In this document: positions 1 to 64,000 of the stretch, piece by piece
Layout of the letters: every line of letters starts with the position of its first letter
Position numbering within the stretch: the stretch's first letter is position 1
Source: Thermodesulfobacteriaceae bacterium
GTDB lineage: Bacteria; Desulfobacterota; Thermodesulfobacteria; Thermodesulfobacteriales; Thermodesulfobacteriaceae
NCBI GenBank assembly: GCA_025062245.1
Contig: JANXAD010000003.1
Location: 16,476 to 80,475, forward strand
Direction: 5' to 3'
Length of the DNA stretch: 64,000 nucleotides
Translations under genes and position numbers: made by a program
Notes under the pieces: generated by a model
Seen by the model: the letters and a program-made list of their open reading frames with translations, nothing else
Databases searched by the model: none
Told to the model about the DNA's origin: nothing

Positions 1-3000
1 TTCCCTTAGCAGTGTTAATTACTAAATTAATTTCTCTGTTCTTTAAAAGGTCAAGCACATTAGGTCTATAGCCATCAGAAATTTTGGGAACTACTTTAGT
101 TTCTATACCATGGGAAGACAAAAATTCACTTGTTCCCTGAGTTCCAATAAGTTTAAAACCCATTTCTTTTAATTTTTTAGCCATAGATATTCCAGAGGGT
201 TTATCTTCATCTTTAAGGGAGATAAAAACGGTTCCGGTAAGAGGAAGTCTCATTCCAGCTGCCAACTGTGCTTTGGCATAGGCTAAAGCTGGATCCCAGT
301 CAATTCCCATAACTTCTCCAGTGGACTTCATCTCTGGTCCAAGAATCACATCTGCTCCAGGAAATCTCTTAAAAGGAAAAACCACCTCCTTTACTGAATA
401 GTAGGGTGGAATAATCTCCTTAGTAAATCCTAAACTTTTTAAGGACTCTCCCAGCATTATAAAAGTTGCAAGCTTAGCTAAAGGAACTCCTATGGCTTTA
501 GAAACAAAAGGAATAGTTCTGGAAGCTCGAGGATTCACTTCTAATACATAAAGTTCTCCATCTTTTATAGCAAACTGAATATTTATAAGTCCTATTACTT
601 CTAACTCCTTAGCTAAAGAAAAAGTAGCTTCTTTTATTTCCTTTATCAGTTTTTCAGGTATGTGAACTGGAGGTAAGAAACAAGCTGAATCTCCAGAGTG
701 TACCCCTGCTTCTTCAATATGTTCCATAATTCCTGCAACTACCACTGTTTCTCCATCAGAAATAGCATCTACATCAATTTCCATAGCATCTTCCAAAAAC
801 TTATCAATCAAAACTGGATACTCTGGATGGATCTTTACAGCGGTTTCTATAAATTCCTTAAGTTCCTCTTCATGATAAATAATTCTCATAGCTCTACCAC
901 CCAAAACATAGGAAGGTCTAACTAAAAGGGGATATCCTATCCTTTGAGCTACCTTCAAAGCTTCTTCTAAACTAAAAGCTACCCCTGCAGGGGGCTTTTT
1001 TAAACCTAATTTGTCCACAAATTCTGCAAACTTTTCTCGATTTTCAGCTCGGTCAATATTTAAAGGCGAAGTTCCCAAAATTTTTACTCCCTGTTTATAA
1101 AGAGGCATAGCTAAATTAAGGGGAGTTTGCCCACCAAACTGAACAATTACTCCCTCTGGTTCTTCTTCCTCGTAAATGTTTAAAATGTGTTCCAAAGTTA
1201 AAGGTTCAAAATAAAGTCGGGTTGAGATATCGTAATCGGTAGATACAGTTTCAGGATTAGAATTAACCATAATAGCTTCTACTCCACGTTCTTTTAGGGC
1301 TAAGGAGGCATGAACACAACAGTAATCAAATTCAATCCCCTGTCCTATTCTATTAGGTCCTCCTCCTATAATTAAAATCTTTTTTTTGCCCTTAGTAGCC
1401 CGAGACTCATTTTCCACTTCATAGGTAGAATAAAAATAGGGAGTATAGGCTTCAAACTCAGCTGCACAAGTGTCAATAAGTTTAAAAGTAGGTTTAATAT
1501 TAAGACTTTTCCGATAGTTTCTCACTTCCTCTTCCTTTCTTCCTGTTAAAAAACCTATCTGCCAATCTGAAAAACCCATCTGTTTTAATTCTAATAATAC
1601 CTCTTTTGAGAGTTCTTCCAGCTTTTTCCCTTTGATTTCCTCGCTTTTTTCAAAGATTTCTTTAAGATGGTATAAAAACCAAGGATCTATGTAAGTGAGC
1701 TGATAAATTTCTTCTATACTAAGGTTAGCTTTAAAGGCTTCCCTCAAGTAAAAAAGTCTTTGACTATTGGGTTTAATTAGTTTTTCTCTTATAACTTCCT
1801 TAGGTAGTATGATCCCTTGATCAGAAGGACTTTTTCCATCTGCCCCAAATCCATAGCGGCTTATCTCTAATCCGTAAATAGCCTTCTGTAAAGCCTCTTT
1901 GAAAGTTCTTCCTATAGCCATCGTTTCTCCTACAGACCTCATGGAAGTGGTAATTTCATCTTTACACTCGGGGAATTTTTCAAAGGTAAAGCGTGGAATT
2001 TTAACTACCACATAATCAATAGTAGGTTCAAAGGCTGCCTTAGTTTCTTTGGTAATATCGTTAGGAAGTTCATCTAAGGTATAACCTACAGCTAATTTTG
2101 CAGCAATTTTAGCTATAGGATAACCGGTAGCTTTACTGGCTAAAGCTGAAGACCTCGAAACCCTGGGATTCATCTCAATAACTACCATTTCACCGGTTTT
2201 AGGATGGATAGCAAACTGAATATTAGAACCTCCCGTATCTACTCCTATTTCTCTTATAATGGCCTGAGCAGCGGTTCTCATTCTTTGATATTCTTTATCT
2301 GTTAAAGTTTGAGCAGGAGCTACGGTTATAGAGTCCCCTGTATGTATTCCCATAGGATCAAAATTTTCTATGGAACAAATAATGACTACATTGTCTTTAA
2401 AGTCTCGCATAACCTCAAGTTCAAACTCTTTCCATCCTAACACCGATTCTTCAAGCATTACTTGATGAATTATAGAAGCTTCAAGTCCAGCACTTACAAT
2501 CTCTCTTAATTCTTCAATATTAAAGGCTACTCCTCCCCCTGTTCCTCCCAAGGTAAAGCTTGGTCTTACAATCACTGGAAAGCCAATTTCTTTAACAGCC
2601 CTTTCTGCCTCAGAAAGGGAATGAACAATTACACTCTTAGGAACCTTTAAACCAATTTTAGTCATAGCTTCTTTAAATTTTTCTCTACTTTCAGCCTTCT
2701 CAATGGCAGCTTCTTTAGCTCCTATCAACTCCACACCATATTTTTCTAAAACCCCTTTTTTAGCTAAAGCAAAGGCCAAATTAAGACCTGTTTGACCTCC
2801 AAGGGTAGGTAAAAGAGCCTCTGGTCTTTCTTCTTTAATGATATATTCTAAAACCTCTGGAACTAAGGGTTCTATGTAAGTTATGTCAGCCATTTCAGGA
2901 TCGGTCATAATAGTTGCAGGGTTGGAATTAACTAAAATAACCTTATAACCCTCTTCTTTTAAAGCTTTACAAGCCTGACTACCAGAATAGTCAAATTCAC

Positions 3001-3070
3001 AGGCCTGTCCAATTACTATAGGACCAGAACCTATAATGAGAATCTTTTTTATATCCGTTCTCTTAGGCAT
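1..3070 (-). CDS. carB: Carbamoyl-phosphate synthase large subunit (3' end runs off the window)
   Basis: Absent from the ORF track because no stop is in the window. Reverse strand from ATG at 3070 reads [34 protein letters not shown], the CarB N-terminus; later [23 protein letters not shown] is the second ATP-grasp half. Confidence 0.97.
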
Positions 3071-3106
3071 ACTACCCCCGTCTTTAAAAAACTTTAAAAT
3101 TCCCTT

Positions 3107-4927
3107 TTACCATTTTTCAAAATCCGGAGAAACTTTAACTTGGGCTTTTTTTCTTAGCTCCTGATACCACTGATTAAAAAAGACTCTTCGTTTTTCCTCT
3201 AAAAGGTTAGAAACTGTTAACTCTAATTCTTCAGAAAGATAGGTCTTTTTTTCAAAAGGATAAATTTCCTTGATCATAAAAATCTTTATTTCTTCTCCAT
3301 CCCAAAAAGGGTCTTTAATAAATCCCTTAGAACCCATAGAAAAAATTTCCTTAGAGAAAGTAGGTGAAAAGAGCTTTCCAATTTCCTTTCTTAAAACCCT
3401 ATAAGTTCTAATCTGAAAACCTTCTTTTTTAATTTCTTCAGCTCTCAAAGAAAGACTTTGATTAGAGGTAAATTTTTTAATTTTATTTTCACAAATCTCT
3501 TTTCCTTTAATATTTAAATAATCCTCTTTAACCCTTCCTTTGGCCTCTTCAAAGGAAAGATTTTTAGGAGGTTTTTTATCTATTATCTCCACGAAAACTA
3601 TTCCCTTAGGAGGAACTTCTAAAGGAGATAGAAAGTCTCCTTTATTACTTTGAAAAACCTTTAAAATTCCCTCTGAAGATCCTAAAATTTTTTTAACACC
3701 TTCTTTACCAAGAAAATCTGTTTCTACCAGCTGAACTTGAGTTTTTTTAGCCCAGTTAGTTAATCCGTTTTCCTTAATTATTTCTTGATAAAGACTGTGA
3801 GCTTTACTTTTAGTTAGATTTTTAATTTTTTCAGAAATTAGTTCCTTTCTAATTTCTGATTCTATCTCCTTTAAACTTAAAACTCTTTCTGGTTTAACTT
3901 CTTCTACCCCTAAAATAAAATAGTTAGTCCCTATTTTTACCGGTCCAACTATTTCTCCTGTTTGAGCTTTCTTTAAAAGATTTCTTATCTCTTCAGGTAA
4001 AGCCTGTTCTTCAAACCAGTCTCCCTTTTTGATTCCAAACTTTTCAAAATCTTTTAAGCCTTTAATTTGGTCCCTTGTCTTTTGCGCCTCTAATAGAGCC
4101 TTTTCATCTGCCCCGGAGACAGTTATTCTCCTCAGTTTTATTTTAAAGGGCTGTTTAAATCTTTCTAAATTTTCTTGATAATATTTTTTTATTTCTTCAG
4201 GTTCTAACTTAACCTCCCTTTGATAGGGCAAAAGATATAGGGCTAACTTAACCTTTTCTTCCTCTACATATAGATTTCTATGGGTTAAAAAATAGTTTTC
4301 CAAATCCTTTTCTGAATAATTAACCCAAACTTTACACTTACTTAAAGGTAAACTCAATTCCTCTAAAACCAAGGTTTGGTGAGAATAATTCAAAAATTCT
4401 TCTGCTTCTTTAGAAGAAACTAATAAAGGGGTCGTCAAAATCAAAGTAAGTTTTTTTTCTAATAGATCGAACTTTACTAACTTTTCAAAAAAGGAAGGAG
4501 AAATACCTAAGCTTCTTAAAACAGAATGATACTTATTAGGGTCAAATTGGTTAGCCTCTCTGAAAAGAGGAAATTGAGAAATAGCTAAACCTACTTCAGG
4601 GGAGGTTATCTTAATACCTACTTTTTCTGCTTCTCTTTCTAAAAGTTTCATTTTTATTAAATTTTCTAAAACCTGCTCTTTAATCTTAAGCTTTTTAAGT
4701 TCTTCGGAAGATAATTCACCAAAGGTTTGTTTTAGTTGAAAGGTTTGAAATTGGTAATACTCTTGAAATTCTTTAGAAGAAATAGTTATTCCGTCTACTT
4801 TAGCTACCCAATCTTTTTTTTCAGAAGTAAAGGTGCCTATTCCCCAGAAAATAAAAACTATAATGATAACCGCTAAAAAAATTTTGGCTAATAAAGAAGT
4901 GGCCCCTTTTCTTAAGAAGTCAAACAT
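3107..4927 (-). CDS. ppiD: PpiD/SurA-N domain periplasmic chaperone, membrane-anchored
   Basis: N-terminal TM anchor IFLAVIIIVFIFWGIG, then WVAKVDG..I and a SurA_N-like helical region; 606 aa as typical for PpiD; rotamase motifs are degenerate. Confidence 0.8.
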   Translation of the reverse strand: MFDFLRKGATSLLAKIFLAVIIIVFIFWGIGTFTSEKKDWVAKVDGITISSKEFQEYYQFQTFQLKQTFGELSSEELKKLKIKEQVLENLIKMKLLEREAEKVGIKITSPEVGLAISQFPLFREANQFDPNKYHSVLRSLGISPSFFEKLVKFDLLEKKLTLILTTPLLVSSKEAEEFLNYSHQTLVLEELSLPLSKCKVWVNYSEKDLENYFLTHRNLYVEEEKVKLALYLLPYQREVKLEPEEIKKYYQENLERFKQPFKIKLRRITVSGADEKALLEAQKTRDQIKGLKDFEKFGIKKGDWFEEQALPEEIRNLLKKAQTGEIVGPVKIGTNYFILGVEEVKPERVLSLKEIESEIRKELISEKIKNLTKSKAHSLYQEIIKENGLTNWAKKTQVQLVETDFLGKEGVKKILGSSEGILKVFQSNKGDFLSPLEVPPKGIVFVEIIDKKPPKNLSFEEAKGRVKEDYLNIKGKEICENKIKKFTSNQSLSLRAEEIKKEGFQIRTYRVLRKEIGKLFSPTFSKEIFSMGSKGFIKDPFWDGEEIKIFMIKEIYPFEKKTYLSEELELTVSNLLEEKRRVFFNQWYQELRKKAQVKVSPDFEKW

Positions 4928-4978
4928 TTTAAAAGACTTAAAAAAATTTTTTTAAATATACCTAAAAGTTTTCAATTG

Positions 4979-5842
4979 TCAAAAAGTTTTTCTCAAGAAC
5001 TCTTCCAAAGTTTCCTTAGCACCCTTTAGTCCGATCTTTTTTCTTATTCTTTTTCTGTAAAAATCTACTGCTGGTTTGCTGAGATTTAAAATTCTGGCAA
5101 TATCCTTAGAGGAGTAGCCCTCTTTCACTAAAAGGGCTACTTGAGCTTCTTTAAGATTAAGATTTAAAAAGGGATTGGCAATCTCTCCTGAAGTTACCTT
5201 TTTAAGTTCCTCTAACTTCTCCTTTAAAATCTTAAAAACTCCTGAAAAATTCTCTTGAGAGGAACTTTTTTCTACTAAATCTATTAAAGGATCTACTATA
5301 TTTTCTAAATAGCTCTTTATAGTATAAAGAAGTTCCTTCTTTTCTTTTTCTTTGGCTTTTAGGGTTTCTCTTAAAGTGCTTTGCATTTCCTCTATCTCTT
5401 TCTTTTGTTCTTCTATTTTTTCCTCCCTTTCTTCCAGTTTCTTTTCTAAAATTTTAATAGAGGTAATCTCTTCATGGGCTACTACAAAAATTTTAGGTTT
5501 CACTCCCTGGATAGGAGCTACTGTAATAAGAAACCATCTTTCTTGTCCCTCAAAATCTATAAAGGAATACACATCTTTATAAGAAGGAATTTCTCCCCTG
5601 ATTACCCTTTTAATTCCTTGAGCAATCTTTTGAGCAGTTTCTCTTTCAGGACCCTCAGTTTTCTCACAAATTTCTAAATAGTTATATCCTATACAGTCTG
5701 GCCTTCCAACTATTTTTCCCTTTATAGCTTGATTTTGCCAAGATTGATTGGTAGCCAAAATATTTCCCTTTTCATCAATAATAGAAATTTGGGTGGGAAG
5801 AGAGTCAAGAATAGCTTGATAAACTGAAAGTTTTAAATTCAT
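4979..5842 (-). CDS. PAS domain + coiled coil + LuxR-type HTH transcriptional regulator
   Basis: ILDSLPTQISIIDEKGNILATNQSW is PAS-like; C-terminal LNLKEAQVALLVKEGYSSKDIARILNLSKPAVDFYRKRIRKKIGL is a LuxR HTH. Confidence 0.85.
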   Translation of the reverse strand: MNLKLSVYQAILDSLPTQISIIDEKGNILATNQSWQNQAIKGKIVGRPDCIGYNYLEICEKTEGPERETAQKIAQGIKRVIRGEIPSYKDVYSFIDFEGQERWFLITVAPIQGVKPKIFVVAHEEITSIKILEKKLEEREEKIEEQKKEIEEMQSTLRETLKAKEKEKKELLYTIKSYLENIVDPLIDLVEKSSSQENFSGVFKILKEKLEELKKVTSGEIANPFLNLNLKEAQVALLVKEGYSSKDIARILNLSKPAVDFYRKRIRKKIGLKGAKETLEEFLRKTF

Positions 5843-6933
5843 ACCTCTTTTAAAACTTCTTTTAAACTTTGAATTAGAAATTTATTCTCTTCAGGAAGGC
5901 CTATAGAAATTCTTAAAAAGTTAGGGAAACCATAGGCCTTTAGGGAACGCAAAAAAATTCCCCTTTCCATTAATCTTTGATAAATTTTTTCTGCCCTTTC
6001 TCCTAAATCAACCATTAAAAAGTTAGCTTGAGAGGAAAAAACTTTAAATCCTAAGGCTTCAAGTTCCTCTTTGAAAAATCTTCTCCCTTCTTTAACTATT
6101 TGAATACTCTTTTCAAGGTATTCCTCATCCTTTAGCACTGCTAAACCTGCTTTTACAGCTAAAAGATTAATATTAAAAGGTTGCCTCACCTTATCCAAAG
6201 CTTGAGCAAGTTCCTCAAAGGTTATTCCATAGCCTAACCTCAAACCGGCAAGTCCATAAGCTTTAGAAAGAGTTCTCAAAATTAAAACTGAATAACCCCT
6301 TTTTAAAAACTCTATTCCTAAGGGAACTTCAGGATCTTCTATGAACTCTCCGTAAGCTTCGTCTATGACCACTAATACTTTAAAATTAACTTCTCTTAAA
6401 AACTCTTCCCAATCCCTTCTCTTAAGAGTACTTCCTGTCGGATTATTAGGATGATCTAAAAAAATAACCTTGGTTTTAAAAGAAATTCTCTTAAGAATTT
6501 CGGAAAAATTATGGGTAAAATCCCTTTTTAAAGGGATTTTTTTAACTTTAATATCGTAAATTTCAGCCAGTTTTTCATACATTAAAAAACTTGGTTCACT
6601 AACTATTATCTCATCTTCCTTTTCTAATAAGGCTTTAAATAAAAATTCTATTACTTCATTGGAACCATTTCCTAAAACAATTTGTAAAGGATTAACTTTC
6701 CATTTTTCAGCCAGAATTTTTTTAAGTTCCAAATAACTGGCTTCTGGATAACGATGAATTTCTAAAAGAGCCTCTTGAAGAGCCTCTAAGACCTTAGGAG
6801 ATGGACCTAAAGGATTTTCATTAGCATTAAATTTATAAATATTACCACTTATTTTTAAATCTCTACGAATTTCTTCAACGGTTTTCCCAGGAGGGTAAGG
6901 CTTAAGGTCTAAAAGGTGGGCTTTAATTTGCAT
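5839..6933 (-). CDS. hisC: Histidinol-phosphate aminotransferase
   Basis: KFNANENPLGPSP, GNGSNEVI, PNNPTG, DEAYGEF and the PLP-lysine motif RTLSKAYGLAGLRLGY. Confidence 0.95.
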   Translation of the reverse strand: MQIKAHLLDLKPYPPGKTVEEIRRDLKISGNIYKFNANENPLGPSPKVLEALQEALLEIHRYPEASYLELKKILAEKWKVNPLQIVLGNGSNEVIEFLFKALLEKEDEIIVSEPSFLMYEKLAEIYDIKVKKIPLKRDFTHNFSEILKRISFKTKVIFLDHPNNPTGSTLKRRDWEEFLREVNFKVLVVIDEAYGEFIEDPEVPLGIEFLKRGYSVLILRTLSKAYGLAGLRLGYGITFEELAQALDKVRQPFNINLLAVKAGLAVLKDEEYLEKSIQIVKEGRRFFKEELEALGFKVFSSQANFLMVDLGERAEKIYQRLMERGIFLRSLKAYGFPNFLRISIGLPEENKFLIQSLKEVLKEV

Positions 6934-8087
6934 TAAAATCCTAATTTAGCCAACTCCAAAGTTTTGTCAATTTGCTTTTGCAATTCAGGAGGTATACCTT
7001 CTATTTTTACTCTTAGAAAACCTTTGACAATAAGAGAGGTAGCCTCCTCTTCAGTTAAACCACGAGCCATAAGATATTCCACCTCTTCCCTGGCAATTTT
7101 GCCCACGGCTGCTTCATGAGTTAGTTCTACATCATAAAAATGACTATCTAATTCTGGAATAGCCCTCATCACTCCTTCATCACTTAACATAAGGCCTTGG
7201 CACTCCAGGTGTCCTTTAACCTTAGGAGCTTTGGCTACAATTTTTCCTCTGGCAATGTTTTCTCCTCCGTAAACTACCACACGAGAAGTAATTTCCGTAG
7301 CAGTTTCCTCAGCTTCTAAACGAATTTCTCCTCCTATATCTATATGGGAATCTGGATGATTAGCTATAATAGAAATAAAAGAAGCTTTAGCGTTAGGACC
7401 CACTAATCTACATACTGGAGCAGTCTGAATGCTTTTTACGGGAAAAAGACTTACATAGGTAGAGATATAGGTTCCTCCTTCCTCTATTAAAACACCGGTT
7501 CTGGGTCTAACATAGGTTCTTTTGTCCCAAACATGAAGCATACTGAAAGTTAGGGTTCCCCCTCTTTTTACATAAAATTCAGAAATTCCAATATGGAAGG
7601 CTGAAGAAAGATGAGGATGGACTGAACAGGAGGTTATAAGATTCAGCTCTGCTCCCTCCTCTACAATAACTATATTATGAACCTTCTGAGCAACTTTATC
7701 TGTTCTTATGTAAAGACAGGTTTGAACAGGATAAACTAGCTTATGCCCAGGTAAAACCCTTATAAAATAGCCATCATCTAAATCCTCAGCCACAGCTTTA
7801 GTAAACTCATCCTTTTCAGGATTTACTAGCTTCCAAAAATAATCGGAAATCCAATCATACTTTTTTAACGCTTCAGTAATAGGAAGCATTTCCAATCCTT
7901 TAGCTTCTCTTTTTTTACAAATAAAGGGTTTAGCATCAATTTGAATATACTCCCCTCCCCTTTTCAAAGATTCATCAACTCCTAAAAACTTAAGCCTCTC
8001 CCTTTCCTCTATGGAAAGTTCTTCTAAACTTTGAGGAAGTTTAGCTTCCTTAGCTGATTTAAATTCTTTAATATCTATAGTCTCCAT
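6933..8087 (-). CDS. sufB: SufB/SufD-family Fe-S scaffold (SmsB-like)
   Basis: Beta-helix repeats and C-terminal PELD..DVELTHEAAVGKIAREEVEYLMARGL..EEA..LIVKGFL. Confidence 0.88.
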   Translation of the reverse strand: METIDIKEFKSAKEAKLPQSLEELSIEERERLKFLGVDESLKRGGEYIQIDAKPFICKKREAKGLEMLPITEALKKYDWISDYFWKLVNPEKDEFTKAVAEDLDDGYFIRVLPGHKLVYPVQTCLYIRTDKVAQKVHNIVIVEEGAELNLITSCSVHPHLSSAFHIGISEFYVKRGGTLTFSMLHVWDKRTYVRPRTGVLIEEGGTYISTYVSLFPVKSIQTAPVCRLVGPNAKASFISIIANHPDSHIDIGGEIRLEAEETATEITSRVVVYGGENIARGKIVAKAPKVKGHLECQGLMLSDEGVMRAIPELDSHFYDVELTHEAAVGKIAREEVEYLMARGLTEEEATSLIVKGFLRVKIEGIPPELQKQIDKTLELAKLGF

Positions 8088-8105
8088 TTTTAATTACCTC
8101 CTAAT

Positions 8106-8852
8106 TTAAATTCCACACCTTTTTAAACAGTTTTTACAGCCTTCATAACCATATTTTTGTATGGCTTCAAAAATTTCTAAGGGATTTCCTTCACAGTAAA
8201 TTTCTCCATCCATAATTACATAACCCAGGTCTGCAGTAACATATTGTAAAATAAAACCGGTATGGGTAATAATGAGACCACTTTTGGTTCTGGGTCGGTG
8301 AGTTTCCTTTTGTAAAAGTTTTTTAATCATTTGACCAATAAGGTGGATGTTTTCTAAGTCTACTCCAGATTCTGGCTCATCTAATAAGACCAGATCAGGA
8401 TTCTGAATCATGAGCTGAAGAAGTTCACTTTTTTTAATCTCCCCTCCTGAAAACCCTTTGTTAATTTCACGGTCTAAAAACTTTTCAAAGGTAAAACTTC
8501 GAGCTAATTCTTCAATTTTTACACCATTTTCTTTACTACACAGTTTTAAAATTTCTCTCAATTTTACTCCTCTTATAGTAGGAGGTCTTTGAAACATAAT
8601 TCCGATCCCCCTTTTAGCTCTTTCGTAAGGGGGAAGCTGGGTTATGTCTTCCCCTTTAAAAATAATTTTTCCATGAAGCACCTTATAAGCAGGAAATCCC
8701 ATAATACTCATTAAAAGGGAAGTTTTTCCAGAACCGTTTCTACCAAAGATGATGTGAGTTTGCCCCACAGGTATTTTTAGGGAAACACCTTTTAAAACCT
8801 TTCTACCCTCAATTTCTACCCAAAGATCTTTAATTTCTAATAAAGTTTCCAT
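8106..8852 (-). CDS. sufC: SufC-family ABC ATPase (SmsC-like, C-terminal Cys motif)
   Basis: Walker A GRNGSGKT, signature FSGGEIK, Walker B LDEPESGVD; C-terminus YGYEGCKNC. Confidence 0.9.
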   Translation of the reverse strand: METLLEIKDLWVEIEGRKVLKGVSLKIPVGQTHIIFGRNGSGKTSLLMSIMGFPAYKVLHGKIIFKGEDITQLPPYERAKRGIGIMFQRPPTIRGVKLREILKLCSKENGVKIEELARSFTFEKFLDREINKGFSGGEIKKSELLQLMIQNPDLVLLDEPESGVDLENIHLIGQMIKKLLQKETHRPRTKSGLIITHTGFILQYVTADLGYVIMDGEIYCEGNPLEIFEAIQKYGYEGCKNCLKRCGI

Positions 8853-9074
8853 AACTTAGACTCCTTATGATTAATTTTTTACTTTTTAAATAATTTAATT
8901 TTAAAAAGATTTTTTTCAACTATTTTATTTTAAACACAAATAATACCATATTCTGGCAAAATTTCATGAGGAAGATTAAATTGGTGAAAAGCTAACCTTT
9001 TCCACCATTTTTGCCAAGAAATTAAAATAATTTCTACCTTCCCATTCTCTGTAAAGAACATCTAATAAGATCGA

Positions 9075-9237
9075 GACCTTGGCAAAATTTAATGGATTAA
9101 TAAAGATTTTAAGATAAAACTACGGAAAAAAATAAGGAGTTTCTCAAGTGTTAGGGCTTGGTGAGAAAGCTAAAAAGGGGCAAAGAAAAATGAGTAAACC
9201 TTTAGTTCCAACCTGCTTAAGGAGGTATTGGCATATA
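9075..9237 (+). repeat. Dispersed intergenic repeat family R, copy R1
   Basis: Shares TTTAAGATAAAACTAC, TCTCAAGTGTTAGGGCTTGGTGA, CCTTTAGTT and GGTATTGGCATATA with copies at 10784, 25646, 59232 (rc) and 62640 (rc); aligned by eye. Confidence 0.75.
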
Positions 9238-9242
9238 TTGCA

Positions 9243-10253
9243 CTAATCTAAACTATAGCCAAAATTAAGAAGAGTTTTTTCAGGATCTAAAGAAATTACT
9301 AATTCCCTAAGAAGTCTTCTTAGTTTTTCTCTATCTTGTTCTGCTTCAATCTCTCTCTTTAACACCTCAGGCACCCTTCCAAGCTTAACCTCTACCACCT
9401 CAAGCACCATCTCTTGAGCTTCTCTTAATAATCCCTCTTGTATCCCCTGCTGTAATCCCTTTTGTAATCCCTCCTGTAATCCCTGCTCATATTTTCTCTC
9501 TGAATAGGTCTTCAATTCAAACTCCATCCTCTCACCCCCTACCTCCCTTAATTTAATCCACACTTCCTCCTCGTCAAGCCCCTTCTCCTTAGACACTATC
9601 AACAAAAATAACTCCACATACCATCTCTCCCTCTCACTTAACTTCCCCACCACCTCCACAAACCTTACTACCCCCCTTAATAACTCCTCCAGAGGTCTAT
9701 CAAGACTCCTAAGAAGATAAAGATAGGCATACACCACACTATAAAGCTCAATCCTTTTCAAAAGCTCCTCTCGGTTAAGTCTCACCAAGTCAAGAAGTAA
9801 CACCCTGTAGTTTAGAAAATAAGACTTAATTTCAGGAGGTATCTCAAAAAGCTCCACAAACTCAATGGGGTAAAGCCAAGGCTTCTCTCCGTGATAAAAA
9901 ATAAAAGGCAACACAGGAATAGGTTTTGAGCCTTCTTTGAGGGCTTTTTCAAAAAGAGAGGAAATATAGTTTAGGATTTGAGCATAGACTGAGACATCTT
10001 GATAGGACTTGTGTTCAAGTAAAATGTAGAGGTGAAGAGGTTTTCCAAGGAGGGGAACTTGGACGATAATGTCAGGAAGAAGGCGCTTTTCTTTAGAGAG
10101 AGAAATCTGTTCTTCAGGGACGAAAACAAGTTGGGAGAGGTCTAAGTGAGAGAGAATCTCCTTGGGTAAGAACTCTTTAAGAAAGACTTTAAGATTTTCA
10201 GGGTCCTTAAGTATAGCCTTAGCATAAAGGTCGTAGGGCTTCGGTTCAGACAT
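9243..10253 (-). CDS. Rpn family recombination-promoting nuclease / putative transposase (PD-(D/E)XK, transposase_31-like)
   Basis: N-terminal PYDLYAKAIL, LPDIIVQV...LYILLEHKSYQD, PVLPFIFYHGEKPW; C-terminal (Q/E)EGL repeats followed by a small helical domain. Confidence 0.9.
   Translation of the reverse strand: MSEPKPYDLYAKAILKDPENLKVFLKEFLPKEILSHLDLSQLVFVPEEQISLSKEKRLLPDIIVQVPLLGKPLHLYILLEHKSYQDVSVYAQILNYISSLFEKALKEGSKPIPVLPFIFYHGEKPWLYPIEFVELFEIPPEIKSYFLNYRVLLLDLVRLNREELLKRIELYSVVYAYLYLLRSLDRPLEELLRGVVRFVEVVGKLSERERWYVELFLLIVSKEKGLDEEEVWIKLREVGGERMEFELKTYSERKYEQGLQEGLQKGLQQGIQEGLLREAQEMVLEVVEVKLGRVPEVLKREIEAEQDREKLRRLLRELVISLDPEKTLLNFGYSLD
9429..9486 (-). repeat. 12-bp tandem repeat (~5 units) coding EQGL-QEGL-QKGL-QQGI-QEGL inside the Rpn gene
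   Basis: Plus-strand units AATCCCTCCTGT / AATCCCTTTTGT / ATCCCCTGCTGT. Confidence 0.85.
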
Positions 10254-10491
10254 AAAAGGAAGTATAAAGGAGATTTGTTAAGTAAGCAAGAGGAGACTTT
10301 TCTGACTTACCTTTCCTTAGGCTTAAAACAAAGTTTCCTTAGGCAAGATAAAATACCTGATAAAGATACTTGTTAAACTTAAGTCTTCCTTCTTCTAAGC
10401 TTTCACCTTAAAGTAAACCTGTTGACTTTTTTATAGGGCTTATAGAGCTTAAGTTGGTAGGGAAGCTTATTTACCAGGGCAAATCCTTTTT

Positions 10492-10605
10492 CGTGTCATC
10501 ACTTATTCATCAAGGCAGAGTTTCTCACAGTTAAAGAAGTTAAAACGGTAGTTTTTTATCATTATTAAGTCGCAATCCCTTATTCATCAGGGAGGGGTTT
10601 CTTAC
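10492..10605 (-). CRISPR. Orphan minimal CRISPR-like unit: two 37-bp repeats (one degenerate) and one 40-bp spacer; no cas genes in the window
   Basis: 10569-10605 GTCGCAATCCCTTATTCATCAGGGAGGGGTTTCTTAC; the copy at 10492-10528 matches 22 of the last 27 nt (CTTATTCATCAAGGCAGAGTTTCTCAC). Internal hairpin TCCCT-N8-AGGGA. The minus strand ends GGGATTGCGAC, like ATTGAAAC-type repeat ends. Confidence 0.6.
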
Positions 10606-10783
10606 GAAAGGCTCCTCTTTCACTTATCTTAATAAATACCTATTTAGTCAAGGGAGGTTTTTATAACAAAAAAATAAAATCTCCCTCCTTAATTAAATCA
10701 AAAATCTTACATAAAGTCAAAAACTTACACAAAAAGCAAGGGTCTTAGATAAAAAGCTCTTTTTACTTAAGGGGACCCCTGCC

Positions 10784-11006
10784 CTTTAAACAATTCAAAG
10801 CTCTAAAAAATTTAAGACAGAATTCCAGAAAAACCAAGAGAAGGGTATCTCAAGGTTTAGGACTTGGTGAGGAAGTGAAAAGGTAGTAAGAAAAGAGAGG
10901 TAAGACTTTAGTTAAAAACTTTTTAGGAAGTATTGAAATATAAAAAGAAGCAAGAGATTAAATTGGGAGGCAGATAGGAGATAGTAAAGAGAGAATCTTA
11001 GAAAGT
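10784..11006 (+). repeat. Dispersed intergenic repeat family R, copy R2
   Basis: TTTAAGACAGAATTCC...TCTCAAGGTTTAGGACTTGGTGA...CTTTAGTTAAAAACT...ATAGGAGATAGTAAAGAGAGA, colinear with the reverse complement of 59232-59485. Confidence 0.75.
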
Positions 11007-11190
11007 AAAAAAGGATTTCAAGTTAGTAGGGAGTTAAGAGAAGGTTTTAAAAGAATTTTAGGAGGTTTGATTAATATTGAAAATCTTAAAAATGAAATTT
11101 AGAAACACCAAAGGAATTTTTAGACCTAATTTTTCGAAAGGTTCAAAAAATAATACGCAATCTCAGATTCTGTGGTCTCATAAAAAAATC

Positions 11191-11237
11191 TTGACAAAAT
11201 GTTTAAAATAGCCTAAACTTGTAAGCAAGTGCTTACA
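11191..11237 (+). promoter_or_regulatory. Sigma70-type promoter of the RND operon with a palindromic operator just downstream of the -10
   Basis: TTGACA (11191) - 17 bp - TAAACT (11214); perfect inverted repeat TGTAAGCA-AG-TGCTTACA at 11220-11237. Confidence 0.75.
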
Positions 11238-11266
11238 TTTATTAGTTCCTAAAAAGAGGTTTTTAA

Positions 11267-12385
11267 ATGAAAAAGTTTTTTTATTTTTTTATAATGAGTC
11301 TTTCTCTTTTATTATCTTTCTGTAGTTCCTCTAAAAAGGAAACTTCATCTCCAACTTTAACTTTACCAGTTACCGTTTTTAAAGTTCCTGAACCCAAAAG
11401 TATTCCTGTAGACCTTCTTTATCCTGGAAAAACCAAAAGTATTTCTAAGGTAACTGTGACAGCAAGAATTACGGGTTTCTTAGAAAAAATGTATTTTAAA
11501 GAAGGAGAGTGGGTTAAAAAGGGAACTCTTCTTTTTTTGATAGAACCTGAGATTTATCAAGCAGAATACGAAAGTGCTAAAGCTCAACTGGAAAGAGCTC
11601 AAGCTCAATTTGAAAAGGCAGAAAAGGATTGGAAAAGAGTTAAAGCCTCTTTTGAAGACCGAGTGGTAAGTGAAGAGGAAAGGGATAAAGCCCTATCTAA
11701 TTATCAAAGTGCTCTAGCTGAACTTAGAAATGCTCAAGCTCGCTTAAAACAAGCAGAAATAAACTTAAAATATACTAAAGTTTATGCTACAGCCTCAGGA
11801 ATAGTTGGTGAAAGACTGGTTGATGTAGGAAACTTAGTTAGCCCTGGAACTCCCTTAGTTTCCATAACTGAAATTGATCCCCTTTATGTGGAATTTTCCT
11901 TTCCAGATAGAGATCTTTTAAAATTGGAAAGGGAAGTTGTAAAAAAGGGTTTTTCTAAGTTTAAAGGGTTAAAAGTGGAACTTCTTTTAGAAACTGGAGA
12001 AACCTATCCCAAAACAGGGTATATCGATTTTGTGGATAGCTTTATAGATGAAAAAACTTCCTCAGTTAAGGCTCGAGCAGTTTTCCCTAATCCAGAAAGA
12101 AAACTCTTGCCTGGACAATTTGTAAGGGTTGTAATCAAGGGACTTAAAAGAGAAAAGGTGATAGTGGTTCCACAAAAAGCAGTTATGCAAACTCCTCTTG
12201 GAACTACAGTTTATGTGGTAGAAAATGAAAAGGCAATTTCTAAAATAATTAAATTAGGAGAAAGAAGTGGAGAATATTTTGTGGTAGAGGAAGGGCTTAA
12301 ACCTGGAGACCTGGTAATTTTAGATCAACTTATGAAACTTAGACCAGAAGCACCGGTAAAGATTGAAAGGATAGTGGAAGAATAG
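11267..12385 (+). CDS. RND efflux periplasmic adaptor (MFP, AcrA/MexA-like), probable lipoprotein
   Basis: Signal peptide ending in Cys, VTVTARITGFLEKMYFKEGEWVKKG..LFLIEP, helical hairpin, LLPGQFVRV. Confidence 0.93.
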   Translation: MKKFFYFFIMSLSLLLSFCSSSKKETSSPTLTLPVTVFKVPEPKSIPVDLLYPGKTKSISKVTVTARITGFLEKMYFKEGEWVKKGTLLFLIEPEIYQAEYESAKAQLERAQAQFEKAEKDWKRVKASFEDRVVSEEERDKALSNYQSALAELRNAQARLKQAEINLKYTKVYATASGIVGERLVDVGNLVSPGTPLVSITEIDPLYVEFSFPDRDLLKLEREVVKKGFSKFKGLKVELLLETGETYPKTGYIDFVDSFIDEKTSSVKARAVFPNPERKLLPGQFVRVVIKGLKREKVIVVPQKAVMQTPLGTTVYVVENEKAISKIIKLGERSGEYFVVEEGLKPGDLVILDQLMKLRPEAPVKIERIVEE

Positions 12386-12389
12386 CAAA

Positions 12390-15300
12390 GTGATTTCTCG
12401 TTTCTTTATAGAAAGACCGAGACTTTCTGCAGTTCTTTCCATTATTATCTTTTTGATGGGAATTTTAGCTATGCAGGGTCTTCCTATTAAAGAATATCCT
12501 GCTCTTACACCTCCTCAGGTGGTGGTGACTGCAGTATATCCTGGAGCAGATGCAGAAACCTTAGTCAACACCGTAGCCGCGCCCCTTGAAGAAGCTATCA
12601 ATGGTGTTCCTAACATGATTTATATGACAAGTATTGCTTCCTCAAGTGGGATTTTAAGTATTAATGTTTTTTTTGAAGTAGGCACAGATATAAATGTAGC
12701 CAAAATGGATGTAAACAATCGAGTTCAAACAGCCCTTCCCAGACTTCCTGAAGAAGTAAGAAGACAGGGACTTCAAGTGAGAGAGCGTTCTCCTGATTTG
12801 GTAAGTGTGGTTACCTTTTTTTCCGAGGGCCAAAAAAGAACTCCAGTAGAAATTGCAAACTACATCATTTTAAACATACTTGAGGACCTTAAAAGAGTTC
12901 CTGGAGTAGGAGATGTGATAGTTTTTGATGAAAAGAGATATTCCATACGGGTTTGGCTAAAACCGGATAAGTTAGCTAAATTTAACTTAACTCCTTTAGA
13001 GGTCTATTCAGCTATCTCCAGACAAAATCAACAATTTTTTGGAGGAGGAATTGCTCAAGAACCCCTCTCTTCAGAACCTACCTTTTCCTATGTAGTAAAA
13101 GGAGAACCCAGACTTCAAAGAGTTTCTCAATTTGAAGATATCATCCTTCGCACCCATCCCGATGGTTCTGCCCTCAAACTAAAAGATGTAGCTACCATTG
13201 AGCTTTCCTCAGAACACTTTAACCGAAACTCCTTCTTTAAAAAACAACCTGTTATTCCTGTGGGAATTTTTTTAGCCCCTGGAGCTAATGCCTTAGATGT
13301 AGCTAAAAATGTAGATAAAACCTTAAAAGAACTCTCTAAGAGGTTTCCTTCTGACCTCAAATATTTTTATCCCTATCAGCCTACGGTTTTTATAGAAGAG
13401 TCTATAAAAGAAGTCATAATCACCTTTATCATAGCGGTAATTCTTGTAATCTTAGTAGTTTACTTTTTCTTAGGTAGTCTTAAAGCCACCCTTATTCCCA
13501 TTTTAGCTATCCCTGTTTCTATCATAGGAAGTTTCGCCGGGCTTTATGTTTTTGGTTTTTCCATTAATCTTTTAACTCTCTTTGGACTGATCTTAGCTAT
13601 CGGACTGGTGGTGGATGATGCTATCATTGTTATTGAAAATGCAGAAAGAATAATAAGAGAGGAGAGGCTTCCTCCTAAATTGGCCACTATCAAGGCTATG
13701 GAAGAAATAACTAGTCCTATTATAGCTATAGTTTTAGTTCTATCAGCAGTGTTTATTCCTGCTTCTTTTACAGGAGGCTTTACAGGAGTTTTTTACCGAC
13801 AGTTTGCTATTACTATTGCTATTTCTATGGTTTTATCAGGAGTAGTAGCCTTAACCCTAACTCCAGCACTCTGTGCTCTCTTTTTAGAGGAAAAGGAAGT
13901 TAAACCCCTTTTACCCGTAAGAATTTTTCAAAAAATTTTTGAAGCCTCTCGTAAGCTCTTTTTAAAAGGAGCTGAATTCTTTATAAGGTTTTTTCCCATA
14001 GGAGTTTTTATCTTTTTGATTATTCTTCCTCTCACCTATTTTCTGATAAAAAGGCTTCCTACTGCTTTAGTTCCTTTAGAGGATAGAGGGTCTCTTTTAG
14101 TCTTTGGTTACTTACCTCCAGGCTCTTCTTTAAAGAGAACTTCAAAAGTGGTAAGTGAGATAGAAAGTCTTTTAGAAAAAACACCTGAAATAAAAGAGTG
14201 GGTAGCGGTATCTGGTCTTGACTTACAAACCTTTGCTTTTAGAAGTGACGCTTGTGTAGGCTGGATTCGTTTAAAGGATTGGGCTGAAAGAGAAAAAAAG
14301 GAAAGCTCCTCCTTTGCTTTGTCTGAAAGGTTGTCCAAAGCATTGGCTTTTAACAGAGAAGCTTTAATCTTCGTAGTTAATCCTCCTCCTATTATAGGAA
14401 TGAGTATTACGGGAGGTTTTGAACTCTATGTTCAAGACCGAATCGGTGGTTCTATTTCTGATTTAGCTAAGTATGTAAGTGAATTAGTCTTTAAAGCTAA
14501 TCAGAGACCTGAACTTATGGCAGTTCGAACTACCCTTAATCCTAATGTGCCCCATTATAAAGTGACAGTTGACAGAGAAAAAGCTATGGCTTATGAGGTT
14601 GAAGTTGAAGATATCTATAAAACCCTAGCGATGACCTTAGGTAGTTATTATGTAAATGACTTTAATCTTTACGGAAGGGTCTTTCATGTGAATATGCAAG
14701 CAGAAGGTGAATTTAGAGACGATTTAAGAGACTATTCCTATCTTTTTGTTCGTTCTAAAAGGGGTGAGCTGGTTTCTTTAAGTGCTTTAATAAAAATAGA
14801 AAAGCTTTCTGACGCCTTAGTTACTGAAAGATTTAATATGTTTAATGCTGCCAAAGTAACTGGAGAGCCTAAACCTGGTTATACTTCAGGAGATGCTATC
14901 AAGGCTATTTTAGAAGTAGCTCAAGAAGTATTACCTCCTGGTTATACCATTGCTTGGTCCGGGACCTCCTATCAAGAAATGAAAGCTCAAGCTAAAACCG
15001 GTTGGGTTTTAGCCTATGCAGTTCTTTTTATCTTTCTAATTTTAGTGGCTCTTTATGAAAGCTGGACCTCTCCTTTAGCTATTATTTTTTCTGTTCCTTT
15101 TGCCATCTTTGGAGCTTCCTTAGGATTAAATCTTTTCAGACTGGAAAATGATGTATACTTTCAAGTAGGCCTTCTTACCCTTATTGGACTTTCAGCCAAA
15201 AATGCTATTTTAATTGTAGAATTTGCTGAAGAAAGGTTAAAAAAATATAAAATGAGTCTGTTAGAGGCTACCTTAGAGGCTGCCCGACTAAGATATAGAC

Positions 15301-16916
15301 CTATTATGATGACTTCTTTTGCCTTTATAGCCGGAGCTCTTCCGTTGATGTTTAGCAGTGGAGCTGGGGCCAATAGCAGAAATCTGATCGGAACCACTGT
15401 GGTAACCGGAATGCTTTTGGCAACCCTTTTGGGAATCTTTTTTATTCCTCTTTTTTATTACTTAGTGGTTAAAGTCAGAGAAAAATTCAAATTTCCTTTT
15501 AAAACCAATGGAAAGAAACTGTTCTTTCTTATTTTTTTGTTTATCTTTAAGGCTTGTAGTTTAGCACCAGAATTTAAAAAACCTGAAGTAGATTTGCCTT
15601 CTGAGATAAGAGTTCCTAAGGTGGAAAATACTACTTCAGTTAATCTTTACTGGTGGAAGGAGTTTAAGGATCCCTTTTTGGAAGAGCTAATAGAGGTGGC
15701 TTTAAAAAATAACGAAGATCTTCTTATGGCAGGAGCTCGAGTAGACCAAGCTTTAGCCTTACTTCAGGCCACAGAAACTGAGCTTTATCCTTCCTTTTAT
15801 TACTCAGGAGAAGTCCTAAGACAAAGGTTATCTGAGGAGACTCTTAATCCCTTAGGGGGAAGAACTTATACCACCTTTTCTCTTTCTTCGCTGGTTTCTT
15901 ATGAGCTTGATCTCTGGGGAAGACTTAAAAATCAACAAAAAGCAGCTCTTTCTAATTATTTAGCTACTAAGGCTGGAAAAGAAGCTTTACAAATTTCTAT
16001 CATCTCCTCAGTAGCTACTACTTACTTCGAACTTATATCCTTAGAAAAACAAATTAAAATAGCTCAAGATTTTTTAGAAAAACATAGGCATATCTATGAA
16101 TTTAGAAAACTTCAATTTAAAAATGGTCTTATAGATGAACTGGTAGTAAAGCAAGCTAAGGCTGAATATGAAGCTACTCAAATTCTTTTAGAGGATCTTA
16201 AAAATAGAAAGGAAAGAGTGAAAGCTCTTTTAGCCTTACTTACAGGGCTTAGTCCTAAGGAACTTTTTGAAAAGGAGATTAAAATTAAAGAGGAATTTCC
16301 TAAGCCCCTTCCTATTCCTGCTATGCTTCCTTCGGAGATTCTTCAAAGAAGACCAGACTTAGTGGAAGCTGAAGAAAGGCTTAAAGCTGCTAATTTTGAA
16401 GTAGGAGTTGCCCGATCTTTATATTTTCCAAGAATTTTTTTAACTGGAGGAATAGGCTTTCAAAGTGAAGAGTTGGCTAATTTTATCAGGGGTTCAGCAA
16501 CTGTCTGGAACTTAGGAATATCTTTGATAGGTCCACTTTTTGACTTTGGGCGTATTAAAAGTGAGATAGAATTTAAAGAGGCTCAAAAAAGGGAGGCTCT
16601 TGGGCAATATCTTAAAACGGTTAAGACTGCCTTTAGGGAAGTTTATGAAGCCCTTTCTAACTTGGAGGCTTCTTATGAAAAACTTTCTTCCCAAATAGCT
16701 CAAGTTGAAACCTTAGAGAGGGTGTTAGAACTTTCTGAAAAAAAATATACCAGAGGTTTAGTAAATTATTTAGTAGTTCTTGATGCTCAAAGAAATCTTC
16801 TTAAAGCTAAACTTAACTTAGTATCCTTAGAATTTGAAAGACTTAAAAATTATGTCTTTTTGTATAAAGCTTTAGGAGGCGGATGGGATAGATCTCTTGT
16901 TTTCTCAAACTTTTAG
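12390..16916 (+). CDS. HAE1-type RND permease (AcrB/MexB-like) fused in frame to a complete OprM/NodT-type outer-membrane factor
   Basis: MISRFFIERP start; proton-relay motifs VVDDAIIVIEN, SAKNAILIVE, RYRPIMMTS intact. After TM12 a hydrophobic stretch ends in KAC (Cys1056, nt 15555), followed by WWKEFKDPFLEELIEVALKNNEDL, YELDLWGRL, RRPDL..AE and LYKALGGGW. Confidence 0.9.
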   Translation: MISRFFIERPRLSAVLSIIIFLMGILAMQGLPIKEYPALTPPQVVVTAVYPGADAETLVNTVAAPLEEAINGVPNMIYMTSIASSSGILSINVFFEVGTDINVAKMDVNNRVQTALPRLPEEVRRQGLQVRERSPDLVSVVTFFSEGQKRTPVEIANYIILNILEDLKRVPGVGDVIVFDEKRYSIRVWLKPDKLAKFNLTPLEVYSAISRQNQQFFGGGIAQEPLSSEPTFSYVVKGEPRLQRVSQFEDIILRTHPDGSALKLKDVATIELSSEHFNRNSFFKKQPVIPVGIFLAPGANALDVAKNVDKTLKELSKRFPSDLKYFYPYQPTVFIEESIKEVIITFIIAVILVILVVYFFLGSLKATLIPILAIPVSIIGSFAGLYVFGFSINLLTLFGLILAIGLVVDDAIIVIENAERIIREERLPPKLATIKAMEEITSPIIAIVLVLSAVFIPASFTGGFTGVFYRQFAITIAISMVLSGVVALTLTPALCALFLEEKEVKPLLPVRIFQKIFEASRKLFLKGAEFFIRFFPIGVFIFLIILPLTYFLIKRLPTALVPLEDRGSLLVFGYLPPGSSLKRTSKVVSEIESLLEKTPEIKEWVAVSGLDLQTFAFRSDACVGWIRLKDWAEREKKESSSFALSERLSKALAFNREALIFVVNPPPIIGMSITGGFELYVQDRIGGSISDLAKYVSELVFKANQRPELMAVRTTLNPNVPHYKVTVDREKAMAYEVEVEDIYKTLAMTLGSYYVNDFNLYGRVFHVNMQAEGEFRDDLRDYSYLFVRSKRGELVSLSALIKIEKLSDALVTERFNMFNAAKVTGEPKPGYTSGDAIKAILEVAQEVLPPGYTIAWSGTSYQEMKAQAKTGWVLAYAVLFIFLILVALYESWTSPLAIIFSVPFAIFGASLGLNLFRLENDVYFQVGLLTLIGLSAKNAILIVEFAEERLKKYKMSLLEATLEAARLRYRPIMMTSFAFIAGALPLMFSSGAGANSRNLIGTTVVTGMLLATLLGIFFIPLFYYLVVKVREKFKFPFKTNGKKLFFLIFLFIFKACSLAPEFKKPEVDLPSEIRVPKVENTTSVNLYWWKEFKDPFLEELIEVALKNNEDLLMAGARVDQALALLQATETELYPSFYYSGEVLRQRLSEETLNPLGGRTYTTFSLSSLVSYELDLWGRLKNQQKAALSNYLATKAGKEALQISIISSVATTYFELISLEKQIKIAQDFLEKHRHIYEFRKLQFKNGLIDELVVKQAKAEYEATQILLEDLKNRKERVKALLALLTGLSPKELFEKEIKIKEEFPKPLPIPAMLPSEILQRRPDLVEAEERLKAANFEVGVARSLYFPRIFLTGGIGFQSEELANFIRGSATVWNLGISLIGPLFDFGRIKSEIEFKEAQKREALGQYLKTVKTAFREVYEALSNLEASYEKLSSQIAQVETLERVLELSEKKYTRGLVNYLVVLDAQRNLLKAKLNLVSLEFERLKNYVFLYKALGGGWDRSLVFSNF

Positions 16917-16970
16917 GTTAAAATCTAAAGCTACTAAAAAATTAGACCCTTAAAAGGAGGAAGTATTTCT

Positions 16971-18173
16971 TTGAAAGTAAAGAAAATTGTTTTAGCCTAT
17001 TCAGGAGGACTTGATACTTCGGTAATTTTAAAGTGGCTTATAGAAAATTATAAGTGTTCGGTGATAGCTTTCTGTGCCGATCTGGGACAGAAGGAAAATT
17101 GGGAAGAAATTAAGGAAAAGGGATTAAGATGTGGAGCAGAAAGGGTAATTATTAGGGACTTAAAAGAGGAGTTTGCCAAGGAGTATTTGTTTTTTGCTAT
17201 CAAGGCAGGAGCTCTTTATGAAAACTGGTATATGATGGGAACTTCTCTTGCCCGTCCGCTAATTGCTAAAGAGCAGGTAAAGATTGCTAGAGAAGAGGGA
17301 GCAGATGCTTTGGCCCACGGAGCCACAGGCAAGGGTAATGACCAGGTTCGTTTTGAACTTACCTATTCAGCCTTGGCTCCAGACTTAAAAATTATTGCTC
17401 CTTGGAGAGAATGGAACTTTAAGGGAAGAAAGGAACTCATAGAATATGCTCAAAGGCATGGAATTTCTGTTCCGGTAACTTTAGAAAAACCTTATAGTAT
17501 AGATGCTAATTTGTTTCATGTAAGTTACGAAGGAGGAATCCTTGAAGATTTATGGATCGAGCCTCCGGAAGATATGTTTCTTATGACTAATTCTCCGGAA
17601 AAAGCGCCTGACACTCCAGAGTATCTCGAAATTGAATTTGAAAAAGGAGAGCCAGTGGCAGTAAATGGAAAAAAATTAAGTCCTGCAGTTCTTATTGAAA
17701 CCTTAAATCAAATAGGAGGAAAACATGGAATTGGAAGGATAGATATGGTAGAAAACCGGTTTGTAGGTATGAAAAGTAGAGGAATTTATGAAACTCCTGG
17801 TGGGACCATTCTTCATGTAGCTCACAGAGCTTTAGAACAAATCACTTTAGACCGTGAAGTTATGAGAATTAAAGATATGCTTATGCCTAAGATAGCTGAA
17901 CTTATTTATTATGGATTTTGGTTTTCTCCTGAATTTCAAACCTTAAAAACCCTGGTAGAAAAAACTCAAGAAAGGGTAACAGGTGTAGTTAGATTAAAAC
18001 TTTATAAAGGAAATGTGATAGTAGCTGGAAGAAAAAGTCCCTTAAATCTTTATAATCAGGATTTAGTAAGTTTTGATAAAGAGGGAGGATATAATCCTAA
18101 AGATGCTGAAGGATTTATCAGGCTTCAAGCTTTGAGGTTAAAAACTTATTACCTCATAGAAGGGGGAGGATAA
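16971..18173 (+). CDS. argG: Argininosuccinate synthase
   Basis: [45 protein letters not shown]; TTG start after a GGAGG SD. Confidence 0.97.
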
Positions 18174-18830
18174 ATGAAAATTTTTGTAGATACAGCTAAA
18201 ATTGAGGAAATAAGACAGGTTAAAGAATGGGGAATTTTAGAGGGAATAACTACCAATCCTACTCTTCTTTCTCAAACAGGAAAACCTTGGAAAGAAGCAG
18301 CCTTAGAAATTTTAAGAGAAGTTCCTGATAAACCTGTTTCCTTAGAGGTAATTGCTACAGATTTTGAGGGTATGCTCAAAGAGGCTCGAGAGCTTGCCAA
18401 ATTTGGAGACAATGTGGTTGTAAAGATTCCTTTTACCACCGAAGGAATTAAAGCTGTTAAAGTTTTAACTGCAGAGGGAATTAAAACCAATGTAACCTTG
18501 GTCTTTTCCTCTCTTCAAGCTTTAGTGGCGGGAAAAATTGGAGCTACCTATGTTTCTCCCTTCATAGGAAGATTAGATGATATTGCCTATGAGGGCCTAT
18601 TAGTTTTAGAAGAAATCGTTCATCTTTATGAGATTTATGGAATTGAAACTGAAATTATTGCTGCCAGTGTCCGTAATGTGGACCATGTAAGAAGATGTGC
18701 TTTACTTGGAGTAGACATTGCCACTATTCCTTTTTCAATAATTAAACAAATGTTATATCATCCTTTAACTGAAATAGGATTAAAAAGATTTTTAGAAGAT
18801 GCTAAAAAAGCTAATATAAGCATACTTTGA
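18174..18830 (+). CDS. tal: Transaldolase (small FSA/TalC-type family)
   Basis: MKIFVDTA, GITTNPTL, Schiff-base VVKIP, TNVTLVFS, YVSPFIGR. Phe at this site and Glu in SLEV favour transaldolase over FSA. Confidence 0.9.
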   Translation: MKIFVDTAKIEEIRQVKEWGILEGITTNPTLLSQTGKPWKEAALEILREVPDKPVSLEVIATDFEGMLKEARELAKFGDNVVVKIPFTTEGIKAVKVLTAEGIKTNVTLVFSSLQALVAGKIGATYVSPFIGRLDDIAYEGLLVLEEIVHLYEIYGIETEIIAASVRNVDHVRRCALLGVDIATIPFSIIKQMLYHPLTEIGLKRFLEDAKKANISIL

Positions 18831-19420
18831 TAGAAAAAATTTTAAACTTTGATTATCAATTATTTTATCAAATAAACTATTTTAGAAATAATTTTTTTAA
18901 TTTTATAGCACCTATTCTAACTAATAGTTGGACTCTCTATGGTTTTTATTTTTTAACAAGTTTTTTAATATTTATTAAGTTTAAAAGTTTAAAAAAAGTT
19001 TTTTTGATTTTATGTTTTTTAGGTATTGGTTTTTTGAGTGTAGACTTTATATGTGGAAGAGTTCTTAAACCTATTTTTAATCGAGAAAGACCTTTTATAA
19101 CCCTAAATAATCTTTATTATTATACTCACGGTAAATATATTTTTTTAGAAAAACCTATTTCTAAAAAAAGTTCTTTAAGTTTTCCTTCTTGTCATGCAAC
19201 TAATACAGGATTTGCTTCTTCTTTTTTGACCTTTTTATATCCTCTTTTTGGTGCACTTTGGATTCTATTTGCTCTTTCAGTTGGATGGTCGCGAATCTAT
19301 TTGGGACATCATTTTCCTTTAGATGTCTTAGGAGGTTATCTTTTAGGTTTAGCTTTGGGAATTATTTTTTATTTTCTTATTTTTCCTAATTTTAAAAATG
19401 CTTCCCAAAAACTTAAGTAA
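18827..19420 (+). CDS. PAP2-family phosphatase (undecaprenyl-PP or lipid phosphatase-like)
   Basis: K...RERP, SFPSCHA, SRIYLGHHFPLDV motifs. Confidence 0.92.
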   Translation: MIEKILNFDYQLFYQINYFRNNFFNFIAPILTNSWTLYGFYFLTSFLIFIKFKSLKKVFLILCFLGIGFLSVDFICGRVLKPIFNRERPFITLNNLYYYTHGKYIFLEKPISKKSSLSFPSCHATNTGFASSFLTFLYPLFGALWILFALSVGWSRIYLGHHFPLDVLGGYLLGLALGIIFYFLIFPNFKNASQKLK

Positions 19421-20900
19421 AAAATCTTTTTTAGATTATTTATTTACCTTAGGAAGTTTATTTTTAGTAATTTTATTTTTAGCTAAACTTTTTTACTTAA
19501 AAGAACTCAAACTTCCCCTTTCCTATGATGAGTCCTATTATTGGGATTGGTCTCGTAATTTAGACTGGGGTTATTACAGTAAGCCTCCTATGATAGCTTG
19601 GATCCTTGCTTTATCTACCCATCTTTTAGGAAATTCTGAGTATGCTATAAGATTACCTGCTTTAATTTTTATCACTTTAAGTATATTAGTTAATTATATT
19701 TTAATTTTAAAATACTTTGGAGAAACCTTAGCTCGTTGGACTTTATTTACTCTAAATTTTGTTCCTTTATTTACTATTTATAGTTTTGTTATGACTATTG
19801 ACCCACCTTTAATCTTTTTCTGGTCTCTTTCTCTGTATTTTTTAATCACTTATTTAGAAAATCCAACTTATAAGAGAACCTTTTTAACAGGATTAACTAT
19901 AGGCCTTGGTCTTTTAACTAAACAAACTATGTTTGCCTTTCTGATTTTAACTTTTTTATATCTTTATATCTTTGATAAAGATAAACTTAAATTAAAAAAG
20001 ACTTGGTTAATTTTCCTAATTTCTTTTTTAGTTTATCTTCCTAATATATTATGGAATTTTCAACATGGATTTGTTTTATTTAAACATACTGAAGAACACT
20101 TTAGTAGAAAAACAGTTAATTTTTTTTCTTTTTTTGAATTTTTAGGTGGACTTATCGTTGCTTACTCTCTTCTTTGGTTTCCTCTTTTTGCTTTCTTTAG
20201 TATAAAATATCTTAAACTTTTGAAAAATTTTTTTTTAAAAAAACATTTACCTGTTTTAGAAAAATTTCTATTTCAGTTTAAAATTTTAAATCTTTTTTTT
20301 ATTTTTTCTTTTCCTATTTTAGCATCTTTACTTTTTCTTTCTTTTTTTATTAAAATTAATATAAACTGGATTTTTCCTTTTTTTATATCTGGTTTTCTTT
20401 TTACTATAGTCTTAAGTTTTCAAAAAAATACCACTAAGTTTTTAATGTTTCTAAATGTTTTATTAGCCTTTGTTCTTTCTCTTTTTATTTATATTTTACC
20501 TAAAAATCCAGATTATTTTTCTCCTAAGATTTCAGCCCTATTAAACAAATTTTTGGGTTGGATTCATCTGGCTCAAGAAGTGGAAAAGGTTTATGACGGA
20601 AAAACTCCTTTAGTAGCTTCAAGCAGAGATATAGCCTCATCCTTAGCCTTTTATTTAAAATCCCATCCAGAAATCTATGTGGTTCAGCTGAAAAAATACC
20701 CTGAAAATCAATATCATCTTTGGAAAAAAAGTTCAGAATTAGAGGGTAAGGAAATACTTTTAGTTAAAAAGTGGCTTGATGAACCTAAATATTTGAAATT
20801 TCCCCTCTTGATTAAAACTGTAAAGATTGAAAAGATAGGTAAAGTAGAAAATTATTCTATATGGAGAGGGATTTTAAATTTAGAAGAGGGGAAGAACTAA
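19398..20900 (+). CDS. ArnT/PMT-like glycosyltransferase family 39 membrane protein
   Basis: SYDESYYWDWSRNLDWGYYSKPPMIAW, IDPPLIFFW, GLGLLTKQT; many TM segments. Confidence 0.88.
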   Translation: MLPKNLSKKSFLDYLFTLGSLFLVILFLAKLFYLKELKLPLSYDESYYWDWSRNLDWGYYSKPPMIAWILALSTHLLGNSEYAIRLPALIFITLSILVNYILILKYFGETLARWTLFTLNFVPLFTIYSFVMTIDPPLIFFWSLSLYFLITYLENPTYKRTFLTGLTIGLGLLTKQTMFAFLILTFLYLYIFDKDKLKLKKTWLIFLISFLVYLPNILWNFQHGFVLFKHTEEHFSRKTVNFFSFFEFLGGLIVAYSLLWFPLFAFFSIKYLKLLKNFFLKKHLPVLEKFLFQFKILNLFFIFSFPILASLLFLSFFIKININWIFPFFISGFLFTIVLSFQKNTTKFLMFLNVLLAFVLSLFIYILPKNPDYFSPKISALLNKFLGWIHLAQEVEKVYDGKTPLVASSRDIASSLAFYLKSHPEIYVVQLKKYPENQYHLWKKSSELEGKEILLVKKWLDEPKYLKFPLLIKTVKIEKIGKVENYSIWRGILNLEEGKN

Positions 20901-20905
20901 AAATT

Positions 20906-22219
20906 ATGGCCTATTTTTGCCAAAGTTGTGGATATAAAAGTTTAAAGTGGTTAGGAAGGTGTCCTGAGTGTGAAGCTTGGAATACTCTGGTAGAAGAGGA
21001 AGTTAAGCCTAAAAAGAAAAGTTCTAAAGAGGAAGCTTTAAAAATTTATAAACTTTCTGAAATTGTTTCTAGACCTAAGGAACGTATCAAGACAGACTTA
21101 GAAGAGTTAGATCTGGTTTTAGGAGGTGGAATCGTTCCAGCCTCCTTAATTTTAATTGGAGGAGATCCGGGTATAGGAAAATCCACTCTTCTTACCCAGA
21201 TAGCAGGGAATTTAACTAAAAAAAAGTTGAAAGTTCTTTATGTATCTGCAGAAGAATCTCCTGAACAAGTAAAATTAAGAACTTCCCGTTTGGAGGTATT
21301 AGAGGACTTTTATTTTCTTTCAGATACTAACATGGAAGTTATTGTAGAGGCTATAGAGAGGGTTTCTCCTGAGGTATTAATGGTAGATTCTATTCAGACA
21401 GTTTATTTGCCTGAGATTCAAAGTAGTCCTGGGGGAGTTTCACAAGTTAGAGAGTGTGCTAATGTGTTTTTGCGTTTAGCTAAAGAAAAAAATCTTACCA
21501 TTTTTTTAGTGGGACACATTACTAAGGAAGGACTTATTGCAGGACCTAAGGTATTAGAACATTTGGTGGATGTGGTGCTATACTTAGAGGGAGAAAAGGA
21601 AACAGGTTTTAGGATTTTAAGATCCGTTAAAAATAGATTCGGAGCTATAAATGAAATAGGAGTTTTTCTTATGACTGAAAAGGGGCTTATTTCTCATTCC
21701 AAGTATGAAGATCTATTTTTAAGCCGAGGAGAGGGAGCTGTGTTTTGTATTTTAGAAGGAACGAGACCCCTTTTAGTGGAAGTTCAAGCTTTGGTTACTA
21801 AAAGTTACTTAGCCCTTCCTCGTAGAACAGTTGTAGGATTTGATCCTATAAGACTTTCGTTACTGGTGGCTATTTTAGAAAAAAAATTGGGTTTTAATTT
21901 TTCTCACCAGGACATTTATGTTAAAATAGCAGGAGGCCTTAAAATTGTTGAACCCAGTGGAGATTTAGCTATAGCAGTAGCCTTAGTGGGAAGTTTACTT
22001 GAAAGGGAAATTCCCTCTAAAACACTTTTTATTGGAGAAATTGGCCTTTCAGCTGAGCTTAGACCGGTAAGAGACCTTTCTTTAAGAATTAGAGAGGCTG
22101 AAAAAAAGGGTTTTCATAAAGCCTTTATTCCAGAGGCTTCCCATCTTAGAAAAGAGGATTTTAAATTGGAGATTATTTCTTGTAAAAAAGTTAAAGAGGT
22201 TTTAGCTCAAATTTTTTAA
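20906..22219 (+). CDS. radA: DNA repair protein RadA/Sms
   Basis: C4 zinc finger CQSCG..WLGRCPEC, Walker A GGDPGIGKST, KNRFG. Start moved to ATG 20906 because the track's 20861 start overlaps the previous gene. Confidence 0.96.
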   Translation: MAYFCQSCGYKSLKWLGRCPECEAWNTLVEEEVKPKKKSSKEEALKIYKLSEIVSRPKERIKTDLEELDLVLGGGIVPASLILIGGDPGIGKSTLLTQIAGNLTKKKLKVLYVSAEESPEQVKLRTSRLEVLEDFYFLSDTNMEVIVEAIERVSPEVLMVDSIQTVYLPEIQSSPGGVSQVRECANVFLRLAKEKNLTIFLVGHITKEGLIAGPKVLEHLVDVVLYLEGEKETGFRILRSVKNRFGAINEIGVFLMTEKGLISHSKYEDLFLSRGEGAVFCILEGTRPLLVEVQALVTKSYLALPRRTVVGFDPIRLSLLVAILEKKLGFNFSHQDIYVKIAGGLKIVEPSGDLAIAVALVGSLLEREIPSKTLFIGEIGLSAELRPVRDLSLRIREAEKKGFHKAFIPEASHLRKEDFKLEIISCKKVKEVLAQIF

Positions 22220-22222
22220 AAA

Positions 22223-22816
22223 ATGGATAATTTTTTATTTCTCTGGCAAGACCGTGAAAAATTAAGACTTTTTATAGCTCAACATCCCTTTTGGGGAGGT
22301 ATTATTTTTGTTTTTTTGCAGGCCTTTCAAGTAATAGTGGCTCCTATTCCAGGAGAAGCCACAGGTTTTGTAGCAGGATTTTTGTTTGGAGCACTAAAGG
22401 GTTTTCTTTTAAGTTTAGCTGGAATTATTTTAGGCTCTACCGTAGCCTTTTTCTTAGCTCGTTTTTTTAAAAAAAAATTCTTAGTCAAATATCAAAGACA
22501 CCCTTACTATTTAAAACTTAAAAAGGTTTTTAAAAAATACGGAGCCACAGGGGTTTTCTTTTTATACCTTTTTCCTGGTTTTCCTAAGGACCTACTTAAC
22601 TATTTAATGGGGATTTTACCCATTTCCTTTAAATCTTTTTTGTTTCTCTCTATTCTTGGAAGAATCCCTGGGACTTTAGCTCTTGCTATGCAAGGAGATG
22701 TGGTTTATGAAGGAAGACCTTATAAAATTTTTATCCTTTCTTTAGTATTTCTTTTAGTATTTCTTTTGTTTTTGATCCTAAAGAAAAAATTTTATCAAAG
22801 TATAGAAGAAACTTAG
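22223..22816 (+). CDS. TVP38/TMEM64 (DedA/VTT domain) membrane protein
   Basis: LQAFQVIVAPIPGEATGFVAGFLFG, LFPGFPKDLLNY, GRIPG. Confidence 0.88.
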   Translation: MDNFLFLWQDREKLRLFIAQHPFWGGIIFVFLQAFQVIVAPIPGEATGFVAGFLFGALKGFLLSLAGIILGSTVAFFLARFFKKKFLVKYQRHPYYLKLKKVFKKYGATGVFFLYLFPGFPKDLLNYLMGILPISFKSFLFLSILGRIPGTLALAMQGDVVYEGRPYKIFILSLVFLLVFLLFLILKKKFYQSIEET

Positions 22817-22820
22817 GTTT

Positions 22821-23600
22821 TTACCACTTAAGTCTTACTTTTACTTCTTTTTTAGCTAAGTATTCTTTAATTTCTTTTATGGTATACATTTCATAATGGA
22901 CCATGGAGGCAATAAGAGCAGCATCAGCTTTTGCTTGGGTTAGGACCTCATAGAGGTGTTCCGGAGTTCCTGCCCCTCCTGAGGCAATTACTGGAATGTT
23001 TACAGCTTCAGCTATCATTTGGGTAAGGTTTAATTCATAACCTTCTTTGGTTCCGTCAGCATCGATGGAATTTAGGCAAATTTCACCGGCTCCAAGATTT
23101 TCAGCCTCTTTAGCCCACCACAGGGCATCAATTCCCATAGGTTCCCTTCCCCCTTTAATCCAAACCTCATAACCTGAAGGAATTTTAGGAGAAGGTTCAA
23201 CCTTCTTGACATCCATTCCCAAAACTATACACTGAGAACCAAAGGCTTTAGCTCCTTCGTAAATGAGTTTAGGATTAAGAACTGCGGCAGTATTGATAGA
23301 AACCTTTTCTGCCCCTGCCAGTAAAACCTCTCTCATTTCTTCCAAACTTTTTATTCCCCCACCAACAGAAAAGGGAATAAAAATGCGCTCTGCAGTTTTT
23401 CTAACTACTTCTATCATAATTTTTCGATGTTCTGCGCTGGCTGTAATATCATAAAAGACAATTTCGTCTGCTCCTTCAAGATAATACTTTTCAGCCATTT
23501 CGACTGGGTCTCCTACTTCTACATTGTTTTTAAACTTAATTCCCTTGGTAGTCTTCCCATCCCTTACATCTAGACAAACGATAATTCTTTTACTTAACAT
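22821..23600 (-). CDS. hisF: Imidazole glycerol phosphate synthase cyclase subunit
   Basis: [49 protein letters not shown]. Confidence 0.97.
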
Positions 23601-23673
23601 CTTAAGTTATTTTACCCCTTTAAACTTGTTTTTTCTTTTTTTGAAGTTTAAAATTTTCTTTTAAAAAGTAAAG

Positions 23674-24627
23674 AGGGGAGGAAAGGCTATGGGAAAACTT
23701 TTAGAAAAAATAGAACTTGGCAATTTAGAACTTAAAAACAGAACTATAAGGTCTGCCACTTGGGAAGGGATGTGTGATAAAGAGGGAAAACCTACGGAGA
23801 GATTAATTGAGCTTTATGAAGAATTGGCTCAAGGAGAAGTTGGTTTAATTATTACAGGTTATGCCTATGTTAGTCCAGAGGGGCAACAACTTCCGGGTAT
23901 GTTGGGACTTCACCAGGATGAAAATATAGAACCTCTTCAGAGGATGGTTGAAAGGGTAAAAGCTAAGGGAGGGGTTATAGCTGTATAACTTGGAAGACCT
24001 AAAAAGGGTGGTAGAAGACTTTGCTAAGGCTGCCGAAAGAGCTAAAAAAGCTGGCTTTGATGCTGTTCAACTTCACGGAGCTCACGGATATTTAATTAAT
24101 GAATTTTTGTCTCCTCTTACTAATCGAAGAGCTGATGAATATGGAGGAAACTTAGAGAATAGAGCCAGATTCTTAAAGGAAATTATAGAAGCTATAAGAG
24201 AGAGGGTAGGAGATGGATATCCCCTTTTTATAAAACTTAATGGAGATGATTTTTTAGAGGGTGGTTTTAATATAAGGGAGGCTGTTGAGGTTTCAAAATG
24301 GCTTGAGAGTTGGGGGATAGGAAGCCTATCATAAGGAGCTTTCTTTTGAGATTAAAAAGGCTGTTTTTAAAGTGCCTGTAGGTTTAGTGGGAGGTATCAG
24401 AAGTTTTGAAGTAGCAAGTGAACTTTTAGAGAAGGGATATGCGGATTTAATTTCTTTTTCAAGACCTTTTATTTGTGAGCCCCAATTGATTAGGAGGTGG
24501 AAAGAGGGGGACTTAAGGAAAGCTCAATGTATTTCCTGTAGTGAGTGTCTTTTGGCTGGAGTTAAGGAGGGAGGAATTTACTGTGTAGCCCGTAAAAAAG
24601 GAAAAATTTAAAAAAGGTTTAATTTCT
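23674..24627 (+). repeat. 954-bp direct repeat, copy 1 (covers the RBS and whole broken OYE gene)
   Basis: Colinear with 26075-27028 at offset 2401; I count about 10 substitutions. Confidence 0.95.
23689..24611 (+). pseudogene. NADH:flavin oxidoreductase / Old Yellow Enzyme, broken into three reading frames (copy 1)
   Basis: LKNRTIRSATWE, GLIITGYAYV; QLHGAHGYLINEFLSP..NRR.DEYGG..ENRARF; VPVGLVGGIRS..ADLISFSRPFICEP. TAA at 23986 and frame changes near 23990 and 24321. Confidence 0.88.
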
Positions 24628-24738
24628 AAAATCTTGGCCACTTTGTTTTCGATCAAGGAATAAAAGAGATTTTTTTGAGAATTAATGACAGGGATTTTTT
24701 TTCCTTTTAGCTAAACTTTTTTAAAAAGCAATAAAACT

Positions 24739-25149
24739 TTAAATTTTAATAATTCTTTCAGCCAGAGAAATTATATATTCTGTTCCCTCTATAGCCCATT
24801 TTGCTTCTTCTGCAGTATATTCTTCTGTAGGAATAAAATCTATATCTCCATAAAGGGATAGTTCTCTTTCCTTTCTTAAAGATTTTGAAATTTTAGACAT
24901 CCTTTTTAGCTCCTCTTCAGAAAATTCTGGAAACTTATCTTTATGGTGAAAGAAAAGGAAACTTACTTCATGGTATTTAGGTGGTTCAATGCCTCTTTGT
25001 CTGAGCATGGCTTTAGTGGTTAATTCAACGGCCTCTTGAGCCTCTCTTATTACATCAGAGTAAGCTTCTCTTTCGTATAAAAACTTTAACATTTCAAATC
25101 TTACCTTAGCTTTTTTCAGATAACTTTTAGCTAAATCTTCAAAAGTCAT
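24739..25149 (-). CDS. HEPN domain protein (toxin partner of an MNT-HEPN pair)
   Basis: YSDVIREAQEAVELTTKAML..GIEPPKYHEV and LRKERELSLYG; ATGA overlap with the upstream MNT gene. Confidence 0.88.
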   Translation of the reverse strand: MTFEDLAKSYLKKAKVRFEMLKFLYEREAYSDVIREAQEAVELTTKAMLRQRGIEPPKYHEVSFLFFHHKDKFPEFSEEELKRMSKISKSLRKERELSLYGDIDFIPTEEYTAEEAKWAIEGTEYIISLAERIIKI

Positions 25150-25637
25150 AATTTTATGGTTTCTCCTGGCTTAATATCAGGTTTTAAAACCCAATACCAT
25201 GCATTTCCTAACCAATAACGTTTAGCTCCCAAGCTTTTAAGTTTCTCTTTTAATTTCTCCAATTCCTTTTTAAAAAAGTCTTCTTTATCGTAAAGAATTT
25301 GAGCCTCTTCCACTAAATCTAAAAAAAGAGGACTTCCCATTTTTACTTCTTCAGGTGTTTTCAAAACAGGAGATATATAAGTATTTATACCAATCTTTTC
25401 CAGACTTTTAAGATACTCTTCTATTTTTTCTTCGATTTCCATAAATTCTGTGGTCCTTTTCAGTCTGCCCTTGGGAAGGTCTTTTACCACTATGAGAAGA
25501 TCTATATCTGAATCAAATCTTTGAGTTTCTCTGGCTACAGAGCCAAACAAAACTATAGAAATAAGACGCTCTTGGTAAAAACTCTTAATTTCTTTAACTA
25601 ATAGATTAATTAATTCTTGGTATTTTTCCTTTAACAT
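25146..25637 (-). CDS. Minimal nucleotidyltransferase (MNT) antitoxin
   Basis: IVLFGSVAR.....DSDIDLLIV (GS...DxD motif). Confidence 0.9.
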   Translation of the reverse strand: MLKEKYQELINLLVKEIKSFYQERLISIVLFGSVARETQRFDSDIDLLIVVKDLPKGRLKRTTEFMEIEEKIEEYLKSLEKIGINTYISPVLKTPEEVKMGSPLFLDLVEEAQILYDKEDFFKKELEKLKEKLKSLGAKRYWLGNAWYWVLKPDIKPGETIKL

Positions 25638-25645
25638 CTTTAAAA

Positions 25646-25710
25646 GACCTTGGCCAAACTTAATGGTTTAAAGAAGATTTTAAGATAGAATTACAGAAAA
25701 AACAAGGAGT
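25646..25710 (+). repeat. Dispersed intergenic repeat family R, truncated copy R3
   Basis: GACCTTGGCCAAACTTAATGGTTTAAAGAAGATTTTAAGATAGAATTACAGAAAAAACAAGGAG versus R1 GACCTTGGCAAAATTTAATGGATTAATAAAGATTTTAAGATAAAACTACGGAAAAAAATAAGGAG. Confidence 0.75.
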
Positions 25711-26074
25711 CAACTATTAGAAAAAGTTGGAATTAAAAATGTTAAGCCCGGCTAACCTTCTTACTTCTATGGAAGCAAGAAAATTTCTTTCTTTGGGAGA
25801 CCAATTTGAGTTTTGATTTGAGAAAAGTTCTTTTTATAGAGTTTAAGGAGTTTTTGGTTGTTAAGATAAGGAGATTAAAAAGAAAGGTCTCTTTTAAGTC
25901 AGATTTGTTATCTGTCAGAGGATTCCCTGAGAAGGATGGCAGGTTGATAGGATTTAAGAGTAGAGAGGAAATTAGGGAAACCTGTAGGGCTTTAGAGCTC
26001 AAGGAGGCAAGGGGTTCTTGTCCCTCTAATTTTGAAGTAAAACCTACCTTTATTGTAAACTAAAAATTGACAGA

Positions 26075-27028
26075 AGGGGAGGAAAGGCTATGGGAAAACT
26101 TTTAGAAAAAATAGAACTTGGCAATTTAGAACTTAAAAACAGAACTATAAGGTCTGCCACTTGGGAAGGGATGTGTGATAAAGAGGGAAAACCTACGGAG
26201 AGATTAATTGAGCTTTATGAAGAATTGGCTCAAGGAGAAGTTGGTTTAATTATTACAGGTTATGCCTATGTTAGTCCAGAAGGGCAACAACTTCCGGGCA
26301 TGTTGGGACTTCACCAGGATGAAAATATAGAATCTCTTCAGAGGATGGTTGAAAGGGTAAAAGCTAAGGGAGGAGTTATAGCTGTATAACTTGGAAGACC
26401 TAAAAAGGGTGGTAGAAGACTTTGCTAAGGCTGCCGAAAGAGCTAAAAAAGCTGGCTTTGATGCTGTTCAACTTCACGGAGCTCACGGATATTTAATTAA
26501 TGAATTTTTGTCTCCTCTTACTAATCGAAGAGCTGATGAATATGGAGGAAACTTAGAGAATAGAGCCAGATTCTTAAAGGAAATTATAGAAGCTATAAGA
26601 GAGAGGGTAGGAGATGGGTATCTCCTTTTTATAAAACTTAATGGAGATGATTTTTTGGAGGGTGGTTTTAATATAAGGGAGGCTGTTGAGGTTTCAAAAT
26701 GGCTTGAGAGTTGGGGGATAGGAAGCCTATCATAAGGAGCTTTCTTTTGAGATTAAAAAGGCTGTTTTTAAAGTGCCTGTAGGTTTAGTGGGAGGTATCA
26801 GAAGTTTTGAAGTAGCAAGTGAACTTTTAGAGAAGGGATATGCGGATTTAATTTCTTTTTCAAGACCTTTTATTTGTGAGCCCCAATTGATTAGGAGGTG
26901 GAAAGAGGGGGACTTAAGGAAAGCTCAATGTATTTCCTGTAGTGAGTGTCTTTTGGTTGGAGTTAAGGAGGGAGGAATTTACTGTGTAGCCCGTAAAAAA
27001 GGAAGAATTTAAAAAGGATTTAATTTCT
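26075..27028 (+). repeat. 954-bp direct repeat, copy 2
   Basis: About 99% identical to 23674-24627; its last ~20 bp overlap the 3' end of the 27009-28304 gene. Confidence 0.95.
26090..27012 (+). pseudogene. NADH:flavin oxidoreductase / Old Yellow Enzyme, broken into three frames (copy 2, same lesions as copy 1)
   Basis: Same stop and frame breaks as 23689-24611; four amino-acid differences (P/S, P/L, A/V, K/R). Confidence 0.88.
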
Positions 27029-28304
27029 CTGTAACTTTATCTTTTAATTCATAAACGGAACATCCGAGTTTGATGGCTGCCCTTTTTAAGTACTCTCTTA
27101 CTGAAGAACGGGAAATTCCTAAAATTTGTGCAACTTCTTTCAAACTTGTGTTTTGAATTAAATGATAAAAGAGAACCTCACTTTCTCTTAGGGTTAATTT
27201 TTTGGCTGAAGAATTTAAGGATTTATTGAGTTTAATTTGTAAAATTTCTGGAGTTAATTTTTCCTCTTTTTTTTCTGTCAAAATTTTTTCTTCTTTTTCC
27301 TTTATTTCAGTTTTATAAAAAAAGACAAAGGTTAAAAGAGCAACTAATGTTAAAAAACTTAGAATATGTTCTTTTTGGTAAAAAACGAGATAATGAAATA
27401 ACAAATGCCCCAAGAGGAGGGATAAGTTTATTAAAGCATAAAGAAGAGATAAAAATCTGATAGTTGTAAAGTTATTTATAAAAAAGTAAAGGGTTATAAA
27501 ATCCATTAAGCCTGAAGAGGAAAAAATAAAAAATTGAGCTATGAATAAAACCTTTTCATTTTCAAAGTGAAAAAAGGCTTTAGAGAAAGCAAGAAAAACT
27601 GATCCTAAAATAAATAATTCTTTGAAGAAGATTATTTTTTTCTTTTTTAAAAGAATACCTAAAAGGACTCCTAAACTATAAAAGAGAGTTAAAGAGCCAA
27701 GACTTAAAATGGATGGATAGGAGCTTTTTTCTATCCATAGATAAACTAAGGTTCCTGAAAAATAAAAAATAGATATACCTAAGAAAAGATAAACTAAATT
27801 TTTTAGAGGAAAGGGTAAAAAATCTTCTTCCTTTTTTGAAAAAGTCTTAAAGTTAGGGTTTAAAAAATAAAGAAAAAATAAATTGATTCCGATAAATAAA
27901 TAAACATAAACTTTAGAAAGAGGCCAAAAATTTAAAATTAAGGTTATCCAATTTCCTAAGATAAATCCCATATAAGGAAAAAAGGAATTTCCATCTTTTT
28001 TGAGGAAGGAAAGGGCTCTTAAAATTATCAGAGGAAAAAAAAGAGCTAAAAAAATTAAAATATAAAGTTTTAAAGAATCTATAATAAAAGGGAATAAGGC
28101 CGTTAATAAAGCACCTTTTAGAATAAAGAAGGGAAAAAAATTAAATTTTTCAAACCAACTAAACTTTAGAAAAATAATTGTATAGCCTATTAAGTGAAAG
28201 ATTAAAAACCAAGGAAACCAACTTTTTTCAGGTAAGAGAAAACCTTGGAGTGGAAAGGCTGTTAACCAAAGAGTAATGATAGATAAACTCAAAAATCCCT
28301 TCAT
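27009..28304 (-). CDS. Multi-pass (~11-12 TM, MFS-like) membrane protein with a C-terminal LuxR-type HTH
   Basis: About 330 aa of successive hydrophobic segments, a charged linker, then LTLRESEVLFYHLIQNTSLKEVAQILGISRSSVREYLKRAAIKLG. Confidence 0.78.
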   Translation of the reverse strand: MKGFLSLSIITLWLTAFPLQGFLLPEKSWFPWFLIFHLIGYTIIFLKFSWFEKFNFFPFFILKGALLTALFPFIIDSLKLYILIFLALFFPLIILRALSFLKKDGNSFFPYMGFILGNWITLILNFWPLSKVYVYLFIGINLFFLYFLNPNFKTFSKKEEDFLPFPLKNLVYLFLGISIFYFSGTLVYLWIEKSSYPSILSLGSLTLFYSLGVLLGILLKKKKIIFFKELFILGSVFLAFSKAFFHFENEKVLFIAQFFIFSSSGLMDFITLYFFINNFTTIRFLSLLYALINLSLLLGHLLFHYLVFYQKEHILSFLTLVALLTFVFFYKTEIKEKEEKILTEKKEEKLTPEILQIKLNKSLNSSAKKLTLRESEVLFYHLIQNTSLKEVAQILGISRSSVREYLKRAAIKLGCSVYELKDKVTEKLNPF

Positions 28305-28441
28305 TATTTATAAAATAATATAATATTTAAAATATTATCTTGCAAGACAATGTCACCACCTTTTGGTTACAAATAAAAAACAATTAGGTGACAAGAAATT
28401 TTTTAAGAATGTGTTATTCTAAAAATTATTAGGGAGGTGTG

Positions 28442-29152
28442 ATGGATAATAAAATAAAACTAAATTTACTTATTAAAATTAAAAACCAGCTTTTAGCTGA
28501 GGCTTTTCTTTTTTATCTTAGTAACTCCCAATCTCTTAAAAATAAATTTGAATTTCAAATTGATTTAAAGCCTCAAAATGAGAGAATTTATGAGATAGTA
28601 ATTTTTGATAAAAGTACTCTAAGGGAAAGTAAGCCTGAGGAAAGTAAGACTGAGGACTATTTTTCTTCCAAAAAACTTCTTTTAGACGACGGTTCTTTGG
28701 AAGAGGAGATCGTTTTTTTATTTTTATATTATAGACTTTCAGGAGTTCTTTCTTCAGATATTTCCTTATCTCTTTTTGGTAAATGTCTTGAAGTAGTGTT
28801 AAGGGGTGAAATTTGGGTGAGTAATCATTTAGTTAAAAAAATTTGCGAAAATTACGACAGTTTTTTTACTAAAAAGGGGCTTGAAAATTTAACCTTTAAG
28901 GAAAGGGAAGTTGTTAAGCTTATTTGTGAAGGACTTAGTAATAAGGAAATAGCCTTAAGACTTTTTATTTCAGAACAAACTGTTAAAACTCACTTAAACC
29001 ATATTTTTAAAAAAACCGGGGCTAAAAATCGAAATCAATTAATTAAAATGTATTTCTATGCCATAGGTAAAGAGAGGGTCCAGGTTAGTTCTGAAGATCA
29101 AATTCAAACCTCAAGACCTATCAAAAAGCTTTTAAAGCTTAAAAGAAGTTAA
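28442..29152 (+). CDS. csgD: CsgD-like LuxR/NarL-family regulator (degenerate receiver + HTH)
   Basis: VVLRGEIWVS..LV, LTFKEREVVKLICEGLSNKEIALRLFISEQTVKTHLNHIFKK; directly upstream of the curlin genes. ATG 28442 or GTG 28439 after AGGGAGG. Confidence 0.72.
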   Translation: MDNKIKLNLLIKIKNQLLAEAFLFYLSNSQSLKNKFEFQIDLKPQNERIYEIVIFDKSTLRESKPEESKTEDYFSSKKLLLDDGSLEEEIVFLFLYYRLSGVLSSDISLSLFGKCLEVVLRGEIWVSNHLVKKICENYDSFFTKKGLENLTFKEREVVKLICEGLSNKEIALRLFISEQTVKTHLNHIFKKTGAKNRNQLIKMYFYAIGKERVQVSSEDQIQTSRPIKKLLKLKRS

Positions 29153-29368
29153 TTTTAGGTTTTAAAACTTAAGTATTAGAAAATTTTATAACTTTTAAAT
29201 TAAATCTTTTAATTATTTCTTCTCTACCTTTTGGTTAATTTTAATTTTAAAAATACCTTTTAAACTCTCTTCTAAGATGAAAAAACTAAAGGAAGAGAAA
29301 AAGTTAAAAGAGGCTACAACCCCGTTGAGGGATGGTAGTAAAAAACAAAACCTTAGAGGAGGTGTGCT

Positions 29369-29845
29369 ATGTTTAAAAAAATTGCTTTAGGAGTAGCTTG
29401 TTTAGGTTTATTAGTTTCAACCTCAGTTTGGGCAAATGGTCCTGGTGGTGGCTTTGGAGGAGGTTGTGGAGGTGGAGATTTATGTGAAGTTAAAAGGGAT
29501 TTAGATATTCATTTGGGTTTGGATCTTAAACTTGATCTTGATGTTTGTGCTGATTTTGGAAATGCAAAGGATGATTATTACAGTGCTCAAGCTGTTATAC
29601 TTCAAGCAGGTGAAGGAAATGAAGCAACTATTACACAACAGGTAACTAATGCACAGGGAATCATAATTCAAGTTGGAGAGGATAATGTGGCTGAAACAAC
29701 TCAGAGTGGAGCTAAGGATTTTGCTATGACAATTCAAGTTGGTTGCTTAAATGAAGCTACAATTAAACAAGGACAAGCTGGAAATATGGCTGCAGTTATT
29801 GGACAGTATGGAAACTCAAATGTAGCTACGATAACTCAACCATAA
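29369..29845 (+). CDS. csgA: Curlin major-subunit candidate (CsgA-like)
   Basis: Sec signal ending VWA, Gly-rich N-terminus, then Q-x-G-x-x-N-x-A-x-x-x-Q repeats (QAGEGNEATITQ, QVGEDNVAETTQ, QVGCLNEATIKQ, QYGNSNVATITQ); strong SD; hairpin after the stop. Confidence 0.75.
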   Translation: MFKKIALGVACLGLLVSTSVWANGPGGGFGGGCGGGDLCEVKRDLDIHLGLDLKLDLDVCADFGNAKDDYYSAQAVILQAGEGNEATITQQVTNAQGIIIQVGEDNVAETTQSGAKDFAMTIQVGCLNEATIKQGQAGNMAAVIGQYGNSNVATITQP

Positions 29846-29855
29846 GAAATTGTGT

Positions 29856-29877
29856 TAGGAGGGGGAATCCCCTCCTA
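29856..29877 (+). terminator. 9-bp stem-loop between the two curlin genes (partial terminator or mRNA stabiliser)
   Basis: TAGGAGGGG-GAAT-CCCCTCCTA perfect stem; only a short T run follows. Confidence 0.7.
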
Positions 29878-29890
29878 TTAAGGAGGCTTT

Positions 29891-30427
29891 ATGAAATCCC
29901 ACTTTTTAAAGTTTATAGGTTTTTGTTTTTTAAATTTTTCCTTAACCTTTCCTCTTCAAGCTCAAATAAATTATCAAGTAGATGATGGCTTTCCTACAGA
30001 ATATTTAGAAAAAATTGTTAATTTAGCTACGGATATAAAAATTGATTTAGATATAGAAACTTCTTTAAATTTAGATATTCCCGTTAACGAGGTTAGTCAA
30101 GCAGTAATCGTCCAAATAGGAAATCAAAATCAAGCTTATCAAACTCAATATGGAATTTCTAATATAGCACTGATTTATCAAGAGGGAAATGAAAATTATG
30201 CCTTTCAAAAGCAAGAAGGAAATTATAATCAAGCTTATATTATTCAACAGGGTTTCAATAATTACGCTTATCAAGAACAGCTTTCAAATTATAATACAGC
30301 TATTGTTATTCAACTTGGTTCCAATAATCAAGCTTATCAGTATCAAGGACTTCACGGAGGGGTTGGTTATAAAAGCACTATTATTCAACAAGGAAACGGT
30401 AATGTGGCAACTATTTATCAATATTAG
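29891..30427 (+). CDS. csgB: Curlin minor/nucleator candidate (CsgB-like)
   Basis: Signal peptide ending LQA, then about nine curlin half-repeats (QIGNQNQAYQTQ, EGNENYAFQKQ, QGFNNYAYQEQ, LGSNNQAYQYQ, QGNGNVATIYQ). Confidence 0.75.
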   Translation: MKSHFLKFIGFCFLNFSLTFPLQAQINYQVDDGFPTEYLEKIVNLATDIKIDLDIETSLNLDIPVNEVSQAVIVQIGNQNQAYQTQYGISNIALIYQEGNENYAFQKQEGNYNQAYIIQQGFNNYAYQEQLSNYNTAIVIQLGSNNQAYQYQGLHGGVGYKSTIIQQGNGNVATIYQY

Positions 30428-30435
30428 GAGAAAAG

Positions 30436-30828
30436 ATGAAGTGGATGTTTTTAGGTTTTTTTCTTATTCTTTTAATTTATTCCCTCTCTATAATAGAGGG
30501 TAAAACTATTGAAGACTTTCCTGTAGAAATAAATTTGGCAGTAGAAAGAGAAAAGGGATTTTTGAAGGTTTATACCGATTGTCATAATCTTTCCTCCGAG
30601 AAAAGGGAATTTAAGATAATAATTAAAATTGAAAAAACTGGAAAAACAGGTAAATCAAGCATGTTACAGAGTAAAAAAGTTAAACTTTTACCTCAAGAAA
30701 GATCTAGACCTGTGATAGCCTTTTTAGGTGTAAAAAGAGAGGACTTTTACCTTATAGAGTGCCAAATTTTTGACGAAAAAAAGAGACTCGTTTTTTATAA
30801 AATTTTAACTTCTCAGGCTAATTCATGA
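30436..30828 (+). CDS. csgH: CsgH-like curli accessory chaperone
   Basis: Signal peptide, K-x-G-x-x-G-x-S-x-x-x-Q motif (KTGKTGKSSMLQ), two Cys; lies between the curlins and csgE. Confidence 0.6.
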   Translation: MKWMFLGFFLILLIYSLSIIEGKTIEDFPVEINLAVEREKGFLKVYTDCHNLSSEKREFKIIIKIEKTGKTGKSSMLQSKKVKLLPQERSRPVIAFLGVKREDFYLIECQIFDEKKRLVFYKILTSQANS

Positions 30829-31259
30829 AGTATGTATTTTTTTTAATTTTAAAATCTTTTTTAATTTTTTTATTTCTTTTTAAATTAGGATTTTCTCAAG
30901 AAGTAAGGGAGGATATTAAAAAGGAGGAGGCTAAAAAGGAACCTCTCCTTTTAGGCTTTATTTTAGATAAAACTAAGACCAAGATAGGAAGGGATTTTTA
31001 CGATGCTTTTGTGAACCTATGGGAATTTCCTTTAGGAACAGAAAATTTAAATATTATTATAGATGAACAAACAGACCCCCGCTTAGGAACTCAAATTTTT
31101 GTATATGTGGAAGACACTTTAGTTTATCATACGATCCTTAAACCTCGTTTAGAGGATATAGATGCTAAAGCTGAAGAGGCTATTCAAGTGGTTTTTAATT
31201 ACTTTATGAATTATCTTAAGTATCAAAAATACTTGGAAGAAGAATCAAAGTTTATGTAG
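30825..31259 (+). CDS. csgE: Curli assembly protein CsgE
   Basis: GFILDKTKTKIGRDFYDAF..W, IIIDEQ.DPRLGTQI, LKPR. Confidence 0.88.
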   Translation: MKYVFFLILKSFLIFLFLFKLGFSQEVREDIKKEEAKKEPLLLGFILDKTKTKIGRDFYDAFVNLWEFPLGTENLNIIIDEQTDPRLGTQIFVYVEDTLVYHTILKPRLEDIDAKAEEAIQVVFNYFMNYLKYQKYLEEESKFM

Positions 31260-31270
31260 GAGGGAAAGGT

Positions 31271-31702
31271 ATGAAGGATATTAAATTTGGGATAGCTTTT
31301 TTGATTTTGGTTTTTGGTTTTTATTCTCTATCTAAAGCTTCGGAGTTAACTTTTCAGTTCACCAATCCTTCTTTCGGAGGAAATCCTCTTTACAGTTCCT
31401 TTTATCTTCAAAGTGCTCAAATGCAAAACATTTTCACTAAAAAAGCCTCTTCTCTTTACAAACCCAAATCCCTTATTGAGCGTTTTACCGAAAGTTTTAC
31501 CAATCAACTTCTTTATAGGATGTCAGATTATATATTAGATCAGCTTTTTGGAGAGGATAATCAACTACCTGATAGACCTATGACCTATACTATAGGTAAC
31601 TTTAAAATAGAATACGACCCTACAGGAGAAAACTATGTTTTTACTGTAACCGACCTTTCTACAGGCCAAACTACTACCTTAGAAGTTCCCAAGGTTATGT
31701 AG
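31271..31702 (+). CDS. csgF: Curli assembly protein CsgF
   Basis: SELTFQFTNPSFGGNP....LQSAQMQN; C-terminal TG.TTTLEVP. Confidence 0.92.
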   Translation: MKDIKFGIAFLILVFGFYSLSKASELTFQFTNPSFGGNPLYSSFYLQSAQMQNIFTKKASSLYKPKSLIERFTESFTNQLLYRMSDYILDQLFGEDNQLPDRPMTYTIGNFKIEYDPTGENYVFTVTDLSTGQTTTLEVPKVM

Positions 31703-31735
31703 AAAAGTAGAAAAATTTTTAAAAAGGGGGATAGG

Positions 31736-32647
31736 ATGAAAAGTAAGATAAGATATGGAGGAATTTTTTTAGCTTTAGCCTTAGCTTTAGGAGGATGTGC
31801 TGGTCCTGTTTATTCTCCCTTTTATGAAAAGGCTATGAGTGGAACAGAGTATATAACCTCTGTTCATAAGGACTTAATAAGTTTACCTCCACCTGAAAAG
31901 CAAGTTCCAGTTGCAGTCTATAAATTTAGAGATCAAACAGGACAGTATAAACCGCCGACCACTTCTACTAATTTTTCAACAGCTGTGACTCAGGGAGCTA
32001 CAGCTATTCTTATTAAAGCCTTAGAGGATAGCGGTTGGTTTATACCTGTGGAAAGGGAAAATTTGGCTAATCTTCTTCAAGAAAGAAAAATCATTTTACA
32101 GATGGGGCAACAGTATGCGGATGAAAAATTAAAAGAAGCTACCAGTAAAATTTTACAACCTTTGATTTATGCAGGAGTTATTTTAGAGGGTGGAGTAATT
32201 GGTTACGATACTAATATTGTTTCCGGAGGATTTGGAGCTAAGTATTTTGGAGCCGGGGGTGCTGCTCAATATAGGGTTGACAGAGTTACGGTATACTTAA
32301 GAGCTGTTTCGGTAAAAAATGGAGCCATACTTAAAACGGTTCAAGCCACTAAAGTTATTCTTTCCCAACAGCTTTCAGCAGGATTTTTTAGGTTTGTGAG
32401 ACTTAATCGACTTCTGGAAATTGAAGCTGGAATTGCCTCCAATGAACCTGTAGAAATGGCAGTGCAAGAGGCTATCGAGAAAGCGGTTCACGATCTTATT
32501 ATAGAGGGTGTTAAAATTGGTATGTGGAAACCTAAGGAACCTGAAGTTTTTAAGGCTGTAGTGGAAAAATATGAAAGGGAAAGAAAGGAAGCTTTAAAAA
32601 GATTAAAACAAATGGGTGAAAGTTCTTTCTGGGGTGAAGTTTCTTAA
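31736..32647 (+). CDS. csgG: Curli secretion channel lipoprotein CsgG
   Basis: Lipobox LGGC, VAVYKFRDQTGQYKP, FSTAVTQGA..ILIKALEDSGWF.PVERE.L.NLLQER.I. Confidence 0.96.
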   Translation: MKSKIRYGGIFLALALALGGCAGPVYSPFYEKAMSGTEYITSVHKDLISLPPPEKQVPVAVYKFRDQTGQYKPPTTSTNFSTAVTQGATAILIKALEDSGWFIPVERENLANLLQERKIILQMGQQYADEKLKEATSKILQPLIYAGVILEGGVIGYDTNIVSGGFGAKYFGAGGAAQYRVDRVTVYLRAVSVKNGAILKTVQATKVILSQQLSAGFFRFVRLNRLLEIEAGIASNEPVEMAVQEAIEKAVHDLIIEGVKIGMWKPKEPEVFKAVVEKYERERKEALKRLKQMGESSFWGEVS

Positions 32648-33099
32648 AAAATTTTTTTTATTCTAAAGGTTTGAATAAAAATAAAATTCAAAAACTTCTT
32701 GCCGAAAAGAAGCTCGAAATACAAACAGAGAAATTATATCTCCTATTTAGATCACTCCCCATTTTTAAGATACTTTAAATTTTAAGATAAAAATAACTTT
32801 TACCGTAGATCAAACCATTTTTTAGTTTTGCTTTAAGTTGAAGTATTTTAATAAAATAAATTTTTTGTGGCTTCCGCTTGAAAATATTTTTAAGAAATTT
32901 TCCTTTACATCTTCAACTTTTTATACCTTCAGAAAGACTAAGAAACCTCAGCAAGAGTCCATAAGGTAAAAGAGAAAAAATTTTTATTTATAACTTTCCT
33001 TATTTTTCTGATAGTATGAACAACTTATGAAGCCTTTTTAATCAAGCCCTTTCCCTTAAAAAAGACTCAGAGATTAAGTATAACTAATCGTTGGAATTC

Positions 33100-33128
33100 T
33101 TGACATATACTAATCTGGTATTAGATTA
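33100..33128 (+). promoter_or_regulatory. Putative promoter overlapped by an inverted repeat
   Basis: TTGACA at 33100, TAGATT at 33122; TAATCT-N6-AGATTA palindrome at 33111-33128. Confidence 0.5.
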
Positions 33129-33133
33129 AAAAT

Positions 33134-33853
33134 ATGCATCGTGAAGCTCAGAAAAGTTATGTTATTCATAATTATTATGACCTTATTCGAGCTTTAAAGG
33201 AAAATCCTGAATGGTTAGAGGAATTAAGAAAGTTAATCTTAACTCATGATTTACTTGAGCTTCCCAAAAAATTTGAGGAATTTCTAGAAAAGGAATTTAG
33301 ACCTTTGAAAAGTGATGTAGAAACTTTAAAAAGTGATGTAGAGATTTTAAAAAGCGATGTAAAAACTTTGAAAAGTGATGTAGAAACTTTAAAAAGGGAT
33401 GTAGAGATTCTTAAAAGGGATGTGGGGGTTTTAAAAGTGGATGTAGCCAACCTTAAGGGAGACAATTTTGAAAGAAAGGTTAGAGAAAGGGCTCCTGCCT
33501 TTTTTGGAAAACATTTCAAAAAAGTGAAAGTTATTCCTATTGAAGAATGGGCAGATAAATTAGATGAGACTCAAGAAGCTGGAATAATTTCTTCTGAAGA
33601 AAGAAAGGAAGCCTTAAATTTAGACCTTCTAATTAGATGTAAAAGGTGGGAAGACACGGAGGAAATCCTTTTGGCAGTTGAGGCCTCTTACACCGCAGAT
33701 GATAAAGATGCAGTAAGGGCTCTGAAAAGAGCAGAGATTTTCTTTAAAGTTTATCAAATAAAAACCATTCCTGTGGTAATCGCTAAGGAACTCTCTCCTG
33801 TCTTAGAAGAGAAATATCCTGAAGTTCTTTTTATCAGAGTTGAGGCAGAATAA
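33134..33853 (+). CDS. Heptad-repeat coiled-coil protein with a C-terminal restriction-endonuclease-like domain (family common in thermophiles)
   Basis: DLIRALKENPEWLEELRKLIL..DLLELP N-terminus, LKSDVET-type heptads, C-terminal DLL...LAVEAS..AD..DA.RA..RA. Confidence 0.6.
   Translation: MHREAQKSYVIHNYYDLIRALKENPEWLEELRKLILTHDLLELPKKFEEFLEKEFRPLKSDVETLKSDVEILKSDVKTLKSDVETLKRDVEILKRDVGVLKVDVANLKGDNFERKVRERAPAFFGKHFKKVKVIPIEEWADKLDETQEAGIISSEERKEALNLDLLIRCKRWEDTEEILLAVEASYTADDKDAVRALKRAEIFFKVYQIKTIPVVIAKELSPVLEEKYPEVLFIRVEAE
33305..33463 (+). repeat. 21-bp tandem repeat (~7.5 units) coding LKSDVET/LKRDVEI heptads
   Basis: Units such as TTGAAAAGTGATGTAGAAACT and TTAAAAAGTGATGTAGAGATT. Confidence 0.92.
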
Positions 33854-33858
33854 ATAAC

Positions 33859-34689
33859 CTATTGGTTACTGGGCTGACAAACATTACCCTGTCTTATAAT
33901 AATTACTTTACAATTTTTATCAGTATCATAGGCTATTAGTTCTGTAAAAGTAAAATTCCCACAAAGATTGTGGCAGTTAGAACCACCATAGGTTTCTATA
34001 TAATCAGCTTGATTAAGAGAAATAAAGGTTCCTGAAGTACAAGTTCCTCCGCTTTTCCTGTAAGAATTAATATTTTGATCTAAGGTTACACCTAAGGAAG
34101 AACAATAACCTGGAGCTGCATAATTACATCTTTGCTTTTGAAGTTCAAAAAGAGAAACATATTCCACAAGGTCATCGTATCTTTCTTGTCTGGTAAAGTC
34201 GTAAGGAAAATCGTCAATATTCGGGGTATCCTGTAGGTAAAGGGTTAAGTTGGTTTGGATATTATAATTGAGTCCTCCACTTATTATCATAAAAGCAAGA
34301 TTACTTTTAAATTGACCTTGGTCTGTTATAGAAAAATTGGTGCTATTTAAGCTACAAAGGTCAGTAGAATTTTGAATTAAATTTCCGGAAACTCTATAAA
34401 GTAAAGCCTTCCCCCAAGCATCAAAGCCTCTAACTCCCACAGTATTAAAAGCAGGATCTGGAGAGGTAGCATTATAAACAGTTTCATTTCTTGCAGAAGG
34501 AAGGTAACCAAATCTTATGGCGTAACCCTTTAAAGCTTCCACAGCCTTTCTAACTTCTTCTTTACTTTCTGTATACTTTACCCTTTTAGTGAGAACCCCG
34601 ATTAAACTTGCTCCCAGCCCAAGAAGAAGTCCAATCACTACCAGAATGATAGCCACTTCAACCAGGGTAAAAGCTCGAAAACCTTTCAT
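33859..34689 (-). CDS. Type IV prepilin-like protein with a Cys-rich C-terminal domain (minor pilin/pseudopilin)
   Basis: MKGFRA|FTLVEVAIILVVIGLLLG (class III signal, Glu5); seven Cys in the last ~90 aa. Confidence 0.85.
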   Translation of the reverse strand: MKGFRAFTLVEVAIILVVIGLLLGLGASLIGVLTKRVKYTESKEEVRKAVEALKGYAIRFGYLPSARNETVYNATSPDPAFNTVGVRGFDAWGKALLYRVSGNLIQNSTDLCSLNSTNFSITDQGQFKSNLAFMIISGGLNYNIQTNLTLYLQDTPNIDDFPYDFTRQERYDDLVEYVSLFELQKQRCNYAAPGYCSSLGVTLDQNINSYRKSGGTCTSGTFISLNQADYIETYGGSNCHNLCGNFTFTELIAYDTDKNCKVIIIRQGNVCQPSNQ

Positions 34690-34702
34690 ATTTTTAAAAA
34701 TT

Positions 34703-34735
34703 AGGGAGAGACAGGAAAACTCTTGGTCTCTCCCT
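34703..34735 (-). terminator. 10-bp stem-loop between the two prepilin genes
   Basis: AGGGAGAGAC...GTCTCTCCCT inverted repeat. Confidence 0.7.
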
Positions 34736-34743
34736 TTAAAAGA

Positions 34744-35337
34744 TTAAAGCCTAATATAAAGGTCATGAACTGTATTAGGATTAGTTACATAATCTGAACC
34801 ACCTCTTATAGAACCGGTATTATAGACTCCATCATCATATTGTTGATCAAGACTGGCACAGACATCTCCTGGGACATTATCAAATCCAATCCATTGGGTG
34901 GTCAAACCTTGAACAGTAGCATATCCAATTCCTACACTACCTCCATAGGGATTTCTCGGGGCTATTCTTCCATTAGTATTATCAGTTGCGCCTGTTAGGA
35001 TGTTTGCAAGTCTTAAATGTTGCCATGCTATACAAGTTTCTCCAGTTGCACCAGCTCCACAACTTATAGTAAAACCACCAATTAGTCCATCTCCATTTCC
35101 ATTACCTGGGTTTATGGTAGGCCAACGGGTATTGGCATTAGGATCATCTCCCGGAAAAGCATTATACTTATCATAATAGGTGTAAACCGCTGCTAAAATT
35201 TCTCGGTACTGATTATAAAGCCTTTTCATCTTAGCATTGTTAATTAACTCCTGTCCCTTTAAAATAGCTCCTAAGATTAAACCAATAATTACCAAAACGA
35301 TAGCTAATTCAACCAAAGTAAACCCTCCTCGCCTCAT
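34744..35337 (-). CDS. Type IV prepilin-like protein (probable major pilin/pseudopilin)
   Basis: MRRGG|FTLVELAIVLVIIGLILGAILKGQELI. Confidence 0.9.
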   Translation of the reverse strand: MRRGGFTLVELAIVLVIIGLILGAILKGQELINNAKMKRLYNQYREILAAVYTYYDKYNAFPGDDPNANTRWPTINPGNGNGDGLIGGFTISCGAGATGETCIAWQHLRLANILTGATDNTNGRIAPRNPYGGSVGIGYATVQGLTTQWIGFDNVPGDVCASLDQQYDDGVYNTGSIRGGSDYVTNPNTVHDLYIRL

Positions 35338-35560
35338 CTTACTCCTCCCTTTAATTTTAAATTATTAACTTTTTAAAAAAGTTTAATTTTTAATTATAAA
35401 AAGATTAATTATAAAAAAATAATTGTCAAGCCTTTTAAAAGACTATTTGAAAAAATCTATCCCAAAAGATAGGTAATGCTTATACCCCTTCGATAGAGAT
35501 AATTTTTATTCTTTAATCTTCCATGCTCAAGAGTTTCACTAAATAGAATACACTTCCTTA

Positions 35561-37210
35561 CTAAGGAATAAGATATTTTTGTCTTTCTTTGGAAACCCAC
35601 CACCTTTCTATGTTATAACTGAGACCTATAGGGGCTGGCTTTATTCCTTGAAATCTTTTATGTATAGCCTCTAAATTTACAGGTATATAAAGAAAGGTAT
35701 AAGGTTGCTCATCAGCCAGTATTTCTTGAACCTTAAAATAAATTCTCTTTCTCTTTTCTTGATCCAAAGTATATCTTCCTTCCTCTAAGAGTTTATCTAA
35801 GAATGGGTTTGAATAACTTACAAAATTTAATCCAGGAGATTTTATTTTGGAAGAGTGAAAGATATCGTAAAGATCTGGATCAGGACCTGTTGACCATCCA
35901 AGTATTACCGCTTCAAATCTACGGGTATCAATAAATTGATGAATAAGGGTAGTCCATTCCATCACTCTGATGTTGACTTTAATTCCTATTTTAGATAATT
36001 GTCTTTGAATAATTTGAGCAGCTAACATCCTGGCAAGGTTTCCTTGATTTACTAAAAGAGTAAATTCCAAGGGAATTCCGTCCTTTTCAAGCCATCCCTT
36101 TTGACCCCAATAAAATCCTACTTCTTTTAAAAGTTCTAAAGCCTTTTGAGGATTATATTCACAACTTTTCTCTATTTCTTTATTATAAAACCAAGTATCT
36201 GGTTTATAGGGTCCGTAAGCAGGAAGTCCCTCTCCTAAAAGAGCTCCCTTTACTATTTCTTTCTTATCAATGGCATGACAAAGAGCCTTTCTCACCCTTT
36301 TATCCCTGAAAAAGGGGTGATTTAGATTATACCCAAGATAGGTAAAAGAAAAAGATGAATATCTATAAATCTCAAAATTTTCAGCTAAATCTTTTTCTTT
36401 TTGGATTTTAAAGTATTGAAGAGGAGTTAAAGCTATTCGGTCTACCCCTCCAGATTTCAATTCCATAAAAAGGGTTGAGGGATCTGGAATTATTCTATAG
36501 ATTAGATAATTCAGATAGGGTCTTCCCTCATAGTATAGAGGATTGTATTTTAAAACTATTTCTTGTTGAGTTTTCCATCTTTCAAGAAGAAAAGGACCGT
36601 TTCCTACAGGTTTCCTTCCAAAGACATTTTTAAAATAATCCAGACTTTGATTTTCTAAAAGATGTTTAGGAAGGACCACTAAGTTGCCCCAAGAGGGAAG
36701 AGCAGGGGCAAAGGGACGATGATAGGTTACTTTAAAAGTGTAGGGATTAAGAATTTTAAATTCCTTTACCTCTAAAAAATCACTCACATAAGGGGAAGGA
36801 ATTTGATTAGAAGTTATAAGTTTATACCCAAAAAAAATATCTTCAGCAGTTACTTCCTTTCCATCAGCCCACTTAACTCCCTTTTTAAGATAAAAAGTGA
36901 TTGATTTCTGATTCGGAGAAATCTCAAATTTTTCTGCTAAGTCTCCTATTATTTTTAGGTCTGGACTATATTTCACTACACCTAAAAAGAGGTGACTACT
37001 TATAGTATGACTGGTTAAATCGGTAGCTATCATAGGAATTAAGATGCTCGCATCTGCTATAGTCCCTATAACTAAAGCATCTCCGTAATCTGGACTCGAA
37101 TTCTCCTTAGAGAATTCACCCTTTAAAAAAGAAATTCTAAAAAGGAATCCAAATAGGAAAAATAATGCCAAAAAGATTAAACCTTTAAAAAGGTAAATCT
37201 TCTTCATCAA
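35561..37210 (-). CDS. Peptide ABC transporter substrate-binding protein (OppA/DppA family 5)
   Basis: GDLAEKFEIS..ITFYLKKGVKWADGKEVTAEDI, PVGNGPFLLERW, RVRKALCHAIDK. Confidence 0.92.
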   Translation of the reverse strand: MMKKIYLFKGLIFLALFFLFGFLFRISFLKGEFSKENSSPDYGDALVIGTIADASILIPMIATDLTSHTISSHLFLGVVKYSPDLKIIGDLAEKFEISPNQKSITFYLKKGVKWADGKEVTAEDIFFGYKLITSNQIPSPYVSDFLEVKEFKILNPYTFKVTYHRPFAPALPSWGNLVVLPKHLLENQSLDYFKNVFGRKPVGNGPFLLERWKTQQEIVLKYNPLYYEGRPYLNYLIYRIIPDPSTLFMELKSGGVDRIALTPLQYFKIQKEKDLAENFEIYRYSSFSFTYLGYNLNHPFFRDKRVRKALCHAIDKKEIVKGALLGEGLPAYGPYKPDTWFYNKEIEKSCEYNPQKALELLKEVGFYWGQKGWLEKDGIPLEFTLLVNQGNLARMLAAQIIQRQLSKIGIKVNIRVMEWTTLIHQFIDTRRFEAVILGWSTGPDPDLYDIFHSSKIKSPGLNFVSYSNPFLDKLLEEGRYTLDQEKRKRIYFKVQEILADEQPYTFLYIPVNLEAIHKRFQGIKPAPIGLSYNIERWWVSKERQKYLIP

Positions 37211-37607
37211 AAGGGGGTTCTTCTGCTAACTGGGAAGGGGAAAAATCTTCTTTAAGAGAGGTATTTTCAGAGGGAAAAGACTTTTTATTATCTAAAATTT
37301 GTAAATTTTGAGCTACAATTTCCGTTACGTATTTTATATTTCCCTGTTTATCTTCAAATTTTCGAGTTCTTAATTTACCTTCTACATAAATTCTCGTTCC
37401 TTTATTTAAGTATTCTCCGCATATTTCAGCTAATCTTCCAAAGGCTACAATTCTGTGCCATTCAGTTAGAACTTCCTTTTCTCCATCTTTGATAATCACT
37501 TCATTAGTGGCTATTCTGAAGACGGCTACAGGTTTTCCATCTAAGGTATATCTAATTTCTGGATCTGCTCCTAATCTTCCAAGAAGGAGTACTTTATTGA
37601 CACTCAT
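37185..37607 (-). CDS. ssb: Single-stranded DNA-binding protein
   Basis: MSVNKVLLLGRLGADPEIRY, TEWHRIV.FGRLAE, acidic tail DEEDLPF. Start moved to 37607 because the track's longer ORF runs into the tRNA. Confidence 0.96.
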   Translation of the reverse strand: MSVNKVLLLGRLGADPEIRYTLDGKPVAVFRIATNEVIIKDGEKEVLTEWHRIVAFGRLAEICGEYLNKGTRIYVEGKLRTRKFEDKQGNIKYVTEIVAQNLQILDNKKSFPSENTSLKEDFSPSQLAEEPPFDEEDLPF

Positions 37608-37618
37608 ATTTTGACTCC

Positions 37619-37694
37619 TGGGGAGGTCGACGGGACTCGAACCCGCAACACCCGGGGCCACAGCCCGGTGCTCTACCTTTGAGCTACGACCTCC
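37619..37694 (-). tRNA. tRNA-His (GUG) with encoded G-1 and CCA
   Basis: GGAGGTCGTAGCTCAAAGGTAGAGCACCGGGCTGTGGCCCCGGGTGTTGCGGGTTCGAGTCCCGTCGACCTCCCCA: acceptor GAGGTCG/CGACCTC, anticodon stem CCGGG/CCCGG, loop CT-GTG-GC, T-loop GTTCGA. Confidence 0.97.
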
Positions 37695-38291
37695 GTTTTT
37701 AATAAAATTTTAATCTATCTTTCCTTTTTTTCAATAAGGTGTATAAGTCCATAGAATTTAGGACTGTGTGTTATTTTTTAATAAATTATTCATCATACCA
37801 TCTTAAAGATGACTTATGATCTAAGTCATAGGGCCCCTTCTCTCCATTACACCCTATCAAATCATAAATTAATTCTTTGTCTTAAGGCTTCTAGATCTTT
37901 AAAAAACTTTTCCTTCCTATACTTTATAAAATCTTCCTCCAAGCTTCCTTTTAACTTTTCACCCAACTTTCCCCCTTGGGATGCTCTTTTTATTCAGTGC
38001 CATATTTATCGTGAAACTTTATTAATCTTAAGCCTAAAAAACTCTTCTCTTAAGGATGCTCTTTTTTATAAAGTTTAGCCTTTCTAACCTTTTAGCATCT
38101 TTAGTAAGATTAGGAGAGATAGAAAAACACGAATAGATTCTTCCTTAGGGATAATTTTTTATTTTTTATTTTACCGAAAGAAATCGAACTTATACATTTT
38201 TAAAGGAATTACCCTTTATAAGCGTTGTTATACTTCTTATTATTCTTAGTTCATCCTGCTAAAATTATTTTTCTTAATTCCACTACTTGCC

Positions 38292-38321
38292 TTGAAATAG
38301 ATGCTAAGTCAAAGGTATAAT
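38292..38321 (+). promoter_or_regulatory. Putative sigma70 promoter about 165 nt upstream of rpsO
   Basis: TTGAAA (38292) - 18 bp - TATAAT (38316). Confidence 0.5.
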
Positions 38322-38489
38322 CTGATTTTTCTTGTGGTAAAAGATTGCCCCCCTTCTTCGATAGTTAAGGCTAAACAAAAATGCCTATAAATAGAAAAAC
38401 TCAGAGATTTTAGGGTTGCTTTTTACAGAACTTAAATTATATTTAGTTGAAATTTGGAAAGTTATATCAGTAAGGAGGTTTTTAGGAAT

Positions 38490-38759
38490 ATGGCTTTAGA
38501 TCCTGAAATAAAGCAAACTCTTATTGAGAAGTTCAGAAGACATCCTAAGGATACGGGTTCTTCCGAGGTTCAAATAGCTTTATTAACTGTAAGAATTAAA
38601 ACCTTAGAGGAGCACCTAAAAACTCATAAAAAAGACTTTCACTCTCGAAGGGGTTTAATGAAATTAATAGGTCAAAGAAGAGCCCTTCTGAATTATCTTA
38701 GAAGAAAGGATTTTTCCAGATATCAAAATCTTTTGAAAGAATTAGGTCTCAAAAAGTAA
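38490..38759 (+). CDS. rpsO: 30S ribosomal protein S15
   Basis: [33 protein letters not shown] 38490 after AAGGAGGT gives 89 aa. Confidence 0.97.
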
Positions 38760-38800
38760 TAAAATTAATAAAAATCTCAACCATAAGTTAGAGTTTACTC

Positions 38801-38829
38801 TTGACAAAATTTAGGAAATCCTTTATAAA
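38801..38829 (+). promoter_or_regulatory. Sigma70 promoter for the HU gene
   Basis: TTGACA - 17 bp - TATAAA. Confidence 0.65.
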
Positions 38830-38857
38830 AATTTTGAAAAATTAGTTTTTATAGGAG

Positions 38858-39142
38858 GTGAATATGAATAAAGCAGAATTAGTAAAAAGGATGGCTGAAA
38901 TTGCAGAAGTTTCAAAGGGAACAGCAGAAAGATTATTAGATTCCTTTATGCAAGCGGTAGAGGAAGCTATCTCTAAAGGGGATAAGGTGGTATTAGTGGG
39001 TTTTGGAACCTTTCAAGTAGTAACCAGAGCTTCCAGAGAAGGAAGAAATCCCAGAACAGGAGAACCTTTAAAAATACCCTCTAAAAAGATAGTTAAATTT
39101 AAACCTGGAAAAAAATTGGAAGAGGCTGCAGAAAAGGCTTAA
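38858..39142 (+). CDS. hup: DNA-binding protein HU
   Basis: MNKAELV...V.LVGFGTF.V..RA.REGRNPRTGE.LKIP...VKFKPGKKL. Confidence 0.95.
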   Translation: MNMNKAELVKRMAEIAEVSKGTAERLLDSFMQAVEEAISKGDKVVLVGFGTFQVVTRASREGRNPRTGEPLKIPSKKIVKFKPGKKLEEAAEKA

Positions 39143-39149
39143 AAATTTC

Positions 39150-39179
39150 TTAAAAGGGGGTCCTATAGCCCCCTTTTAA
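39150..39179. terminator. Bidirectional intrinsic terminator between convergent genes
   Basis: TTAAAAGGGGG-TCCTATAG-CCCCCTTTTAA. Confidence 0.8.
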
Positions 39180-39180
39180 A

Positions 39181-41709
39181 TTATTCTAACTTAATCCAAA
39201 AGTCACCTACATTAGGATTATCAAAAGGTTTTTTATCTAAAATAATAACTTTAAAATTTTCTACTTCCCTTTTTTGTAAATTCTTAGGAAGACCCCACCC
39301 ATAAATTATTCTATGTTTTTCCGAAAAAAGAATTAGTTTATAATTAGAATGAGTTTTGAGAAAATTTATCAAAGACTCTGCAAGGTGTTCATTTTTCAGT
39401 ATTTCAGCTTGATAAAAATTCTCAAATTGAGTACCCTTAAGGTATTGCCATAAAGAGGATTCTAAGTAAATTTTATAGGGAGGATTAAATAGATCTATTT
39501 CTGGTAACTTTAATTTTTCTTCCAGAGTTAATTCCTTAAGTCCTCCTTTCCAAACTTTCTTAAACAAATCTTCTTCTACCCCCATAGCTACAATTTTAAT
39601 TTTTCGAACTTTAGCCCAAAGAATTATTTTTTCGTAAAACTCCCTATTGGGAAATTCAGAAAGCCTATCCTTAAAATCTTTTTCACTAAGACGATTTTCT
39701 AAAAAATCATCTAAACTTTTTTGAAAGGACTTTGGAAGTTCACCTAAACCTATAACTATGGGAAAGGGTGAAAGGGCCAAAACTTTTAAAAATTCATTTA
39801 AAAAGGAATAATCCGAAAATTCAGAAAAATTTAAACCTACTAAAATTATTTGAGCATCTATTAACTTTTTAAGTAATTGTTCCAAAGATAAAATAGAGTT
39901 CAGTTCTACAGCCCAGTAATTTTTCCTTATAGGAATCTTGAGTCCTTTAGAAGAAGTAGCCTTTTGAGAAAAATTTAATTTTCCCTTCTTAATAAAAACT
40001 TCACTAAAAAAATCTAAAGACGAAATTTGATTTAAAGCCCCTTCCAATTCTTTAGCTGAGGAAGCCCAAACAAAGCCTATTAAGTGGTTGTGATTATAGG
40101 GATTAGGAATAATTTTTAAATAAAAACCCTCCTTAAAAGGTATTTTTTGAAGTTCTTGAAAGGGAGCTTCTTGGAAATAAATCACATTTTCTCTTAGAGC
40201 CTCAGGAGGAACTTCTGTTTCGAGAAGAAGTTTATAGCCCCTTTCTCTAAAAAGGTTTATTATTTTCTGATAAAGAACAAAATCCCTTTTAGAACAAATT
40301 AGTATTCCTGGGGAAGAAAGTAAGGTCTTCAAAGTAGGTTCTATTTCTTCACCACTTAGTTTTCTCCAAAGCTTATACTCTGGGTCCAAATACACTGCTA
40401 AAGGTTTACTTTTTAATTTGAGTTCCACCTTTTCTTTAAGTTTATTCATTTTTACCTGAAAGGTTTCCCAGCCAGCCTCTGTTTCTACTTTAATCTCTAT
40501 ATTTTCACCTCTAAAAGGTGGAGTTTGAGATATTATAAGCTCTAAAATGTATCCTTCCCTATCCTCAATTAAAAAGTTAATTTTTCCATTAAGGTCAATT
40601 TTATGAAAAAGATTAAAAGGATAGGAGGAAAAAAATTTTTGAAAGTCTTCTAAAGAAGCTTTCTGATAAAGATAGTGGTTTAAAAATTTCTTAAGTAAGG
40701 ATAAAAAATTTTTCTCACCCCATTTCTCTGCCAAATTTAAAATATAGAAAAAGCCTATTCCCTCATTTTCAGGTAAGGATAAGTATTGTTTTCTAAAAAG
40801 CTCCTTAGAAGAAGAAAAATGATAATCTACTAAATATTCTATTAAACCCTTAGTAAGGGTTGTTTCCTTTATCCCCAGTGCAAAACTAAAATAATTAGTT
40901 ATTAACTTTTTTACTATAAAATATTCTAAATCGCTTCTTTTAATCTCACTTTCCTCTATAAAAATAAAGTTGGGAAATTCTTTAAAAGATTTAAAAGGGA
41001 CCTCTAAAATTAATAAATTTTTAGAGGGAAAGGGCCCTATAATTTCATCATAATAAGTAAGCAGTTTTTTTAACAAACTGCCTTTGGCTTCTAAAGCTTT
41101 TAAAAAAGTTGAATTAAAGTAAAAAATTTGTAGGTTATAGTTTTCCAATTTTTGAGTACTCTTTTTAAATTTTCCTAAAATAAGAGTTGGTGAAGTAACC
41201 GGAGAATCTACAGAGAAAGTATAGGTGATCATAGAATTTTCCACGTGTTTTTCCCATTTATCGTGAGGTATTATAATTTCCCAACTGTTTGAATAAGGTT
41301 CCATCTTAATAGAAATATTATAAAAACAATACATATCAGGAAAGGGAAGAAAATTATCCACCAAGATTAAGGGAGAGGACCATATATTAAAATGGGTTTC
41401 AAATTCAATATATAAATTCTTAGACCTTTCTCCTGTAACAATTTTTAAACTATCCTCCTCTATGAGGGGAGATACGGGATTATGATCTAATAAGATTTTT
41501 TTTAGAGTAAGATTTTTGATATTTAATTTATAATATTTTTTAGGTTGAAGTTCTATTAAAGTTTGTCCTTTTAAAGTTCCTTGCGAAAGATTTAAAAATA
41601 GTTCAGCCTTTAAATAGGGATAATACTTTAAAGAATAGGAATGGGAACCTTTTATAAAAAATAAAGAGAAAATTAGAAATATAAAAGAATTTAGGAAAAA
41701 CTTTTTCAT
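39181..41709 (-). CDS. Exported M1-aminopeptidase-like scaffold fused to a ChaN-like C-terminal domain; catalytic motifs appear lost
   Basis: Signal peptide; M1-like order (GPFP..NLLILE, VYLDPEYKLWRKL); C-terminal ENFYQAEILKNEHLAESL..IYGWGLP resembles ChaN FY.AQ.LWDE.MA..GxGIP. Confidence 0.55.
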   Translation of the reverse strand: MKKFFLNSFIFLIFSLFFIKGSHSYSLKYYPYLKAELFLNLSQGTLKGQTLIELQPKKYYKLNIKNLTLKKILLDHNPVSPLIEEDSLKIVTGERSKNLYIEFETHFNIWSSPLILVDNFLPFPDMYCFYNISIKMEPYSNSWEIIIPHDKWEKHVENSMITYTFSVDSPVTSPTLILGKFKKSTQKLENYNLQIFYFNSTFLKALEAKGSLLKKLLTYYDEIIGPFPSKNLLILEVPFKSFKEFPNFIFIEESEIKRSDLEYFIVKKLITNYFSFALGIKETTLTKGLIEYLVDYHFSSSKELFRKQYLSLPENEGIGFFYILNLAEKWGEKNFLSLLKKFLNHYLYQKASLEDFQKFFSSYPFNLFHKIDLNGKINFLIEDREGYILELIISQTPPFRGENIEIKVETEAGWETFQVKMNKLKEKVELKLKSKPLAVYLDPEYKLWRKLSGEEIEPTLKTLLSSPGILICSKRDFVLYQKIINLFRERGYKLLLETEVPPEALRENVIYFQEAPFQELQKIPFKEGFYLKIIPNPYNHNHLIGFVWASSAKELEGALNQISSLDFFSEVFIKKGKLNFSQKATSSKGLKIPIRKNYWAVELNSILSLEQLLKKLIDAQIILVGLNFSEFSDYSFLNEFLKVLALSPFPIVIGLGELPKSFQKSLDDFLENRLSEKDFKDRLSEFPNREFYEKIILWAKVRKIKIVAMGVEEDLFKKVWKGGLKELTLEEKLKLPEIDLFNPPYKIYLESSLWQYLKGTQFENFYQAEILKNEHLAESLINFLKTHSNYKLILFSEKHRIIYGWGLPKNLQKREVENFKVIILDKKPFDNPNVGDFWIKLE

Positions 41710-41943
41710 GGGAAAACTGAAGAATGTAATTTTAAGAAATATAACATATTTTTAAAAAATTGTATACCTCCATGTATTCTCTAATTCTATTTTTTACAGA
41801 CTTTTCAAGTGCCCAACTTATACTTCTTTTCTCTTTTTTATGATCGCTGGAGAAACAAATTTATAATTGAAAAGTATCCTCCCAAGGATTACAGTCCATA
41901 GGTTGAGATTTTTTTAAGCCTTTGATATACTTTAAAGATTTAG

Positions 41944-43284
41944 ATGACTCTTTTTTTAGAAACCACTCCTCCTCTTTATAGTACTATTCCCTTTATAGGA
42001 ATATTATTATCTATAGCTTTTTTTCCCCTTTTGGCTCCTAAATTTTGGCATAAAAATTTTGGCAAAATATCTTTATTTTGGGCTTTATTAACGGCAATTT
42101 TTTTAATATTTTATTACAAATTCTTAGGAATTTATTTAATTCTTTATGTTATTTTTACAGAATATCTTTCTTTTATTATTCTATTAGGTTCCCTGTATGT
42201 AGTAGCAGGAGGGATTCTGTTAAAGGCAAACTTAGTTGGAACTCCTTTAATTAATACTTTGTTTCTTTTATTAGGAACCTTTTTAGCATCTTTTATGGGA
42301 ACCACCGGAGCTTCTATGCTTATCATACGCCCTTTCTTAAGAGTTAATAGTTTCAGAAAGGAAAGAACCTTTATGGTAGTTTTTTTTATTTTTTTAATCT
42401 CTAACATAGGAGGTTCTTTAACACCCTTAGGAGATCCTCCTCTTTTTTTAGGATTTTTAAAGGGAGTTCCCTTCTTTTGGACCCTTAACCTTTTTTTTCC
42501 TATGTGCTTAGTTGTAAGTTTACTACTAATTTTTTATTTCTTTTTAGATCTTTATTTTTATAAAAAAGAATCTCCTTTTAAATCTAAAGTAACTCAAGTA
42601 AAGTTAGAGGGTAAGCCTAACTTTTTATTTTTAATTGCTATTATCTTAACCATTTTACTTACTGGATTGATAAATTTAGGAGAAATTCCTTTAGGAAAGA
42701 TGCCTCTATCTCTTCAAGCTTTATTAAGAGATTTTTTACTTTTACTCATAGGTTTTATGTCTTACTTTTTGACACCTAATAAAATAAGGGAAGAAAATGA
42801 ATTTTCTTGGTTTCCTATAAAGGAGGTAGCTATAATTTTTTTAGGTATTTTTATAACTATGATACCTTGTCAAAAAATTTTACAAGCTGGAGAAAAAGGA
42901 CCTTTAGCTTTTGCTATTTTACACTTAAATAATCCCATGTATTATTTTTGGTTCACTGGAATTCTTTCGGCTTTTTTAGATAATGCGCCAACCTATTTAG
43001 TGTTCTTAAATTTAGCTTTGGGAAAATTTTATCCCTCTTTACCTGAAAAGGAAGCTATTTTATTATTAATTCAAAATTATCCTAAGTATTTATTAGGTAT
43101 TTCTATGGGAGCAGTGTTTTTTGGAGCTCTTACCTATATTGGCAATGCACCTAACTTTATGGTTCGCTCTATTGCAGAAGAATTAGGAACCCCTATGCCA
43201 AGTTTTTTAGGTTATTTAATAAAATTTTCTATACCTATTTTAGTGCCTATCTTTATCTTAGTAGGTATTATTTTTTTGAAATAA
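41944..43284 (+). CDS. IT-superfamily ion transporter (sodium:proton antiporter / CitMHS_2-like)
   Basis: GTTGASMLIIRP, SNIGGSLTPLGDPPLFLGFL, SAFLDNAPTY, TYIGNAPNFMV. Confidence 0.82.
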   Translation: MTLFLETTPPLYSTIPFIGILLSIAFFPLLAPKFWHKNFGKISLFWALLTAIFLIFYYKFLGIYLILYVIFTEYLSFIILLGSLYVVAGGILLKANLVGTPLINTLFLLLGTFLASFMGTTGASMLIIRPFLRVNSFRKERTFMVVFFIFLISNIGGSLTPLGDPPLFLGFLKGVPFFWTLNLFFPMCLVVSLLLIFYFFLDLYFYKKESPFKSKVTQVKLEGKPNFLFLIAIILTILLTGLINLGEIPLGKMPLSLQALLRDFLLLLIGFMSYFLTPNKIREENEFSWFPIKEVAIIFLGIFITMIPCQKILQAGEKGPLAFAILHLNNPMYYFWFTGILSAFLDNAPTYLVFLNLALGKFYPSLPEKEAILLLIQNYPKYLLGISMGAVFFGALTYIGNAPNFMVRSIAEELGTPMPSFLGYLIKFSIPILVPIFILVGIIFLK

Positions 43285-43304
43285 CCTTTAAAAGAGGGTA
43301 AACC

Positions 43305-44183
43305 ATGGTTATAGAAAAAATCCTTTACCCTACTAAGTTTAGAGAATTTTCCTTAAATTGTTTGGAAGAACTTTTAGTATTAAAAAAAGTTGGTCTAAAA
43401 GAAATTATACTGTGTTACATAATTCCAAGAGAAGAGATAGGTTTTGTTCCTTTTGGAGGCTTCTTAAAAGAAGAAGAAGAAAAACAAAGAGAAAAGGCTC
43501 TTCTTAATTTTGAGAATTGGCAAAGAATTCTTTCAGAAAGGGATATAAAAAGTAAAATAGTTATAAAAGTAGGCAATCCTGTAGTTGAAATTATTCGTAT
43601 TGCTGAAGAAGAAAAGGCAAATTTAATAGTAGTAGGAAGAAAAAAAAGAACCAGATTAAGCTTAGGCTCTAATACCTTAGAGATTATTAAAAAAAGTTCT
43701 ATACCCATTTTAGTTTATAAGTATGCAGTTCAATTTAAATGGCAAGAAGAAATTTTGACTAAGGTTAATAGAGATATATTTAATCATCCACTTTTAGCCT
43801 TAGATTGGGCAGAAAGTTCTCTTAGGGCTTTAGAATTTTTAAAAAATCTAAAATCTATTATAGAAAAATTAAGTCTCTGTTATGTTATAGATGAAAATAA
43901 GATAAAAACTTGGAAAAAAGAGGAAATCAAAAACTATGAAGAAAAACTCTTAGAAAAATTTAATTCCTTAAAAAATGAATTAGCTCCCCAACTCGGAGAA
44001 ATTAGATATTTCTTAGGATTGGGTAAACCTGCTGAGGAAATTCTTAATATAGCCCGTCAAATAAATGCTACCTCCTTAATAGTTGGGAAAAGTAATAAAT
44101 CAGAAATAGAAAAGATTTTCTTAGGAAGCACCTCTCAGGAAATTGTTCTTACTTCAGAACTTCCAGTTTTAGTAATTATTTAA
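43305..44183 (+). CDS. Tandem-domain universal stress protein
   Basis: KILYPTKF, G.P..EII..AEEE..LIVVG..LGS; second domain GKPAEEIL..A..LIVG..FLGSTS. Confidence 0.88.
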   Translation: MVIEKILYPTKFREFSLNCLEELLVLKKVGLKEIILCYIIPREEIGFVPFGGFLKEEEEKQREKALLNFENWQRILSERDIKSKIVIKVGNPVVEIIRIAEEEKANLIVVGRKKRTRLSLGSNTLEIIKKSSIPILVYKYAVQFKWQEEILTKVNRDIFNHPLLALDWAESSLRALEFLKNLKSIIEKLSLCYVIDENKIKTWKKEEIKNYEEKLLEKFNSLKNELAPQLGEIRYFLGLGKPAEEILNIARQINATSLIVGKSNKSEIEKIFLGSTSQEIVLTSELPVLVII

Positions 44184-44269
44184 TATTTAAAATTTTTAGT
44201 TTTTTTCCTCTTGTCATTTCTAAAAAATTTATTATAAAAACAAAAAATCCTATTTAGACAGGAGGGTAC

Positions 44270-44701
44270 ATGATTAAAATTCCTGATGATAGAATGTTTT
44301 CTGAAAATCATCTATGGGTTAAAAAAGACAAGAAAAAAATAGTAAAAATTGGGATTACCGATTATTTTCATTTAAAGAATTTAGAAATCATTGATATTGA
44401 TTTGCCTGAAGAGGAAGAAGAATTTGAAAAGGACGAAATATTTGGTAGTATAGAAACAATAGAGGAAGTTTTTGATTTAGTAATGCCTATTTCCGGGAAG
44501 GTTATAGCGGTAAATGAAAAAGTTTTAGAAAATACAGATGTTTTAAATGAAGATCCCTATGATGAAGGATGGCTTCTTAAAGTTCAAATATCTAATCCCT
44601 CTGAATTAGAAGATCTTTTACCTCCTGAGGATTACGAAGCTAAATACTTTGAAGAAATAGAGGAAATTCTTCCTGAAAAATTAATGGAAGAAGAGGAATA
44701 A
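44270..44701 (+). CDS. Glycine cleavage H-protein-like, lipoyl-lysine replaced by Glu
   Basis: HLWV..IGITD, ETIEEVFDLVMPISG aligned to ESVKAASDIYAPVSG, NEDPYDEGWL. Confidence 0.82.
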   Translation: MIKIPDDRMFSENHLWVKKDKKKIVKIGITDYFHLKNLEIIDIDLPEEEEEFEKDEIFGSIETIEEVFDLVMPISGKVIAVNEKVLENTDVLNEDPYDEGWLLKVQISNPSELEDLLPPEDYEAKYFEEIEEILPEKLMEEEE

Positions 44702-44705
44702 AACT

Positions 44706-45638
44706 ATGATAGCCTTAATTTTCCCTGGACAGGGTTCCCAATATCTGGGAATGGGCAAGGAGTTTTACGAAAATTTTAAAGAAGTTAAGGAACTCTTTGA
44801 AAGAGCTGAGGCTTTAACAGAAATTCCTATAACTAAATTATGTTTTGAGGGTCCCTTAGAAGAATTAACCCAAACTCAAAATCTTCAAGTTTGCTTAACT
44901 GTAGTCAATATAGCCTGTTACTTAGTCTTAAAAAAAATTTTAGAAAAAAAGGGAATTGTTCCCCTTTTCACTTCAGGACATAGCTTAGGTGAATACAGTA
45001 GCCTCTTTTCAGCTGAAATTTTATCTTTAGAAGATACCCTTAAGGCTGTAAAAGAAAGAGGAAGACTTATGGAAAAGGCAGGAGAAAAAAGTCATTCCTC
45101 TATGTATGCTATTATAGGGTTACCTTTAGAAGAACTAAAAAAAATTATAGAAGAATCTCAAGGCTTAGTAGTTATTTCTAATTATAATTCTCCTAAGCAA
45201 TGGGTTATAAGTGGAGAAAATGAAGCTTTAGAGGAAGTGGTTAAAAAGGTTAAGGAAAAGAGGGTTAAAGCAGTGAAACTTAAGGTAAGTGCTGGTTTTC
45301 ATAGTCCTCTTATGGAATTTGCAGAAAAAGAATTTTCCCCTTTTTTAGATAGTCTTTCTTGGAGAGAGGCTAAAATTCCTTGGGTAAGTAATGTTACAGG
45401 TCAAGCAGAAATCTTTCCAGAAAAAATAAAAACTCTAATGAAAAAACAAATAACTTCAGCTGTTCGTTGGATAGAGGTGGTTAATTTTATGTTTGAAAAG
45501 GGAGCTTCTATTTTTATAGAGGTTGGTCCGAAAAAAGTTCTCTCAGGATTAGTTTCTCAAATTTTAGAGGGAAAAGATTTTAAATGCTATAATGTGGAAA
45601 ATTTAGAAACCTTAAAAATTTTAGAATCGGTCCTTTAG
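44706..45638 (+). CDS. fabD: Malonyl-CoA:ACP transacylase
   Basis: FPGQGSQYLGMG, GHSLGEYS, VSAGFHS, EVGPKKVLSGL. Confidence 0.96.
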   Translation: MIALIFPGQGSQYLGMGKEFYENFKEVKELFERAEALTEIPITKLCFEGPLEELTQTQNLQVCLTVVNIACYLVLKKILEKKGIVPLFTSGHSLGEYSSLFSAEILSLEDTLKAVKERGRLMEKAGEKSHSSMYAIIGLPLEELKKIIEESQGLVVISNYNSPKQWVISGENEALEEVVKKVKEKRVKAVKLKVSAGFHSPLMEFAEKEFSPFLDSLSWREAKIPWVSNVTGQAEIFPEKIKTLMKKQITSAVRWIEVVNFMFEKGASIFIEVGPKKVLSGLVSQILEGKDFKCYNVENLETLKILESVL

Positions 45639-45641
45639 AAG

Positions 45642-46091
45642 ATGAAATTAGTTATTCAAAGAGTTAGTGAAGCTAAAGTTTTAATCGATGGACAATCCTT
45701 TTCTCAGATTGGAAAGGGACTGTTAGTGTTGGCTTGTGTAGAAAAAGAAGATAACGAAAGGGTCTTAGATTGGGTAGCTGAAAAATTAATAAATTTAAGA
45801 ATTTTTCCCGATGGGGAAGGAAAATTCAATTTAAGTCTTAAAGAAATAGGAGGAGAAATCCTTTTAATTTCTAACTTTACAGTGTGCGGTTTTTTAAAAA
45901 AGGGAAGTAGACCAAGTTTTCACTTAGCAGAAGTTCCCGAAAAAGCACAACTTTTACTTAAATCTTTAAAAGAAAAAATAGAAAACAGAGGTATTTCTGT
46001 AAAAGAAGGCGTTTTTGGAGCTTACATGAAAATTTCTTTAATCAATGATGGTCCGGTAACTTTATTTTTAGAATATCCTCTCAAAAAGTAA
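45642..46091 (+). CDS. dtd: D-aminoacyl-tRNA deacylase
   Basis: MKLVIQRVSEA, NLRIFPD, G.FGAYM....NDGPVT. Confidence 0.95.
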   Translation: MKLVIQRVSEAKVLIDGQSFSQIGKGLLVLACVEKEDNERVLDWVAEKLINLRIFPDGEGKFNLSLKEIGGEILLISNFTVCGFLKKGSRPSFHLAEVPEKAQLLLKSLKEKIENRGISVKEGVFGAYMKISLINDGPVTLFLEYPLKK

Positions 46092-46193
46092 AAACTTATC
46101 TAAACTTTATAAATTTTTTAATTTGTTCTTTCCTTAAAATTAAGTTATAATTTTTTAAAATGAAAACCAATTTTATAAAAGGGGTTAAAAATT

Positions 46194-47462
46194 ATGAGTA
46201 AGGAAGAGTTAGTCCAAACTTTAAAAGAAGAACCCTCTAAAATAGATCTTTTAATATATGAAGCTATTTTTAGCGATAAAAGAGAAGTCCTTCTTCCCAA
46301 TCTTAAAGAAGCTTTAAAAATTTTAGGTTTTAGTGGAAAGTCTATCTATCCTCTTTATAGGGAATTTTCTAAAAAATTTTTAGGTTTTTCTGTTCCAGCT
46401 TTTAACATAAGAGGAATGACCTATGATTTAGCCAGAAGGGTTTTTAAAGTGGCTAAAAGATTAAAAGTAGGGGCTTTAATTTTTGAAATTGCTAAATCTG
46501 AAATGAAGTATACTCGCCAGCCTCCCTTAGAGTATGCTACGGTAGTTTTAGCAGCTGGATTTAGAGAAAATTTTGACGGACCTATTTTCATTCAGGGAGA
46601 TCATTTTCAACTAAACCGAAAAGCCTTTTTTACAGACCCTTTTAAGGAAAGAAAGGCTTTAAGAAAACTTATTAGAGAAGCTATAGCCTCAGACTTTTAC
46701 AACATAGATATTGATGCTTCAACCTTAGTTGAGTTAGAAAAAAAAGACCTTATGGAACAACAAAAGTACAATTACGAAGTCACCGCTGAAATGACAAGCT
46801 TTATAAGATCTATAGAACCAGAAAATATTACAATCAACCTGGGAGGAGAAATAGGAGAGATAGGAGGGAAAAATAGTACTCCCGAGGAACTTAGAGCTTT
46901 TATGAAGGGATTTGAACAATGTTTTCAAGATTCTATAGGAATTTCTAAAATAAGTGTGCAAACAGGAACTACCCATGGTGGAATGGTTTTACCTGATGGA
47001 AGAATAGCAGAAATTTCCTTAGATTTTACTATTTTAAAGGTTCTTTCCAGAATAGCCAGAGAAGAATTTGGTTTAGCTGGAGCAGTTCAACATGGAGCTT
47101 CAACCCTTCCTGAAAACTACTTCTATCTCTTTCCAGAATCAGAATGTGTGGAAGTTCACTTAGCCACAGGTTTTCAAAACTTTATTTACGATCATCCCGC
47201 CTTGCCTCAAGAGTTTAAAGAAAAAATTTATTCCTATTTAAAAACCAATTTCAAAAACGAATGGAAAGAAGGAGACACTGAAGCTCAATTTCTATATAAA
47301 ATTAGAAAAAAAGGGTTTGGGAGTTTTAAAAAGGAATGGTGGGACCTTTCTCCTCAAATTAAAGAAACTATTTTAGAAGATTTGGAAATTTACTTAGAAA
47401 AACTCTTCACAGCACTCAATGTAGTTAATACCTTAGAGGCAGTTAAAAATTTTTGTCTATAG
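46194..47462 (+). CDS. Class II (metal-dependent) fructose-bisphosphate aldolase-family protein
   Basis: VPAFNIR, QGDH, IDAS, EIGEIGG, GTTHGG, VQHGAS. Confidence 0.82.
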   Translation: MSKEELVQTLKEEPSKIDLLIYEAIFSDKREVLLPNLKEALKILGFSGKSIYPLYREFSKKFLGFSVPAFNIRGMTYDLARRVFKVAKRLKVGALIFEIAKSEMKYTRQPPLEYATVVLAAGFRENFDGPIFIQGDHFQLNRKAFFTDPFKERKALRKLIREAIASDFYNIDIDASTLVELEKKDLMEQQKYNYEVTAEMTSFIRSIEPENITINLGGEIGEIGGKNSTPEELRAFMKGFEQCFQDSIGISKISVQTGTTHGGMVLPDGRIAEISLDFTILKVLSRIAREEFGLAGAVQHGASTLPENYFYLFPESECVEVHLATGFQNFIYDHPALPQEFKEKIYSYLKTNFKNEWKEGDTEAQFLYKIRKKGFGSFKKEWWDLSPQIKETILEDLEIYLEKLFTALNVVNTLEAVKNFCL

Positions 47463-47546
47463 AAAATTAATAAGTAAACTTATAATTATTTGTTAATTTT
47501 AACACTTAATCTTGTCCTTTTTTAAAAAGTATATTAATTTTTATAT

Positions 47547-50039
47547 ATGAAGTTTTTAGCTAAACTTTTAGAGAGTTTATCTGGTAAAAAAGATAAAAAT
47601 AATTTTAAAAATCTTTTAAAACTCAAATATGTCCACTTTCAGCAAATTTTAAACGAAAATAATCAAATTCTTAAAATCATAGCAGAACTGGAAGACAAAA
47701 AAGCCACAGGTAAACCTTTTGATAGAAGCTATTTAATGGAAAAATTAAATCAAATTTTTAATAGGTTAGAGAAACTTATTTTCCATCTTAATGAGCTCTC
47801 CCAAAAAAGATATTTAAAACTTAATTCTATTTATCAAGAAATTAAAAACCAACTTGAGAATTATCTTTATCCTAAGTTAGAAATTTCTCTAACAGAATTA
47901 ACCTATCCTCTTGATTTGGTAACCCGGAAAAATATTAATTGTTCTGGAAGAAAGATGGCTAATTTAGGAGAACTTAAGAATGTCCTTCAACTGAAAACTC
48001 CTGAAGGTTTCGTTATAACCTCCTATGCCTTTTTATCCTTTCTTAAATACAATCAACTTGAAGAAAAAATCACCCAATTTATTTCTCAACTTTATAGAAT
48101 AGACACTCTAAAGGAATTAGAAACCTTAAGTCAAAAACTTCAACAATTAATCTTGGAAGCTAAAATTCCTGAGGATTTAGAAAGAGAAATTCTTAAAGCT
48201 TACGAAACTCTGATTCAAAAGGTAGGTTATAAATGTAAGTTAGCCATAAGAAGTAGTGCTATTTTAGAAGATACAGAATTTACTTTTGGAGGTCAATTTA
48301 GTTCCTTTTTAAATGTTTCTGAAGAAGAAATTTTAGAAAAGTATAAAAAAGTATTGGCCAGCTTGTTTAATCCTCAAGCCCTTTTTGCTTATAAAACTAA
48401 GGGTCTTCCTCAGCACTCTTTGGCTATGGCTGTAGGTGTATTATCCATGGTTAAGGCTAAAGCAAGTGGCGTTATCTACACCCTTGACCCTAATGATCCT
48501 ACCTCAGATTATATGTTAATTTCTGCAGTAAAGGGATTAGGAAGTGACTTGGTCTCAGGTCTTGTATGTTCAGAAAATTACTTAGTTAAAAAGGATTCTT
48601 TAAAAATTTTAAAAATGAAAACCGAAAACCTTACAAAATCTATCCTTTCAGAGAAAGAAATTTTAGAATTAGCTCAAAAAGCTCTTCTTATCGAAAAACA
48701 TTATCAAAGTCCCAGAGATATTGAGTGGAGTATCGATGAAAATGGAGAGATAGTTTTTTTACAAACCAGACTTTTAAAAATGAGACAGGACTTAGAATGG
48801 GAAAAACTTTTAGCTTATAGGGTTGAAGGATATAAAATTCTACTTGAAGAAGGAACTATAGCCTCTAAAGGTATAGGGTATGGAAGGGTTTTTATCTTAA
48901 ATGAGAATAAAAGTCTTTCAGAATTTCAAAAAGGGGATATTTTAGTTTCTCGTCACACCAGACCTCAATATGCTGTAATTATGGATAAAGCCTCTGCAGC
49001 GGTGACTGATATAGGAAGTGCTACAGGACACATGGCTTCTATTGCCAGAGAGTATCAAGTTCCAATGATAGTAAATACTAAATTAGCTACAAAAATTTTA
49101 AAAGATGGACAAGAAATAACAGTTGATGCTATAAATGGTATAATTTATGAAGGAAAAGTAGTTGAACTTTTAGAAAAATATTATAAATTGAAAGAAACAG
49201 TTTTTAAAAAGACCAGCCTTTACCAAACTTTAAATGAAATTTTAAAGTATATTACTCCTTTAAATATAACTCTCCCCTCTCATTCTGACTTCAAGTTAGA
49301 AAATTGTAAAACTGTTCACGACATTACTCGTTTTGCTCACGAAATGGCTATGAACGAACTGTTTAATTTGGGAAAGGAATATAATACTCAAGACCTTGAA
49401 CCTGCTATTTTTAAAGATAAAATTCCCTTGGAAATTTTAGTATTAGATATAGAGGGAGGACTTAAAGAGCATAATAAAAAAATTATCCTTTTAGAGGATA
49501 TTCAATCTAATCCTTTTTTATCTATTTTAAAAGGAATGCTAACCATTAAATGGCCTGAAGCTCCTCCTGTGGACTTGGAAGGTTTTTTAGGATTAATATT
49601 TACTACTGCCTTAACTCCAGAAAAAGAACTTTTGGAAGCAGGAAAGAGAAGTTTTTGTATTATCGCTAAGAATTATGTAAATTTTAATATTCGTATGGGC
49701 TATCATTTCTCTACTATAGAGGCTTATATCGGAGAAGATATTAATGATAATTACATAAAATTTTTCTTCAAGGGAGGAGGAGCAGACACCTCAAGAAGAC
49801 AAAGAAGGCTTCTACTTCTTGAACAAATACTTAAAAGACTTGGATTTTGTGTAAAATTAGAAGAAGATGTACTTGAAGCTAGGTTAACTAAATATGAAGA
49901 GGAACATATCCTTAAAATTTTAGAAAATTTAGGTAAACTTGTGGTTTATACCAAACAGCTTGATGTAGCCCTTTATAACGACAGTATTACCCAAAAGTAT
50001 ATTGACGAATTTATTCAAAGCCATCTATCTGAAATATAA
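47547..50039 (+). CDS. PEP-synthase/dikinase-like protein (ATP-grasp + phospho-His swivel + non-PpsA C-terminal domain)
   Basis: GRKMANLGEL, AIRSSA..ED..FGGQF, SPRDIEW..FLQTR, GSATGHMASIARE; lacks the PpsA C-terminal FSIGSNDLTQ motif. Confidence 0.78.
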   Translation: MKFLAKLLESLSGKKDKNNFKNLLKLKYVHFQQILNENNQILKIIAELEDKKATGKPFDRSYLMEKLNQIFNRLEKLIFHLNELSQKRYLKLNSIYQEIKNQLENYLYPKLEISLTELTYPLDLVTRKNINCSGRKMANLGELKNVLQLKTPEGFVITSYAFLSFLKYNQLEEKITQFISQLYRIDTLKELETLSQKLQQLILEAKIPEDLEREILKAYETLIQKVGYKCKLAIRSSAILEDTEFTFGGQFSSFLNVSEEEILEKYKKVLASLFNPQALFAYKTKGLPQHSLAMAVGVLSMVKAKASGVIYTLDPNDPTSDYMLISAVKGLGSDLVSGLVCSENYLVKKDSLKILKMKTENLTKSILSEKEILELAQKALLIEKHYQSPRDIEWSIDENGEIVFLQTRLLKMRQDLEWEKLLAYRVEGYKILLEEGTIASKGIGYGRVFILNENKSLSEFQKGDILVSRHTRPQYAVIMDKASAAVTDIGSATGHMASIAREYQVPMIVNTKLATKILKDGQEITVDAINGIIYEGKVVELLEKYYKLKETVFKKTSLYQTLNEILKYITPLNITLPSHSDFKLENCKTVHDITRFAHEMAMNELFNLGKEYNTQDLEPAIFKDKIPLEILVLDIEGGLKEHNKKIILLEDIQSNPFLSILKGMLTIKWPEAPPVDLEGFLGLIFTTALTPEKELLEAGKRSFCIIAKNYVNFNIRMGYHFSTIEAYIGEDINDNYIKFFFKGGGADTSRRQRRLLLLEQILKRLGFCVKLEEDVLEARLTKYEEEHILKILENLGKLVVYTKQLDVALYNDSITQKYIDEFIQSHLSEI

Positions 50040-50045
50040 AATTAG

Positions 50046-50894
50046 ATGCTCCTTTTTTATCGAAGAGGTGGTTTAGGAGACACTCTTCTTACTTTTCCTA
50101 CGCTTGAAATTCTTAAAAAGAGGGGAAATTACATAGTAGCTATAGGGAATACTGAGTATTTCAAAATAGCTAAAGAAATAGGTTGGGTAGATGAAATTTA
50201 TTCAGAACTTTATTCCTTTCTTTTTAGTAGAAATTTTAAACAAAAAATTATTTTCTCCTTTAAAGAGGGTTATCCTCCCTTTCCTTCTGAGAGACAATGG
50301 ATGGTGGAATACTATTTGGAGATTTTAAAATTAAAGGGAGAATCCTTCTCTTTAGAACTTCCTTTACAAGGATTAAAAGAAAGTATTTTACAAGATAAAA
50401 TCGTCCTTCATCCTTCAAGTGGTTCTCCTAAGAAAAATCCTCCTTTGGAACTATTTCTAAAAATTGAAGAATTTTTAAAGGACCTTGGATTAGAAACGAT
50501 TTATTTAGTAGGAGAGGCAGATGGTTGGCTTAAAAAAACAGTAAAAAACTATTGGGAATCTTTAGATCCCTTGGAAATAGCCTATCATCTTAAAAAAGCT
50601 AAAGCTTTTATCGGATTAGATAGTGGAATCTCTCACCTATCTTGTTACTTAGGCCTTCCTTCTTTCATTTTTTTTGGACCTACAGATCCTATAGTTTGGA
50701 AACCTATAGGTAGGAACTATCAAATTATAACTTTAAATTTTTTCTGTAGTCCCTGTTTTCCTAAGATATGTTTAGAAAAACCCTGTTTAGATTCTGAAGC
50801 TTTGTTTAAGGCTTTTTTAAAAAAGTGGGGGGATTTAGATCCCCCCAAAAAATCTTTACCACCAAGAAATAGTTTTATCTGCTTCCCAAATTAG
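50046..50894 (+). CDS. Glycosyltransferase family 9 (heptosyltransferase-like)
   Basis: RRGGLGDTLLTFP, VLHPSSGS..K, FIGLDSGISHL..LG.P..FFGPTDP..W.P. Confidence 0.85.
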   Translation: MLLFYRRGGLGDTLLTFPTLEILKKRGNYIVAIGNTEYFKIAKEIGWVDEIYSELYSFLFSRNFKQKIIFSFKEGYPPFPSERQWMVEYYLEILKLKGESFSLELPLQGLKESILQDKIVLHPSSGSPKKNPPLELFLKIEEFLKDLGLETIYLVGEADGWLKKTVKNYWESLDPLEIAYHLKKAKAFIGLDSGISHLSCYLGLPSFIFFGPTDPIVWKPIGRNYQIITLNFFCSPCFPKICLEKPCLDSEALFKAFLKKWGDLDPPKKSLPPRNSFICFPN

Positions 50895-51047
50895 ATCTAT
50901 CAGTCTATCGTAATCATTATCACTTTGAGCTAAAAATAAGTCAAATTCAATTATTTCATCTCCTTTTTCTTTAAGAAGTTCTATAATTTTTTTAACTTCA
51001 GAACTTTCTTTAACAGCTTTATGTCTGTAAACGCAAAGAATTTTCAT
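50856..51047 (-). CDS. Small conserved hypothetical protein, last gene of the yeeE-tusA-dsrE cluster (DsrH-like size)
   Basis: YDRLIDLIWEADKTISWW C-terminus; operon position. Confidence 0.6.
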   Translation of the reverse strand: MKILCVYRHKAVKESSEVKKIIELLKEKGDEIIEFDLFLAQSDNDYDRLIDLIWEADKTISWW

Positions 51048-51069
51048 AAGAAACCTCCTTTTTCTTTAT

Positions 51070-51426
51070 TTAAGCACACTGGTCTGGAATTTGAACGGTT
51101 TGAGGTGGAAGTCCGTATCCCACTACAAAGTCAGATTCCCTAATTCTTTCTACCACCTCTTCTAAGGTTGCTTCAACAAGTCCCCATTCCTCTAAATTAA
51201 AATTCTTAGCTTCTTCATCCATCGTTTCAGTAACAGCATAAACTTCTCCTTCTAAGTCGCGAATCCAATATAAGTTATCCTCTAAATAGGAAGTTTTAGT
51301 AGGCATTTTCTGATAAAAAATATAGGTATAGGTATACATATTCTCTACACTTAGCCCTAAAGCAGAACGTATTCCATCTGAAATATAAATTTTATTTCCA
51401 ATAAGAAAACAAATCTTATAACTCAT
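51070..51426 (-). CDS. Conserved hypothetical protein, DsrE/F-like fold candidate
   Basis: KICFLI..DGIRSALGLSVEN pattern; operon position. Confidence 0.6.
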   Translation of the reverse strand: MSYKICFLIGNKIYISDGIRSALGLSVENMYTYTYIFYQKMPTKTSYLEDNLYWIRDLEGEVYAVTETMDEEAKNFNLEEWGLVEATLEEVVERIRESDFVVGYGLPPQTVQIPDQCA

Positions 51427-51448
51427 CTTACGGCCTCCTTTTTAAAAT

Positions 51449-51781
51449 TTATAGAACTAAATATTTTCCGCATTCTTCAATAATTTCTCCATGAAAAGCT
51501 TGAGTTCTTAATTGCTTAGAAGTTAAATTCGCAGGATTGTCATGTTCGGGATCATGTCCTTCACAAATATAGGTTGCCAAACAAATAGCTAAATCCTCTT
51601 CCGGAACCATTTCTTTTAGCTTTATAAAGTCAGAATGTAAAGTTAGATGAACAGCTTTATAGGTAAGAAAGATTTTTACTTTTTTGCCCTTTCTGTAGGC
51701 TGCTTCTACTATATTTAATAACTGTTTCATATGCACCGGAGTGGTAACAAAAATACCAAGTTTATCAGGGTCCTTAGCCAT
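51449..51781 (-). CDS. DsrE-related sulfur relay protein
   Basis: KLGIFVT..A.RKGKKVKIFLT..AV..AIC..C; follows tusA. Confidence 0.7.
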   Translation of the reverse strand: MAKDPDKLGIFVTTPVHMKQLLNIVEAAYRKGKKVKIFLTYKAVHLTLHSDFIKLKEMVPEEDLAICLATYICEGHDPEHDNPANLTSKQLRTQAFHGEIIEECGKYLVL

Positions 51782-51809
51782 ACCTAAACCTCCTCTATAA
51801 ATCCAATTT

Positions 51810-52046
51810 TTATTTTTTCTTAATAAAGTATTTATTGTAACCAGCTTCTTCTATTATAGCCAAAAGCTCATGTCCTTCCTTTTTACACCACTCAGTAACT
51901 TCATTTTTAGTTCCAGGGTCTGTTCCCCATACTTCTAAAATCTGTCCAGATTTTAAATCTTTAATAGCCTTTTTGATTTTTAACATAGGCATAGGACAAG
52001 ATAAACCTTTACAATCCAAAAGTTGATCTGCTTTAATTTCCGCCAT
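51810..52046 (-). CDS. tusA: Sulfurtransferase TusA family
   Basis: LDCKGLSCPMP (CPxP), L.SGQILEV..TDPG. Confidence 0.93.
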   Translation of the reverse strand: MAEIKADQLLDCKGLSCPMPMLKIKKAIKDLKSGQILEVWGTDPGTKNEVTEWCKKEGHELLAIIEEAGYNKYFIKKK

Positions 52047-52081
52047 CTTTACCCTCCTTTTAGTGTTTTATAGTGTTCTAT

Positions 52082-53251
52082 TTAAATTCCTATAACAAAT
52101 TTCTCACTCTTTTCATTCCAATCCACCAAAAGATACCATATTAATATAATTAAGGCAATAATAATAAAACTTATTCCATATCCGAAATAATGAGGCAAAA
52201 AGACTGCTTTTCCGAGATAACCCTTATCCCACACTTCCCAAACATTATCTAAATAGTGTCTAAAAATAGCATTACTAATAGAGAAGAAAATAACCACTAT
52301 CCAAAGTTTAAGTTGTCCCTCCGCAACTCTCCAAAGAGCCCCTGAACCACAACCACCTGCCACTACCATGGCAGCTCCAAAAATAATTCCACCTAAGAAA
52401 GCAGCCAGTCCAAAGGTAGGAGTTACATATAACATCTCTTCTTTAATTTCAGCCATTTTTAAAATGGTAACCCCTAAGGTAAGTAAAATAAGACTTAAGG
52501 CTACTCCACGGGCCATACGAGCATCCCCAGAAAGAAAAGGCTCTCTAAAACTATTTACTATACAAAGTCTACTTCTATGTATAGCATATCCAATGCCTGC
52601 TGTAAGAATAAAACATCCTCCTAAAACTGCTCCATCTTCATGCTCACTCCTAAAATATCCATAGGTTCCTAAAATCAAAATAATTATACCTATAATCCCT
52701 AAAATGGGATTTAATTTTCCAAAACTTATTTCCCTTCCCCCAGAGGAAGAAAGATGTTCAATTTCCCAAAGAAGATATTTAACTCCTATAAAAACTCCTA
52801 TAAATAAACCTATCATCATGATAATTCCACTTCCTGAGAGATTTCCTAAGGACATATACCAAGCACCAATATTACATCCTTGGGCAAGTCCTGCTCCTAT
52901 ACCCATCAAAATCCCAGCAATAATTCCTTTAATAATCTCTAAAAGTGGAGGAATTCTCAATCCAAATTCAAAAGCTAAAGTCGCTGAAATAAAAGCTCCC
53001 AAGACCAAACCTAAGTTCAAAACCGAAGATGAAAACCAAATAGGATGGGGAGGTCTATCTTCTATAACCCCTATAGCATACCAAAACCACTCTCCCCAAT
53101 TTCTTATGCCTCCTACAATTCCCCAAGGTCTATACCAAGCCTCCAAAAGAACTGCTAAAAAAGCAATAATAATTCCACCTACTACAGGACTCCAATTAGA
53201 CTTCATAGCTTGTTGATAAAAATCTTTCAAAGTTTCGAAAAAAGTACTCAT
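52082..53251 (-). CDS. YeeE/YedE family sulfur (thiosulfate) transporter, two-repeat form
   Basis: GILMGIGAGLAQGCNIG, RSRLCIV..FR, GGIIFGAAMVVAGGCGSG (three conserved Cys). Confidence 0.92.
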   Translation of the reverse strand: MSTFFETLKDFYQQAMKSNWSPVVGGIIIAFLAVLLEAWYRPWGIVGGIRNWGEWFWYAIGVIEDRPPHPIWFSSSVLNLGLVLGAFISATLAFEFGLRIPPLLEIIKGIIAGILMGIGAGLAQGCNIGAWYMSLGNLSGSGIIMMIGLFIGVFIGVKYLLWEIEHLSSSGGREISFGKLNPILGIIGIIILILGTYGYFRSEHEDGAVLGGCFILTAGIGYAIHRSRLCIVNSFREPFLSGDARMARGVALSLILLTLGVTILKMAEIKEEMLYVTPTFGLAAFLGGIIFGAAMVVAGGCGSGALWRVAEGQLKLWIVVIFFSISNAIFRHYLDNVWEVWDKGYLGKAVFLPHYFGYGISFIIIALIILIWYLLVDWNEKSEKFVIGI

Positions 53252-53339
53252 TCTACACCCCCCTTAAAATTTAAAAAAATTTTTTTATTAATTAAAAAAC
53301 TTCTTTTATTTTGTCAAGCCCAAAATTGGTTTGTTTATC

Positions 53340-55649
53340 TTAATTTTTAAAAAAGTTAAAAAATTTCCCATAAAATTTTATAATTTTTTCTTTTTCTTCA
53401 TTTTTTAAGGTATTTAACCACTCTTCAGTTTTTCCTTGAAACTTAATCTTTCCTTCCTTAATTTCTACTATCCATGGGCTCAAAAAAATACTAAAAGGAT
53501 TAGTTTCTAAAATAACCACGGTTATCTCCCTTTTTAGAAAACCTTCTAACCATTTTATAAAATCTTCTATATCTCTCAGATGTAGTCCTTGTAAAGGAAA
53601 GGAAAGAAAGAGATAATCTATTTGGTCTTTTTTAGACAATTTTCTAACTATAGAAAGCCTTGAAAACTCTCCCCCTGAAAGACTTTCTATTTCCTGCCCC
53701 AATTTTAAATAAGATAAACCCAGGTCCTTCATTAATTCTAACTTCTTCTTAACCTTAAAAAGGGATTTAAAAATTTCTAAAGCCTCCTTCACAGAAAACT
53801 CAAAAAGTTCAGCTATTTTGAACCCTTTATATTCTAAATTTAAAACCTCAGAAATTAATCTTTTTCCCAAACACTCCTCACAAACTACTTTTAAATAGAA
53901 ATTTTCTTCCTCCCAAATTTTCTTTCCCTTTCCCTTACAATTTGGACAGATCCCTTCCTTAGTAAAGAAACTAAAATGAGACTTAGTTAACCCTTTTATT
54001 TTAGCAGAAGGGAGTTGAATGAAAATCTCTCTTAAATCTTGCCATATTCCTGTATAGGTTATCACCAAATCTCCCCTTCCTTTAGAAGTTAGTTCCTCCT
54101 CAACTTCTATCAAATTTGCCCCTTCCTTTTTAAGGATTTCTATTAAATTTTTAAACACCTTAGTTTTACCACTTCCTGTTTTTCCATAAATTAAATTAAT
54201 TCCCCCTCTTATTAACTCTAATTCTTGTTCTTCCCATTTAAGAGAAACCTTATCCCATCTATCAGATTTTAAAAAAACCTCTATTTTTCTTTCCCCTTTC
54301 AAATAACTACCGGTAAGAGTTGAGGGTTCTTTTAAAAAATCTAAAAAATTACCTGTTTTAATTAAATACCCCCCTTTATCTCCTCCCTCTGGGCCAAGTT
54401 CAATTATGAAATCTGCTTGAGAAATAAAAAGTGGATCATGTTCCACTAAGAGGACTGAATTCTTTTTAGCTATTATTTTTCGAATAAATTTTATAACCCT
54501 TTCTCTTCTCTTTAAGTCTAAACCTAAGGAAGGTTCATCTAAAATATATAGGCAATGATTTAAATCTAAGCTAAAAATAAGAAGAAGTTCTAAGAGTTTT
54601 CTTTCTCCCACAGAAAGTTCAAAAACAGGTTGAAAAACTTTCAAATTTTCTAAACCCAGTTCCCAAACCACTTGAAATTTTTCTAAAATTTTCTCTTTTA
54701 AAGTTTTTTCCAAGGGAATTTCCTTCAAAAAATCATTAAATTCCTTTAGAGTGAAAGTTAAAATTTTTTCAAGTTTTAACTCCCAAAGTTTACTTTCAAG
54801 AACTAAAGGATGTAGTTTTAGTCCCCTACAGGAAGAACAAGCTATCTTTTCTTTATAACCTAATCCTTTACAATTTGGACAGTTAAGCCAGTAAGTAATA
54901 AGTTCGGCTCCGCAATAGCTACAATTCGACTTAAAATTAAAAAAGTAAGAATCTCCATTTAAAACTTTTAAAACCACCTTTCCTTTATTTAAGTAAATAC
55001 TTTGTCTTACATCTTCTAAAAGTCTTTCATAGCCTTTTTCCTCTTTAACTAAACGGTCTAAAAGAAGATAGACTTCCTCCAATTTAGAGGGGATGGGGTC
55101 TTCTGACAGATCAACTTCTTTATCGTTTATAATAAACTTAGTCCATCCTTGAGAAACCAAATACTCTAAGCCTTTAGAGGAAGAAAGGCTAAGAGGTAAA
55201 AGAAAGTAAAATTTGCTTCCTTCTTTTAAGTTGCTATACCAATTAAAAAGTTGATTTAAGGAGGAGATCTTAGAAAATTTGCCACACCGAGAACATTTAA
55301 ATTCTCCTTCCTCAGCAAAAAAGAAAGCTAAAAAGGAGTCCAAGAGTAAAAATTCTCCCACAGTTTTGTAGGGAAACCAATTTTTAACTCCTTGGGAAAG
55401 AGCTACTACCGGTGGAAAAGGAGAAACTACTTGAACTTTACTATCAAAGATTTCTAAGTTAGTTCCCTTTTCATAATAAAGCACCTGAAAGAGTCTTTTT
55501 TTTCCTTCCTCTGCCAGAGTATCAAAAGCTAAGGAACTTTTTCCAGCTCCAGAAGGACCAGTAATTAAAACTAATTTATAGAGAGGAATCTTTAGGTCAA
55601 AATCTTTAAGATTATGGGTTCTTAATCTCCTTAATTCTAAAAATTCCAA
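53340..55649 (-). CDS. Divergent, shortened UvrA-like ABC protein
   Basis: THNLKD.DL.IP, GPSGAGKSSLAFDTL.EEG, Cys-pair zinc motifs, LDEPSLGL, HFSF..GICPNCKG.G, YLKLGQ..LSGGE. Confidence 0.78.
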   Translation of the reverse strand: MEFLELRRLRTHNLKDFDLKIPLYKLVLITGPSGAGKSSLAFDTLAEEGKKRLFQVLYYEKGTNLEIFDSKVQVVSPFPPVVALSQGVKNWFPYKTVGEFLLLDSFLAFFFAEEGEFKCSRCGKFSKISSLNQLFNWYSNLKEGSKFYFLLPLSLSSSKGLEYLVSQGWTKFIINDKEVDLSEDPIPSKLEEVYLLLDRLVKEEKGYERLLEDVRQSIYLNKGKVVLKVLNGDSYFFNFKSNCSYCGAELITYWLNCPNCKGLGYKEKIACSSCRGLKLHPLVLESKLWELKLEKILTFTLKEFNDFLKEIPLEKTLKEKILEKFQVVWELGLENLKVFQPVFELSVGERKLLELLLIFSLDLNHCLYILDEPSLGLDLKRRERVIKFIRKIIAKKNSVLLVEHDPLFISQADFIIELGPEGGDKGGYLIKTGNFLDFLKEPSTLTGSYLKGERKIEVFLKSDRWDKVSLKWEEQELELIRGGINLIYGKTGSGKTKVFKNLIEILKKEGANLIEVEEELTSKGRGDLVITYTGIWQDLREIFIQLPSAKIKGLTKSHFSFFTKEGICPNCKGKGKKIWEEENFYLKVVCEECLGKRLISEVLNLEYKGFKIAELFEFSVKEALEIFKSLFKVKKKLELMKDLGLSYLKLGQEIESLSGGEFSRLSIVRKLSKKDQIDYLFLSFPLQGLHLRDIEDFIKWLEGFLKREITVVILETNPFSIFLSPWIVEIKEGKIKFQGKTEEWLNTLKNEEKEKIIKFYGKFFNFFKN

Positions 55650-55651
55650 TT

Positions 55652-57373
55652 TTACCTATTTCTGAGTTTTTTTAACCAGTTTAAAAATTCTTCGTAAGTC
55701 AGCGTATTTAAAAGATCCTTTTTTTCACACCAAGCTCTTCTAGCTACTGCAACTCCCAGAGGAAGATATTCCATTTGATCTATAAAGTGGGCATCCGTTC
55801 CTATTAGGAGGGGGATTCCCTGTTCTTTGGCTGCTCTCGTATTAATATCGTTTAAATCTAATCTTTTATAATAGGCATTAATTTCTAAAGCCTTACTATA
55901 TTGAGAAGCTACCTCTAAAACCTCTTGTAAATTTAAAGCATAGGGTTCCCTTTCTCCTATTACTCTACCTGTAGGGTGAGAGAGGGCATGAACTAAAGGA
56001 TGTTTTAAGGCAGAAATAATCCGATAGGTAATCTGTTTTTCATCCTGTTGAAACCCGGTGTGAATGGCAGCAATTACCAAATCTATTTCCTTTAAAACTT
56101 CATCAGGATAATCTAAGGTTCCATCAGAAAGGATATCAACTTCTGTTCCAAAAATAAGTTTTACTTTAGAAGAACGTTTATTTAATTCTTCTATTTGCCT
56201 TTTCTTTTTAAAAAGTTCCTCTATAGGAACTCCTCCTGCTACTTTTAACCCTTGAGAATGGTCACAAACTGCTACCCAAGAAAGACCCATCTTTTCTGCT
56301 TTAAGCAGAATTTCCTCTAAACTTGCAGTTCCATCACTATATTTAGAGTGGACATGTCCATCTCCTTTGATATCTTCATAACTCACTAATTCAGGAAGTT
56401 TTCCCTGTAAAGCAGCCTCTATCTCTCCCCAATCTTCCCTTATTTCTGGTGGAATAAAGGGAAGCCCTATGGAGGCATACACTTCTTCTTCAGTTTTTCC
56501 AGCTATCTTAGTTTCTCCTCTAAAAACTCCGTACTCATTAATTTTTAATCCCCTTTCTAAAGCTAATTCTCTAACTCTTATATTATGAGCCTTTGACCCG
56601 GTAAAATAAGCTAAGGCAGCTCCCCAAGAATCTGACTCAACCACTCTTACATCCATTTGAATACCCGTTTTCAATCTCACACTGGTTTTTGTCTCTCCAA
56701 GGGCTATAACCTCTTCAACCCAAGGAAGTTCGGTAATTTTTTTCATTACCTCTTCAGGATTTGAAGAGGTTATCAAAAGGTCTATATCCTTTACGGTTTC
56801 CTTTCTTCTTCTTATACTTCCTGCTACAGCAATTTTTTCTACTACTCCTTCCTTTTTAAGCACTCTTATTATCTCTTCTGCTAAAGGTAAAACCTCTCCC
56901 AAGGGTCTTCTGCCTAATTTCTCTTTAAAAAGTTTTATACCCTTAATAATATTTTCCTCAGTTTTCCATCCAAATCCAGGAAGTTTAGCTACTTTGTGTT
57001 CCAGACAAGCTTTCTCAAGTTCCTCTAAAGAAGTAATTCCCAGTTTTTCATAAAGAACTTTAACTTTTTTAGGTCCTAAGCTGGGAATCTCCAAAAAGGT
57101 AAGTAACACTGGAGGTATTTCTTTTTTAAGTTCTTCGTAAAGAGATAAAGTTCCTGTTTTAAGAATTTCTTGAATTTTTCCTGCCAAGTCTTTACCTATG
57201 CCTGGTAATTTTTCTATTTGTCCCTTTTTAGCTAATTCTTCAATATCCTTGGTTAGGGCTTCTATGGTTTGGGCAGCCTTTTGATAGGCTCTAATCCTGT
57301 AAGGATTTTCTCCCTTAATTTCTAACAAAGAAGCTACTTTGTAAAAAACTTCTGCTACTTCTTTGTTTTTCAT
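55652..57373 (-). CDS. polX: DNA polymerase/3'-5' exonuclease PolX (PolX + PHP)
   Basis: GENPYRIRAY, AGSIRRRKETVKDID, QMDVRV, YFTGSKAHN, HVHS.YSDG, DHS, GTDAH. Confidence 0.95.
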   Translation of the reverse strand: MKNKEVAEVFYKVASLLEIKGENPYRIRAYQKAAQTIEALTKDIEELAKKGQIEKLPGIGKDLAGKIQEILKTGTLSLYEELKKEIPPVLLTFLEIPSLGPKKVKVLYEKLGITSLEELEKACLEHKVAKLPGFGWKTEENIIKGIKLFKEKLGRRPLGEVLPLAEEIIRVLKKEGVVEKIAVAGSIRRRKETVKDIDLLITSSNPEEVMKKITELPWVEEVIALGETKTSVRLKTGIQMDVRVVESDSWGAALAYFTGSKAHNIRVRELALERGLKINEYGVFRGETKIAGKTEEEVYASIGLPFIPPEIREDWGEIEAALQGKLPELVSYEDIKGDGHVHSKYSDGTASLEEILLKAEKMGLSWVAVCDHSQGLKVAGGVPIEELFKKKRQIEELNKRSSKVKLIFGTEVDILSDGTLDYPDEVLKEIDLVIAAIHTGFQQDEKQITYRIISALKHPLVHALSHPTGRVIGEREPYALNLQEVLEVASQYSKALEINAYYKRLDLNDINTRAAKEQGIPLLIGTDAHFIDQMEYLPLGVAVARRAWCEKKDLLNTLTYEEFLNWLKKLRNR

Positions 57374-59172
57374 CTAACCATCGCCTTCCTTTCCCATCCT
57401 GGAAGAAGATGGAGTTCTAAAATCTGTTCTACCTTAACTTCAGAAGGTGCTCCAGTAAGTAAACATTGAGCTTTTTGAGTTTTAGGAAAGGCAATTACTT
57501 CACGAATACTTTTCTTTCCAAGCATAAGCATAATTAAGCGGTCAAGTCCCAAGGCAATTCCTCCATGAGGTGGAGCTCCATACTCTAAGGCTGTAAGTAA
57601 AAATCCAAATTTTTCCTCAGCTTCCAAAGGAGAAATATTAAGAAGTTTAAAAATCCTTTCTTGAAGTTCTCTTTTATGTATACGGATACTTCCTCCTCCA
57701 ATTTCTACCCCATTTAAAACTATATCATAAGCTCTGGACCGCACTTTTAAAGGTTCCCTTTCCAAAAGCTCTAAATCTTCTTCCTTAGGATGGGTAAAGG
57801 GATGATGGACCGAGACTAACCGTTCCTCCTTTTCATCCCATTCTAAAAGTGGAAAATCTACGATCCATAAAAAACTGAAGGTATTTTCTGAAATAAGGTT
57901 TAATCTCTGAGCTAAGTGTTTTCTAAGTTCAGAAAGAACGAAATTGGCTACCTCCTCTTTATCAGCTATAAAAAATAAAGTAGCACTTTCTTCGTTTAAA
58001 TCAAAAACCTCCTCTAACTTTTCTAATAAAGAGGGCTCAAAAAATTTAACAATAGGAGAGCTCCACCTTTCTTGGAAGGAAGAAGCTCCCTTTTGGTATC
58101 TTATCCAAGCTAATCCCTTAGCTCCTAATTCTTGAGAAATTTGAGTTAACTCTTCAAGTTCTCTACGCGAAAAGATGGAAGAAACTTTCATTCCCTTTAC
58201 TACTCCTCCTTGTTTTAAAGCGTTTCTAAAAACTTGAAAGGAGGTATTTTCAGCTAAAGAAGAAATTTCCCTTAATTTTAAATCAAATCTTATATCAGGT
58301 CTGTCCGTTCCATAATCCCTTAAAGCTTCTTGATAAGAAATTTTAGAAAAGGGAGTACTTAGAGTTTTTCCCAAAATTTTTTCAAATAAATAGGACAAAA
58401 GTTCTTCTACCACCTCCATGATATCTTTTTCTTCTATAAAAGACATCTCTAAATCAAGTTGGGTAAATTCAGGTTGACGATCAGCTCTTAGGTCTTCATC
58501 CCGAAAACATCTTACAATTTGATAATACCTATCAACTCCACCTACCATAAGAATTTGTTTAAAAAGCTGAGGTGATTGAGGAAGGGCATAAAATCTTCCA
58601 GGATAAAGTCTACTTGGAACTAAATAGTCTCTTGCCCCTTCAGGGGTACTCTTAGTTAAAAAGGGGGTCTCTATCTCAAGAAATCCTCTCTTATCTAAAA
58701 ATTCTCTAATAGTTTGATTAATCTTATGCCTAAAAATAAAGGGCTTAAGTCCTCCAAGAGACCTCATTTCTAAATATCTATATTTAAGTCTTAAGGCTTC
58801 TGAGACTTCTGAAATATCCTCATCTAAACTAAAAGGTGGAATCTTAGAAGTATTTAAGATTTCCACCTCTTCAGCTACTAACTCAATTTCACCTGTAGAA
58901 ATTTTGGGATTTTCCATACCCAAAGGTCTTCTCCTTATCTTACCTTTTACACTAATCACATATTCTATTTTGATTTCATCAGCTATCTCATGAACCTTAG
59001 GATCTATACCCTCCTCAAAAACTACTTGTAAAAGATCACTTCTATCTCTTAAATCTATAAAAATAACCCCTCCATGGTCCCTTCTTCTCAGAACCCAACC
59101 AGAAACAGTAACCTCTTTTCCTATAAAGGATTTATTAAGTTCACCAATATAAACGGTTCTTTTAAGCCTCAT
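57370..59172 (-). CDS. aspS: Aspartate--tRNA ligase (probably non-discriminating Asp/Asn)
   Basis: RRRDHGG.IFIDLRD, LPQSPQLFKQ, FRDEDLRADRQPEFTQLD, GAPPHGGIALGLDR. Confidence 0.97.
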   Translation of the reverse strand: MRLKRTVYIGELNKSFIGKEVTVSGWVLRRRDHGGVIFIDLRDRSDLLQVVFEEGIDPKVHEIADEIKIEYVISVKGKIRRRPLGMENPKISTGEIELVAEEVEILNTSKIPPFSLDEDISEVSEALRLKYRYLEMRSLGGLKPFIFRHKINQTIREFLDKRGFLEIETPFLTKSTPEGARDYLVPSRLYPGRFYALPQSPQLFKQILMVGGVDRYYQIVRCFRDEDLRADRQPEFTQLDLEMSFIEEKDIMEVVEELLSYLFEKILGKTLSTPFSKISYQEALRDYGTDRPDIRFDLKLREISSLAENTSFQVFRNALKQGGVVKGMKVSSIFSRRELEELTQISQELGAKGLAWIRYQKGASSFQERWSSPIVKFFEPSLLEKLEEVFDLNEESATLFFIADKEEVANFVLSELRKHLAQRLNLISENTFSFLWIVDFPLLEWDEKEERLVSVHHPFTHPKEEDLELLEREPLKVRSRAYDIVLNGVEIGGGSIRIHKRELQERIFKLLNISPLEAEEKFGFLLTALEYGAPPHGGIALGLDRLIMLMLGKKSIREVIAFPKTQKAQCLLTGAPSEVKVEQILELHLLPGWERKAMVR

Positions 59173-59231
59173 CTTTTAAAAAACCTCCTTTTTACTTTTT
59201 AGAAACCTTTGAAAATTTCGTTCTAATTTAA

Positions 59232-59485
59232 ACTTCCTAAGCCTCTCTCTTTGCTATCTCCTATCTCCCCCTATTTAACCCCTACATCCACTCATCTCAA
59301 ACTCCTTAATCCCTTTCCTTATATGCCCATACCTCATAAACCAGTTTTTAACTAAAGGCGGACCTATTTTCCCTTGCTTCTTTTTCGCTTCTTCACCAAG
59401 CCCTAAACCCTTGAGAAACCTCTTTGTTTTTTTTTGTAATTTTATCTTAAAATCTTCTTTAAACCATTGAATTTTGTAAAGTTCT
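59232..59485 (-). repeat. Dispersed intergenic repeat family R, copy R4 (longest)
   Basis: Fills most of the tatD-aspS gap; the reverse complement aligns with R1, R2 and R3, and the plus strand aligns with 62640-62835. Confidence 0.8.
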
Positions 59486-59487
59486 TA

Positions 59488-60273
59488 TTAAATAGGAAAT
59501 TTGCTTTCTAAGTTAAAAAACTTTACCGTATTATAAAAAGTTTTTTCAACTACCTCCTCTAAGGAAGCACTTTTTAGTTGAGCTATTTTTTCAACGATAT
59601 AAATCAAAAAGGAAGGTTCATTTCTTCGTCCTCTTACTGGATGGGGTGCCAAAAAAGGGCAATCGGTTTCCACTAAAAGCCTATCTAAAGGTAAATATTT
59701 CACAGCCTCTCTTAATTCTAAGGCCTTATCAAAGGTTATTACTCCTGGAATAGAAATTAGACCTCCTAAATCGCAAATCCTCTTAGCCATGGTTTTATTA
59801 AAAGTATAACAGTGAAACAAAAATTTTAAATCAGAATAGTTTTTCAAAAAGTCTAAGACCGAGCTCCAAAAATTTTCATCTCCTCTTAAGTGAAGAACCA
59901 CAGGTTTATGATGTTTTTTAGCTAAGCTTAATTGATGTTCAAAGTGCTTAAGTTGTACCTCTTTGGGAGAATATTCCTTTACCCAATCCAGTCCAATTTC
60001 TCCTAAAGCACAGGCTAAACCTAAGTTTCTTTCTAAAAGTTGATAATCTTTATCCGTAAGACTTTTTACCTCGTGGGGATGGAAACCAATTACGGCACTT
60101 ATGAAATCTGGATAGGCTTCTTGCAATTCCAAAGCTTTTTGATTAGTTTTAGAATTAATTCCCACTACCAAGGTGTGCACCACTCCTTTTTCCTTGGCTC
60201 TTTTTATAACTTCTTCCAGATCTCTTTTAAAATCAGGAAAATTTAAATGGGAGTGACTGTCAATAAGTTTCAT
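59488..60273 (-). CDS. tatD: TatD family DNase
   Basis: LIDSHSHL, GFHPH, GEIGLD, LHLR, HCY, ETDCPFLAP..RG..NEP. Confidence 0.93.
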   Translation of the reverse strand: MKLIDSHSHLNFPDFKRDLEEVIKRAKEKGVVHTLVVGINSKTNQKALELQEAYPDFISAVIGFHPHEVKSLTDKDYQLLERNLGLACALGEIGLDWVKEYSPKEVQLKHFEHQLSLAKKHHKPVVLHLRGDENFWSSVLDFLKNYSDLKFLFHCYTFNKTMAKRICDLGGLISIPGVITFDKALELREAVKYLPLDRLLVETDCPFLAPHPVRGRRNEPSFLIYIVEKIAQLKSASLEEVVEKTFYNTVKFFNLESKFPI

Positions 60274-60285
60274 GTTAAGTTTCCT

Positions 60286-61095
60286 TTAAAATCCTTTTTT
60301 AATAATAAGAAGAATTAAAAAGTAAAGACTCATAAAGAACACGGTACTTGCAGAAAAAGGCCAGTCCCAAATAAAAGAAATTAAAAAACCACCTATTAAG
60401 GCTAAGAGATTTAAAAAAGCCGTAAGTATTATAACCCTTCCAAAAGATCGGGAAATCTTTAAAGCCACTACAGAGGTAAAAACAAAAAAACTTGAAACTA
60501 AGAGAATTCCTAAAATCCTTATTCCTATTAAGGTTTGCAAGGTAATCAGAAAAAGAAAGGAAAGATTAGCGAATTTAAAATTTACTCCAGGAACTTCTGA
60601 ATCCACCGTCTGAGCAACCCAAATTCCTTTAAACTTTAAATAAAGAAGAACACTTAATATCAAAATAATTAGGCTTTCGTAAACCTCCTTAGAGGTAACG
60701 GTAAGTAAACTTCCAAAAAGATAGGAAAAGAGGCGAAGGTCATATTGAGAATTTGTAGCTGCTACTATTAAGGCTAAGGCTAAAGCTAAGTGAGTAATTA
60801 TAGAAGTAGCAGTATCTTCGTAAAGGGCTTGAAATTTTTTGAAAATCCAGATTCCTGAAACAGAAAGTAAAGTTAAGAGAATAATTAGAGGGTAGTAAAA
60901 AAATTCTGGCAAAAATTGAGTGATTACCGAAACTAATATAATAACTAAGAAAAGTACATGGGTTAAAGAATGGGGGAAAAGGGCATTTTTTTTTAAAACT
61001 AAAAGAGGACCTGTAAAGGACACAGAAATGCCTAAGAAGATACCAGAAAGCATTCCCCACTTTACTAATTCTAAGGAAGTTTCCAAAATTTCCAT
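60286..61095 (-). CDS. Zn/Mn ABC transporter permease (ZnuB-like)
   Basis: ABC-3 pattern GP.LVL..LF.HSLTH, YLFGSLL, GILLVSS. Start moved to ATG 61095. Confidence 0.82.
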   Translation of the reverse strand: MEILETSLELVKWGMLSGIFLGISVSFTGPLLVLKKNALFPHSLTHVLFLVIILVSVITQFLPEFFYYPLIILLTLLSVSGIWIFKKFQALYEDTATSIITHLALALALIVAATNSQYDLRLFSYLFGSLLTVTSKEVYESLIILILSVLLYLKFKGIWVAQTVDSEVPGVNFKFANLSFLFLITLQTLIGIRILGILLVSSFFVFTSVVALKISRSFGRVIILTAFLNLLALIGGFLISFIWDWPFSASTVFFMSLYFLILLIIKKGF

Positions 61096-61099
61096 AAAC

Positions 61100-61840
61100 T
61101 TACCAGTGAGTATGCTCAATTTGATGACAGGCTGAAAGAAATTCTGGCTTTTTGGCAAAAATGCAAAAACTTTCATGATCTCCGTGAAAAAAGAGTTTCT
61201 GATTAAGACAGGCTACTTTGTTTACCCACTTGGTTAAAAGCCAGGTTTCATGAGTAACTAAAATAATAGTTAACCCCTTTTGGTGAAATTCTCCCAAAGT
61301 GTGATAAAAAACCTCTTGAGTAAAAAAATCAAGCCCTACAGAGGGTTCATCTAAGATTAAAAGTTCAGGTTCTAATATTAAAGCTCTTATAATATAAGCC
61401 CTTTGAAGTTGACCATAAGAAAGTTCCCCTACTTTATGATTAAGTAAGTTTTCCATCCCAAATTTCTTAACTAAAAGTTCAAAACGCTTAGGATGGACCT
61501 TCTTTGAATACCAATGGGCTGGAAGAAAGATAAACTCTTTTACCGTCAGAGGAGTAAGATGATCTATCAAGTTTCCTGCTCTTTGAGGAACATATCCAAT
61601 TTTAAACCACTCTTTAAATTCTGAATTTTTTTGATTCCAAAGCCAAACCCTTCCTTCTTGAAATTTTATAAAACCTAAGATACATCTTATAAGGGTGCTT
61701 TTACCACCTCCGTTAGGACCAATTAAAGCTAAAAAATCTCCTTTATTAACCTCTAAATTTATATTCCTTAAAACGGTTTGGTTTTTACAATAAAAATTGA
61801 GATTTTCTACTTTTATTACCGCAAAGGACATAGCTTTCAA
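61100..61840 (-). CDS. Zn/Mn ABC transporter ATP-binding protein (ZnuC-like)
   Basis: GPNGGGKST, IGYVPQ, LSYGQLQR, LDEPSVGLD, His-rich tail. Confidence 0.88.
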   Translation of the reverse strand: MKAMSFAVIKVENLNFYCKNQTVLRNINLEVNKGDFLALIGPNGGGKSTLIRCILGFIKFQEGRVWLWNQKNSEFKEWFKIGYVPQRAGNLIDHLTPLTVKEFIFLPAHWYSKKVHPKRFELLVKKFGMENLLNHKVGELSYGQLQRAYIIRALILEPELLILDEPSVGLDFFTQEVFYHTLGEFHQKGLTIILVTHETWLLTKWVNKVACLNQKLFFHGDHESFCIFAKKPEFLSACHQIEHTHW

Positions 61841-61852
61841 TAAAAGAACACC

Positions 61853-62635
61853 TTAAATTTCCTTAGACTTTATTTCTTCCCAAATTTGGTCTAATTCTTT
61901 TAGGCTTAATTTTCCCCAGTTTAAATTTCTCTTCTTTAATTCCTCTTCTAAAAGGTTAAAACGCCTCTCGAACTTGTTTAAAGCTAATTTCAAGGCTTCC
62001 TCAGGATTAAAATTAAGCTTTCTTGAAAAATTGGCTATGGTAAAAATTAAATCTCCTATTTCTTCCTTTAATTTCTCCTTTTTTCCAGTTTTTAAAAGTT
62101 CTTTTATTTCTTGAAGTTCTTCCTCAAATTTTTCTAAAACCTCTTCTGGTTTTTCCCAGTCAAATCCTACTCTCCCTGCTCTTTCTCCTATACGGTATGC
62201 CCTTTGTAGGGCTGGTAAAGACTTAGGAATATTTCCCAAGACTGAACTTCCCTTTCCCTCTTTCTCTTTTATTTTTTGCCAATTAGTTACTACTTCTTCT
62301 GCAGATTTTACTTTTTCTTCTCCAAAAACATGGGGATGTCTTTTAATCATCTTCTGGGAGGTATAGTAAAGAAGGTCTTCCAACTTAAAAAAGTTTTTTT
62401 CATCATAAAGATAAATTATAAAAAGGACCAAAAAAAGAAGATCCCCAAGTTCTTCTCTAATTCCATTAGGCTCTCCCTTTTCTATAGCCTCCAAAACCTC
62501 GTAAGTTTCCTCTATAAGATATTTTTTTAAGGTTTCAGGGGTCTGTTTTTTATCCCAAGGACATCCCTTTTCTCCTCTTAAAGTTTTAATAATTTCCCAA
62601 AAAGTCCAAAAGTCTACTTTTTCTCGTAAAAACAT
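61853..62635 (-). CDS. mazG: Nucleoside triphosphate pyrophosphohydrolase MazG
   Basis: LRGEKGCPWDKKQT, EETYEVLEAI..EELGDLL, RHPHVFG, EEIGDL. Confidence 0.95.
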   Translation of the reverse strand: MFLREKVDFWTFWEIIKTLRGEKGCPWDKKQTPETLKKYLIEETYEVLEAIEKGEPNGIREELGDLLFLVLFIIYLYDEKNFFKLEDLLYYTSQKMIKRHPHVFGEEKVKSAEEVVTNWQKIKEKEGKGSSVLGNIPKSLPALQRAYRIGERAGRVGFDWEKPEEVLEKFEEELQEIKELLKTGKKEKLKEEIGDLIFTIANFSRKLNFNPEEALKLALNKFERRFNLLEEELKKRNLNWGKLSLKELDQIWEEIKSKEI

Positions 62636-62639
62636 TTAA

Positions 62640-62835
62640 CTTTTAAAAGACCTTTTAAAAATTCGGTCTAATCTCACTACTAAGGCTCTTTCTTTTTCTT
62701 ATCCTATCTGACCCCAATTTAATCCCTCCATCCTTATCTCAAACCCCTTAATCCTTCTTCCTATAGGCCCAATACCTGATAAACCAGTTTTAACTAAAGG
62801 CGGACCCATTTTTTCCTGGCTTCTTTTTCACTTTT
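62640..62835 (-). repeat. Dispersed intergenic repeat family R, copy R5
   Basis: ATACCTGATAAACCAGTTTTAACTAAAGGCGGACCCATTTT (62773) versus ATACCTCATAAACCAGTTTTTAACTAAAGGCGGACCTATTTT (59330). Confidence 0.82.
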
Positions 62836-62844
62836 CCAAAAAAG

Positions 62845-63345
62845 TCAAGCAGATTGATATTTTTTCAGAATGTGAGGTATTAATCCGCCATCTTCTAAGA
62901 TAGCTTTCATAAAAGGTGGAATAGGCTTGATATGGTAGGTTTTATTTTTAGTAAGATTAACGATTTTTCCTTCTTCGGGATAAACTTCCAGTTCATCACC
63001 TTCTTCGGTTTCTGAGGCTACCTCAGGACTTTCTAAAATTAGAAGACCAGTATTAAAGGCATTACGATAAAAAATACGAGCAAAGGATTCTGCAATGATA
63101 CAAGAAATCCCACAAGCTTTGATAGCCACTGGAGCGTGTTCTCTGGAAGAACCACATCCAAAATTTTTACCAGCAACTATAATATCTCCCTTAGATATTT
63201 TCTTAGAAAAGTAAGGATCCAGATCTTCCATACAGTGTTTTCCCAATTCTTCAGGATCAGTGGTGTTTAAATAGCGGGCAGGAATAATTACGTCGGTATC
63301 AATGTTATCTCCAAATTTCCAAACCTTCCCTCTTATTTTTTTCAT
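62845..63345 (-). CDS. leuD: 3-isopropylmalate dehydratase small subunit
   Basis: FGDNIDTDVIIPARYL, NFGCGSSREHAP, ESFARIFYRN. Confidence 0.93.
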   Translation of the reverse strand: MKKIRGKVWKFGDNIDTDVIIPARYLNTTDPEELGKHCMEDLDPYFSKKISKGDIIVAGKNFGCGSSREHAPVAIKACGISCIIAESFARIFYRNAFNTGLLILESPEVASETEEGDELEVYPEEGKIVNLTKNKTYHIKPIPPFMKAILEDGGLIPHILKKYQSA

Positions 63346-63363
63346 ACGAGTTGTTCTCCCTTT

Positions 63364-64000
63364 TTACTCTGGTGTTTTTAGGCCTAATTCTTCTGGAGTT
63401 CCTATGTATCCCAGCACAGCACTTACGGCTGCTACTGCTGGCCCAGCTAAGTAAACTTCACTTTCAGGATGTCCCATTCTTCCTATAAAATTTCTATTAG
63501 TAGTAGCCACTGCTCTTTCTCCCTTAGCTAAAATTCCCATATGTCCTCCCAAACAGGGACCACAGGTAGGAGGAGATACCATAGCCCCTGCTGAAAGGAA
63601 AACCTCTAAATAGCCCCTCTTTAAAGCTTCTTGATAGACCTTAGGAGTTGCAGGAATAATAATACATCTAAGATTAGAATTTACCTTTCTTCCTTTTAAA
63701 ATTTTCGCCACTATACTTAAATCTTCAATTCTTCCATTGGTGCAAGAACCTATAACTACTTGGTCTATGAAAATTTTTTGTGAAAGTTCTTTAACTAATT
63801 TTACCTTGGAAGGAAGATGGGGTAAGGCTACCACTAAATCGATTTTAGAAACATCATATTCCTTTACTTCAGAATAGTTAGCCTTACGGTCTGGTTTTAT
63901 AATTAAAACTTCTCTTTGGGGATTCACTTTTTTGAGAAAGGCTACGGTCTTTTTATCTACTTCAAAAAGCCCTACTTTAGCCCCTGCTTCTATAGCCATG
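63364..64000 (-). CDS. leuC: 3-isopropylmalate dehydratase large subunit (5' part outside the window)
   Basis: IGSCTNGR, CGPCLGGH.G, TTNRNF.GRMG. Confidence 0.93.
   Translation of the reverse strand, partial: MAIEAGAKVGLFEVDKKTVAFLKKVNPQREVLIIKPDRKANYSEVKEYDVSKIDLVVALPHLPSKVKLVKELSQKIFIDQVVIGSCTNGRIEDLSIVAKILKGRKVNSNLRCIIIPATPKVYQEALKRGYLEVFLSAGAMVSPPTCGPCLGGHMGILAKGERAVATTNRNFIGRMGHPESEVYLAGPAVAAVSAVLGYIGTPEELGLKTPE

What the first reader, a model, noticed from the sequence alone, without database searches (positions are those of the whole stretch)
10492..10605. Single-spacer orphan CRISPR-like unit upstream of, and co-oriented with, a nuclease toxin gene
Seen: one intact 37-bp repeat with a 5-bp hairpin, a 40-bp spacer (minus strand TTAATAATGATAAAAAACTACCGTTTTAACTTCTTTAACT) and a second repeat. 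On the minus strand the second repeat decays at its 3' end, as leader-distal repeats do, and AT-rich sequence lies on the leader side. It is about 240 bp upstream of rpn on the same strand, with no cas genes in 64 kb. Established: mini-arrays can yield regulatory crRNA-like RNAs (CreA/CreR type) that let Cas complexes repress toxin or cas promoters. Inference: either a decayed array or a regulatory guide linking CRISPR-Cas to Rpn. I found no obvious spacer match in the adjacent promoter by eye.
Basis: partly seen in the sequence, partly recalled or inferred. Interest (0 to 1): 0.7.

Follow-up and report, generated by a model that had tools for sequence, protein, structure and literature searches.

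The report
Relic CRISPR mini-array riding with rpn
A real but decaying one-spacer CRISPR array of a type III repeat family lies upstream of an rpn nuclease gene in a hot-spring Caldimicrobium, because the two were copied around the genome together as a 1.6-kb block; nothing suggests that the array regulates the gene.

Summary
There is an intact 37-nt repeat (10569-10605, minus strand, ending in ATTGCGAC), a 40-nt spacer, a decayed second repeat, an AT-rich leader, rpn 238 nt downstream on the same strand, and no cas gene in 64 kb.

The repeat is a genuine CRISPR repeat. Its 20-nt core is identical in multi-spacer arrays of several phyla that are flanked by Cas1, Cas10/Cmr2, RAMP proteins, Csm6 and Cas6, which points to type III. 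A 12-spacer array in Thermosulfurimonas F29 has a 31/37-identical repeat.

The mini-array is part of a block about 1.6 kb long (9237-10871): leader, repeat, spacer, decayed repeats, rpn promoter, rpn. The same block sits at a second, unrelated locus in a MAG of the same species. It is 85% identical there but carries an unrelated spacer.

In a sister species the rpn paralogue lies directly downstream of cmr4-cmr5-cmr6, with spacer-less repeat remnants in between. Metagenome contigs show further deletion variants.

Neither spacer matches its own rpn promoter, rpn itself, the window, or the phage collections searched. rpn has its own invariant promoter.

Verdict: this is the trailer end of a type III-B-family array, dispersed and eroding together with a duplicated rpn segment. 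The CreTA/CreR-like regulatory reading is not supported.

The parts
10569..10605 (-). Intact leader-proximal CRISPR repeat R, GTAAGAAACCCCTCCCTGATGAATAAGGGATTGCGAC. It has a 5-bp stem, an 8-nt loop and the 3' handle ATTGCGAC.
   Evidence: Its 20-nt core is identical in multi-spacer arrays next to type III cas genes. It matches the Thermosulfurimonas F29 array repeat at 31/37 and the paralogous copy in L056 at 35/37. Best Rfam hit is CRISPR-DR32 at 22 bits, below the gathering score of 48.
10529..10568 (-). Single 40-nt spacer, TTAATAATGATAAAAAACTACCGTTTTAACTTCTTTAACT.
   Evidence: It is single-copy in the metagenomes even at 80% likeness. It is identical in contigs of two studies (2014 and 2021), and the 31 nt covered by MAG contig L052 are also identical. 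No target was found.
10492..10528 (-). Decayed second repeat R' (26/37 to R). The hairpin and the 3' handle are lost.
10455..10491 (-). Third unit R'', strongly decayed and abutting R' with no spacer. Its core reads CCCTGGTAAATAAG, followed by CTTCCCTACC.
   Evidence: Read from the alignment. Metagenome variants that join R[1-27] directly to CTCCCCTACC... are what recombination between R and R'' would produce. On sequence similarity alone the unit is weak: it did not appear at up to 7 mismatches, and I count 9/21 mismatches in the core.
10606..10871 (-). AT-rich leader-like region upstream of R. It is conserved in the paralogous copy, and its distal part overlaps E-element copy B.
   Evidence: Window 10871->9237 aligns to L056 9385-10969 at 85% over 1658 nt. 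Metagenome depth here is 5-12 times that of the spacer segment. No strong sigma-70 consensus was found.
10254..10454 (-). rpn 5' region. It holds an invariant promoter-like TTGCTT (10284-10289), 17 nt, TATACT (10261-10266), which ends 7 nt before the ATG. This suggests a leaderless mRNA.
   Evidence: The last ~50 nt before the ATG are nearly invariant in the window, L056 and L057. Homology with the cmr-adjacent copy L064 starts at 10292. The promoter reading is my inference; the scan did not list it.
9243..10253 (-). rpn, an Rpn/YhgA-like PD-(D/E)XK nuclease of 336 aa. It contains a 12-nt (4-aa) tandem repeat at 9429-9487.
   Evidence: PF04754 at E = 1.5e-29. Sources name the homologues 'Rpn family recombination-promoting nuclease/putative transposase'. 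TRF finds period 12, 4.9 copies. Paralogues differ by 4, 8 or 20 aa in this zone.
9237..10871 (-). The whole duplicated block: leader, R, spacer, R', R'', promoter, rpn.
   Evidence: Its ends are defined by the alignment to L056. No terminal inverted repeats were found.
9074..9237 (+). E-element copy A, the truncated left part of a dispersed intergenic repeat. It abuts the rpn stop codon.
10784..11006 (+). E-element copy B (whole copy about 10760-11070), at the leader-distal end of the block.
   Evidence: Other copies lie at 59180-59500(-), 62635-62833(-) and 25639-25710(+).

Best explanation
This is a genuine but eroding orphan CRISPR mini-array of a type III (III-B-like) repeat family. It consists of a leader, one intact repeat, one spacer and two decayed terminal repeats.

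It sits next to rpn because of shared history, not function. In this Caldimicrobium lineage an rpn gene lay at the trailer end of a type III-B array. When the rpn-containing segment was copied to new chromosomal sites, it took the neighbouring array with it. Rpn regions are known to move with variable ends and without transposon hallmarks.

Each copy has since lost spacers and repeat parts through repeat-repeat recombination. That left one spacer here, a different one in the paralogous copy, and none in others.

rpn is transcribed from its own conserved promoter directly in front of the ATG.

If the leader is still transcribed and Cas6 and Cmr are supplied in trans, the unit could still yield one crRNA: the 8-nt AUUGCGAC tag plus the spacer. 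That would be residual immune memory, not control of rpn.

Shown: the anatomy, the repeat-family membership, the duplicated block, the cmr-adjacent paralogue, the deletion variants and the absence of self-targets.

Inferred: the order of events, the promoter, and any present-day activity.
For: (1) Repeat family.
- The 20-mer CCCTGATGAATAAGGGATTG occurs in arrays of up to 51 repeats in Planctomycetota, Vulcanimicrobiota, Deltaproteobacteria and Spirochaetales MAGs.
- ORFs beside those arrays include 11 Cas1, 13 RAMPs, 5 Cas10/Cmr2 palm domains, 5 Csm1_B, 5 Csm6 HEPN and 2 Cas6.
- Thermosulfurimonas F29, which has III-B and I-B clusters, carries a 12-spacer array whose repeat is 31/37 identical.

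(2) Duplicated block.
- Window 10871->9237 aligns to L056 9385-10969 at 85% over 1658 nt. L056 has different neighbours (RNase R, Lon/ClpXP). It comes from MAG GCA_026415555.1, which also holds the window's own flanks at 99.7-100%.
- The L056 copy has R at 35/37, a 39-nt unrelated spacer and a decayed R'.

(3) Link to type III-B.
- In the sister species (L064, L065) the order is cmr4-cmr5-cmr6 (TIGR02580, TIGR01881, TIGR01898), then 776 nt holding three abutting spacer-less repeat remnants, then an rpn paralogue with 83% amino-acid identity.
- One remnant, U3, resembles R beyond 0 of 500 shuffles.
- A MAG of the window's own species carries a partial cmr6, cut at the contig end, which suggests a III-B locus.

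(4) Erosion series.
- L057 has two abutting degenerate units and no spacer.
- Metagenome contigs show an R x R' fusion, R[1-27] joined to the sequence after R'', R joined to the UTR at 10345, and R-13 nt-R.

(5) No long array. The repeat is found in only 5-7 contig contexts per run, at 7-19 times the flank depth.

(6) The rpn promoter zone is invariant across copies.

(7) Literature. rpn regions are gained and lost like insertion sequences, but with variable ends and no TIR or TSD. No TIRs were found here.
Against: - R is kept at 35/37 between the two paralogous copies while the surrounding leader is about 85% identical. The spacer is identical in samples from 2014 and 2021. Both could hint at selection, but 37 nt is too short to test.
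- The two copies carry unrelated spacers. That needs either an ancestral multi-spacer array or later acquisition or recombination. I could not tell these apart.
- The full genome was not available, so a long R-type array or an adjacent cas locus elsewhere cannot be excluded.
- The metagenome variants cannot be assigned to one genome.
- No transcript data exist.
Confidence: 0.68

Rival explanations
1. It is a live single-spacer orphan array. The leader drives a pre-crRNA and Cas6 cuts the intact repeat. The type III-B Cmr complex encoded elsewhere uses the crRNA against a virus or plasmid of the hot-spring community. Proximity to rpn is incidental.
For: - The leader-proximal repeat keeps its hairpin and 8-nt handle.
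- Type III crRNAs need only the upstream repeat for their tag (established knowledge).
- A partial cmr6 is present in a MAG of the same species.
- The paralogous copies carry different spacers.
- The spacer is stable across samples and years.
Against: - No protospacer was found in IMG/VR, GenBank phages, the window or the fetched loci.
- No extra contig matches the spacer segment in the same metagenomes.
- Sister copies are plainly decaying.
- In the same-species MAG, cmr6 is followed by an apparently truncated CARF gene, which hints at a degenerating III-B locus.
- There are no RNA data.
Confidence: 0.17
2. It is a repeat mimic (RNA anti-CRISPR, Racr/solitary-repeat-unit type) or an MGE-borne mini-array. 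The rpn block behaves as a selfish element. It carries a promoter-proximal repeat that sponges Cas6/Cmr, or a spacer aimed at competing elements.
For: - The repeat travels with a multi-copy, dispersed block.
- Variants with a solitary repeat and no spacer exist.
- Solitary repeat units downstream of promoters on MGEs are proven anti-CRISPRs.
Against: - The commonest solitary variants are truncated after position 27 and cannot form the hairpin that Cas6 binding would need.
- The carrier is chromosomal, with no viral or plasmid genes around it.
- Rpn proteins are described as host defence toxins, not as MGE genes.
- Mobility of the block is not shown.
Confidence: 0.08
3. It is a CreTA/CreR-like regulatory guide. 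The crRNA-like RNA would direct a Cas effector to repress rpn, or a cas promoter, making the cell addicted to CRISPR-Cas.
For: - The layout is a mini-array with degenerate repeats, co-oriented with a toxin-type gene.
- Degenerate mini-CRISPRs do regulate toxin and cas promoters in type I and V-A systems.
Against: - Spacer complementarity to the whole block is at chance level in both copies.
- The spacers differ while the promoter is invariant.
- Some copies have no spacer.
- The unit is not in or beside a cas operon.
- The repeat family is type III. The CreR paper reports only type I and V-A effectors.
- In E. coli, Rpn toxins already have an intragenic protein antitoxin.
Confidence: 0.04
4. 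It is part of an RNA-guided Rpn system. The Rpn nuclease, alone or with Cmr, would use the adjacent crRNA to direct recombination or cleavage, in the manner proposed for Rpn genes next to nuclease-dead Cas12a or Cas3-less Cascade.
For: - Rpn-CRISPR adjacency recurs: in this block, in the cmr-adjacent paralogue, and in 40 published loci with dead Cas12a or I-E Cascade near Rpn-like genes.
Against: - The association here traces to one ancestral block within one genus.
- No rpn lies near arrays of this repeat family elsewhere.
- No repeats lie near distant Rpn relatives.
- The repeats decay freely while rpn stays intact.
- No self-target or homing site was found.
Confidence: 0.03

Closest known systems
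Orphan or degenerate CRISPR arrays of type III-associated repeat families (36-37-nt repeats ending in ATTGAAAC, ATTGAGAC or ATTGCGAC)
   Same: - Repeat length, hairpin and 8-nt 3' handle.
- Spacer length.
- An AT-rich leader.
- Decay of the leader-distal repeat.
- A repeat core identical to that of real arrays.
   Different: - Only one spacer.
- No cas genes within 64 kb.
- The array is embedded in a duplicated 1.6-kb block with rpn and exists in several eroded paralogous versions.
Rpn (YhgA-like, COG5464) toxin with intragenic antitoxin genes (Zhong et al. 2023, PMC10400941)
   Same: - An N-terminal PF04754 nuclease domain.
- A C-terminal zone of 4-aa repeats whose number varies between copies.
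- Multi-copy and patchy distribution.
- Copies move with variable ends and no TIR or TSD.
   Different: No CRISPR-derived sequence is mentioned next to rpn in the parts of that paper I read. Here the moved segment includes a leader and repeats.
CreTA / CreR degenerate mini-CRISPRs (bioRxiv 10.1101/2023.03.10.532045)
   Same: A two-repeat, one-pseudo-spacer layout with degenerate repeats, close to a toxin-type gene.
   Different: - No complementarity to any nearby promoter.
- Not inside a cas locus.
- A type III repeat family rather than type I or V-A.
- The spacer is not conserved between copies.
Solitary repeat units / RNA anti-CRISPRs (Racr; Camara-Wilpert et al. 2023, PMC10651486)
   Same: Repeat-like units away from cas genes, carried on a multi-copy element. 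Some variants have a single repeat.
   Different: - The carrier is chromosomal, not viral or plasmid.
- The window copy has a spacer.
- Most solitary variants are truncated and cannot fold.
Putative Rpn-associated non-Tn7 CASTs (Rybarski et al. 2021, bioRxiv 10.1101/2021.08.16.456562)
   Same: An Rpn-family gene next to CRISPR components, with short arrays.
   Different: - Those loci encode a dead Cas12a or a Cas3-less Cascade beside Rpn, and some have self-targeting spacers.
- Here no effector is adjacent, the repeat family is type III, and there is no self-target.

Membership tests
CRISPR array | Two or more direct repeats of 23-47 nt separated by a unique spacer of similar length | tested here: met
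   R and R' match at 26/37 with 77-nt spacing and a 40-nt spacer. Chance expectation is 0.0015 per window.
CRISPR array | The repeat belongs to a family used in multi-spacer arrays next to cas genes | tested here: met
   The 20-nt core is identical in arrays of up to 51 repeats. Their flanks hold Cas1, Cas10/Cmr2, RAMPs, Csm6 and Cas6. The F29 12-spacer array repeat matches at 31/37.
CRISPR array | Match to a curated Rfam CRISPR-DR model at its gathering score | tested here: not met
   The best hit is CRISPR-DR32 at 22.1 bits against a gathering score of 48, E = 0.43. Rfam covers only some repeat families.
CRISPR array | cas genes adjacent, or at least present in the genome | tested here: inconclusive
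   There are none in the 64-kb window. A partial cmr6, cut at the contig end, is present in MAG GCA_033580415.1 of the same species. The sister species has cmr4-6. The full genome was not available.
CRISPR array | Transcription and processing into crRNA | not testable with these tools
   No RNA run holds the region.
CreTA / CreR regulatory mini-CRISPR | The pseudo-spacer is partly complementary to the promoter of the regulated toxin or cas gene | tested here: not met
   The longest exact run to the whole block is 10 nt in both copies, reached by 38/200 and 26/200 shuffles. There are no hits in 10254-10491.
CreTA / CreR regulatory mini-CRISPR | Located within or beside the cas operon of a DNA-binding effector (type I or V-A) | tested here: not met
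   No cas genes lie in the window. The repeat family is type III. The CreR paper reports only type I and V-A systems.
Racr / solitary repeat unit | A single repeat-like unit that keeps the repeat's structure, behind a promoter, on a virus or plasmid | tested here: not met
   The window unit has a spacer and a second repeat. The context is chromosomal housekeeping genes. Solitary variants in the metagenomes are truncated at position 27.
Rpn toxin with intragenic antitoxin | N-terminal PD-(D/E)XK Transposase_31 domain | tested here: met
   PF04754 at E = 1.5e-29, residues 6-173. The motif D61...E80-x-K82 is visible in the translation, read by eye.
Rpn toxin with intragenic antitoxin | A hypervariable run of four-amino-acid repeats in the C-terminal part | tested here: met
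   A 12-nt tandem repeat at 9429-9487. Paralogues differ by 4, 8 and 20 aa there. The feature is described.
Rpn toxin with intragenic antitoxin | An internal start producing RpnS; toxicity of the long form | not testable with these tools
   M243 lies about 14 residues before the repeats in this copy, but the paralogues have Val there. This is suggestive only.
Insertion sequence / transposon | Defined ends with terminal inverted repeats and target-site duplication | tested here: not met
   There are no inverted repeats at 9237 and 10871. The flanking direct E copies are only 73% alike and belong to a dispersed family with at least 5 copies.
Type III toxin-antitoxin (ToxIN-like) | Tandem RNA repeats without spacers, directly upstream of an endoribonuclease toxin that processes them | tested here: not met
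   The repeats are CRISPR-derived and separated by a spacer here. The toxin is a PD-(D/E)XK DNA-nuclease homologue.

The most novel reading that the evidence does not exclude
The leader-repeat(-spacer) cassette could be a functional, selected part of a dispersed Rpn module in Caldimicrobium. It might work in either of two ways. It could supply a guide or decoy RNA that couples the Rpn toxin/defence gene to the type III-B Cmr system in trans. Or it could serve as a recombination handle through which rpn segments enter and leave CRISPR loci. Either would tie in with published Rpn genes beside nuclease-dead Cas12a and Cas3-less Cascade, and would point to a wider Rpn-CRISPR partnership.
Probability: 0.1. 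Interest if true: 0.75.

Novelty: new member of a known kind. Interest (0 to 1): 0.3.

Why it matters
- It gives a concrete account of how orphan mini-arrays can arise far from cas genes: by hitch-hiking on a duplicated rpn segment. rpn sitting next to a repeat can therefore be inherited rather than functional.
- It adds one more case of Rpn genes beside CRISPR components, here cmr4-6 in the sister species. That recurrence may deserve a systematic survey.
- It warns against reading any repeat-spacer-repeat next to a toxin as a CreTA-like circuit without finding a target match.

Tried and rejected
- **JGI metagenome scan for the 33-nt repeat:** no hit.
- **JGI metagenome scan with the Rpn alignment:** only three relatives at 30-34% identity, none with repeats nearby.
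- **IMG/VR scans:** the full window spacer and halves of both spacers gave no hit.
- **GenBank phages:** only chance-level partial matches, E >= 0.6.
- **RNA runs:** none available.
- **rpn look-ups:** an exact look-up of the window's rpn product failed. Three paralogue look-ups returned contigs that break inside rpn, so they have no upstream sequence.
- **cas typing:** the first loci chosen to type the cas genes had none within 8 kb. Typing succeeded only with the pooled ORF set.
- **The 'empty site' joint 9132->11004:** I first read it as a strain lacking the block. I now treat it as ambiguous. The E element has at least 5 copies, so a contig from another E copy could align in this split way.
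- **Joints 10871/10874->9237:** these are explained by an L056-like rpn-E junction, not by circles or tandem copies.
- **E copies A and B as a target duplication:** rejected. They are 73% alike, and A is closer to copy C.
- **A PADLOC 'CARF3' hit in the window:** traced to 45 C-terminal residues of ORF 28439-29152, so not a cas gene.
- **Leader similarity to the region downstream of cmr6 in L064:** none.

Full report
**Observation.**
- On the minus strand, 10605->10569 reads GTAAGAAACCCCTCCCTGATGAATAAGGGATTGCGAC.
- A 40-nt spacer follows at 10568->10529.
- A second repeat follows at 10528->10492. It matches the first at 26 of 37 positions and has lost its 3' end.
- At up to 11 mismatches, that second copy is the only other match to the repeat in the window on either strand. 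A match this good is expected 0.0015 times per window by chance.
- The intact repeat folds into a 5-bp stem with an 8-nt loop. The decayed one does not.
- rpn (9243-10253, minus strand) matches PF04754 at E = 1.5e-29 and starts 238 nt further on.
- None of 54 window ORFs hits a core cas model. One PADLOC 'CARF3' hit covers only a 45-residue C-terminal stretch of ORF 28439-29152.

**Is it a CRISPR repeat?** Yes.
- The 3' end ATTGCGAC is the usual 8-nt handle of type I/III repeats. This rests on established knowledge.
- A scan of one genome per species with the 20-nt core CCCTGATGAATAAGGGATTG found 51 loci. About half are arrays of up to 51 repeats of 36-37 nt ending in ATTGAAAC, ATTGAGAC or ATTGCGAC. 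They come from Planctomycetota, Vulcanimicrobiota, Deltaproteobacteria and Spirochaetales MAGs.
- The remaining single hits share a different, conserved flanking sequence (...GGATTGGAAG). I take them to be coding sequence that matches by chance.
- Among 103 ORFs flanking those arrays there are 11 Cas1, 13 RAMPs, 5 Cas10/Cmr2 palm domains, 5 Csm1_B, 5 Csm6 HEPN and 2 Cas6. No type I signature family appears among the 25 listed. The family therefore goes with type III systems.
- A published genome of the related Thermosulfurimonas F29, which has III-B and I-B clusters, holds a 12-spacer array. Its repeat, GTCGCAATCCCTTATTCGTGAGGGAAAGTTTTCTCAC, is 31/37 identical to the window repeat read on the plus strand.
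- Rfam gives only a sub-threshold CRISPR-DR32 hit.

**Organism.** The rpn homologues carry the names Caldimicrobium sp. and Thermodesulfobacteriaceae. The region occurs in hot-spring metagenomes. Two MAGs, GCA_033580415.1 and GCA_026415555.1, hold the window's flanks at 99.7-100% identity. Their contigs break inside rpn or inside the mini-array.

**The key result: a duplicated block.**
- The closest rpn paralogue (P0002, 90% identical by BLASTP) lies on an 81-kb contig of GCA_026415555.1, between RNase R and a Lon/ClpXP cluster. That neighbourhood is unrelated to the window's.
- Window 10871->9237 aligns to this locus at 85% over 1658 nt. The alignment runs through the leader, the repeat (35/37), a decayed second repeat, the rpn 5' region and rpn, and ends a few bases after the stop codon.
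- The 39-nt spacer in that copy is unrelated to the window spacer.
- A third locus (L057, another Caldimicrobium species) shares only the part from the decayed repeat to rpn. It has two abutting degenerate units and no spacer.
- There are no terminal inverted repeats.
- Both copies are flanked by pieces of a dispersed intergenic repeat, which I call E. It has at least five copies in the window and pairwise identity of 69-80%. It is therefore not a target duplication.

**Link to cas genes.**
- In the sister species a further rpn paralogue (P0003) lies 776 nt downstream of cmr4-cmr5-cmr6. This is seen on two independent MAG contigs with identical intergenic sequence.
- About 264 nt before that rpn there are three abutting, spacer-less, degenerate repeat units. 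The third, GTAAAAGCGCAACCCCTCCCGCCTTAAAGAGGATTGCATG, resembles the window repeat better than any of 500 shuffles.
- A MAG of the window's own species has the 3' part of cmr6, 91% identical at DNA level. It is followed by what looks like a truncated APE2256-type CARF gene.
- The simplest history is that rpn once sat at the trailer end of a III-B array, and that copies of the rpn segment carried parts of that array to new sites.

**Metagenomes.**
- In Logan contigs of four hot-spring runs, the rpn body has depths of hundreds to thousands against about 19 for the flanks. It is therefore highly multi-copy in the community.
- Even at 80% likeness, the spacer and decayed repeat stay at single-copy depth (14.5 and 11.1). 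The intact repeat reaches about 10-19 times that depth and the leader 5-12 times, but in only a handful of contig contexts. I see no sign of a long array with this repeat.
- The contexts form an erosion series:
  - a fusion of R and R' (10491->10575);
  - R positions 1-27 joined to the sequence that follows the third unit R'' (three contigs in X1);
  - R plus 7 nt joined to the rpn UTR at 10345;
  - two repeat cores 13 nt apart;
  - a leader lacking 10603-10722.
- All of these are what repeat-repeat recombination would produce. I cannot assign them to a single genome.
- The window's spacer is identical in contigs from a 2014 study and a 2021 study. The 31 nt of it that MAG contig L052 covers are also identical.

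**Does the spacer regulate rpn?** Nothing suggests it.
- Against its own 1.6-kb block, each spacer's longest exact match is 10 nt. That is reached by 38 of 200 shuffles for the window copy and 26 of 200 for L056.
- No match longer than 13 nt exists in the window or in any fetched locus.
- No match was found in IMG/VR. GenBank phages gave only chance-level hits.
- rpn has its own promoter-like element, TTGCTT-17 nt-TATACT, ending 7 nt before the ATG. The surrounding ~50 nt are nearly invariant in three copies. The promoter assignment and the leaderless mRNA are my inference.
- Per the paper read here, CreA/CreR circuits rely on partial spacer-promoter complementarity, a PAM and type I or V-A effectors, and sit in cas loci. 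None of this holds here.

**rpn itself.**
- It looks like a typical Rpn toxin gene. It has the PF04754 domain and a 12-nt tandem repeat (9429-9487) encoding GLQx units.
- Paralogues differ there by 4, 8 or 20 residues. This matches the hypervariable four-residue repeats of the intragenic antitoxin RpnS.
- That paper also reports that rpn regions are gained and lost like insertion sequences, but with variable ends and without TIRs or TSDs. That fits what is seen here.

**Is the link general?** No.
- No Rpn homologue lies within the 8-kb loci of arrays of this repeat family in other phyla.
- The three distant Rpn relatives found in JGI metagenomes have no repeats nearby.
- A published survey did find Rpn-like genes next to nuclease-dead Cas12a or Cas3-less Cascade. 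Recurrent Rpn-CRISPR adjacency therefore remains worth a systematic test. Here it traces to one ancestral arrangement within one genus.

**Verdict.**
- The feature is real and correctly described.
- It is a relic one-spacer array of a type III-B-like repeat family, dispersed and eroding with a duplicated rpn segment (confidence about 0.68).
- It may still yield a crRNA used in trans (about 0.17).
- Decoy, regulatory and RNA-guided-Rpn readings are unlikely.
- Interest is modest. It is a tidy case of how orphan mini-arrays arise, and a caution against inferring CreTA-like circuits from layout alone.

Noticed in passing
window 9074-9237(+), 10760-11070(+), 59180-59500(-), 62635-62833(-), 25639-25710(+): A dispersed intergenic repeat ('E element') of about 175-320 nt, with 69-80% pairwise identity. 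It often ends in an AGGAGG ribosome-binding site just before a gene. It flanks the rpn block on both sides here and in L056. There is no Rfam match.
   Followed up: partly
window 9429-9487: A 12-nt tandem repeat inside rpn that encodes four-residue GLQx units. Paralogues differ by 4, 8 or 20 residues here, and the metagenome contigs have many loose ends here. This is the same hypervariable zone described for the intragenic antitoxin RpnS.
   Followed up: partly
window 10261-10289: A promoter-like TTGCTT-17 nt-TATACT ending 7 nt before the rpn ATG, with no Shine-Dalgarno sequence. It is nearly invariant in all copies and suggests a leaderless rpn mRNA.
   Followed up: no
L066 531-659 (MAG GCA_033580415.1, same species as the window): Directly after cmr6 there is a 42-codon ORF, MINKEFHIISTGVSILTN.... 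It looks like the N-terminus of an APE2256/Csx1-type CARF protein and then stops, so it may be a truncated type III accessory gene.
   Followed up: partly
L064 3208-3320 / L065 (between cmr6 and rpn): Three abutting degenerate repeat-like units with no spacers between them, each ending in GGGGATTG or GGATTGCATG. A similar spacer-less pair lies upstream of rpn in L057.
   Followed up: partly
window 12390-16916: An RND efflux pump (AcrB family) fused to a C-terminal outer-membrane-factor (OEP/TolC-like) domain, 1508 aa. This is an unusual single-polypeptide arrangement.
   Followed up: no
window 33288-33446: A 21-nt tandem repeat (about 7.7 copies) inside ORF 33134-33853, which would give a seven-residue protein repeat.
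   Followed up: no
window 10288-10300 and 10607-10619: A 13-nt inverted repeat (12/13) that pairs the sequence just upstream of the intact repeat with the rpn -35 region. Both arms are conserved in L056. Matches of this size are common in the region, so it may be chance.
   Followed up: no

Follow-up and report, generated by a model that had tools for sequence, protein, structure and literature searches.

The tripartite efflux systems of the MexAB-OprM and CmeABC type are specified by operons whose gene order and three protein families match those of the locus described here, but in which every component is the product of a separate gene. The usual permease of the HAE1 family stands alone, has about 1030–1050 aa and ends in a free cytoplasmic C-terminus. 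A different arrangement is said to have been described by Thony-Meyer and colleagues in about 1989–1991 for FbcH of Bradyrhizobium japonicum, a cytochrome b-c1 precursor that is reportedly cut at an internal signal peptide. FbcH resembles our locus in that one precursor contains a polytopic inner-membrane protein together with a partner exposed to the periplasm, and is split at an internal signal past the last transmembrane helix; it differs in that type-I signal peptidase is used and neither product leaves the inner membrane, whereas here the signal is of the lipoprotein (type II) kind and the product would be an outer-membrane protein. SecDF of Thermus thermophilus is likewise a natural fusion of two adjacent genes of an RND-superfamily machine, but this single chain is not cleaved and both of its halves lie in one membrane (PMC8277102). 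Our literature search found neither a paper describing a pump–channel fused precursor nor the fusions of RND permease and outer-membrane factor (OMF) in heavy-metal RND pumps that an initial annotation of this DNA had mentioned.

The DNA analyzed (the window) is a stretch of 64 kb, and its source is a hot-spring bacterium. The ORF listing contains one ORF of 1508 aa (12390..16916, + strand, stop codon included) with a GTG start 4 nt past the stop of the adaptor gene. Since homologues begin MISRFFIERPR, the GTG is evidently the true start. The ORF appears to encode an RND permease–OMF precursor, in which an AcrB-type pump is followed by a basic linker, a 12-residue hydrophobic stretch and an OprM/NodT-type channel (Table 1). 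Translation across the junction reads ...FYYLVVKVREKFKFPFKTNGKK-LFFLIFLFIF-KA-C1056-SLAPEFKKPEVDLP..., then 453 aa to the stop; the ORF, the junction text and the channel length all reproduce what the initial annotation had reported. The locus is evidently a three-component RND efflux operon of the ordinary kind, with adaptor, pump and channel, whose pump and channel genes have merged, with loss of the RND stop and the OMF start that separate these genes in MexAB-OprM- and CmeABC-type operons.

Table 1. Coordinates of the features of the efflux operon, counted from the first nucleotide of the window.
Feature	Position	Strand	Basis
Promoter-like site TTGACA-17-TAAACT, upstream of operon	11191..11219	+	10/12 consensus matches; candidate by consensus alone
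Perfect palindrome TGTAAGCA-AG-TGCTTACA, candidate operator, about 30 nt before adaptor ATG	11220..11237	.	Sequence inference
Periplasmic adaptor (membrane fusion protein), 372 aa	11267..12385	+	HlyD_D23, HlyD_3; TIGR01730 RND_mfp
Single ORF, predicted RND permease–OMF precursor	12390..16916	+	ORF listing and translation; junction spanned without indels by contigs from three independent runs
RND (HAE1, AcrB-type) permease part, aa 1–1028, ending with TM12 (...GIFFIPLFYYLVVK)	12390..15473	+	Pfam ACR_tran, NF000282
Basic cytoplasmic linker VREKFKFPFKTNGKK, aa 1029–1043	15474..15518	+	FKTNGKK homologous to L167 tail FKPNGEKA-stop
h-region and lipobox LFFLIFLFIF-KA, aa 1044–1055	15519..15554	+	Aligns with signal peptide of SilC precursor 9rmm
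TGT codon for Cys1056, where lipidation is proposed and which would become the N-terminus once signal peptidase II has cut	15555..15557	+	Kept in 19/19 fused homologues
Mature outer-membrane factor, OprM/NodT-type channel, aa 1056–1508, 453 aa	15555..16913	+	TIGR01845, OEP, OprM alignment

Both halves of the protein look complete. The pump half is matched by Pfam ACR_tran from aa 2 to 1026 (E=0; profile positions 1–1020 of 1021), by NCBIfam NF000282 RND_permease_1 from aa 3 to 1027 (1268.8 bits; cut-off 1250) and by TIGR00915 (1099 bits; cut-off 940), and these full-length family matches above curated cut-offs place it, by sequence, among the HAE1 (AcrB/MexB-type) permeases. HAE1 permeases relay protons through two adjacent Asp residues of TM4 and one Lys of TM10; D409 and D410 (in the motif VVDDAIIV) and K937, which from their motif positions we take to be the equivalents of AcrB D407, D408 and K940, are invariant in all 19 fused homologues described below. 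The chain, however, runs 480 aa beyond the usual end of an HAE1 permease, so that it has no free cytoplasmic C-terminus. In the channel half TIGR01845 outer_NodT extends from aa 1048 to 1498 (profile positions 2–460 of 460; 336 bits, cut-off 210) without insertions, a match that takes in the signal-peptide region of the family, and two Pfam OEP stretches reach aa 1496. This half aligns at full length with OprM (1wp1, chain residues 1–455; E=8e-68) and with CmeC (E=2e-60, lipidated Cys in register), and Cys1056 falls opposite the lipidated Cys with which the mature chain starts (residue 1) in OprM (1wp1), CusC (3pik), CmeC (4mt4), OprN (5iuy), OprJ (5azs) and MtrE (4mt0). Its position appears to be that of the mature N-terminal Cys of the NodT/OprM lipoprotein subfamily, lipidation itself being putative. 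Measured against the relative L001 (dS about 1.0), the RND part has a dN/dS of 0.069 and the OMF part one of 0.13; both halves are evidently under strong purifying selection.

The initial annotation had cautioned that an indel or an assembly error could have made the fusion. The idea that the fusion stems from faulty assembly or sequencing, or from a recent frameshift that left a pseudogene, draws some plausibility from the fact that a small indel alone separates the unfused layout from the fused one, and from a relative (L168) with a homopolymer frameshift elsewhere in the gene. Inspection of positions 15480–15560, as the initial annotation had advised, showed that contigs of three independent runs (X1, from 2014, and X2 and X3, from a different study in 2021) span the junction with zero indels, a comparison that concerns assembled contigs, in which minority variants can be hidden. 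The joint has no homopolymer, and its stop and ATG are erased, not merely shifted. A search of other genomes for full-length homologues of about 1500 aa, likewise proposed earlier, returned 19 fused clusters (1493–1520 aa; 49–100% identity), among which all junction indels are in frame. Selection on both halves (dN/dS of 0.07 and 0.13 at a dS of about 1) and the presence of fusions in closed isolate genomes point the same way. The caveat is refuted by these results, and an artefact or pseudogene has next to no chance of being the explanation.

What lies at the junction is a homologue of the OMF signal peptide, now internal after 12 transmembrane segments. A lipoprotein signal consists of a positive n-region and an uncharged h-region of about 7–22 residues; the lipobox is [LVI][ASTVI][GAS]-C, and standard lipobox patterns (the PROSITE PS51257 rule) exclude Lys at -2. 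The 10 residues ahead of the h-region have a net charge of +4 in the window (+2 to +5 across the 19 fused homologues), and the uncharged run is 12 residues long (12–16 in fused and 8–15 in unfused proteins). All 19 fused homologues have the Cys, with G, S or A at -1 and S or A at +2, and the residue at -3 is Phe in the window and L, F or I in 18 of the 19 relatives. Meanwhile, the frequency of the top residue averages only 0.48 over the columns of the linker and h-region, and dN/dS at the junction is 0.40. Thus, the features of a signal have evidently been preserved while the junction sequence drifts. The lipobox of the window, F-K-A-C, fits at -1 and has a tolerated Phe at -3, but its Lys at -2 is atypical, as had been pointed out in the initial annotation. 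That Lys proves to be confined to the window's own lineage: the residue at -2 is a permitted one in 16 of the 19 relatives (L001, 84% identical, has LSAC, for instance) and His in two. Nor is the internal segment a canonical lipoprotein signal; it is homologous to one and is proposed to work alike, but starts at about residue 1029. The linker is, by its homology, the ancestral RND C-terminal tail, now evidently put to use as n-region by the internal signal. An out-of-frame ATG near the h-region, to which attention had been drawn earlier, does exist (15508–15510), but it falls within two codons, for Asn and Gly (AAT GGA), of the ancestral RND tail; we rejected it as a relic start because the unfused relative L167 has the same codons. 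Neither lgt nor lspA is present within the 64-kb window. A CsgG protein encoded in the same window starts MKSKIRYGGIFLALALALGGC/AG, and from this N-terminus the organism evidently uses lipoproteins.

How the fusion may have come about is suggested by unfused relatives. Thermodesulfobacterium hveragerdense DSM 12571 (L002, an isolate) and a Nitrospirota MAG (L167) have RND and OMF proteins that are 70–71% and 50–56% identical, respectively, to the two halves, and their RND tail and OMF signal are homologous to those of the window; but each has its own ATGA stop/start overlap, two polypeptides and an N-terminal OMF signal. In T. hveragerdense the end of the pump, KITGRK and its stop, overlaps the ATG-AAA of the channel, giving MKKSKLTILGLSMFLVFGC/SLAPELKKPDLPLP, which aligns with KKLFFLIFLFIFKAC/SLAPEFKKPEVDLP of the window. 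Among 16 unfused relatives the RND stop and OMF start overlap by -4, -8, -11 or -14 nt, and with overlaps of 4–14 nt a small indel would therefore fuse pump and channel and turn the channel's signal into an internal one. Close relatives with a junction that contains a stop plus a separate ATG had been named in the initial annotation as evidence that would count against the fusion. They do occur, in T. hveragerdense and L167, but they show its origin and do not refute it, because the fused state recurs in independent assemblies and is under selection.

In a tree of the RND parts, L167 is sister to the fused clade of the window and L002 to another fused clade, of Thermodesulfobacterium, and five or six fused clades are interleaved with unfused sisters with 76–100% bootstrap. 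By this topology, at least five switches between the fused and unfused states have evidently taken place in this clade. Fused and unfused members share 90%-identity clusters, and a free-standing OMF (P0125) belongs to the same cluster of at least 90% identity as the OMF part of the fused P0011. The earlier suggestion that the fusion exists for the sake of a 1:1 stoichiometry is unsupported; near-neutral change would fit the frequent switching, seen even within such clusters, better than would such a purpose. The switching indicates that overlapping stop and start codons make fusion a one-step, apparently tolerated change if the downstream protein brings its own cleavable signal. Very recent fusions would keep the lipobox even if it were unused, and only older fused clades are informative, such as Caldimicrobium (down to 66% internal identity) and the clade of the window with L001 (dS about 1).

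We propose that the precursor is probably a polyprotein that Lgt lipidates and signal peptidase II cuts at the internal signal. This interpretation, which the initial annotation had put forward with the internal signal acting as TM13 and cleavage before Cys1056, is the one best supported by the comparative evidence: the invariant Cys, the small residue at -1 in 19/19 homologues, the unchanged length of the h-region, the alignment to solved OMF N-termini, the lack of a usable internal start codon, and the retention of the same signal in many independent fusions. The ancestral pump stop would have overlapped the channel start by 4–14 nt, and a small indel would have joined the frames, stranding the channel's lipoprotein signal peptide midway in the 1508-aa precursor. 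In the established topology of AcrB the C-terminus of the permease is cytoplasmic, so the basic tail would stay inside. The 12-residue hydrophobic stretch would then cross the inner membrane from inside to outside, like an N-terminal signal, as a transient TM13, and the 453-aa channel domain would move to the periplasm. There Lgt would put diacylglycerol on Cys1056, signal peptidase II (LspA) would cleave between Ala1055 and Cys1056, and the lipidated channel would travel to the outer membrane in the normal way. Left on the pump would be a short extra C-terminal hairpin made up of the linker and the spent signal, and the end products would equal those of separate genes, in equimolar amounts. 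From sequence comparison we infer that the internal signal inserts into the membrane, that Cys1056 is lipidated, that the chain is cut and that the channel is sorted to the outer membrane; our literature search found no documented action of Lgt and LspA on a signal behind 12 transmembrane segments.

A protein that remained uncleaved, its hydrophobic stretch serving as a permanent 13th transmembrane helix and its channel covalently tethered to the pump, would be in keeping with a single ORF that lacks an internal start and with the atypical Lys at -2 of the window. The hydrophobic run of 12–16 residues, however, has the length of a signal peptide, as against roughly 20 residues for a stable anchor, and has not grown longer in any fused clade. 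A mere tether would need neither the Cys nor the small residue at -1, both of which are invariant amid drifting columns; the N-terminus that OprM-type channels anchor in the outer membrane is the counterpart of Cys1056 in the alignment; and, judging from known pump dimensions, a Cys at the inner membrane would, without extra linker, be hard to square with an outer-membrane barrel. The occurrence of free-standing and fused OMFs in one cluster of at least 90% identity also speaks against an uncleaved protein, which we hold to be very unlikely. There is only a slim chance, too, that in the living cell the precursor escapes cleavage, wholly or partly, with one chain then reaching from the inner membrane to the outer-membrane channel; this chain would constitute a permanent single-chain pump, or else an obligatory intermediate of assembly, and the fusion would be kept since physical tethering helps assembly at high temperature.

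It is also unlikely that the chain is cut at or near the junction by a route other than Lgt and LspA, with signal peptidase I or a different envelope protease as the candidate enzyme; such a route might be limited to the lineage of the window, whose lipobox is degraded. The Lys at -2 would be compatible with such a cut, and a distant fusion (P0255) clearly has a type-I signal without Cys, which suggests that either peptidase could serve. But because signal peptidase I prefers small residues at -3 and -1, the Phe at -3 in the window and the L, F or I in 18 of the 19 relatives are unfavourable, and the invariant Cys is explained by lipidation only. Translation of the channel alone from an internal start, with the fused protein a mere by-product, could call on an in-frame Met or Leu codon 12–13 codons before the Cys in L169 and L162 and on P0009, which reads ...TMVKEKIGLIAILISVSLLGC. 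These candidate starts are conserved neither across nor within clades, however, and L161 and L166 have zero ATG, GTG or TTG codons between TM12 and the Cys. In the window and L001 no in-frame ATG, GTG or TTG is placed for a full signal peptide, the only TTG lying 6 codons before the Cys, too late for one; an internal start is thus extremely improbable.

Beyond the 19 clusters, 17 more fused 50%-identity clusters (1372–1541 aa) were found in other phyla, with a canonical lipobox at the joint in 15 and a type-I signal in one. Among their members are Muribaculaceae, Prevotella, Bryobacteraceae/Acidobacteriota, Sphingobacterium sp. SYP-B4668 and Kiritimatiellota bacterium B12222, and the genomes of the last two are closed. 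The proteins of these two (WP_270090608.1 and WFB35000.1, respectively) have the same architecture and a lipobox at the joint, but they belong to other phyla and have only 27–33% identity over the junction-spanning query; fusions such as these very probably arose independently. The RND–OMF layout appears, on this distribution, to have arisen repeatedly across several bacterial phyla. Both proteins are labeled in the database only as "efflux RND transporter permease subunit"; dozens of "RND permease" entries hide a complete outer-membrane channel, and counts of OMF genes in the genomes concerned are too low.

If the polyprotein interpretation is correct, Lgt and LspA can process a signal buried behind a 12-helix membrane protein, and the precursor would be a naturally occurring bacterial polyprotein whose maturation falls to the lipoprotein pathway, of which our literature search found no description. 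Efflux research also gains a natural case of strictly 1:1 synthesis of pump and channel, both read from a single message, which is useful for studying the order in which tripartite pumps assemble.

Finally, we note some features of the upstream part of the operon. No regulator gene adjoins the candidate operator at 11220..11237. The adaptor gene lies directly upstream of the RND gene, and its product scores 285.5 bits against TIGR01730 RND_mfp (cut-off 94.9). The N-terminus of the adaptor, MKKFFYFFIMSLSLLLSFC/SSS, is itself lipoprotein-like, with an atypical Phe at -1.

Translation of the window reproduces exactly the single 1,508-residue ORF and the junction quoted in the initial annotation. 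The last transmembrane segment (TM12) of its AcrB-type inner-membrane pump (RND) part ends …GIFFIPLFYYLVVK; next come a basic stretch (VREKFKFPFKTNGKK), the hydrophobic stretch LFFLIFLFIF (the h-region), K-A-Cys1056, 453 residues, and a stop codon. In Pfam, ACR_tran covers residues 2-1026 and two OEP matches extend to residue 1496. In NCBIfam, the HAE1 subfamily model NF000282 matches residues 3-1027 above its curated cut-off, and TIGR01845, a model for NodT-type outer-membrane channels (OMFs), matches residues 1048-1498 over profile positions 2-460 of 460, so that the OMF match begins within the family's signal-peptide region. Given the position of the adaptor gene and the two domains of the long ORF (see the table), this is a normal adaptor-pump-channel operon whose last two genes form one reading frame; argG lies downstream. 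Its components are typical representatives of three families, HAE1 RND, NodT/OprM OMF, and RND adaptor, and the predicted OMF fold is settled by sequence matches to OMFs of solved structure. The closest match in the databases, P0001 (100% identity as listed), carries the label Thermodesulfobacterium sp., and the runs containing the window sequence derive from hot-spring metagenomes.

Features of the efflux operon and of other loci in the window
Feature	Coordinates	Strand	Remarks
YhgA-like Transposase_31 gene	9243..10253	-	upstream of efflux operon (region 9243-11190)
Promoter-like site	11191-11219		upstream of adaptor gene
Candidate operator	11220-11237		perfect palindrome TGTAAGCA-AG-TGCTTACA; directly 3' of promoter-like site, ~30 nt 5' of adaptor gene
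Periplasmic adaptor gene	11267..12385	+	directly upstream of RND-OMF ORF; ends 4 nt ahead of its GTG
Adaptor N-terminus	11267-11323	+	MKKFFYFFIMSLSLLLSFC/SSS
RND-OMF ORF	12390..16916	+	single open frame, 1508 aa, GTG start
Direct repeat, two copies	~23665-24615; ~26066-27016		
Old-Yellow-Enzyme-like fragment ORFs	23990..24334; 26391..26735		one in each repeat copy
HEPN gene	24739..25149		
Nucleotidyltransferase gene	25146..25637		
Curli locus	28439-32647	+	type VIII secretion
LuxR/CsgD-like regulator	28439..29152	+	curli locus
Curlin-repeat proteins, two	29369..29845; 29891..30427	+	curli locus
ORF without assigned family	30436..30828	+	curli locus
CsgE, CsgF, CsgG	within 28439-32647	+	curli locus; CsgG with canonical lipobox
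ORF with tandem repeat	33134..33853		
Tandem repeat	33288-33446		21 nt (7 aa), ~6-8 copies
SSB ORF	37185..37661		
tRNA-His	37619-37693	-	GTG anticodon; overlaps listed start of SSB ORF

The fusion is real, a known pump system in an altered gene layout. It had been cautioned that a recent indel or an assembly error could have created it, and three lines of evidence contradict this and rule out an artefact or a pseudogene. Contigs of one 2014 run and two 2021 runs, which belong to two studies, span positions 15480-15560 with no insertions or deletions, and show a few substitutions elsewhere. A search for full-length homologues returned 19 clusters of 1493-1520 residues (99-100% query coverage, 49-100% identity), in the alignment of which the length of the junction varies by lineage, always by whole codons. 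Finally, comparison with the 84%-identical fused gene at L001 gave a dS of ~1.0, with dN/dS at 0.069 in the RND and 0.13 in the OMF part, low ratios which at this divergence indicate that both halves were kept functional long after the fusion. Identity within the fused Caldimicrobium clade falls to 66%. An out-of-frame ATG ahead of the h-region, considered as a relic start codon, was rejected: it is formed by AAT-GGA (Asn-Gly) codons of the RND tail, and the unfused relative L167 has the same conserved codons. At a further fused locus, L168 (Thermodesulfobacteriaceae UBA6232), an A8 run with one A too many breaks the gene at about residue 517 of the RND part (~3490-3560), which may be a genuine frameshift or an error of sequencing; of the resulting pieces of 524 and 1001 residues, the latter retains the fused junction.

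Fused and unfused operons are interleaved on a neighbor-joining tree built from 1024 aligned columns of the RND parts with 100 bootstraps. The fused window, P0002, and L001 have the unfused L167 as sister (bootstrap 76), a second fused Thermodesulfobacterium clade has the unfused T. hveragerdense (L002; 94), fused Caldimicrobium has the unfused L176 and L177 (100), and fused Calditerrivibrio has unfused Hippea/Campylobacterota operons (61), while two fused lineages labeled Nitrospirota bracket the unfused L163 and L164 (98-99). This tree requires at least five changes between the fused and unfused states. Both forms even share 90%-identity clusters: that of P0008 holds five fused proteins (1506 residues) and seven RND-only proteins (1037-1045 residues), and that of P0011 holds fused proteins and free-standing OMFs. 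The free-standing P0125, P0131, and P0133, which cluster at 90% identity or more with the OMF part of fused P0011, have a signal peptide (MRFLVTLLLLVITGC) and upstream sequence wholly unlike those of P0011, a pattern that suggests recombination at the signal-peptide boundary.

Scanning contigs with the whole query was dominated by adjacent RND and OMF gene pairs, which tblastn chains into apparent matches to residues 1-1500; by frame analysis only one of 160 such loci, L001, was truly fused. Restricting the query to TM12, junction, and OMF discriminated better. Searching 1.84 billion representatives with a junction-spanning query, and counting a protein only if one aligned stretch crossed the joint, yielded 17 further fused 50%-identity clusters (1372-1541 residues), with named members from Muribaculaceae, Prevotella, Bryobacteraceae/Acidobacteriota, Sphingobacterium sp. 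SYP-B4668, and Kiritimatiellota bacterium B12222, the last two represented by closed genomes. A canonical lipobox (LSGC, LTGC, LGGC, LGSC, and others) occupies the joint in 15 of the 17; one of the remaining two is degenerate and the other, P0255, has a type-I signal. P0255, a metagenomic protein of 1473 residues, joins an RND permease to a TolC-like OMF without the Cys, at an apparent type-I signal (…LILVLALSAPAFS/EETEE), and by its sequence looks like a second flavor of the polyprotein idea.

The close unfused relatives show how little is needed to merge the frames. In the isolate T. hveragerdense DSM 12571 the RND gene ends …KITGRK-TGA, and this TGA overlaps the ATG of the OMF gene, whose start (MKKSKLTILGLSMFLVFGC/SLAPELKKPDLPLP) aligns in register with the window junction. 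The overlap of stop and start measures 11 nt in eight of the close unfused loci, 4 nt in six, and 8 or 14 nt in one each, an intergenic gap being present in only two distinct operons; a small indel would thus be enough to join the genes. The window linker FKTNGKK is homologous to the L167 tail FKPNGEKA, which ends in a stop.

The former OMF signal peptide can be traced in the 19 fused proteins. Cys1056 is invariant, position -1 is G, S, or A and position +2 is S or A in all 19, and position -3 is L, F, or I in 18. The net charge ahead of the h-region is +2 to +5, and the uncharged run ahead of the Cys measures 12-16 residues, versus 8-15 in unfused proteins. These properties are kept in columns that are otherwise poorly conserved (mean top-residue frequency of 0.48 for linker and h-region, versus 0.76 for the RND and 0.63 for the OMF part; junction dN/dS of 0.40 against L001), so that the junction retains the character of a lipoprotein signal even as its residues change. 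Cys1056 is in register with residue 1 of mature OprM, CusC, CmeC, OprN, OprJ, and MtrE in the solved structures, and the segment ahead of it matches the SilC precursor's signal peptide in the alignment. The Lys at -2 of the window lipobox (F-K-A-C) is, as had been remarked, atypical, and it is confined to this lineage (LSAC in L001); with no variant listed there, it is present in all three assemblies. The adaptor N-terminus resembles a lipoprotein signal apart from the Phe at -1, and the two sequences together suggest that lipoboxes are relaxed in this operon.

The C-terminus of RND pumps, by the established topology of AcrB, is cytoplasmic, so the basic tail and short hydrophobic stretch are oriented as in a signal peptide, N-terminus in and C-terminus out. 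The Sec machinery would insert the internal stretch like an N-terminal signal, Lgt would lipidate Cys1056, and LspA (signal peptidase II) would cut just before it; the lipidated OMF would proceed to the outer membrane, and the spent signal would stay on the pump as a short extra hairpin. We infer all of these steps from sequence, as the most economical reading. The initial annotation had proposed such a polyprotein, and the comparative evidence supports it: an invariant Cys, maintained signal features, and no separate OMF start. Four sequences speak against an internal translation start: in the window and L001, no in-frame ATG, GTG, or TTG is positioned so that a signal peptide would result, and L161 and L166 lack any such codon from TM12 to the Cys; in several lineages, therefore, the OMF cannot be made separately. 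A permanent tether, in which pump and channel function as one uncleaved chain, is disfavored, because the hydrophobic stretch is of signal-peptide length and is lengthened in no fused clade, the invariant Cys and small -1 residue would not be needed, and no additional linker separates the Cys from the OMF fold. As an indirect control, CsgG in the window bears a textbook lipoprotein signal (…LALALGGC/AG), and hence the organism uses the lipoprotein pathway; neither lgt nor lspA is among the window ORFs. The suggestion that fusion serves a 1:1 pump-to-channel stoichiometry found no support as a selected trait. Fusion may well be of no benefit, as frequent switching and the coexistence of both forms at >90% identity fit near-neutral change.

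Database entries with the RND-OMF architecture are annotated only as RND permeases, except for two double-named JGI entries. Our literature search found no paper on a natural RND-OMF fusion, heavy-metal pumps included, for some of which the initial annotation had called such fusions known, or on an internal lipoprotein signal used in processing, an absence that is not proof; the available part of a large 2021 review on tripartite pumps is likewise silent about such fusions. The closest known mechanistic counterpart of the RND-OMF precursor would be FbcH, the cytochrome b-c1 precursor of Bradyrhizobium, in which cleavage takes place at an internal signal of type I. Two cultured isolates, Sphingobacterium sp. 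SYP-B4668 (WP_270090608.1) and Kiritimatiellota bacterium B12222 (WFB35000.1), carry fusions, making the cleavage reading directly testable.

No TetR-type regulator gene adjoins the candidate operator of the efflux operon. The ~1 kb after the Transposase_31 gene, just 5' of the operon, contains no ORF of at least 60 residues, only two short ones (33 and 44 residues), and carries the motif CTTATTCATCA[AG]GG twice. Elsewhere, the window contains a complete curli locus, and such genes seem unusual in a thermophilic Thermodesulfobacterium. A direct repeat of ~950 nt, whose copies share at least 98% identity at an offset of 2401 nt, flanks a HEPN-nucleotidyltransferase pair, and the Old-Yellow-Enzyme-like fragments in its two copies are one amino acid apart; it could stem from an insertion within an oxidoreductase gene or from duplication during assembly. 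The product of the ORF with the 21-nt tandem repeat is coiled-coil-like, with weak Pfam matches only. Finally, the true start of the SSB ORF overlapped by tRNA-His is probably further downstream, as its Pfam match starts at residue 20.

What the first reader, a model, noticed from the sequence alone, without database searches (positions are those of the whole stretch)
23674..27028. MNT-HEPN toxin-antitoxin pair between 954-bp direct repeats made of a dead enzyme gene
Seen: 23674-24627 and 26075-27028 are about 99% identical (about 10 substitutions, so not an exact assembly copy) and enclose 1447 bp holding MNT-HEPN, a truncated R repeat and a gene relic. No transposase or integrase is present. 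Both copies carry the same inactivating lesions, so duplication came after pseudogenisation. Inference: a RecA-dependent unit that can excise or amplify as a 2401-bp segment, with the TA pair penalising loss. A pseudogene used as homology arms is an unusual way for a TA module to arrive or persist.
Basis: partly seen in the sequence, partly recalled or inferred. Interest (0 to 1): 0.65.

Follow-up and report, generated by a model that had tools for sequence, protein, structure and literature searches.

The report
Duplicated enzyme gene flanking toxin-antitoxin insert
A hot-spring bacterium carries two copies of one enzyme gene on either side of a small toxin-antitoxin-like insert; sister genomes still have a working first copy, so this looks like ordinary duplication, decay and copy-to-copy repair, not a new way of moving genes.

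Summary
Positions 23674-24627 and 26075-27028 are 954-bp direct repeats with 11 differences, all transitions. Each repeat is an Old Yellow Enzyme (OYE) gene killed by the same three lesions: a CAA>TAA stop, a 107-nt deletion and an 80-nt deletion. The 1447 bp between them hold an MNT gene, a HEPN gene and dispersed-repeat DNA, with no transposase.

The organism is a Thermodesulfobacteriaceae from hot springs.

- Near-identical sister assemblies and metagenome unitigs carry a full-length OYE as the hisF-side copy, next to the same MNT-HEPN pair. A roughly 97%-identical strain has a single intact OYE plus the pair and no duplication.
- In one metagenome the deleted and undeleted paths each sit at single-copy depth.
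- The distal copy has 4 private nonsynonymous changes and the proximal copy has none.

My best reading is that an intact-plus-dead duplication came first, and the lesions were later copied into the proximal gene by gene conversion. Mis-phasing of the window's assembly is the main rival. The close relatives of the pair checked (L087-L089) lie without OYE beside them. This is real but ordinary genome microevolution.

The parts
22821..23600 (-). hisF, the ancestral left neighbour. The hisF|OYE junction is the same as in relatives that have a single OYE.
   Evidence: 259-aa ORF. It is 94% identical to hisF of L003, and the synteny is conserved.
23674..24627 (+). OYE copy 1 (proximal), running from the ribosome-binding site to 16 nt past the stop. 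In this window it is dead: TAA at 23986-23988, a 107-nt deletion after 23992 and an 80-nt deletion after about 24322. In sister genomes this copy is full length.
   Evidence: for the window. for the full-length allele in L085, L001, L084 and X1.
24628..24738 (.). Spacer between the end of copy 1 (junction J2) and the HEPN stop codon. It is unique sequence at single-copy depth.
   Evidence: J2 is also present in L084 (X4), L001 and L002.
24739..25149 (-). HEPN-domain protein, 136 aa, of the HEPN-T (PF05168) type. It has no canonical Rx4-6H motif.
   Evidence: Pfam E 2.9e-18. Motif scan. HEPN-T variants are described in PMC3710099.
25146..25637 (-). Minimal nucleotidyltransferase (MNT), 163 aa, with a GSx10DxD motif. 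It lies upstream of HEPN and overlaps it by 4 nt.
   Evidence: Pfam PF01909 and PF18765. Motif. It scores 34.6 bits on the NCBIfam MntA model, below the 60-bit cutoff.
25645..25709 (+). The 5' module of the dispersed 'R' repeat. Other window copies are at 9074-9237, 10811-10920, 59320-59492 (minus strand) and 62788-62827. Metagenome depth here is roughly 50x that of the genome.
25710..26074 (.). Positions 25940-26074 ('E2') are multi-copy, and other copies end at 26063-26076, which is junction J3.
   Evidence: depths, loose ends, and an X3 contig that joins R5' to the E2 tail. Searches found no identifiable gene.
26075..27028 (+). OYE copy 2 (distal). It is a pseudogene in every assembly seen, with the same three lesions plus 4 private nonsynonymous changes: P82S, P214L, A352V and K368R.
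27009..28304 (-). Membrane-spanning LuxR/sigma70-region-4-type regulator, the ancestral right neighbour. Its last 20 nt lie inside the repeat, so copy 1 carries a 20-nt echo of it.

Best explanation
This is a gene-sized direct duplication of the OYE gene at its native locus, between hisF and the TM-LuxR gene. The two copies bracket a 1.45-kb mosaic insert. The insert consists of an MNT-HEPN two-gene module plus about 430 bp of dispersed intergenic repeat (R5' through E2).

The natural population holds at least three haplotypes:
1. One intact OYE plus the module (X4/X5).
2. An intact proximal OYE, the module, and a dead distal OYE (X1, GCA_033580415.1).
3. Dead plus dead (this window).

Most likely course of events (inferred). 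The distal copy was, or became, the redundant pseudogene, while the proximal copy stayed functional. In the window's lineage the stop codon and both deletions were then copied from the distal into the proximal copy by RecA-type gene conversion, in one or two tracts lying within 23974-24555.

Origin of the duplication (inferred). The event kept both outer junctions ancestral. That fits a single-crossover (Campbell-like) integration, or a one-sided homologous plus illegitimate join of DNA carrying OYE, HEPN-MNT and R/E2. The inner junction J3 falls at the end of a dispersed repeat.

The MNT-HEPN pair is a passenger in the spacer. It may disfavour pop-out of the spacer, but it does not use the pseudogene as a vehicle.
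For: What is shown:
- The repeat and the shared lesions.
- Both outer junctions match the single-copy relatives L003 and L083.
- X1 unitig depths. At deletion site 1 the deleted path is at 21.2 and the undeleted path at 21.8. At site 2 they are 17.9 and 21.6. Flanks are 19.6 and 18.5, the TA insert 24.3, and the shared node 36.7. That is one full-length and one deleted copy per genome.
- L085 links hisF to an OYE with CAA and the 107-nt segment. In L001 a stretch carrying extra sequence at the 80-nt deletion site leads into HEPN, and the dead copy lies next to TM-LuxR.
- L084 is one unbranched contig running hisF, intact 369-aa OYE, HEPN, MNT, R5'. Its OYE is under purifying selection (dN/dS 0.09 against L003).
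- Polarised differences. Copy 1 has 3 derived changes, all synonymous. Copy 2 has 6 derived coding changes, 4 of them nonsynonymous.
- Copy-specific SNPs lie 13 nt to the left of the stop codon (23973) and on both sides of each deletion. SNP alleles are shuffled between copies across assemblies. This is the pattern expected of patchy conversion.
- The window's copy 1 combines G23973, T23986 and the deletion junction within 20 nt, so reads with that combination must exist. L086 also links hisF and the copy-1 alleles G/T at 23880/23898 to the first deletion.
Against: - The window's own reads could not be examined. The G23973+TAA+deletion combination is absent from the Logan contigs of X1, X2, X3 and X5. 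The dead-plus-dead state therefore rests on the window's assembly, on L086 and on a low-coverage X3 contig.
- SNP phasing inside a 954-bp repeat is unreliable in short-read MAGs, so the 'mosaic' could come from the assembler.
- A single conversion tract does not fit position 24217. Two tracts, homoplasy or inter-strain recombination would be needed.
- The synonymous/nonsynonymous asymmetry rests on small numbers (0/3 against 4/6; roughly p = 0.12 by my own hand calculation, not by a tool).
- The mirror-image history fits the tract boundaries equally well: the dead gene duplicated first and copy 1 was later repaired by imported intact DNA.
- No contig crossing J3 was listed for X1.
Confidence: 0.55

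Rival explanations
1. The OYE gene died first. The dead gene was then duplicated around the MNT-HEPN insert, and the two pseudogene copies serve as RecA homology arms that let a 2401-bp unit excise, amplify or arrive, with the TA pair penalising loss. Intact proximal copies in sister genomes would then be later repairs by imported DNA.
For: Both window copies share all three lesions. No transposase is present. The tract-boundary argument is symmetric, since a repair tract fits as well as a conversion tract. In every assembly the distal copy is dead.
Against: - X4/X5 carry junction J2 (OYE|HEPN) beside a single intact OYE with no second copy.
- X4 differs from the window by 2-3%, while the two copies differ by 1.15%. 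J2 is therefore older than the copies' divergence, unless the copies evolve in concert.
- Copy 1 has no private nonsynonymous change and copy 2 has four.
- In L087-L089 the related MNT-HEPN pairs have no OYE beside them.
- X1 depths show no amplification of the insert.
Confidence: 0.15
2. The duplication is real, but the window's copy 1 is mis-assembled. The true genome would be intact-plus-dead, as in X1 and GCA_033580415.1, and the assembler walked the deleted path twice and left the 107-nt and 80-nt segments out.
For: - The repeat nodes (319, 331 and 306 bp) are longer than usual k-mers.
- Sister MAG contigs break exactly at these nodes.
- The window's copy-1 junction sequence is not found in X1, X2, X3 or X5.
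- X1 clearly has one full-length and one deleted copy.
Against: - An assembler cannot invent k-mers. G23973, T23986 and the deletion junction lie within 20 nt and differ from the copy-2 version (A23973).
- Polishing with reads from an intact copy would also have changed T23986 to C.
- L086 (hisF, G/T alleles, TAA, first deletion) and X3's unbranched 2381-nt contig (hisF through the first deletion to 24322) independently link hisF to a deleted copy.
Confidence: 0.2
3. The whole tandem structure is an artefact that stitches together two strain haplotypes, one with hisF-OYE-HEPN-MNT and one with OYE-TM-LuxR.
For: The samples are mixed-strain metagenomes. A strain with a single OYE plus the TA pair does exist (X4/X5). 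The link from MNT to the spacer passes through the multi-copy R5' module.
Against: - In X1 both flanks, the insert, the spacer contig and both the deleted and undeleted paths sit at the same roughly 20x depth. A two-strain mix would halve the strain-specific parts.
- Junction J3 occurs in an X2 unitig, in L001 and in the window.
- Three MAG assemblies (the window, L001, L002) join MNT, R5' and the spacer with unique sequence on both sides.
Confidence: 0.05

Closest known systems
Duplication-insertion (merodiploid) structures from single-crossover (Campbell-type) or homology-facilitated illegitimate recombination. My own knowledge; not checked in a paper here.
   Same: An insert lies between two direct copies of a chromosomal segment. 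Both outer junctions are the ancestral ones. No transposase and no short target-site duplication is present. The structure can in principle resolve by recombination between the repeats.
   Different: No circular or plasmid donor is known. One inner junction coincides with the end of a dispersed chromosomal repeat. The two copies are in different states (live and dead) in part of the population.
Pseudogene-to-gene conversion and concerted evolution of nearby paralogues. Examples: human CYP21A2/CYP21A1P, and bacterial silent-cassette systems such as pilS/pilE. My own knowledge.
   Same: A dead copy a few kb from a live copy donates its lesions through short conversion tracts, while flanking copy-specific SNPs survive. 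Converted and unconverted haplotypes coexist.
   Different: This would be the accidental loss of a dispensable metabolic gene in a thermophilic sulfate-reducer lineage, not a programmed variation system. Conversion is inferred here, not observed.
HEPN/MNT (HepT/MntA, type VII) toxin-antitoxin modules (PMC7641770, PMC11586414, PMC4621449; prediction in PMC2701414)
   Same: Two small overlapping genes with MNT upstream of HEPN. The MNT has the GSx10DxD nucleotidyltransferase motif. The module is found in varied genomic contexts in relatives.
   Different: The HEPN is of the PF05168 HEPN-T type and lacks Rx4-6H. It has R-x6-D plus an upstream conserved His, like the AF0298 group described in PMC3710099. 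The MNT scores below the NCBIfam MntA cutoff. No toxicity or AMPylation data exist for this subgroup as far as I found.
Chromosomal TA loci as stabilisers of neighbouring DNA. The concept is reviewed in PMC7167474, seen here only as a title and abstract opening in the search list; the stabilising role itself is stated from my own knowledge.
   Same: A TA-like pair sits in a segment that recombination between flanking repeats could delete, so it could select against that deletion.
   Different: This was not tested here. The HEPN may not be a toxin. A strain with the pair but no flanking repeats exists, so the pair does not depend on the repeats.

Membership tests
Type VII HepT/MntA (HEPN/MNT) toxin-antitoxin | Adjacent co-oriented MNT and HEPN genes forming one operon | tested here: met
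   MNT is at 25146-25637 and HEPN at 24739-25149, both on the minus strand, with a 4-nt overlap. The same pairing is kept in 84-40% identical relatives.
Type VII HepT/MntA (HEPN/MNT) toxin-antitoxin | MNT catalytic motif GSx10DxD | tested here: met
   GSVARETQRFDSDID starts at residue 32.
Type VII HepT/MntA (HEPN/MNT) toxin-antitoxin | HEPN RNase motif Rx4-6H | tested here: not met
   A regular-expression scan finds no Rx4-6H. By my own reading of the printed protein, the sequence has R-ELSLYG-D and an upstream PPKYH. This resembles the AF0298-like HEPN-T variants described in PMC3710099.
Type VII HepT/MntA (HEPN/MNT) toxin-antitoxin | Scores above the curated family models (NCBIfam MntA_antitoxin; a HepT-type model for the toxin) | tested here: not met
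   MntA_antitoxin scores 34.6 bits against a cutoff of 60. The HEPN protein matches no NCBIfam model, and its Pfam match is PF05168.
Type VII HepT/MntA (HEPN/MNT) toxin-antitoxin | The toxin arrests growth and the MNT neutralises it by AMPylation | not testable with these tools
   This needs expression and biochemical assays.
Old Yellow Enzyme / NADH:flavin oxidoreductase (PF00724), functional gene | Uninterrupted ORF covering the whole domain | tested here: not met
   The window copies cover profile positions 2-98, 145-247 and 293-338 only, with a stop codon and two frameshifting deletions. The feature is met in L084, L003 and L083, which have 369/368-aa ORFs.
Transposon, IS-bounded or integrase-borne mobile element | A transposase or integrase gene, terminal inverted repeats, and a short target-site duplication | tested here: not met
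   The 1447-bp insert has no such ORF. The flanking repeats are direct, 954 bp long and made of host gene sequence. The only inverted match is a weak AT-rich 47-mer.
Duplication-insertion by homologous or illegitimate recombination | Direct repeats equal to a chromosomal segment, with both outer junctions identical to the unduplicated ancestral locus | tested here: met
   Alignment to L003 shows that the hisF|copy 1 and copy 2|TM-LuxR junctions are ancestral. Homology ends exactly at J2 and J3, and the flanks beyond them show no significant similarity.
Duplication-insertion by homologous or illegitimate recombination | A donor molecule or circular intermediate, and a collapsed allele in the same population | not testable with these tools
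Inter-paralogue gene conversion | Shared derived lesions flanked by surviving copy-specific differences, plus unconverted haplotypes in the population | tested here: met
   G/A at 23973 lies 13 nt from the shared stop codon. Differences at 24217-24256 and 24556 flank the deletions. The full-length proximal copy is seen in X1, L085/L001 and L084.
Inter-paralogue gene conversion | Correct phasing of the variants on single molecules | tested here: inconclusive
   Alleles are shuffled among the assemblies. Short-read MAGs cannot phase across nodes longer than 300 bp.

The most novel reading that the evidence does not exclude
A natural thermophile population has been caught mid-process. A decaying pseudogene copy 2.4 kb away overwrites its functional paralogue with a stop codon and two deletions by short-tract gene conversion. 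All three stages coexist in hot-spring metagenomes: single live gene, live plus dead, and dead plus dead. The MNT-HEPN module in the spacer would disfavour the pop-out that could otherwise remove the pseudogene donor.
Probability: 0.35. Interest if true: 0.5.

Novelty: new member of a known kind. Interest (0 to 1): 0.3.

Why it matters
If the three haplotypes are real, the locus is a compact natural example of gene death by conversion from a neighbouring pseudogene in a bacterium. It could be followed in metagenome time series or in isolates. It is also a practical warning: identical lesions in two repeat copies of a MAG do not show the order of duplication and decay, and SNPs inside gene-sized repeats are not reliably phased. 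It does not reveal a new mobility mechanism for toxin-antitoxin modules.

Tried and rejected
1. Laying metagenome contigs on the sister contig L084, to measure the depth of the 107-nt and 80-nt segments directly. I read the depths from narrow windows of the window itself instead.
2. Looking for the window's own source run. The copy-1-specific stretch has only 3 sampled words and no run holds all three.
3. A JGI metagenome scan with the MNT protein. It found no near-identical locus, only 84% and lower relatives in other contexts.
4. Looking for the TM-LuxR gene of the X4 strain, to see what follows its insert. Only 6 homologues exist and none comes from that run. The 138-nt tail of L084 matches nothing held.
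5. Identifying the 'gene relic'. Pfam, tblastx against all loci, and an exhaustive HMMER search found only another copy of the same repeat.
6. Rfam on the locus and on the R repeats. Nothing credible came up.
7. Promoter and terminator scan. Counts did not exceed the shuffled controls.
8. Extended homology beyond the repeat ends, or between the flanks of the TA cassette. Not significant. A 9-of-10 direct match, ATCTTGGCCA (24632-24641) against ACCTTGGCCA (25647-25656), brackets HEPN-MNT, but the MNT-side copy is not conserved in X4. I treat it as unproven.
9. PDB sequence search. HEPN had no hit, and MNT hit only a generic nucleotidyltransferase.
Full report
**Observation**

Positions 23674-24627 and 26075-27028 align without gaps over 954 bp. 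They differ at 11 positions, all of them transitions. The start-to-start distance is 2401 bp and the spacer is 1447 bp.

Each copy matches Pfam Oxidored_FMN (the OYE family) in three ORF fragments, covering profile positions 2-98, 145-247 and 293-338 of 342. Alignment to an intact orthologue shows that both copies share three lesions: a CAA>TAA nonsense codon at 23986-23988, a 107-nt deletion after 23992 and an 80-nt deletion after about 24322. Both deletions shift the reading frame.

The repeat runs from the ribosome-binding site to 16 nt past the stop codon. It therefore also contains the last 20 nt of the convergent TM-LuxR gene.

The spacer encodes HEPN (24739-25149) and MNT (25146-25637) on the minus strand, overlapping by 4 nt. 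A 65-nt module of a dispersed repeat ('R5'') follows at 25645-25709, and then 365 bp with no identifiable gene. There is no transposase or integrase.

**Source and ancestral state**

The sequence occurs in hot-spring metagenomes. Its hisF is 94% identical to that of a Thermodesulfobacteriota MAG and about 90% identical to Thermodesulfobacterium and Caldimicrobium genomes.

Two related species have a single intact OYE directly between hisF and the TM-LuxR gene, followed by LuxR and a curli operon. In L003 the OYE is 369 aa, and in L083 it is 368 aa. The hisF|copy 1 and copy 2|TM-LuxR junctions of the window are these ancestral junctions. Beyond the repeat ends there is no significant similarity.

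**Is the tandem structure real?**

Only Logan contigs (k = 31) are available. In run X1 the depths are as follows:

| Part | Depth |
|---|---|
| hisF flank | 19.6 |
| TM-LuxR flank | 18.5 |
| HEPN-MNT contig | 24.3 |
| spacer contig | 22.2 |
| shared repeat node 23992-24322 | 36.7 |

A mixture of two strains would halve the strain-specific parts, so these depths argue for one genome.

Junction J3 (spacer|copy 2) is present in an exact 80-nt X2 unitig, in MAG contig L001 and in the window. J2 (copy 1|HEPN) is present in L001, L002, L084 and in X1-X3. I therefore accept the duplication as real.

**The key new fact: the proximal copy is full length in sister genomes**

- L085 comes from GCA_033580415.1 and is 99.8% identical to the window over 10.3 kb. 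It runs from hisF into an OYE that has CAA instead of TAA and contains the 107-nt segment.
- L001, from the same MAG, has a 76-nt stretch absent from the window at the site of the 80-nt deletion, in the copy that leads into HEPN. Its distal copy, next to TM-LuxR, has all three lesions.
- In X1 the deleted junction at site 1 (A at 23973) has depth 21.2, and the undeleted 186-nt path (G at 23973) has depth 21.8. At site 2 the values are 17.9 and 21.6. That is one full-length and one deleted copy per genome.
- L084 (X4/X5, about 97% identical) is a single unbranched 2645-nt contig: start of hisF, intact 369-aa OYE, HEPN, MNT, R5', then unrelated sequence. This strain has one live OYE next to the same module and no second copy. 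Its OYE shows dN/dS 0.09 against L003.

**Is the window's dead-plus-dead state real?**

The window's copy 1 combines G23973, T23986 and the deletion junction within 20 nt. This differs from copy 2, which has A23973. An assembler cannot create such k-mers, and polishing with reads from an intact copy would also have reverted T23986.

L086 (GCA_026415555.1) links hisF and the copy-1-only alleles G/T at 23880/23898 to TAA and the first deletion. A low-coverage X3 contig runs unbranched from hisF through the first deletion.

Against this, the exact combination is absent from the contigs of X1, X2, X3 and X5, and I could not reach the window's own reads. I give mis-assembly of copy 1 about 0.2.

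**Order of events**

Four points argue against that.

1. J2 exists beside a single intact OYE in X4/X5.
2. X4 differs from the window by 2-3% over the aligned stretches, whereas the two copies differ by 1.15%. So J2 is older than the apparent age of the copies, unless they evolve in concert.
3. Polarising the 11 differences with X4 and L003 gives 3 derived changes in copy 1, all synonymous. Copy 2 has 6 derived coding changes, 4 of them nonsynonymous (P82S, P214L, A352V, K368R), plus 2 differences after the stop codon. Copy 1 looks recently constrained and copy 2 long dead. The numbers are small.
4. Alleles at the 11 sites are shuffled between copies across assemblies.

The simplest history is that an intact-plus-dead structure arose first. 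The lesions then moved from copy 2 into copy 1 by conversion tracts lying within 23974-24216 and 24257-24555, or by one longer tract followed by later changes.

The mirror-image history is that both copies were dead first and copy 1 was later repaired by imported DNA. It fits the tract boundaries equally well but needs more steps to explain X4/X5. I give it 0.15.

**How the duplication formed (inference only)**

Both outer junctions are ancestral, so the event added one OYE copy plus the insert without disturbing the neighbours. Two routes would do this:

- Single-crossover integration of a circular OYE-HEPN-MNT-R/E2 molecule.
- Uptake of DNA from an X4-type strain (hisF, OYE, HEPN-MNT, R5'...), anchored by homology on the hisF side and joined illegitimately just upstream of the recipient's OYE ribosome-binding site.

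J3 coincides with the end of a multi-copy element. Depth at 25940-26074 is about 200, against about 20 for the genome, and other copies diverge at 26063-26076. One X3 contig joins R5' to the E2 tail directly. The 430 bp between MNT and copy 2 are therefore dispersed-repeat DNA, which may have supplied the joint.

**The MNT-HEPN pair**

- The MNT has the GSx10DxD motif.
- The HEPN is of the PF05168 'HEPN-T' type and has no Rx4-6H motif. By my own reading of the printed protein it has R-x6-D and an upstream conserved His. That arrangement is described for AF0298-like HEPN-T proteins, for which an alternative active site was proposed (PMC3710099).
- The MNT scores below the NCBIfam MntA cutoff, at 34.6 against 60 bits.
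- PDB sequence searches give nothing for HEPN.

It is a predicted toxin-antitoxin pair of the HEPN/MNT kind (PMC2701414, PMC7641770). It fails two membership criteria of the characterised type VII HepT/MntA family, and toxicity is untested.

Its closest relatives (84-73% identity) lie in other contexts. In L087 the pair sits between a folC-like and a topA-like gene. None of L087-L089 has OYE in the DNA fetched around the pair. The module evidently moves, and not by means of OYE arms.

**Excision and amplification**

Two 954-bp direct repeats are a substrate for RecA-dependent deletion, amplification and conversion. That much is established knowledge. Nothing here shows it happening apart from the inferred conversion. 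Insert depth is about 1.1-1.2 times that of the flanks in X1. Collapsed alleles cannot be detected with k = 31 contigs.

**Verdict**

The feature is real and was carefully observed, but it is ordinary: a gene-sized duplication with a toxin-antitoxin-like passenger, a decaying copy, and probable concerted evolution. The proposed 'pseudogene as vehicle' is not supported. The most interesting remaining possibility is a population caught between live-plus-dead and dead-plus-dead states through pseudogene-to-gene conversion.

Noticed in passing
window 9074-9237, 10811-10920, 25645-25709, 59320-59492 (minus strand), 62788-62827: A dispersed intergenic repeat family ('R', about 170 nt). Its first 65 nt reach metagenome depths of roughly 1000, against about 20 for the genome. 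Many copies share this 5' module and then diverge at about 25707-25709. It has no Rfam match.
   Followed up: partly
window 9243-10253 (minus strand): A 336-aa ORF with a sub-threshold match to the Rpn family of recombination-promoting nucleases / putative transposases (TIGR01784, 46.6 bits against a cutoff of 52.1). R-repeat copies in the same orientation lie on both sides of it (9074-9237 and 10811-10920).
   Followed up: partly
window 25940-26074: A second multi-copy element ('E2') with a terminator-like hairpin at 26006-26025 followed by a promoter-like TTGAAG-N18-TAAACT. Other copies in the metagenomes end at 26063-26076. One X3 contig joins the R5' module to the E2 tail with only 16 nt between, as if the two were ends of one short element.
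   Followed up: partly
window 24632-24641 and 25647-25656: A 9-of-10 direct match, ATCTTGGCCA against ACCTTGGCCA, brackets the HEPN-MNT cassette 1015 nt apart. It is GC-rich for this genome, but the MNT-side copy is not conserved in the X4 strain, so its significance is unclear.
   Followed up: partly
window 27009-32650: A curli-type operon in a Thermodesulfobacteriaceae: two curlin-repeat proteins plus CsgE, CsgF and CsgG. Two LuxR-type regulators precede it. The membrane-spanning one evolves fast (60% aa identity to L003, against 94% for hisF) and has only 6 homologues in 5.8 billion proteins.
   Followed up: partly
window 33288-33446: About 7.7 tandem copies of a 21-nt unit. If this stretch is translated it would give a heptad repeat, but no ORF or frame was examined there.
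   Followed up: no
L028:4550-5342: Another Thermodesulfobacteriaceae MAG has a different MNT-HEPN pair (30% and 48% aa identity) directly next to hisF, on the opposite side. Such pairs insert repeatedly around this locus, or are simply very common in these genomes.
   Followed up: no
window 23674-24627 against 26075-27028: All 11 differences between the two copies are transitions. Three alleles of the distal copy (26333 T, 26623 T, 26657 G) appear in none of the other sequences compared here (L001, L084-L086, L003, L083).
   Followed up: partly
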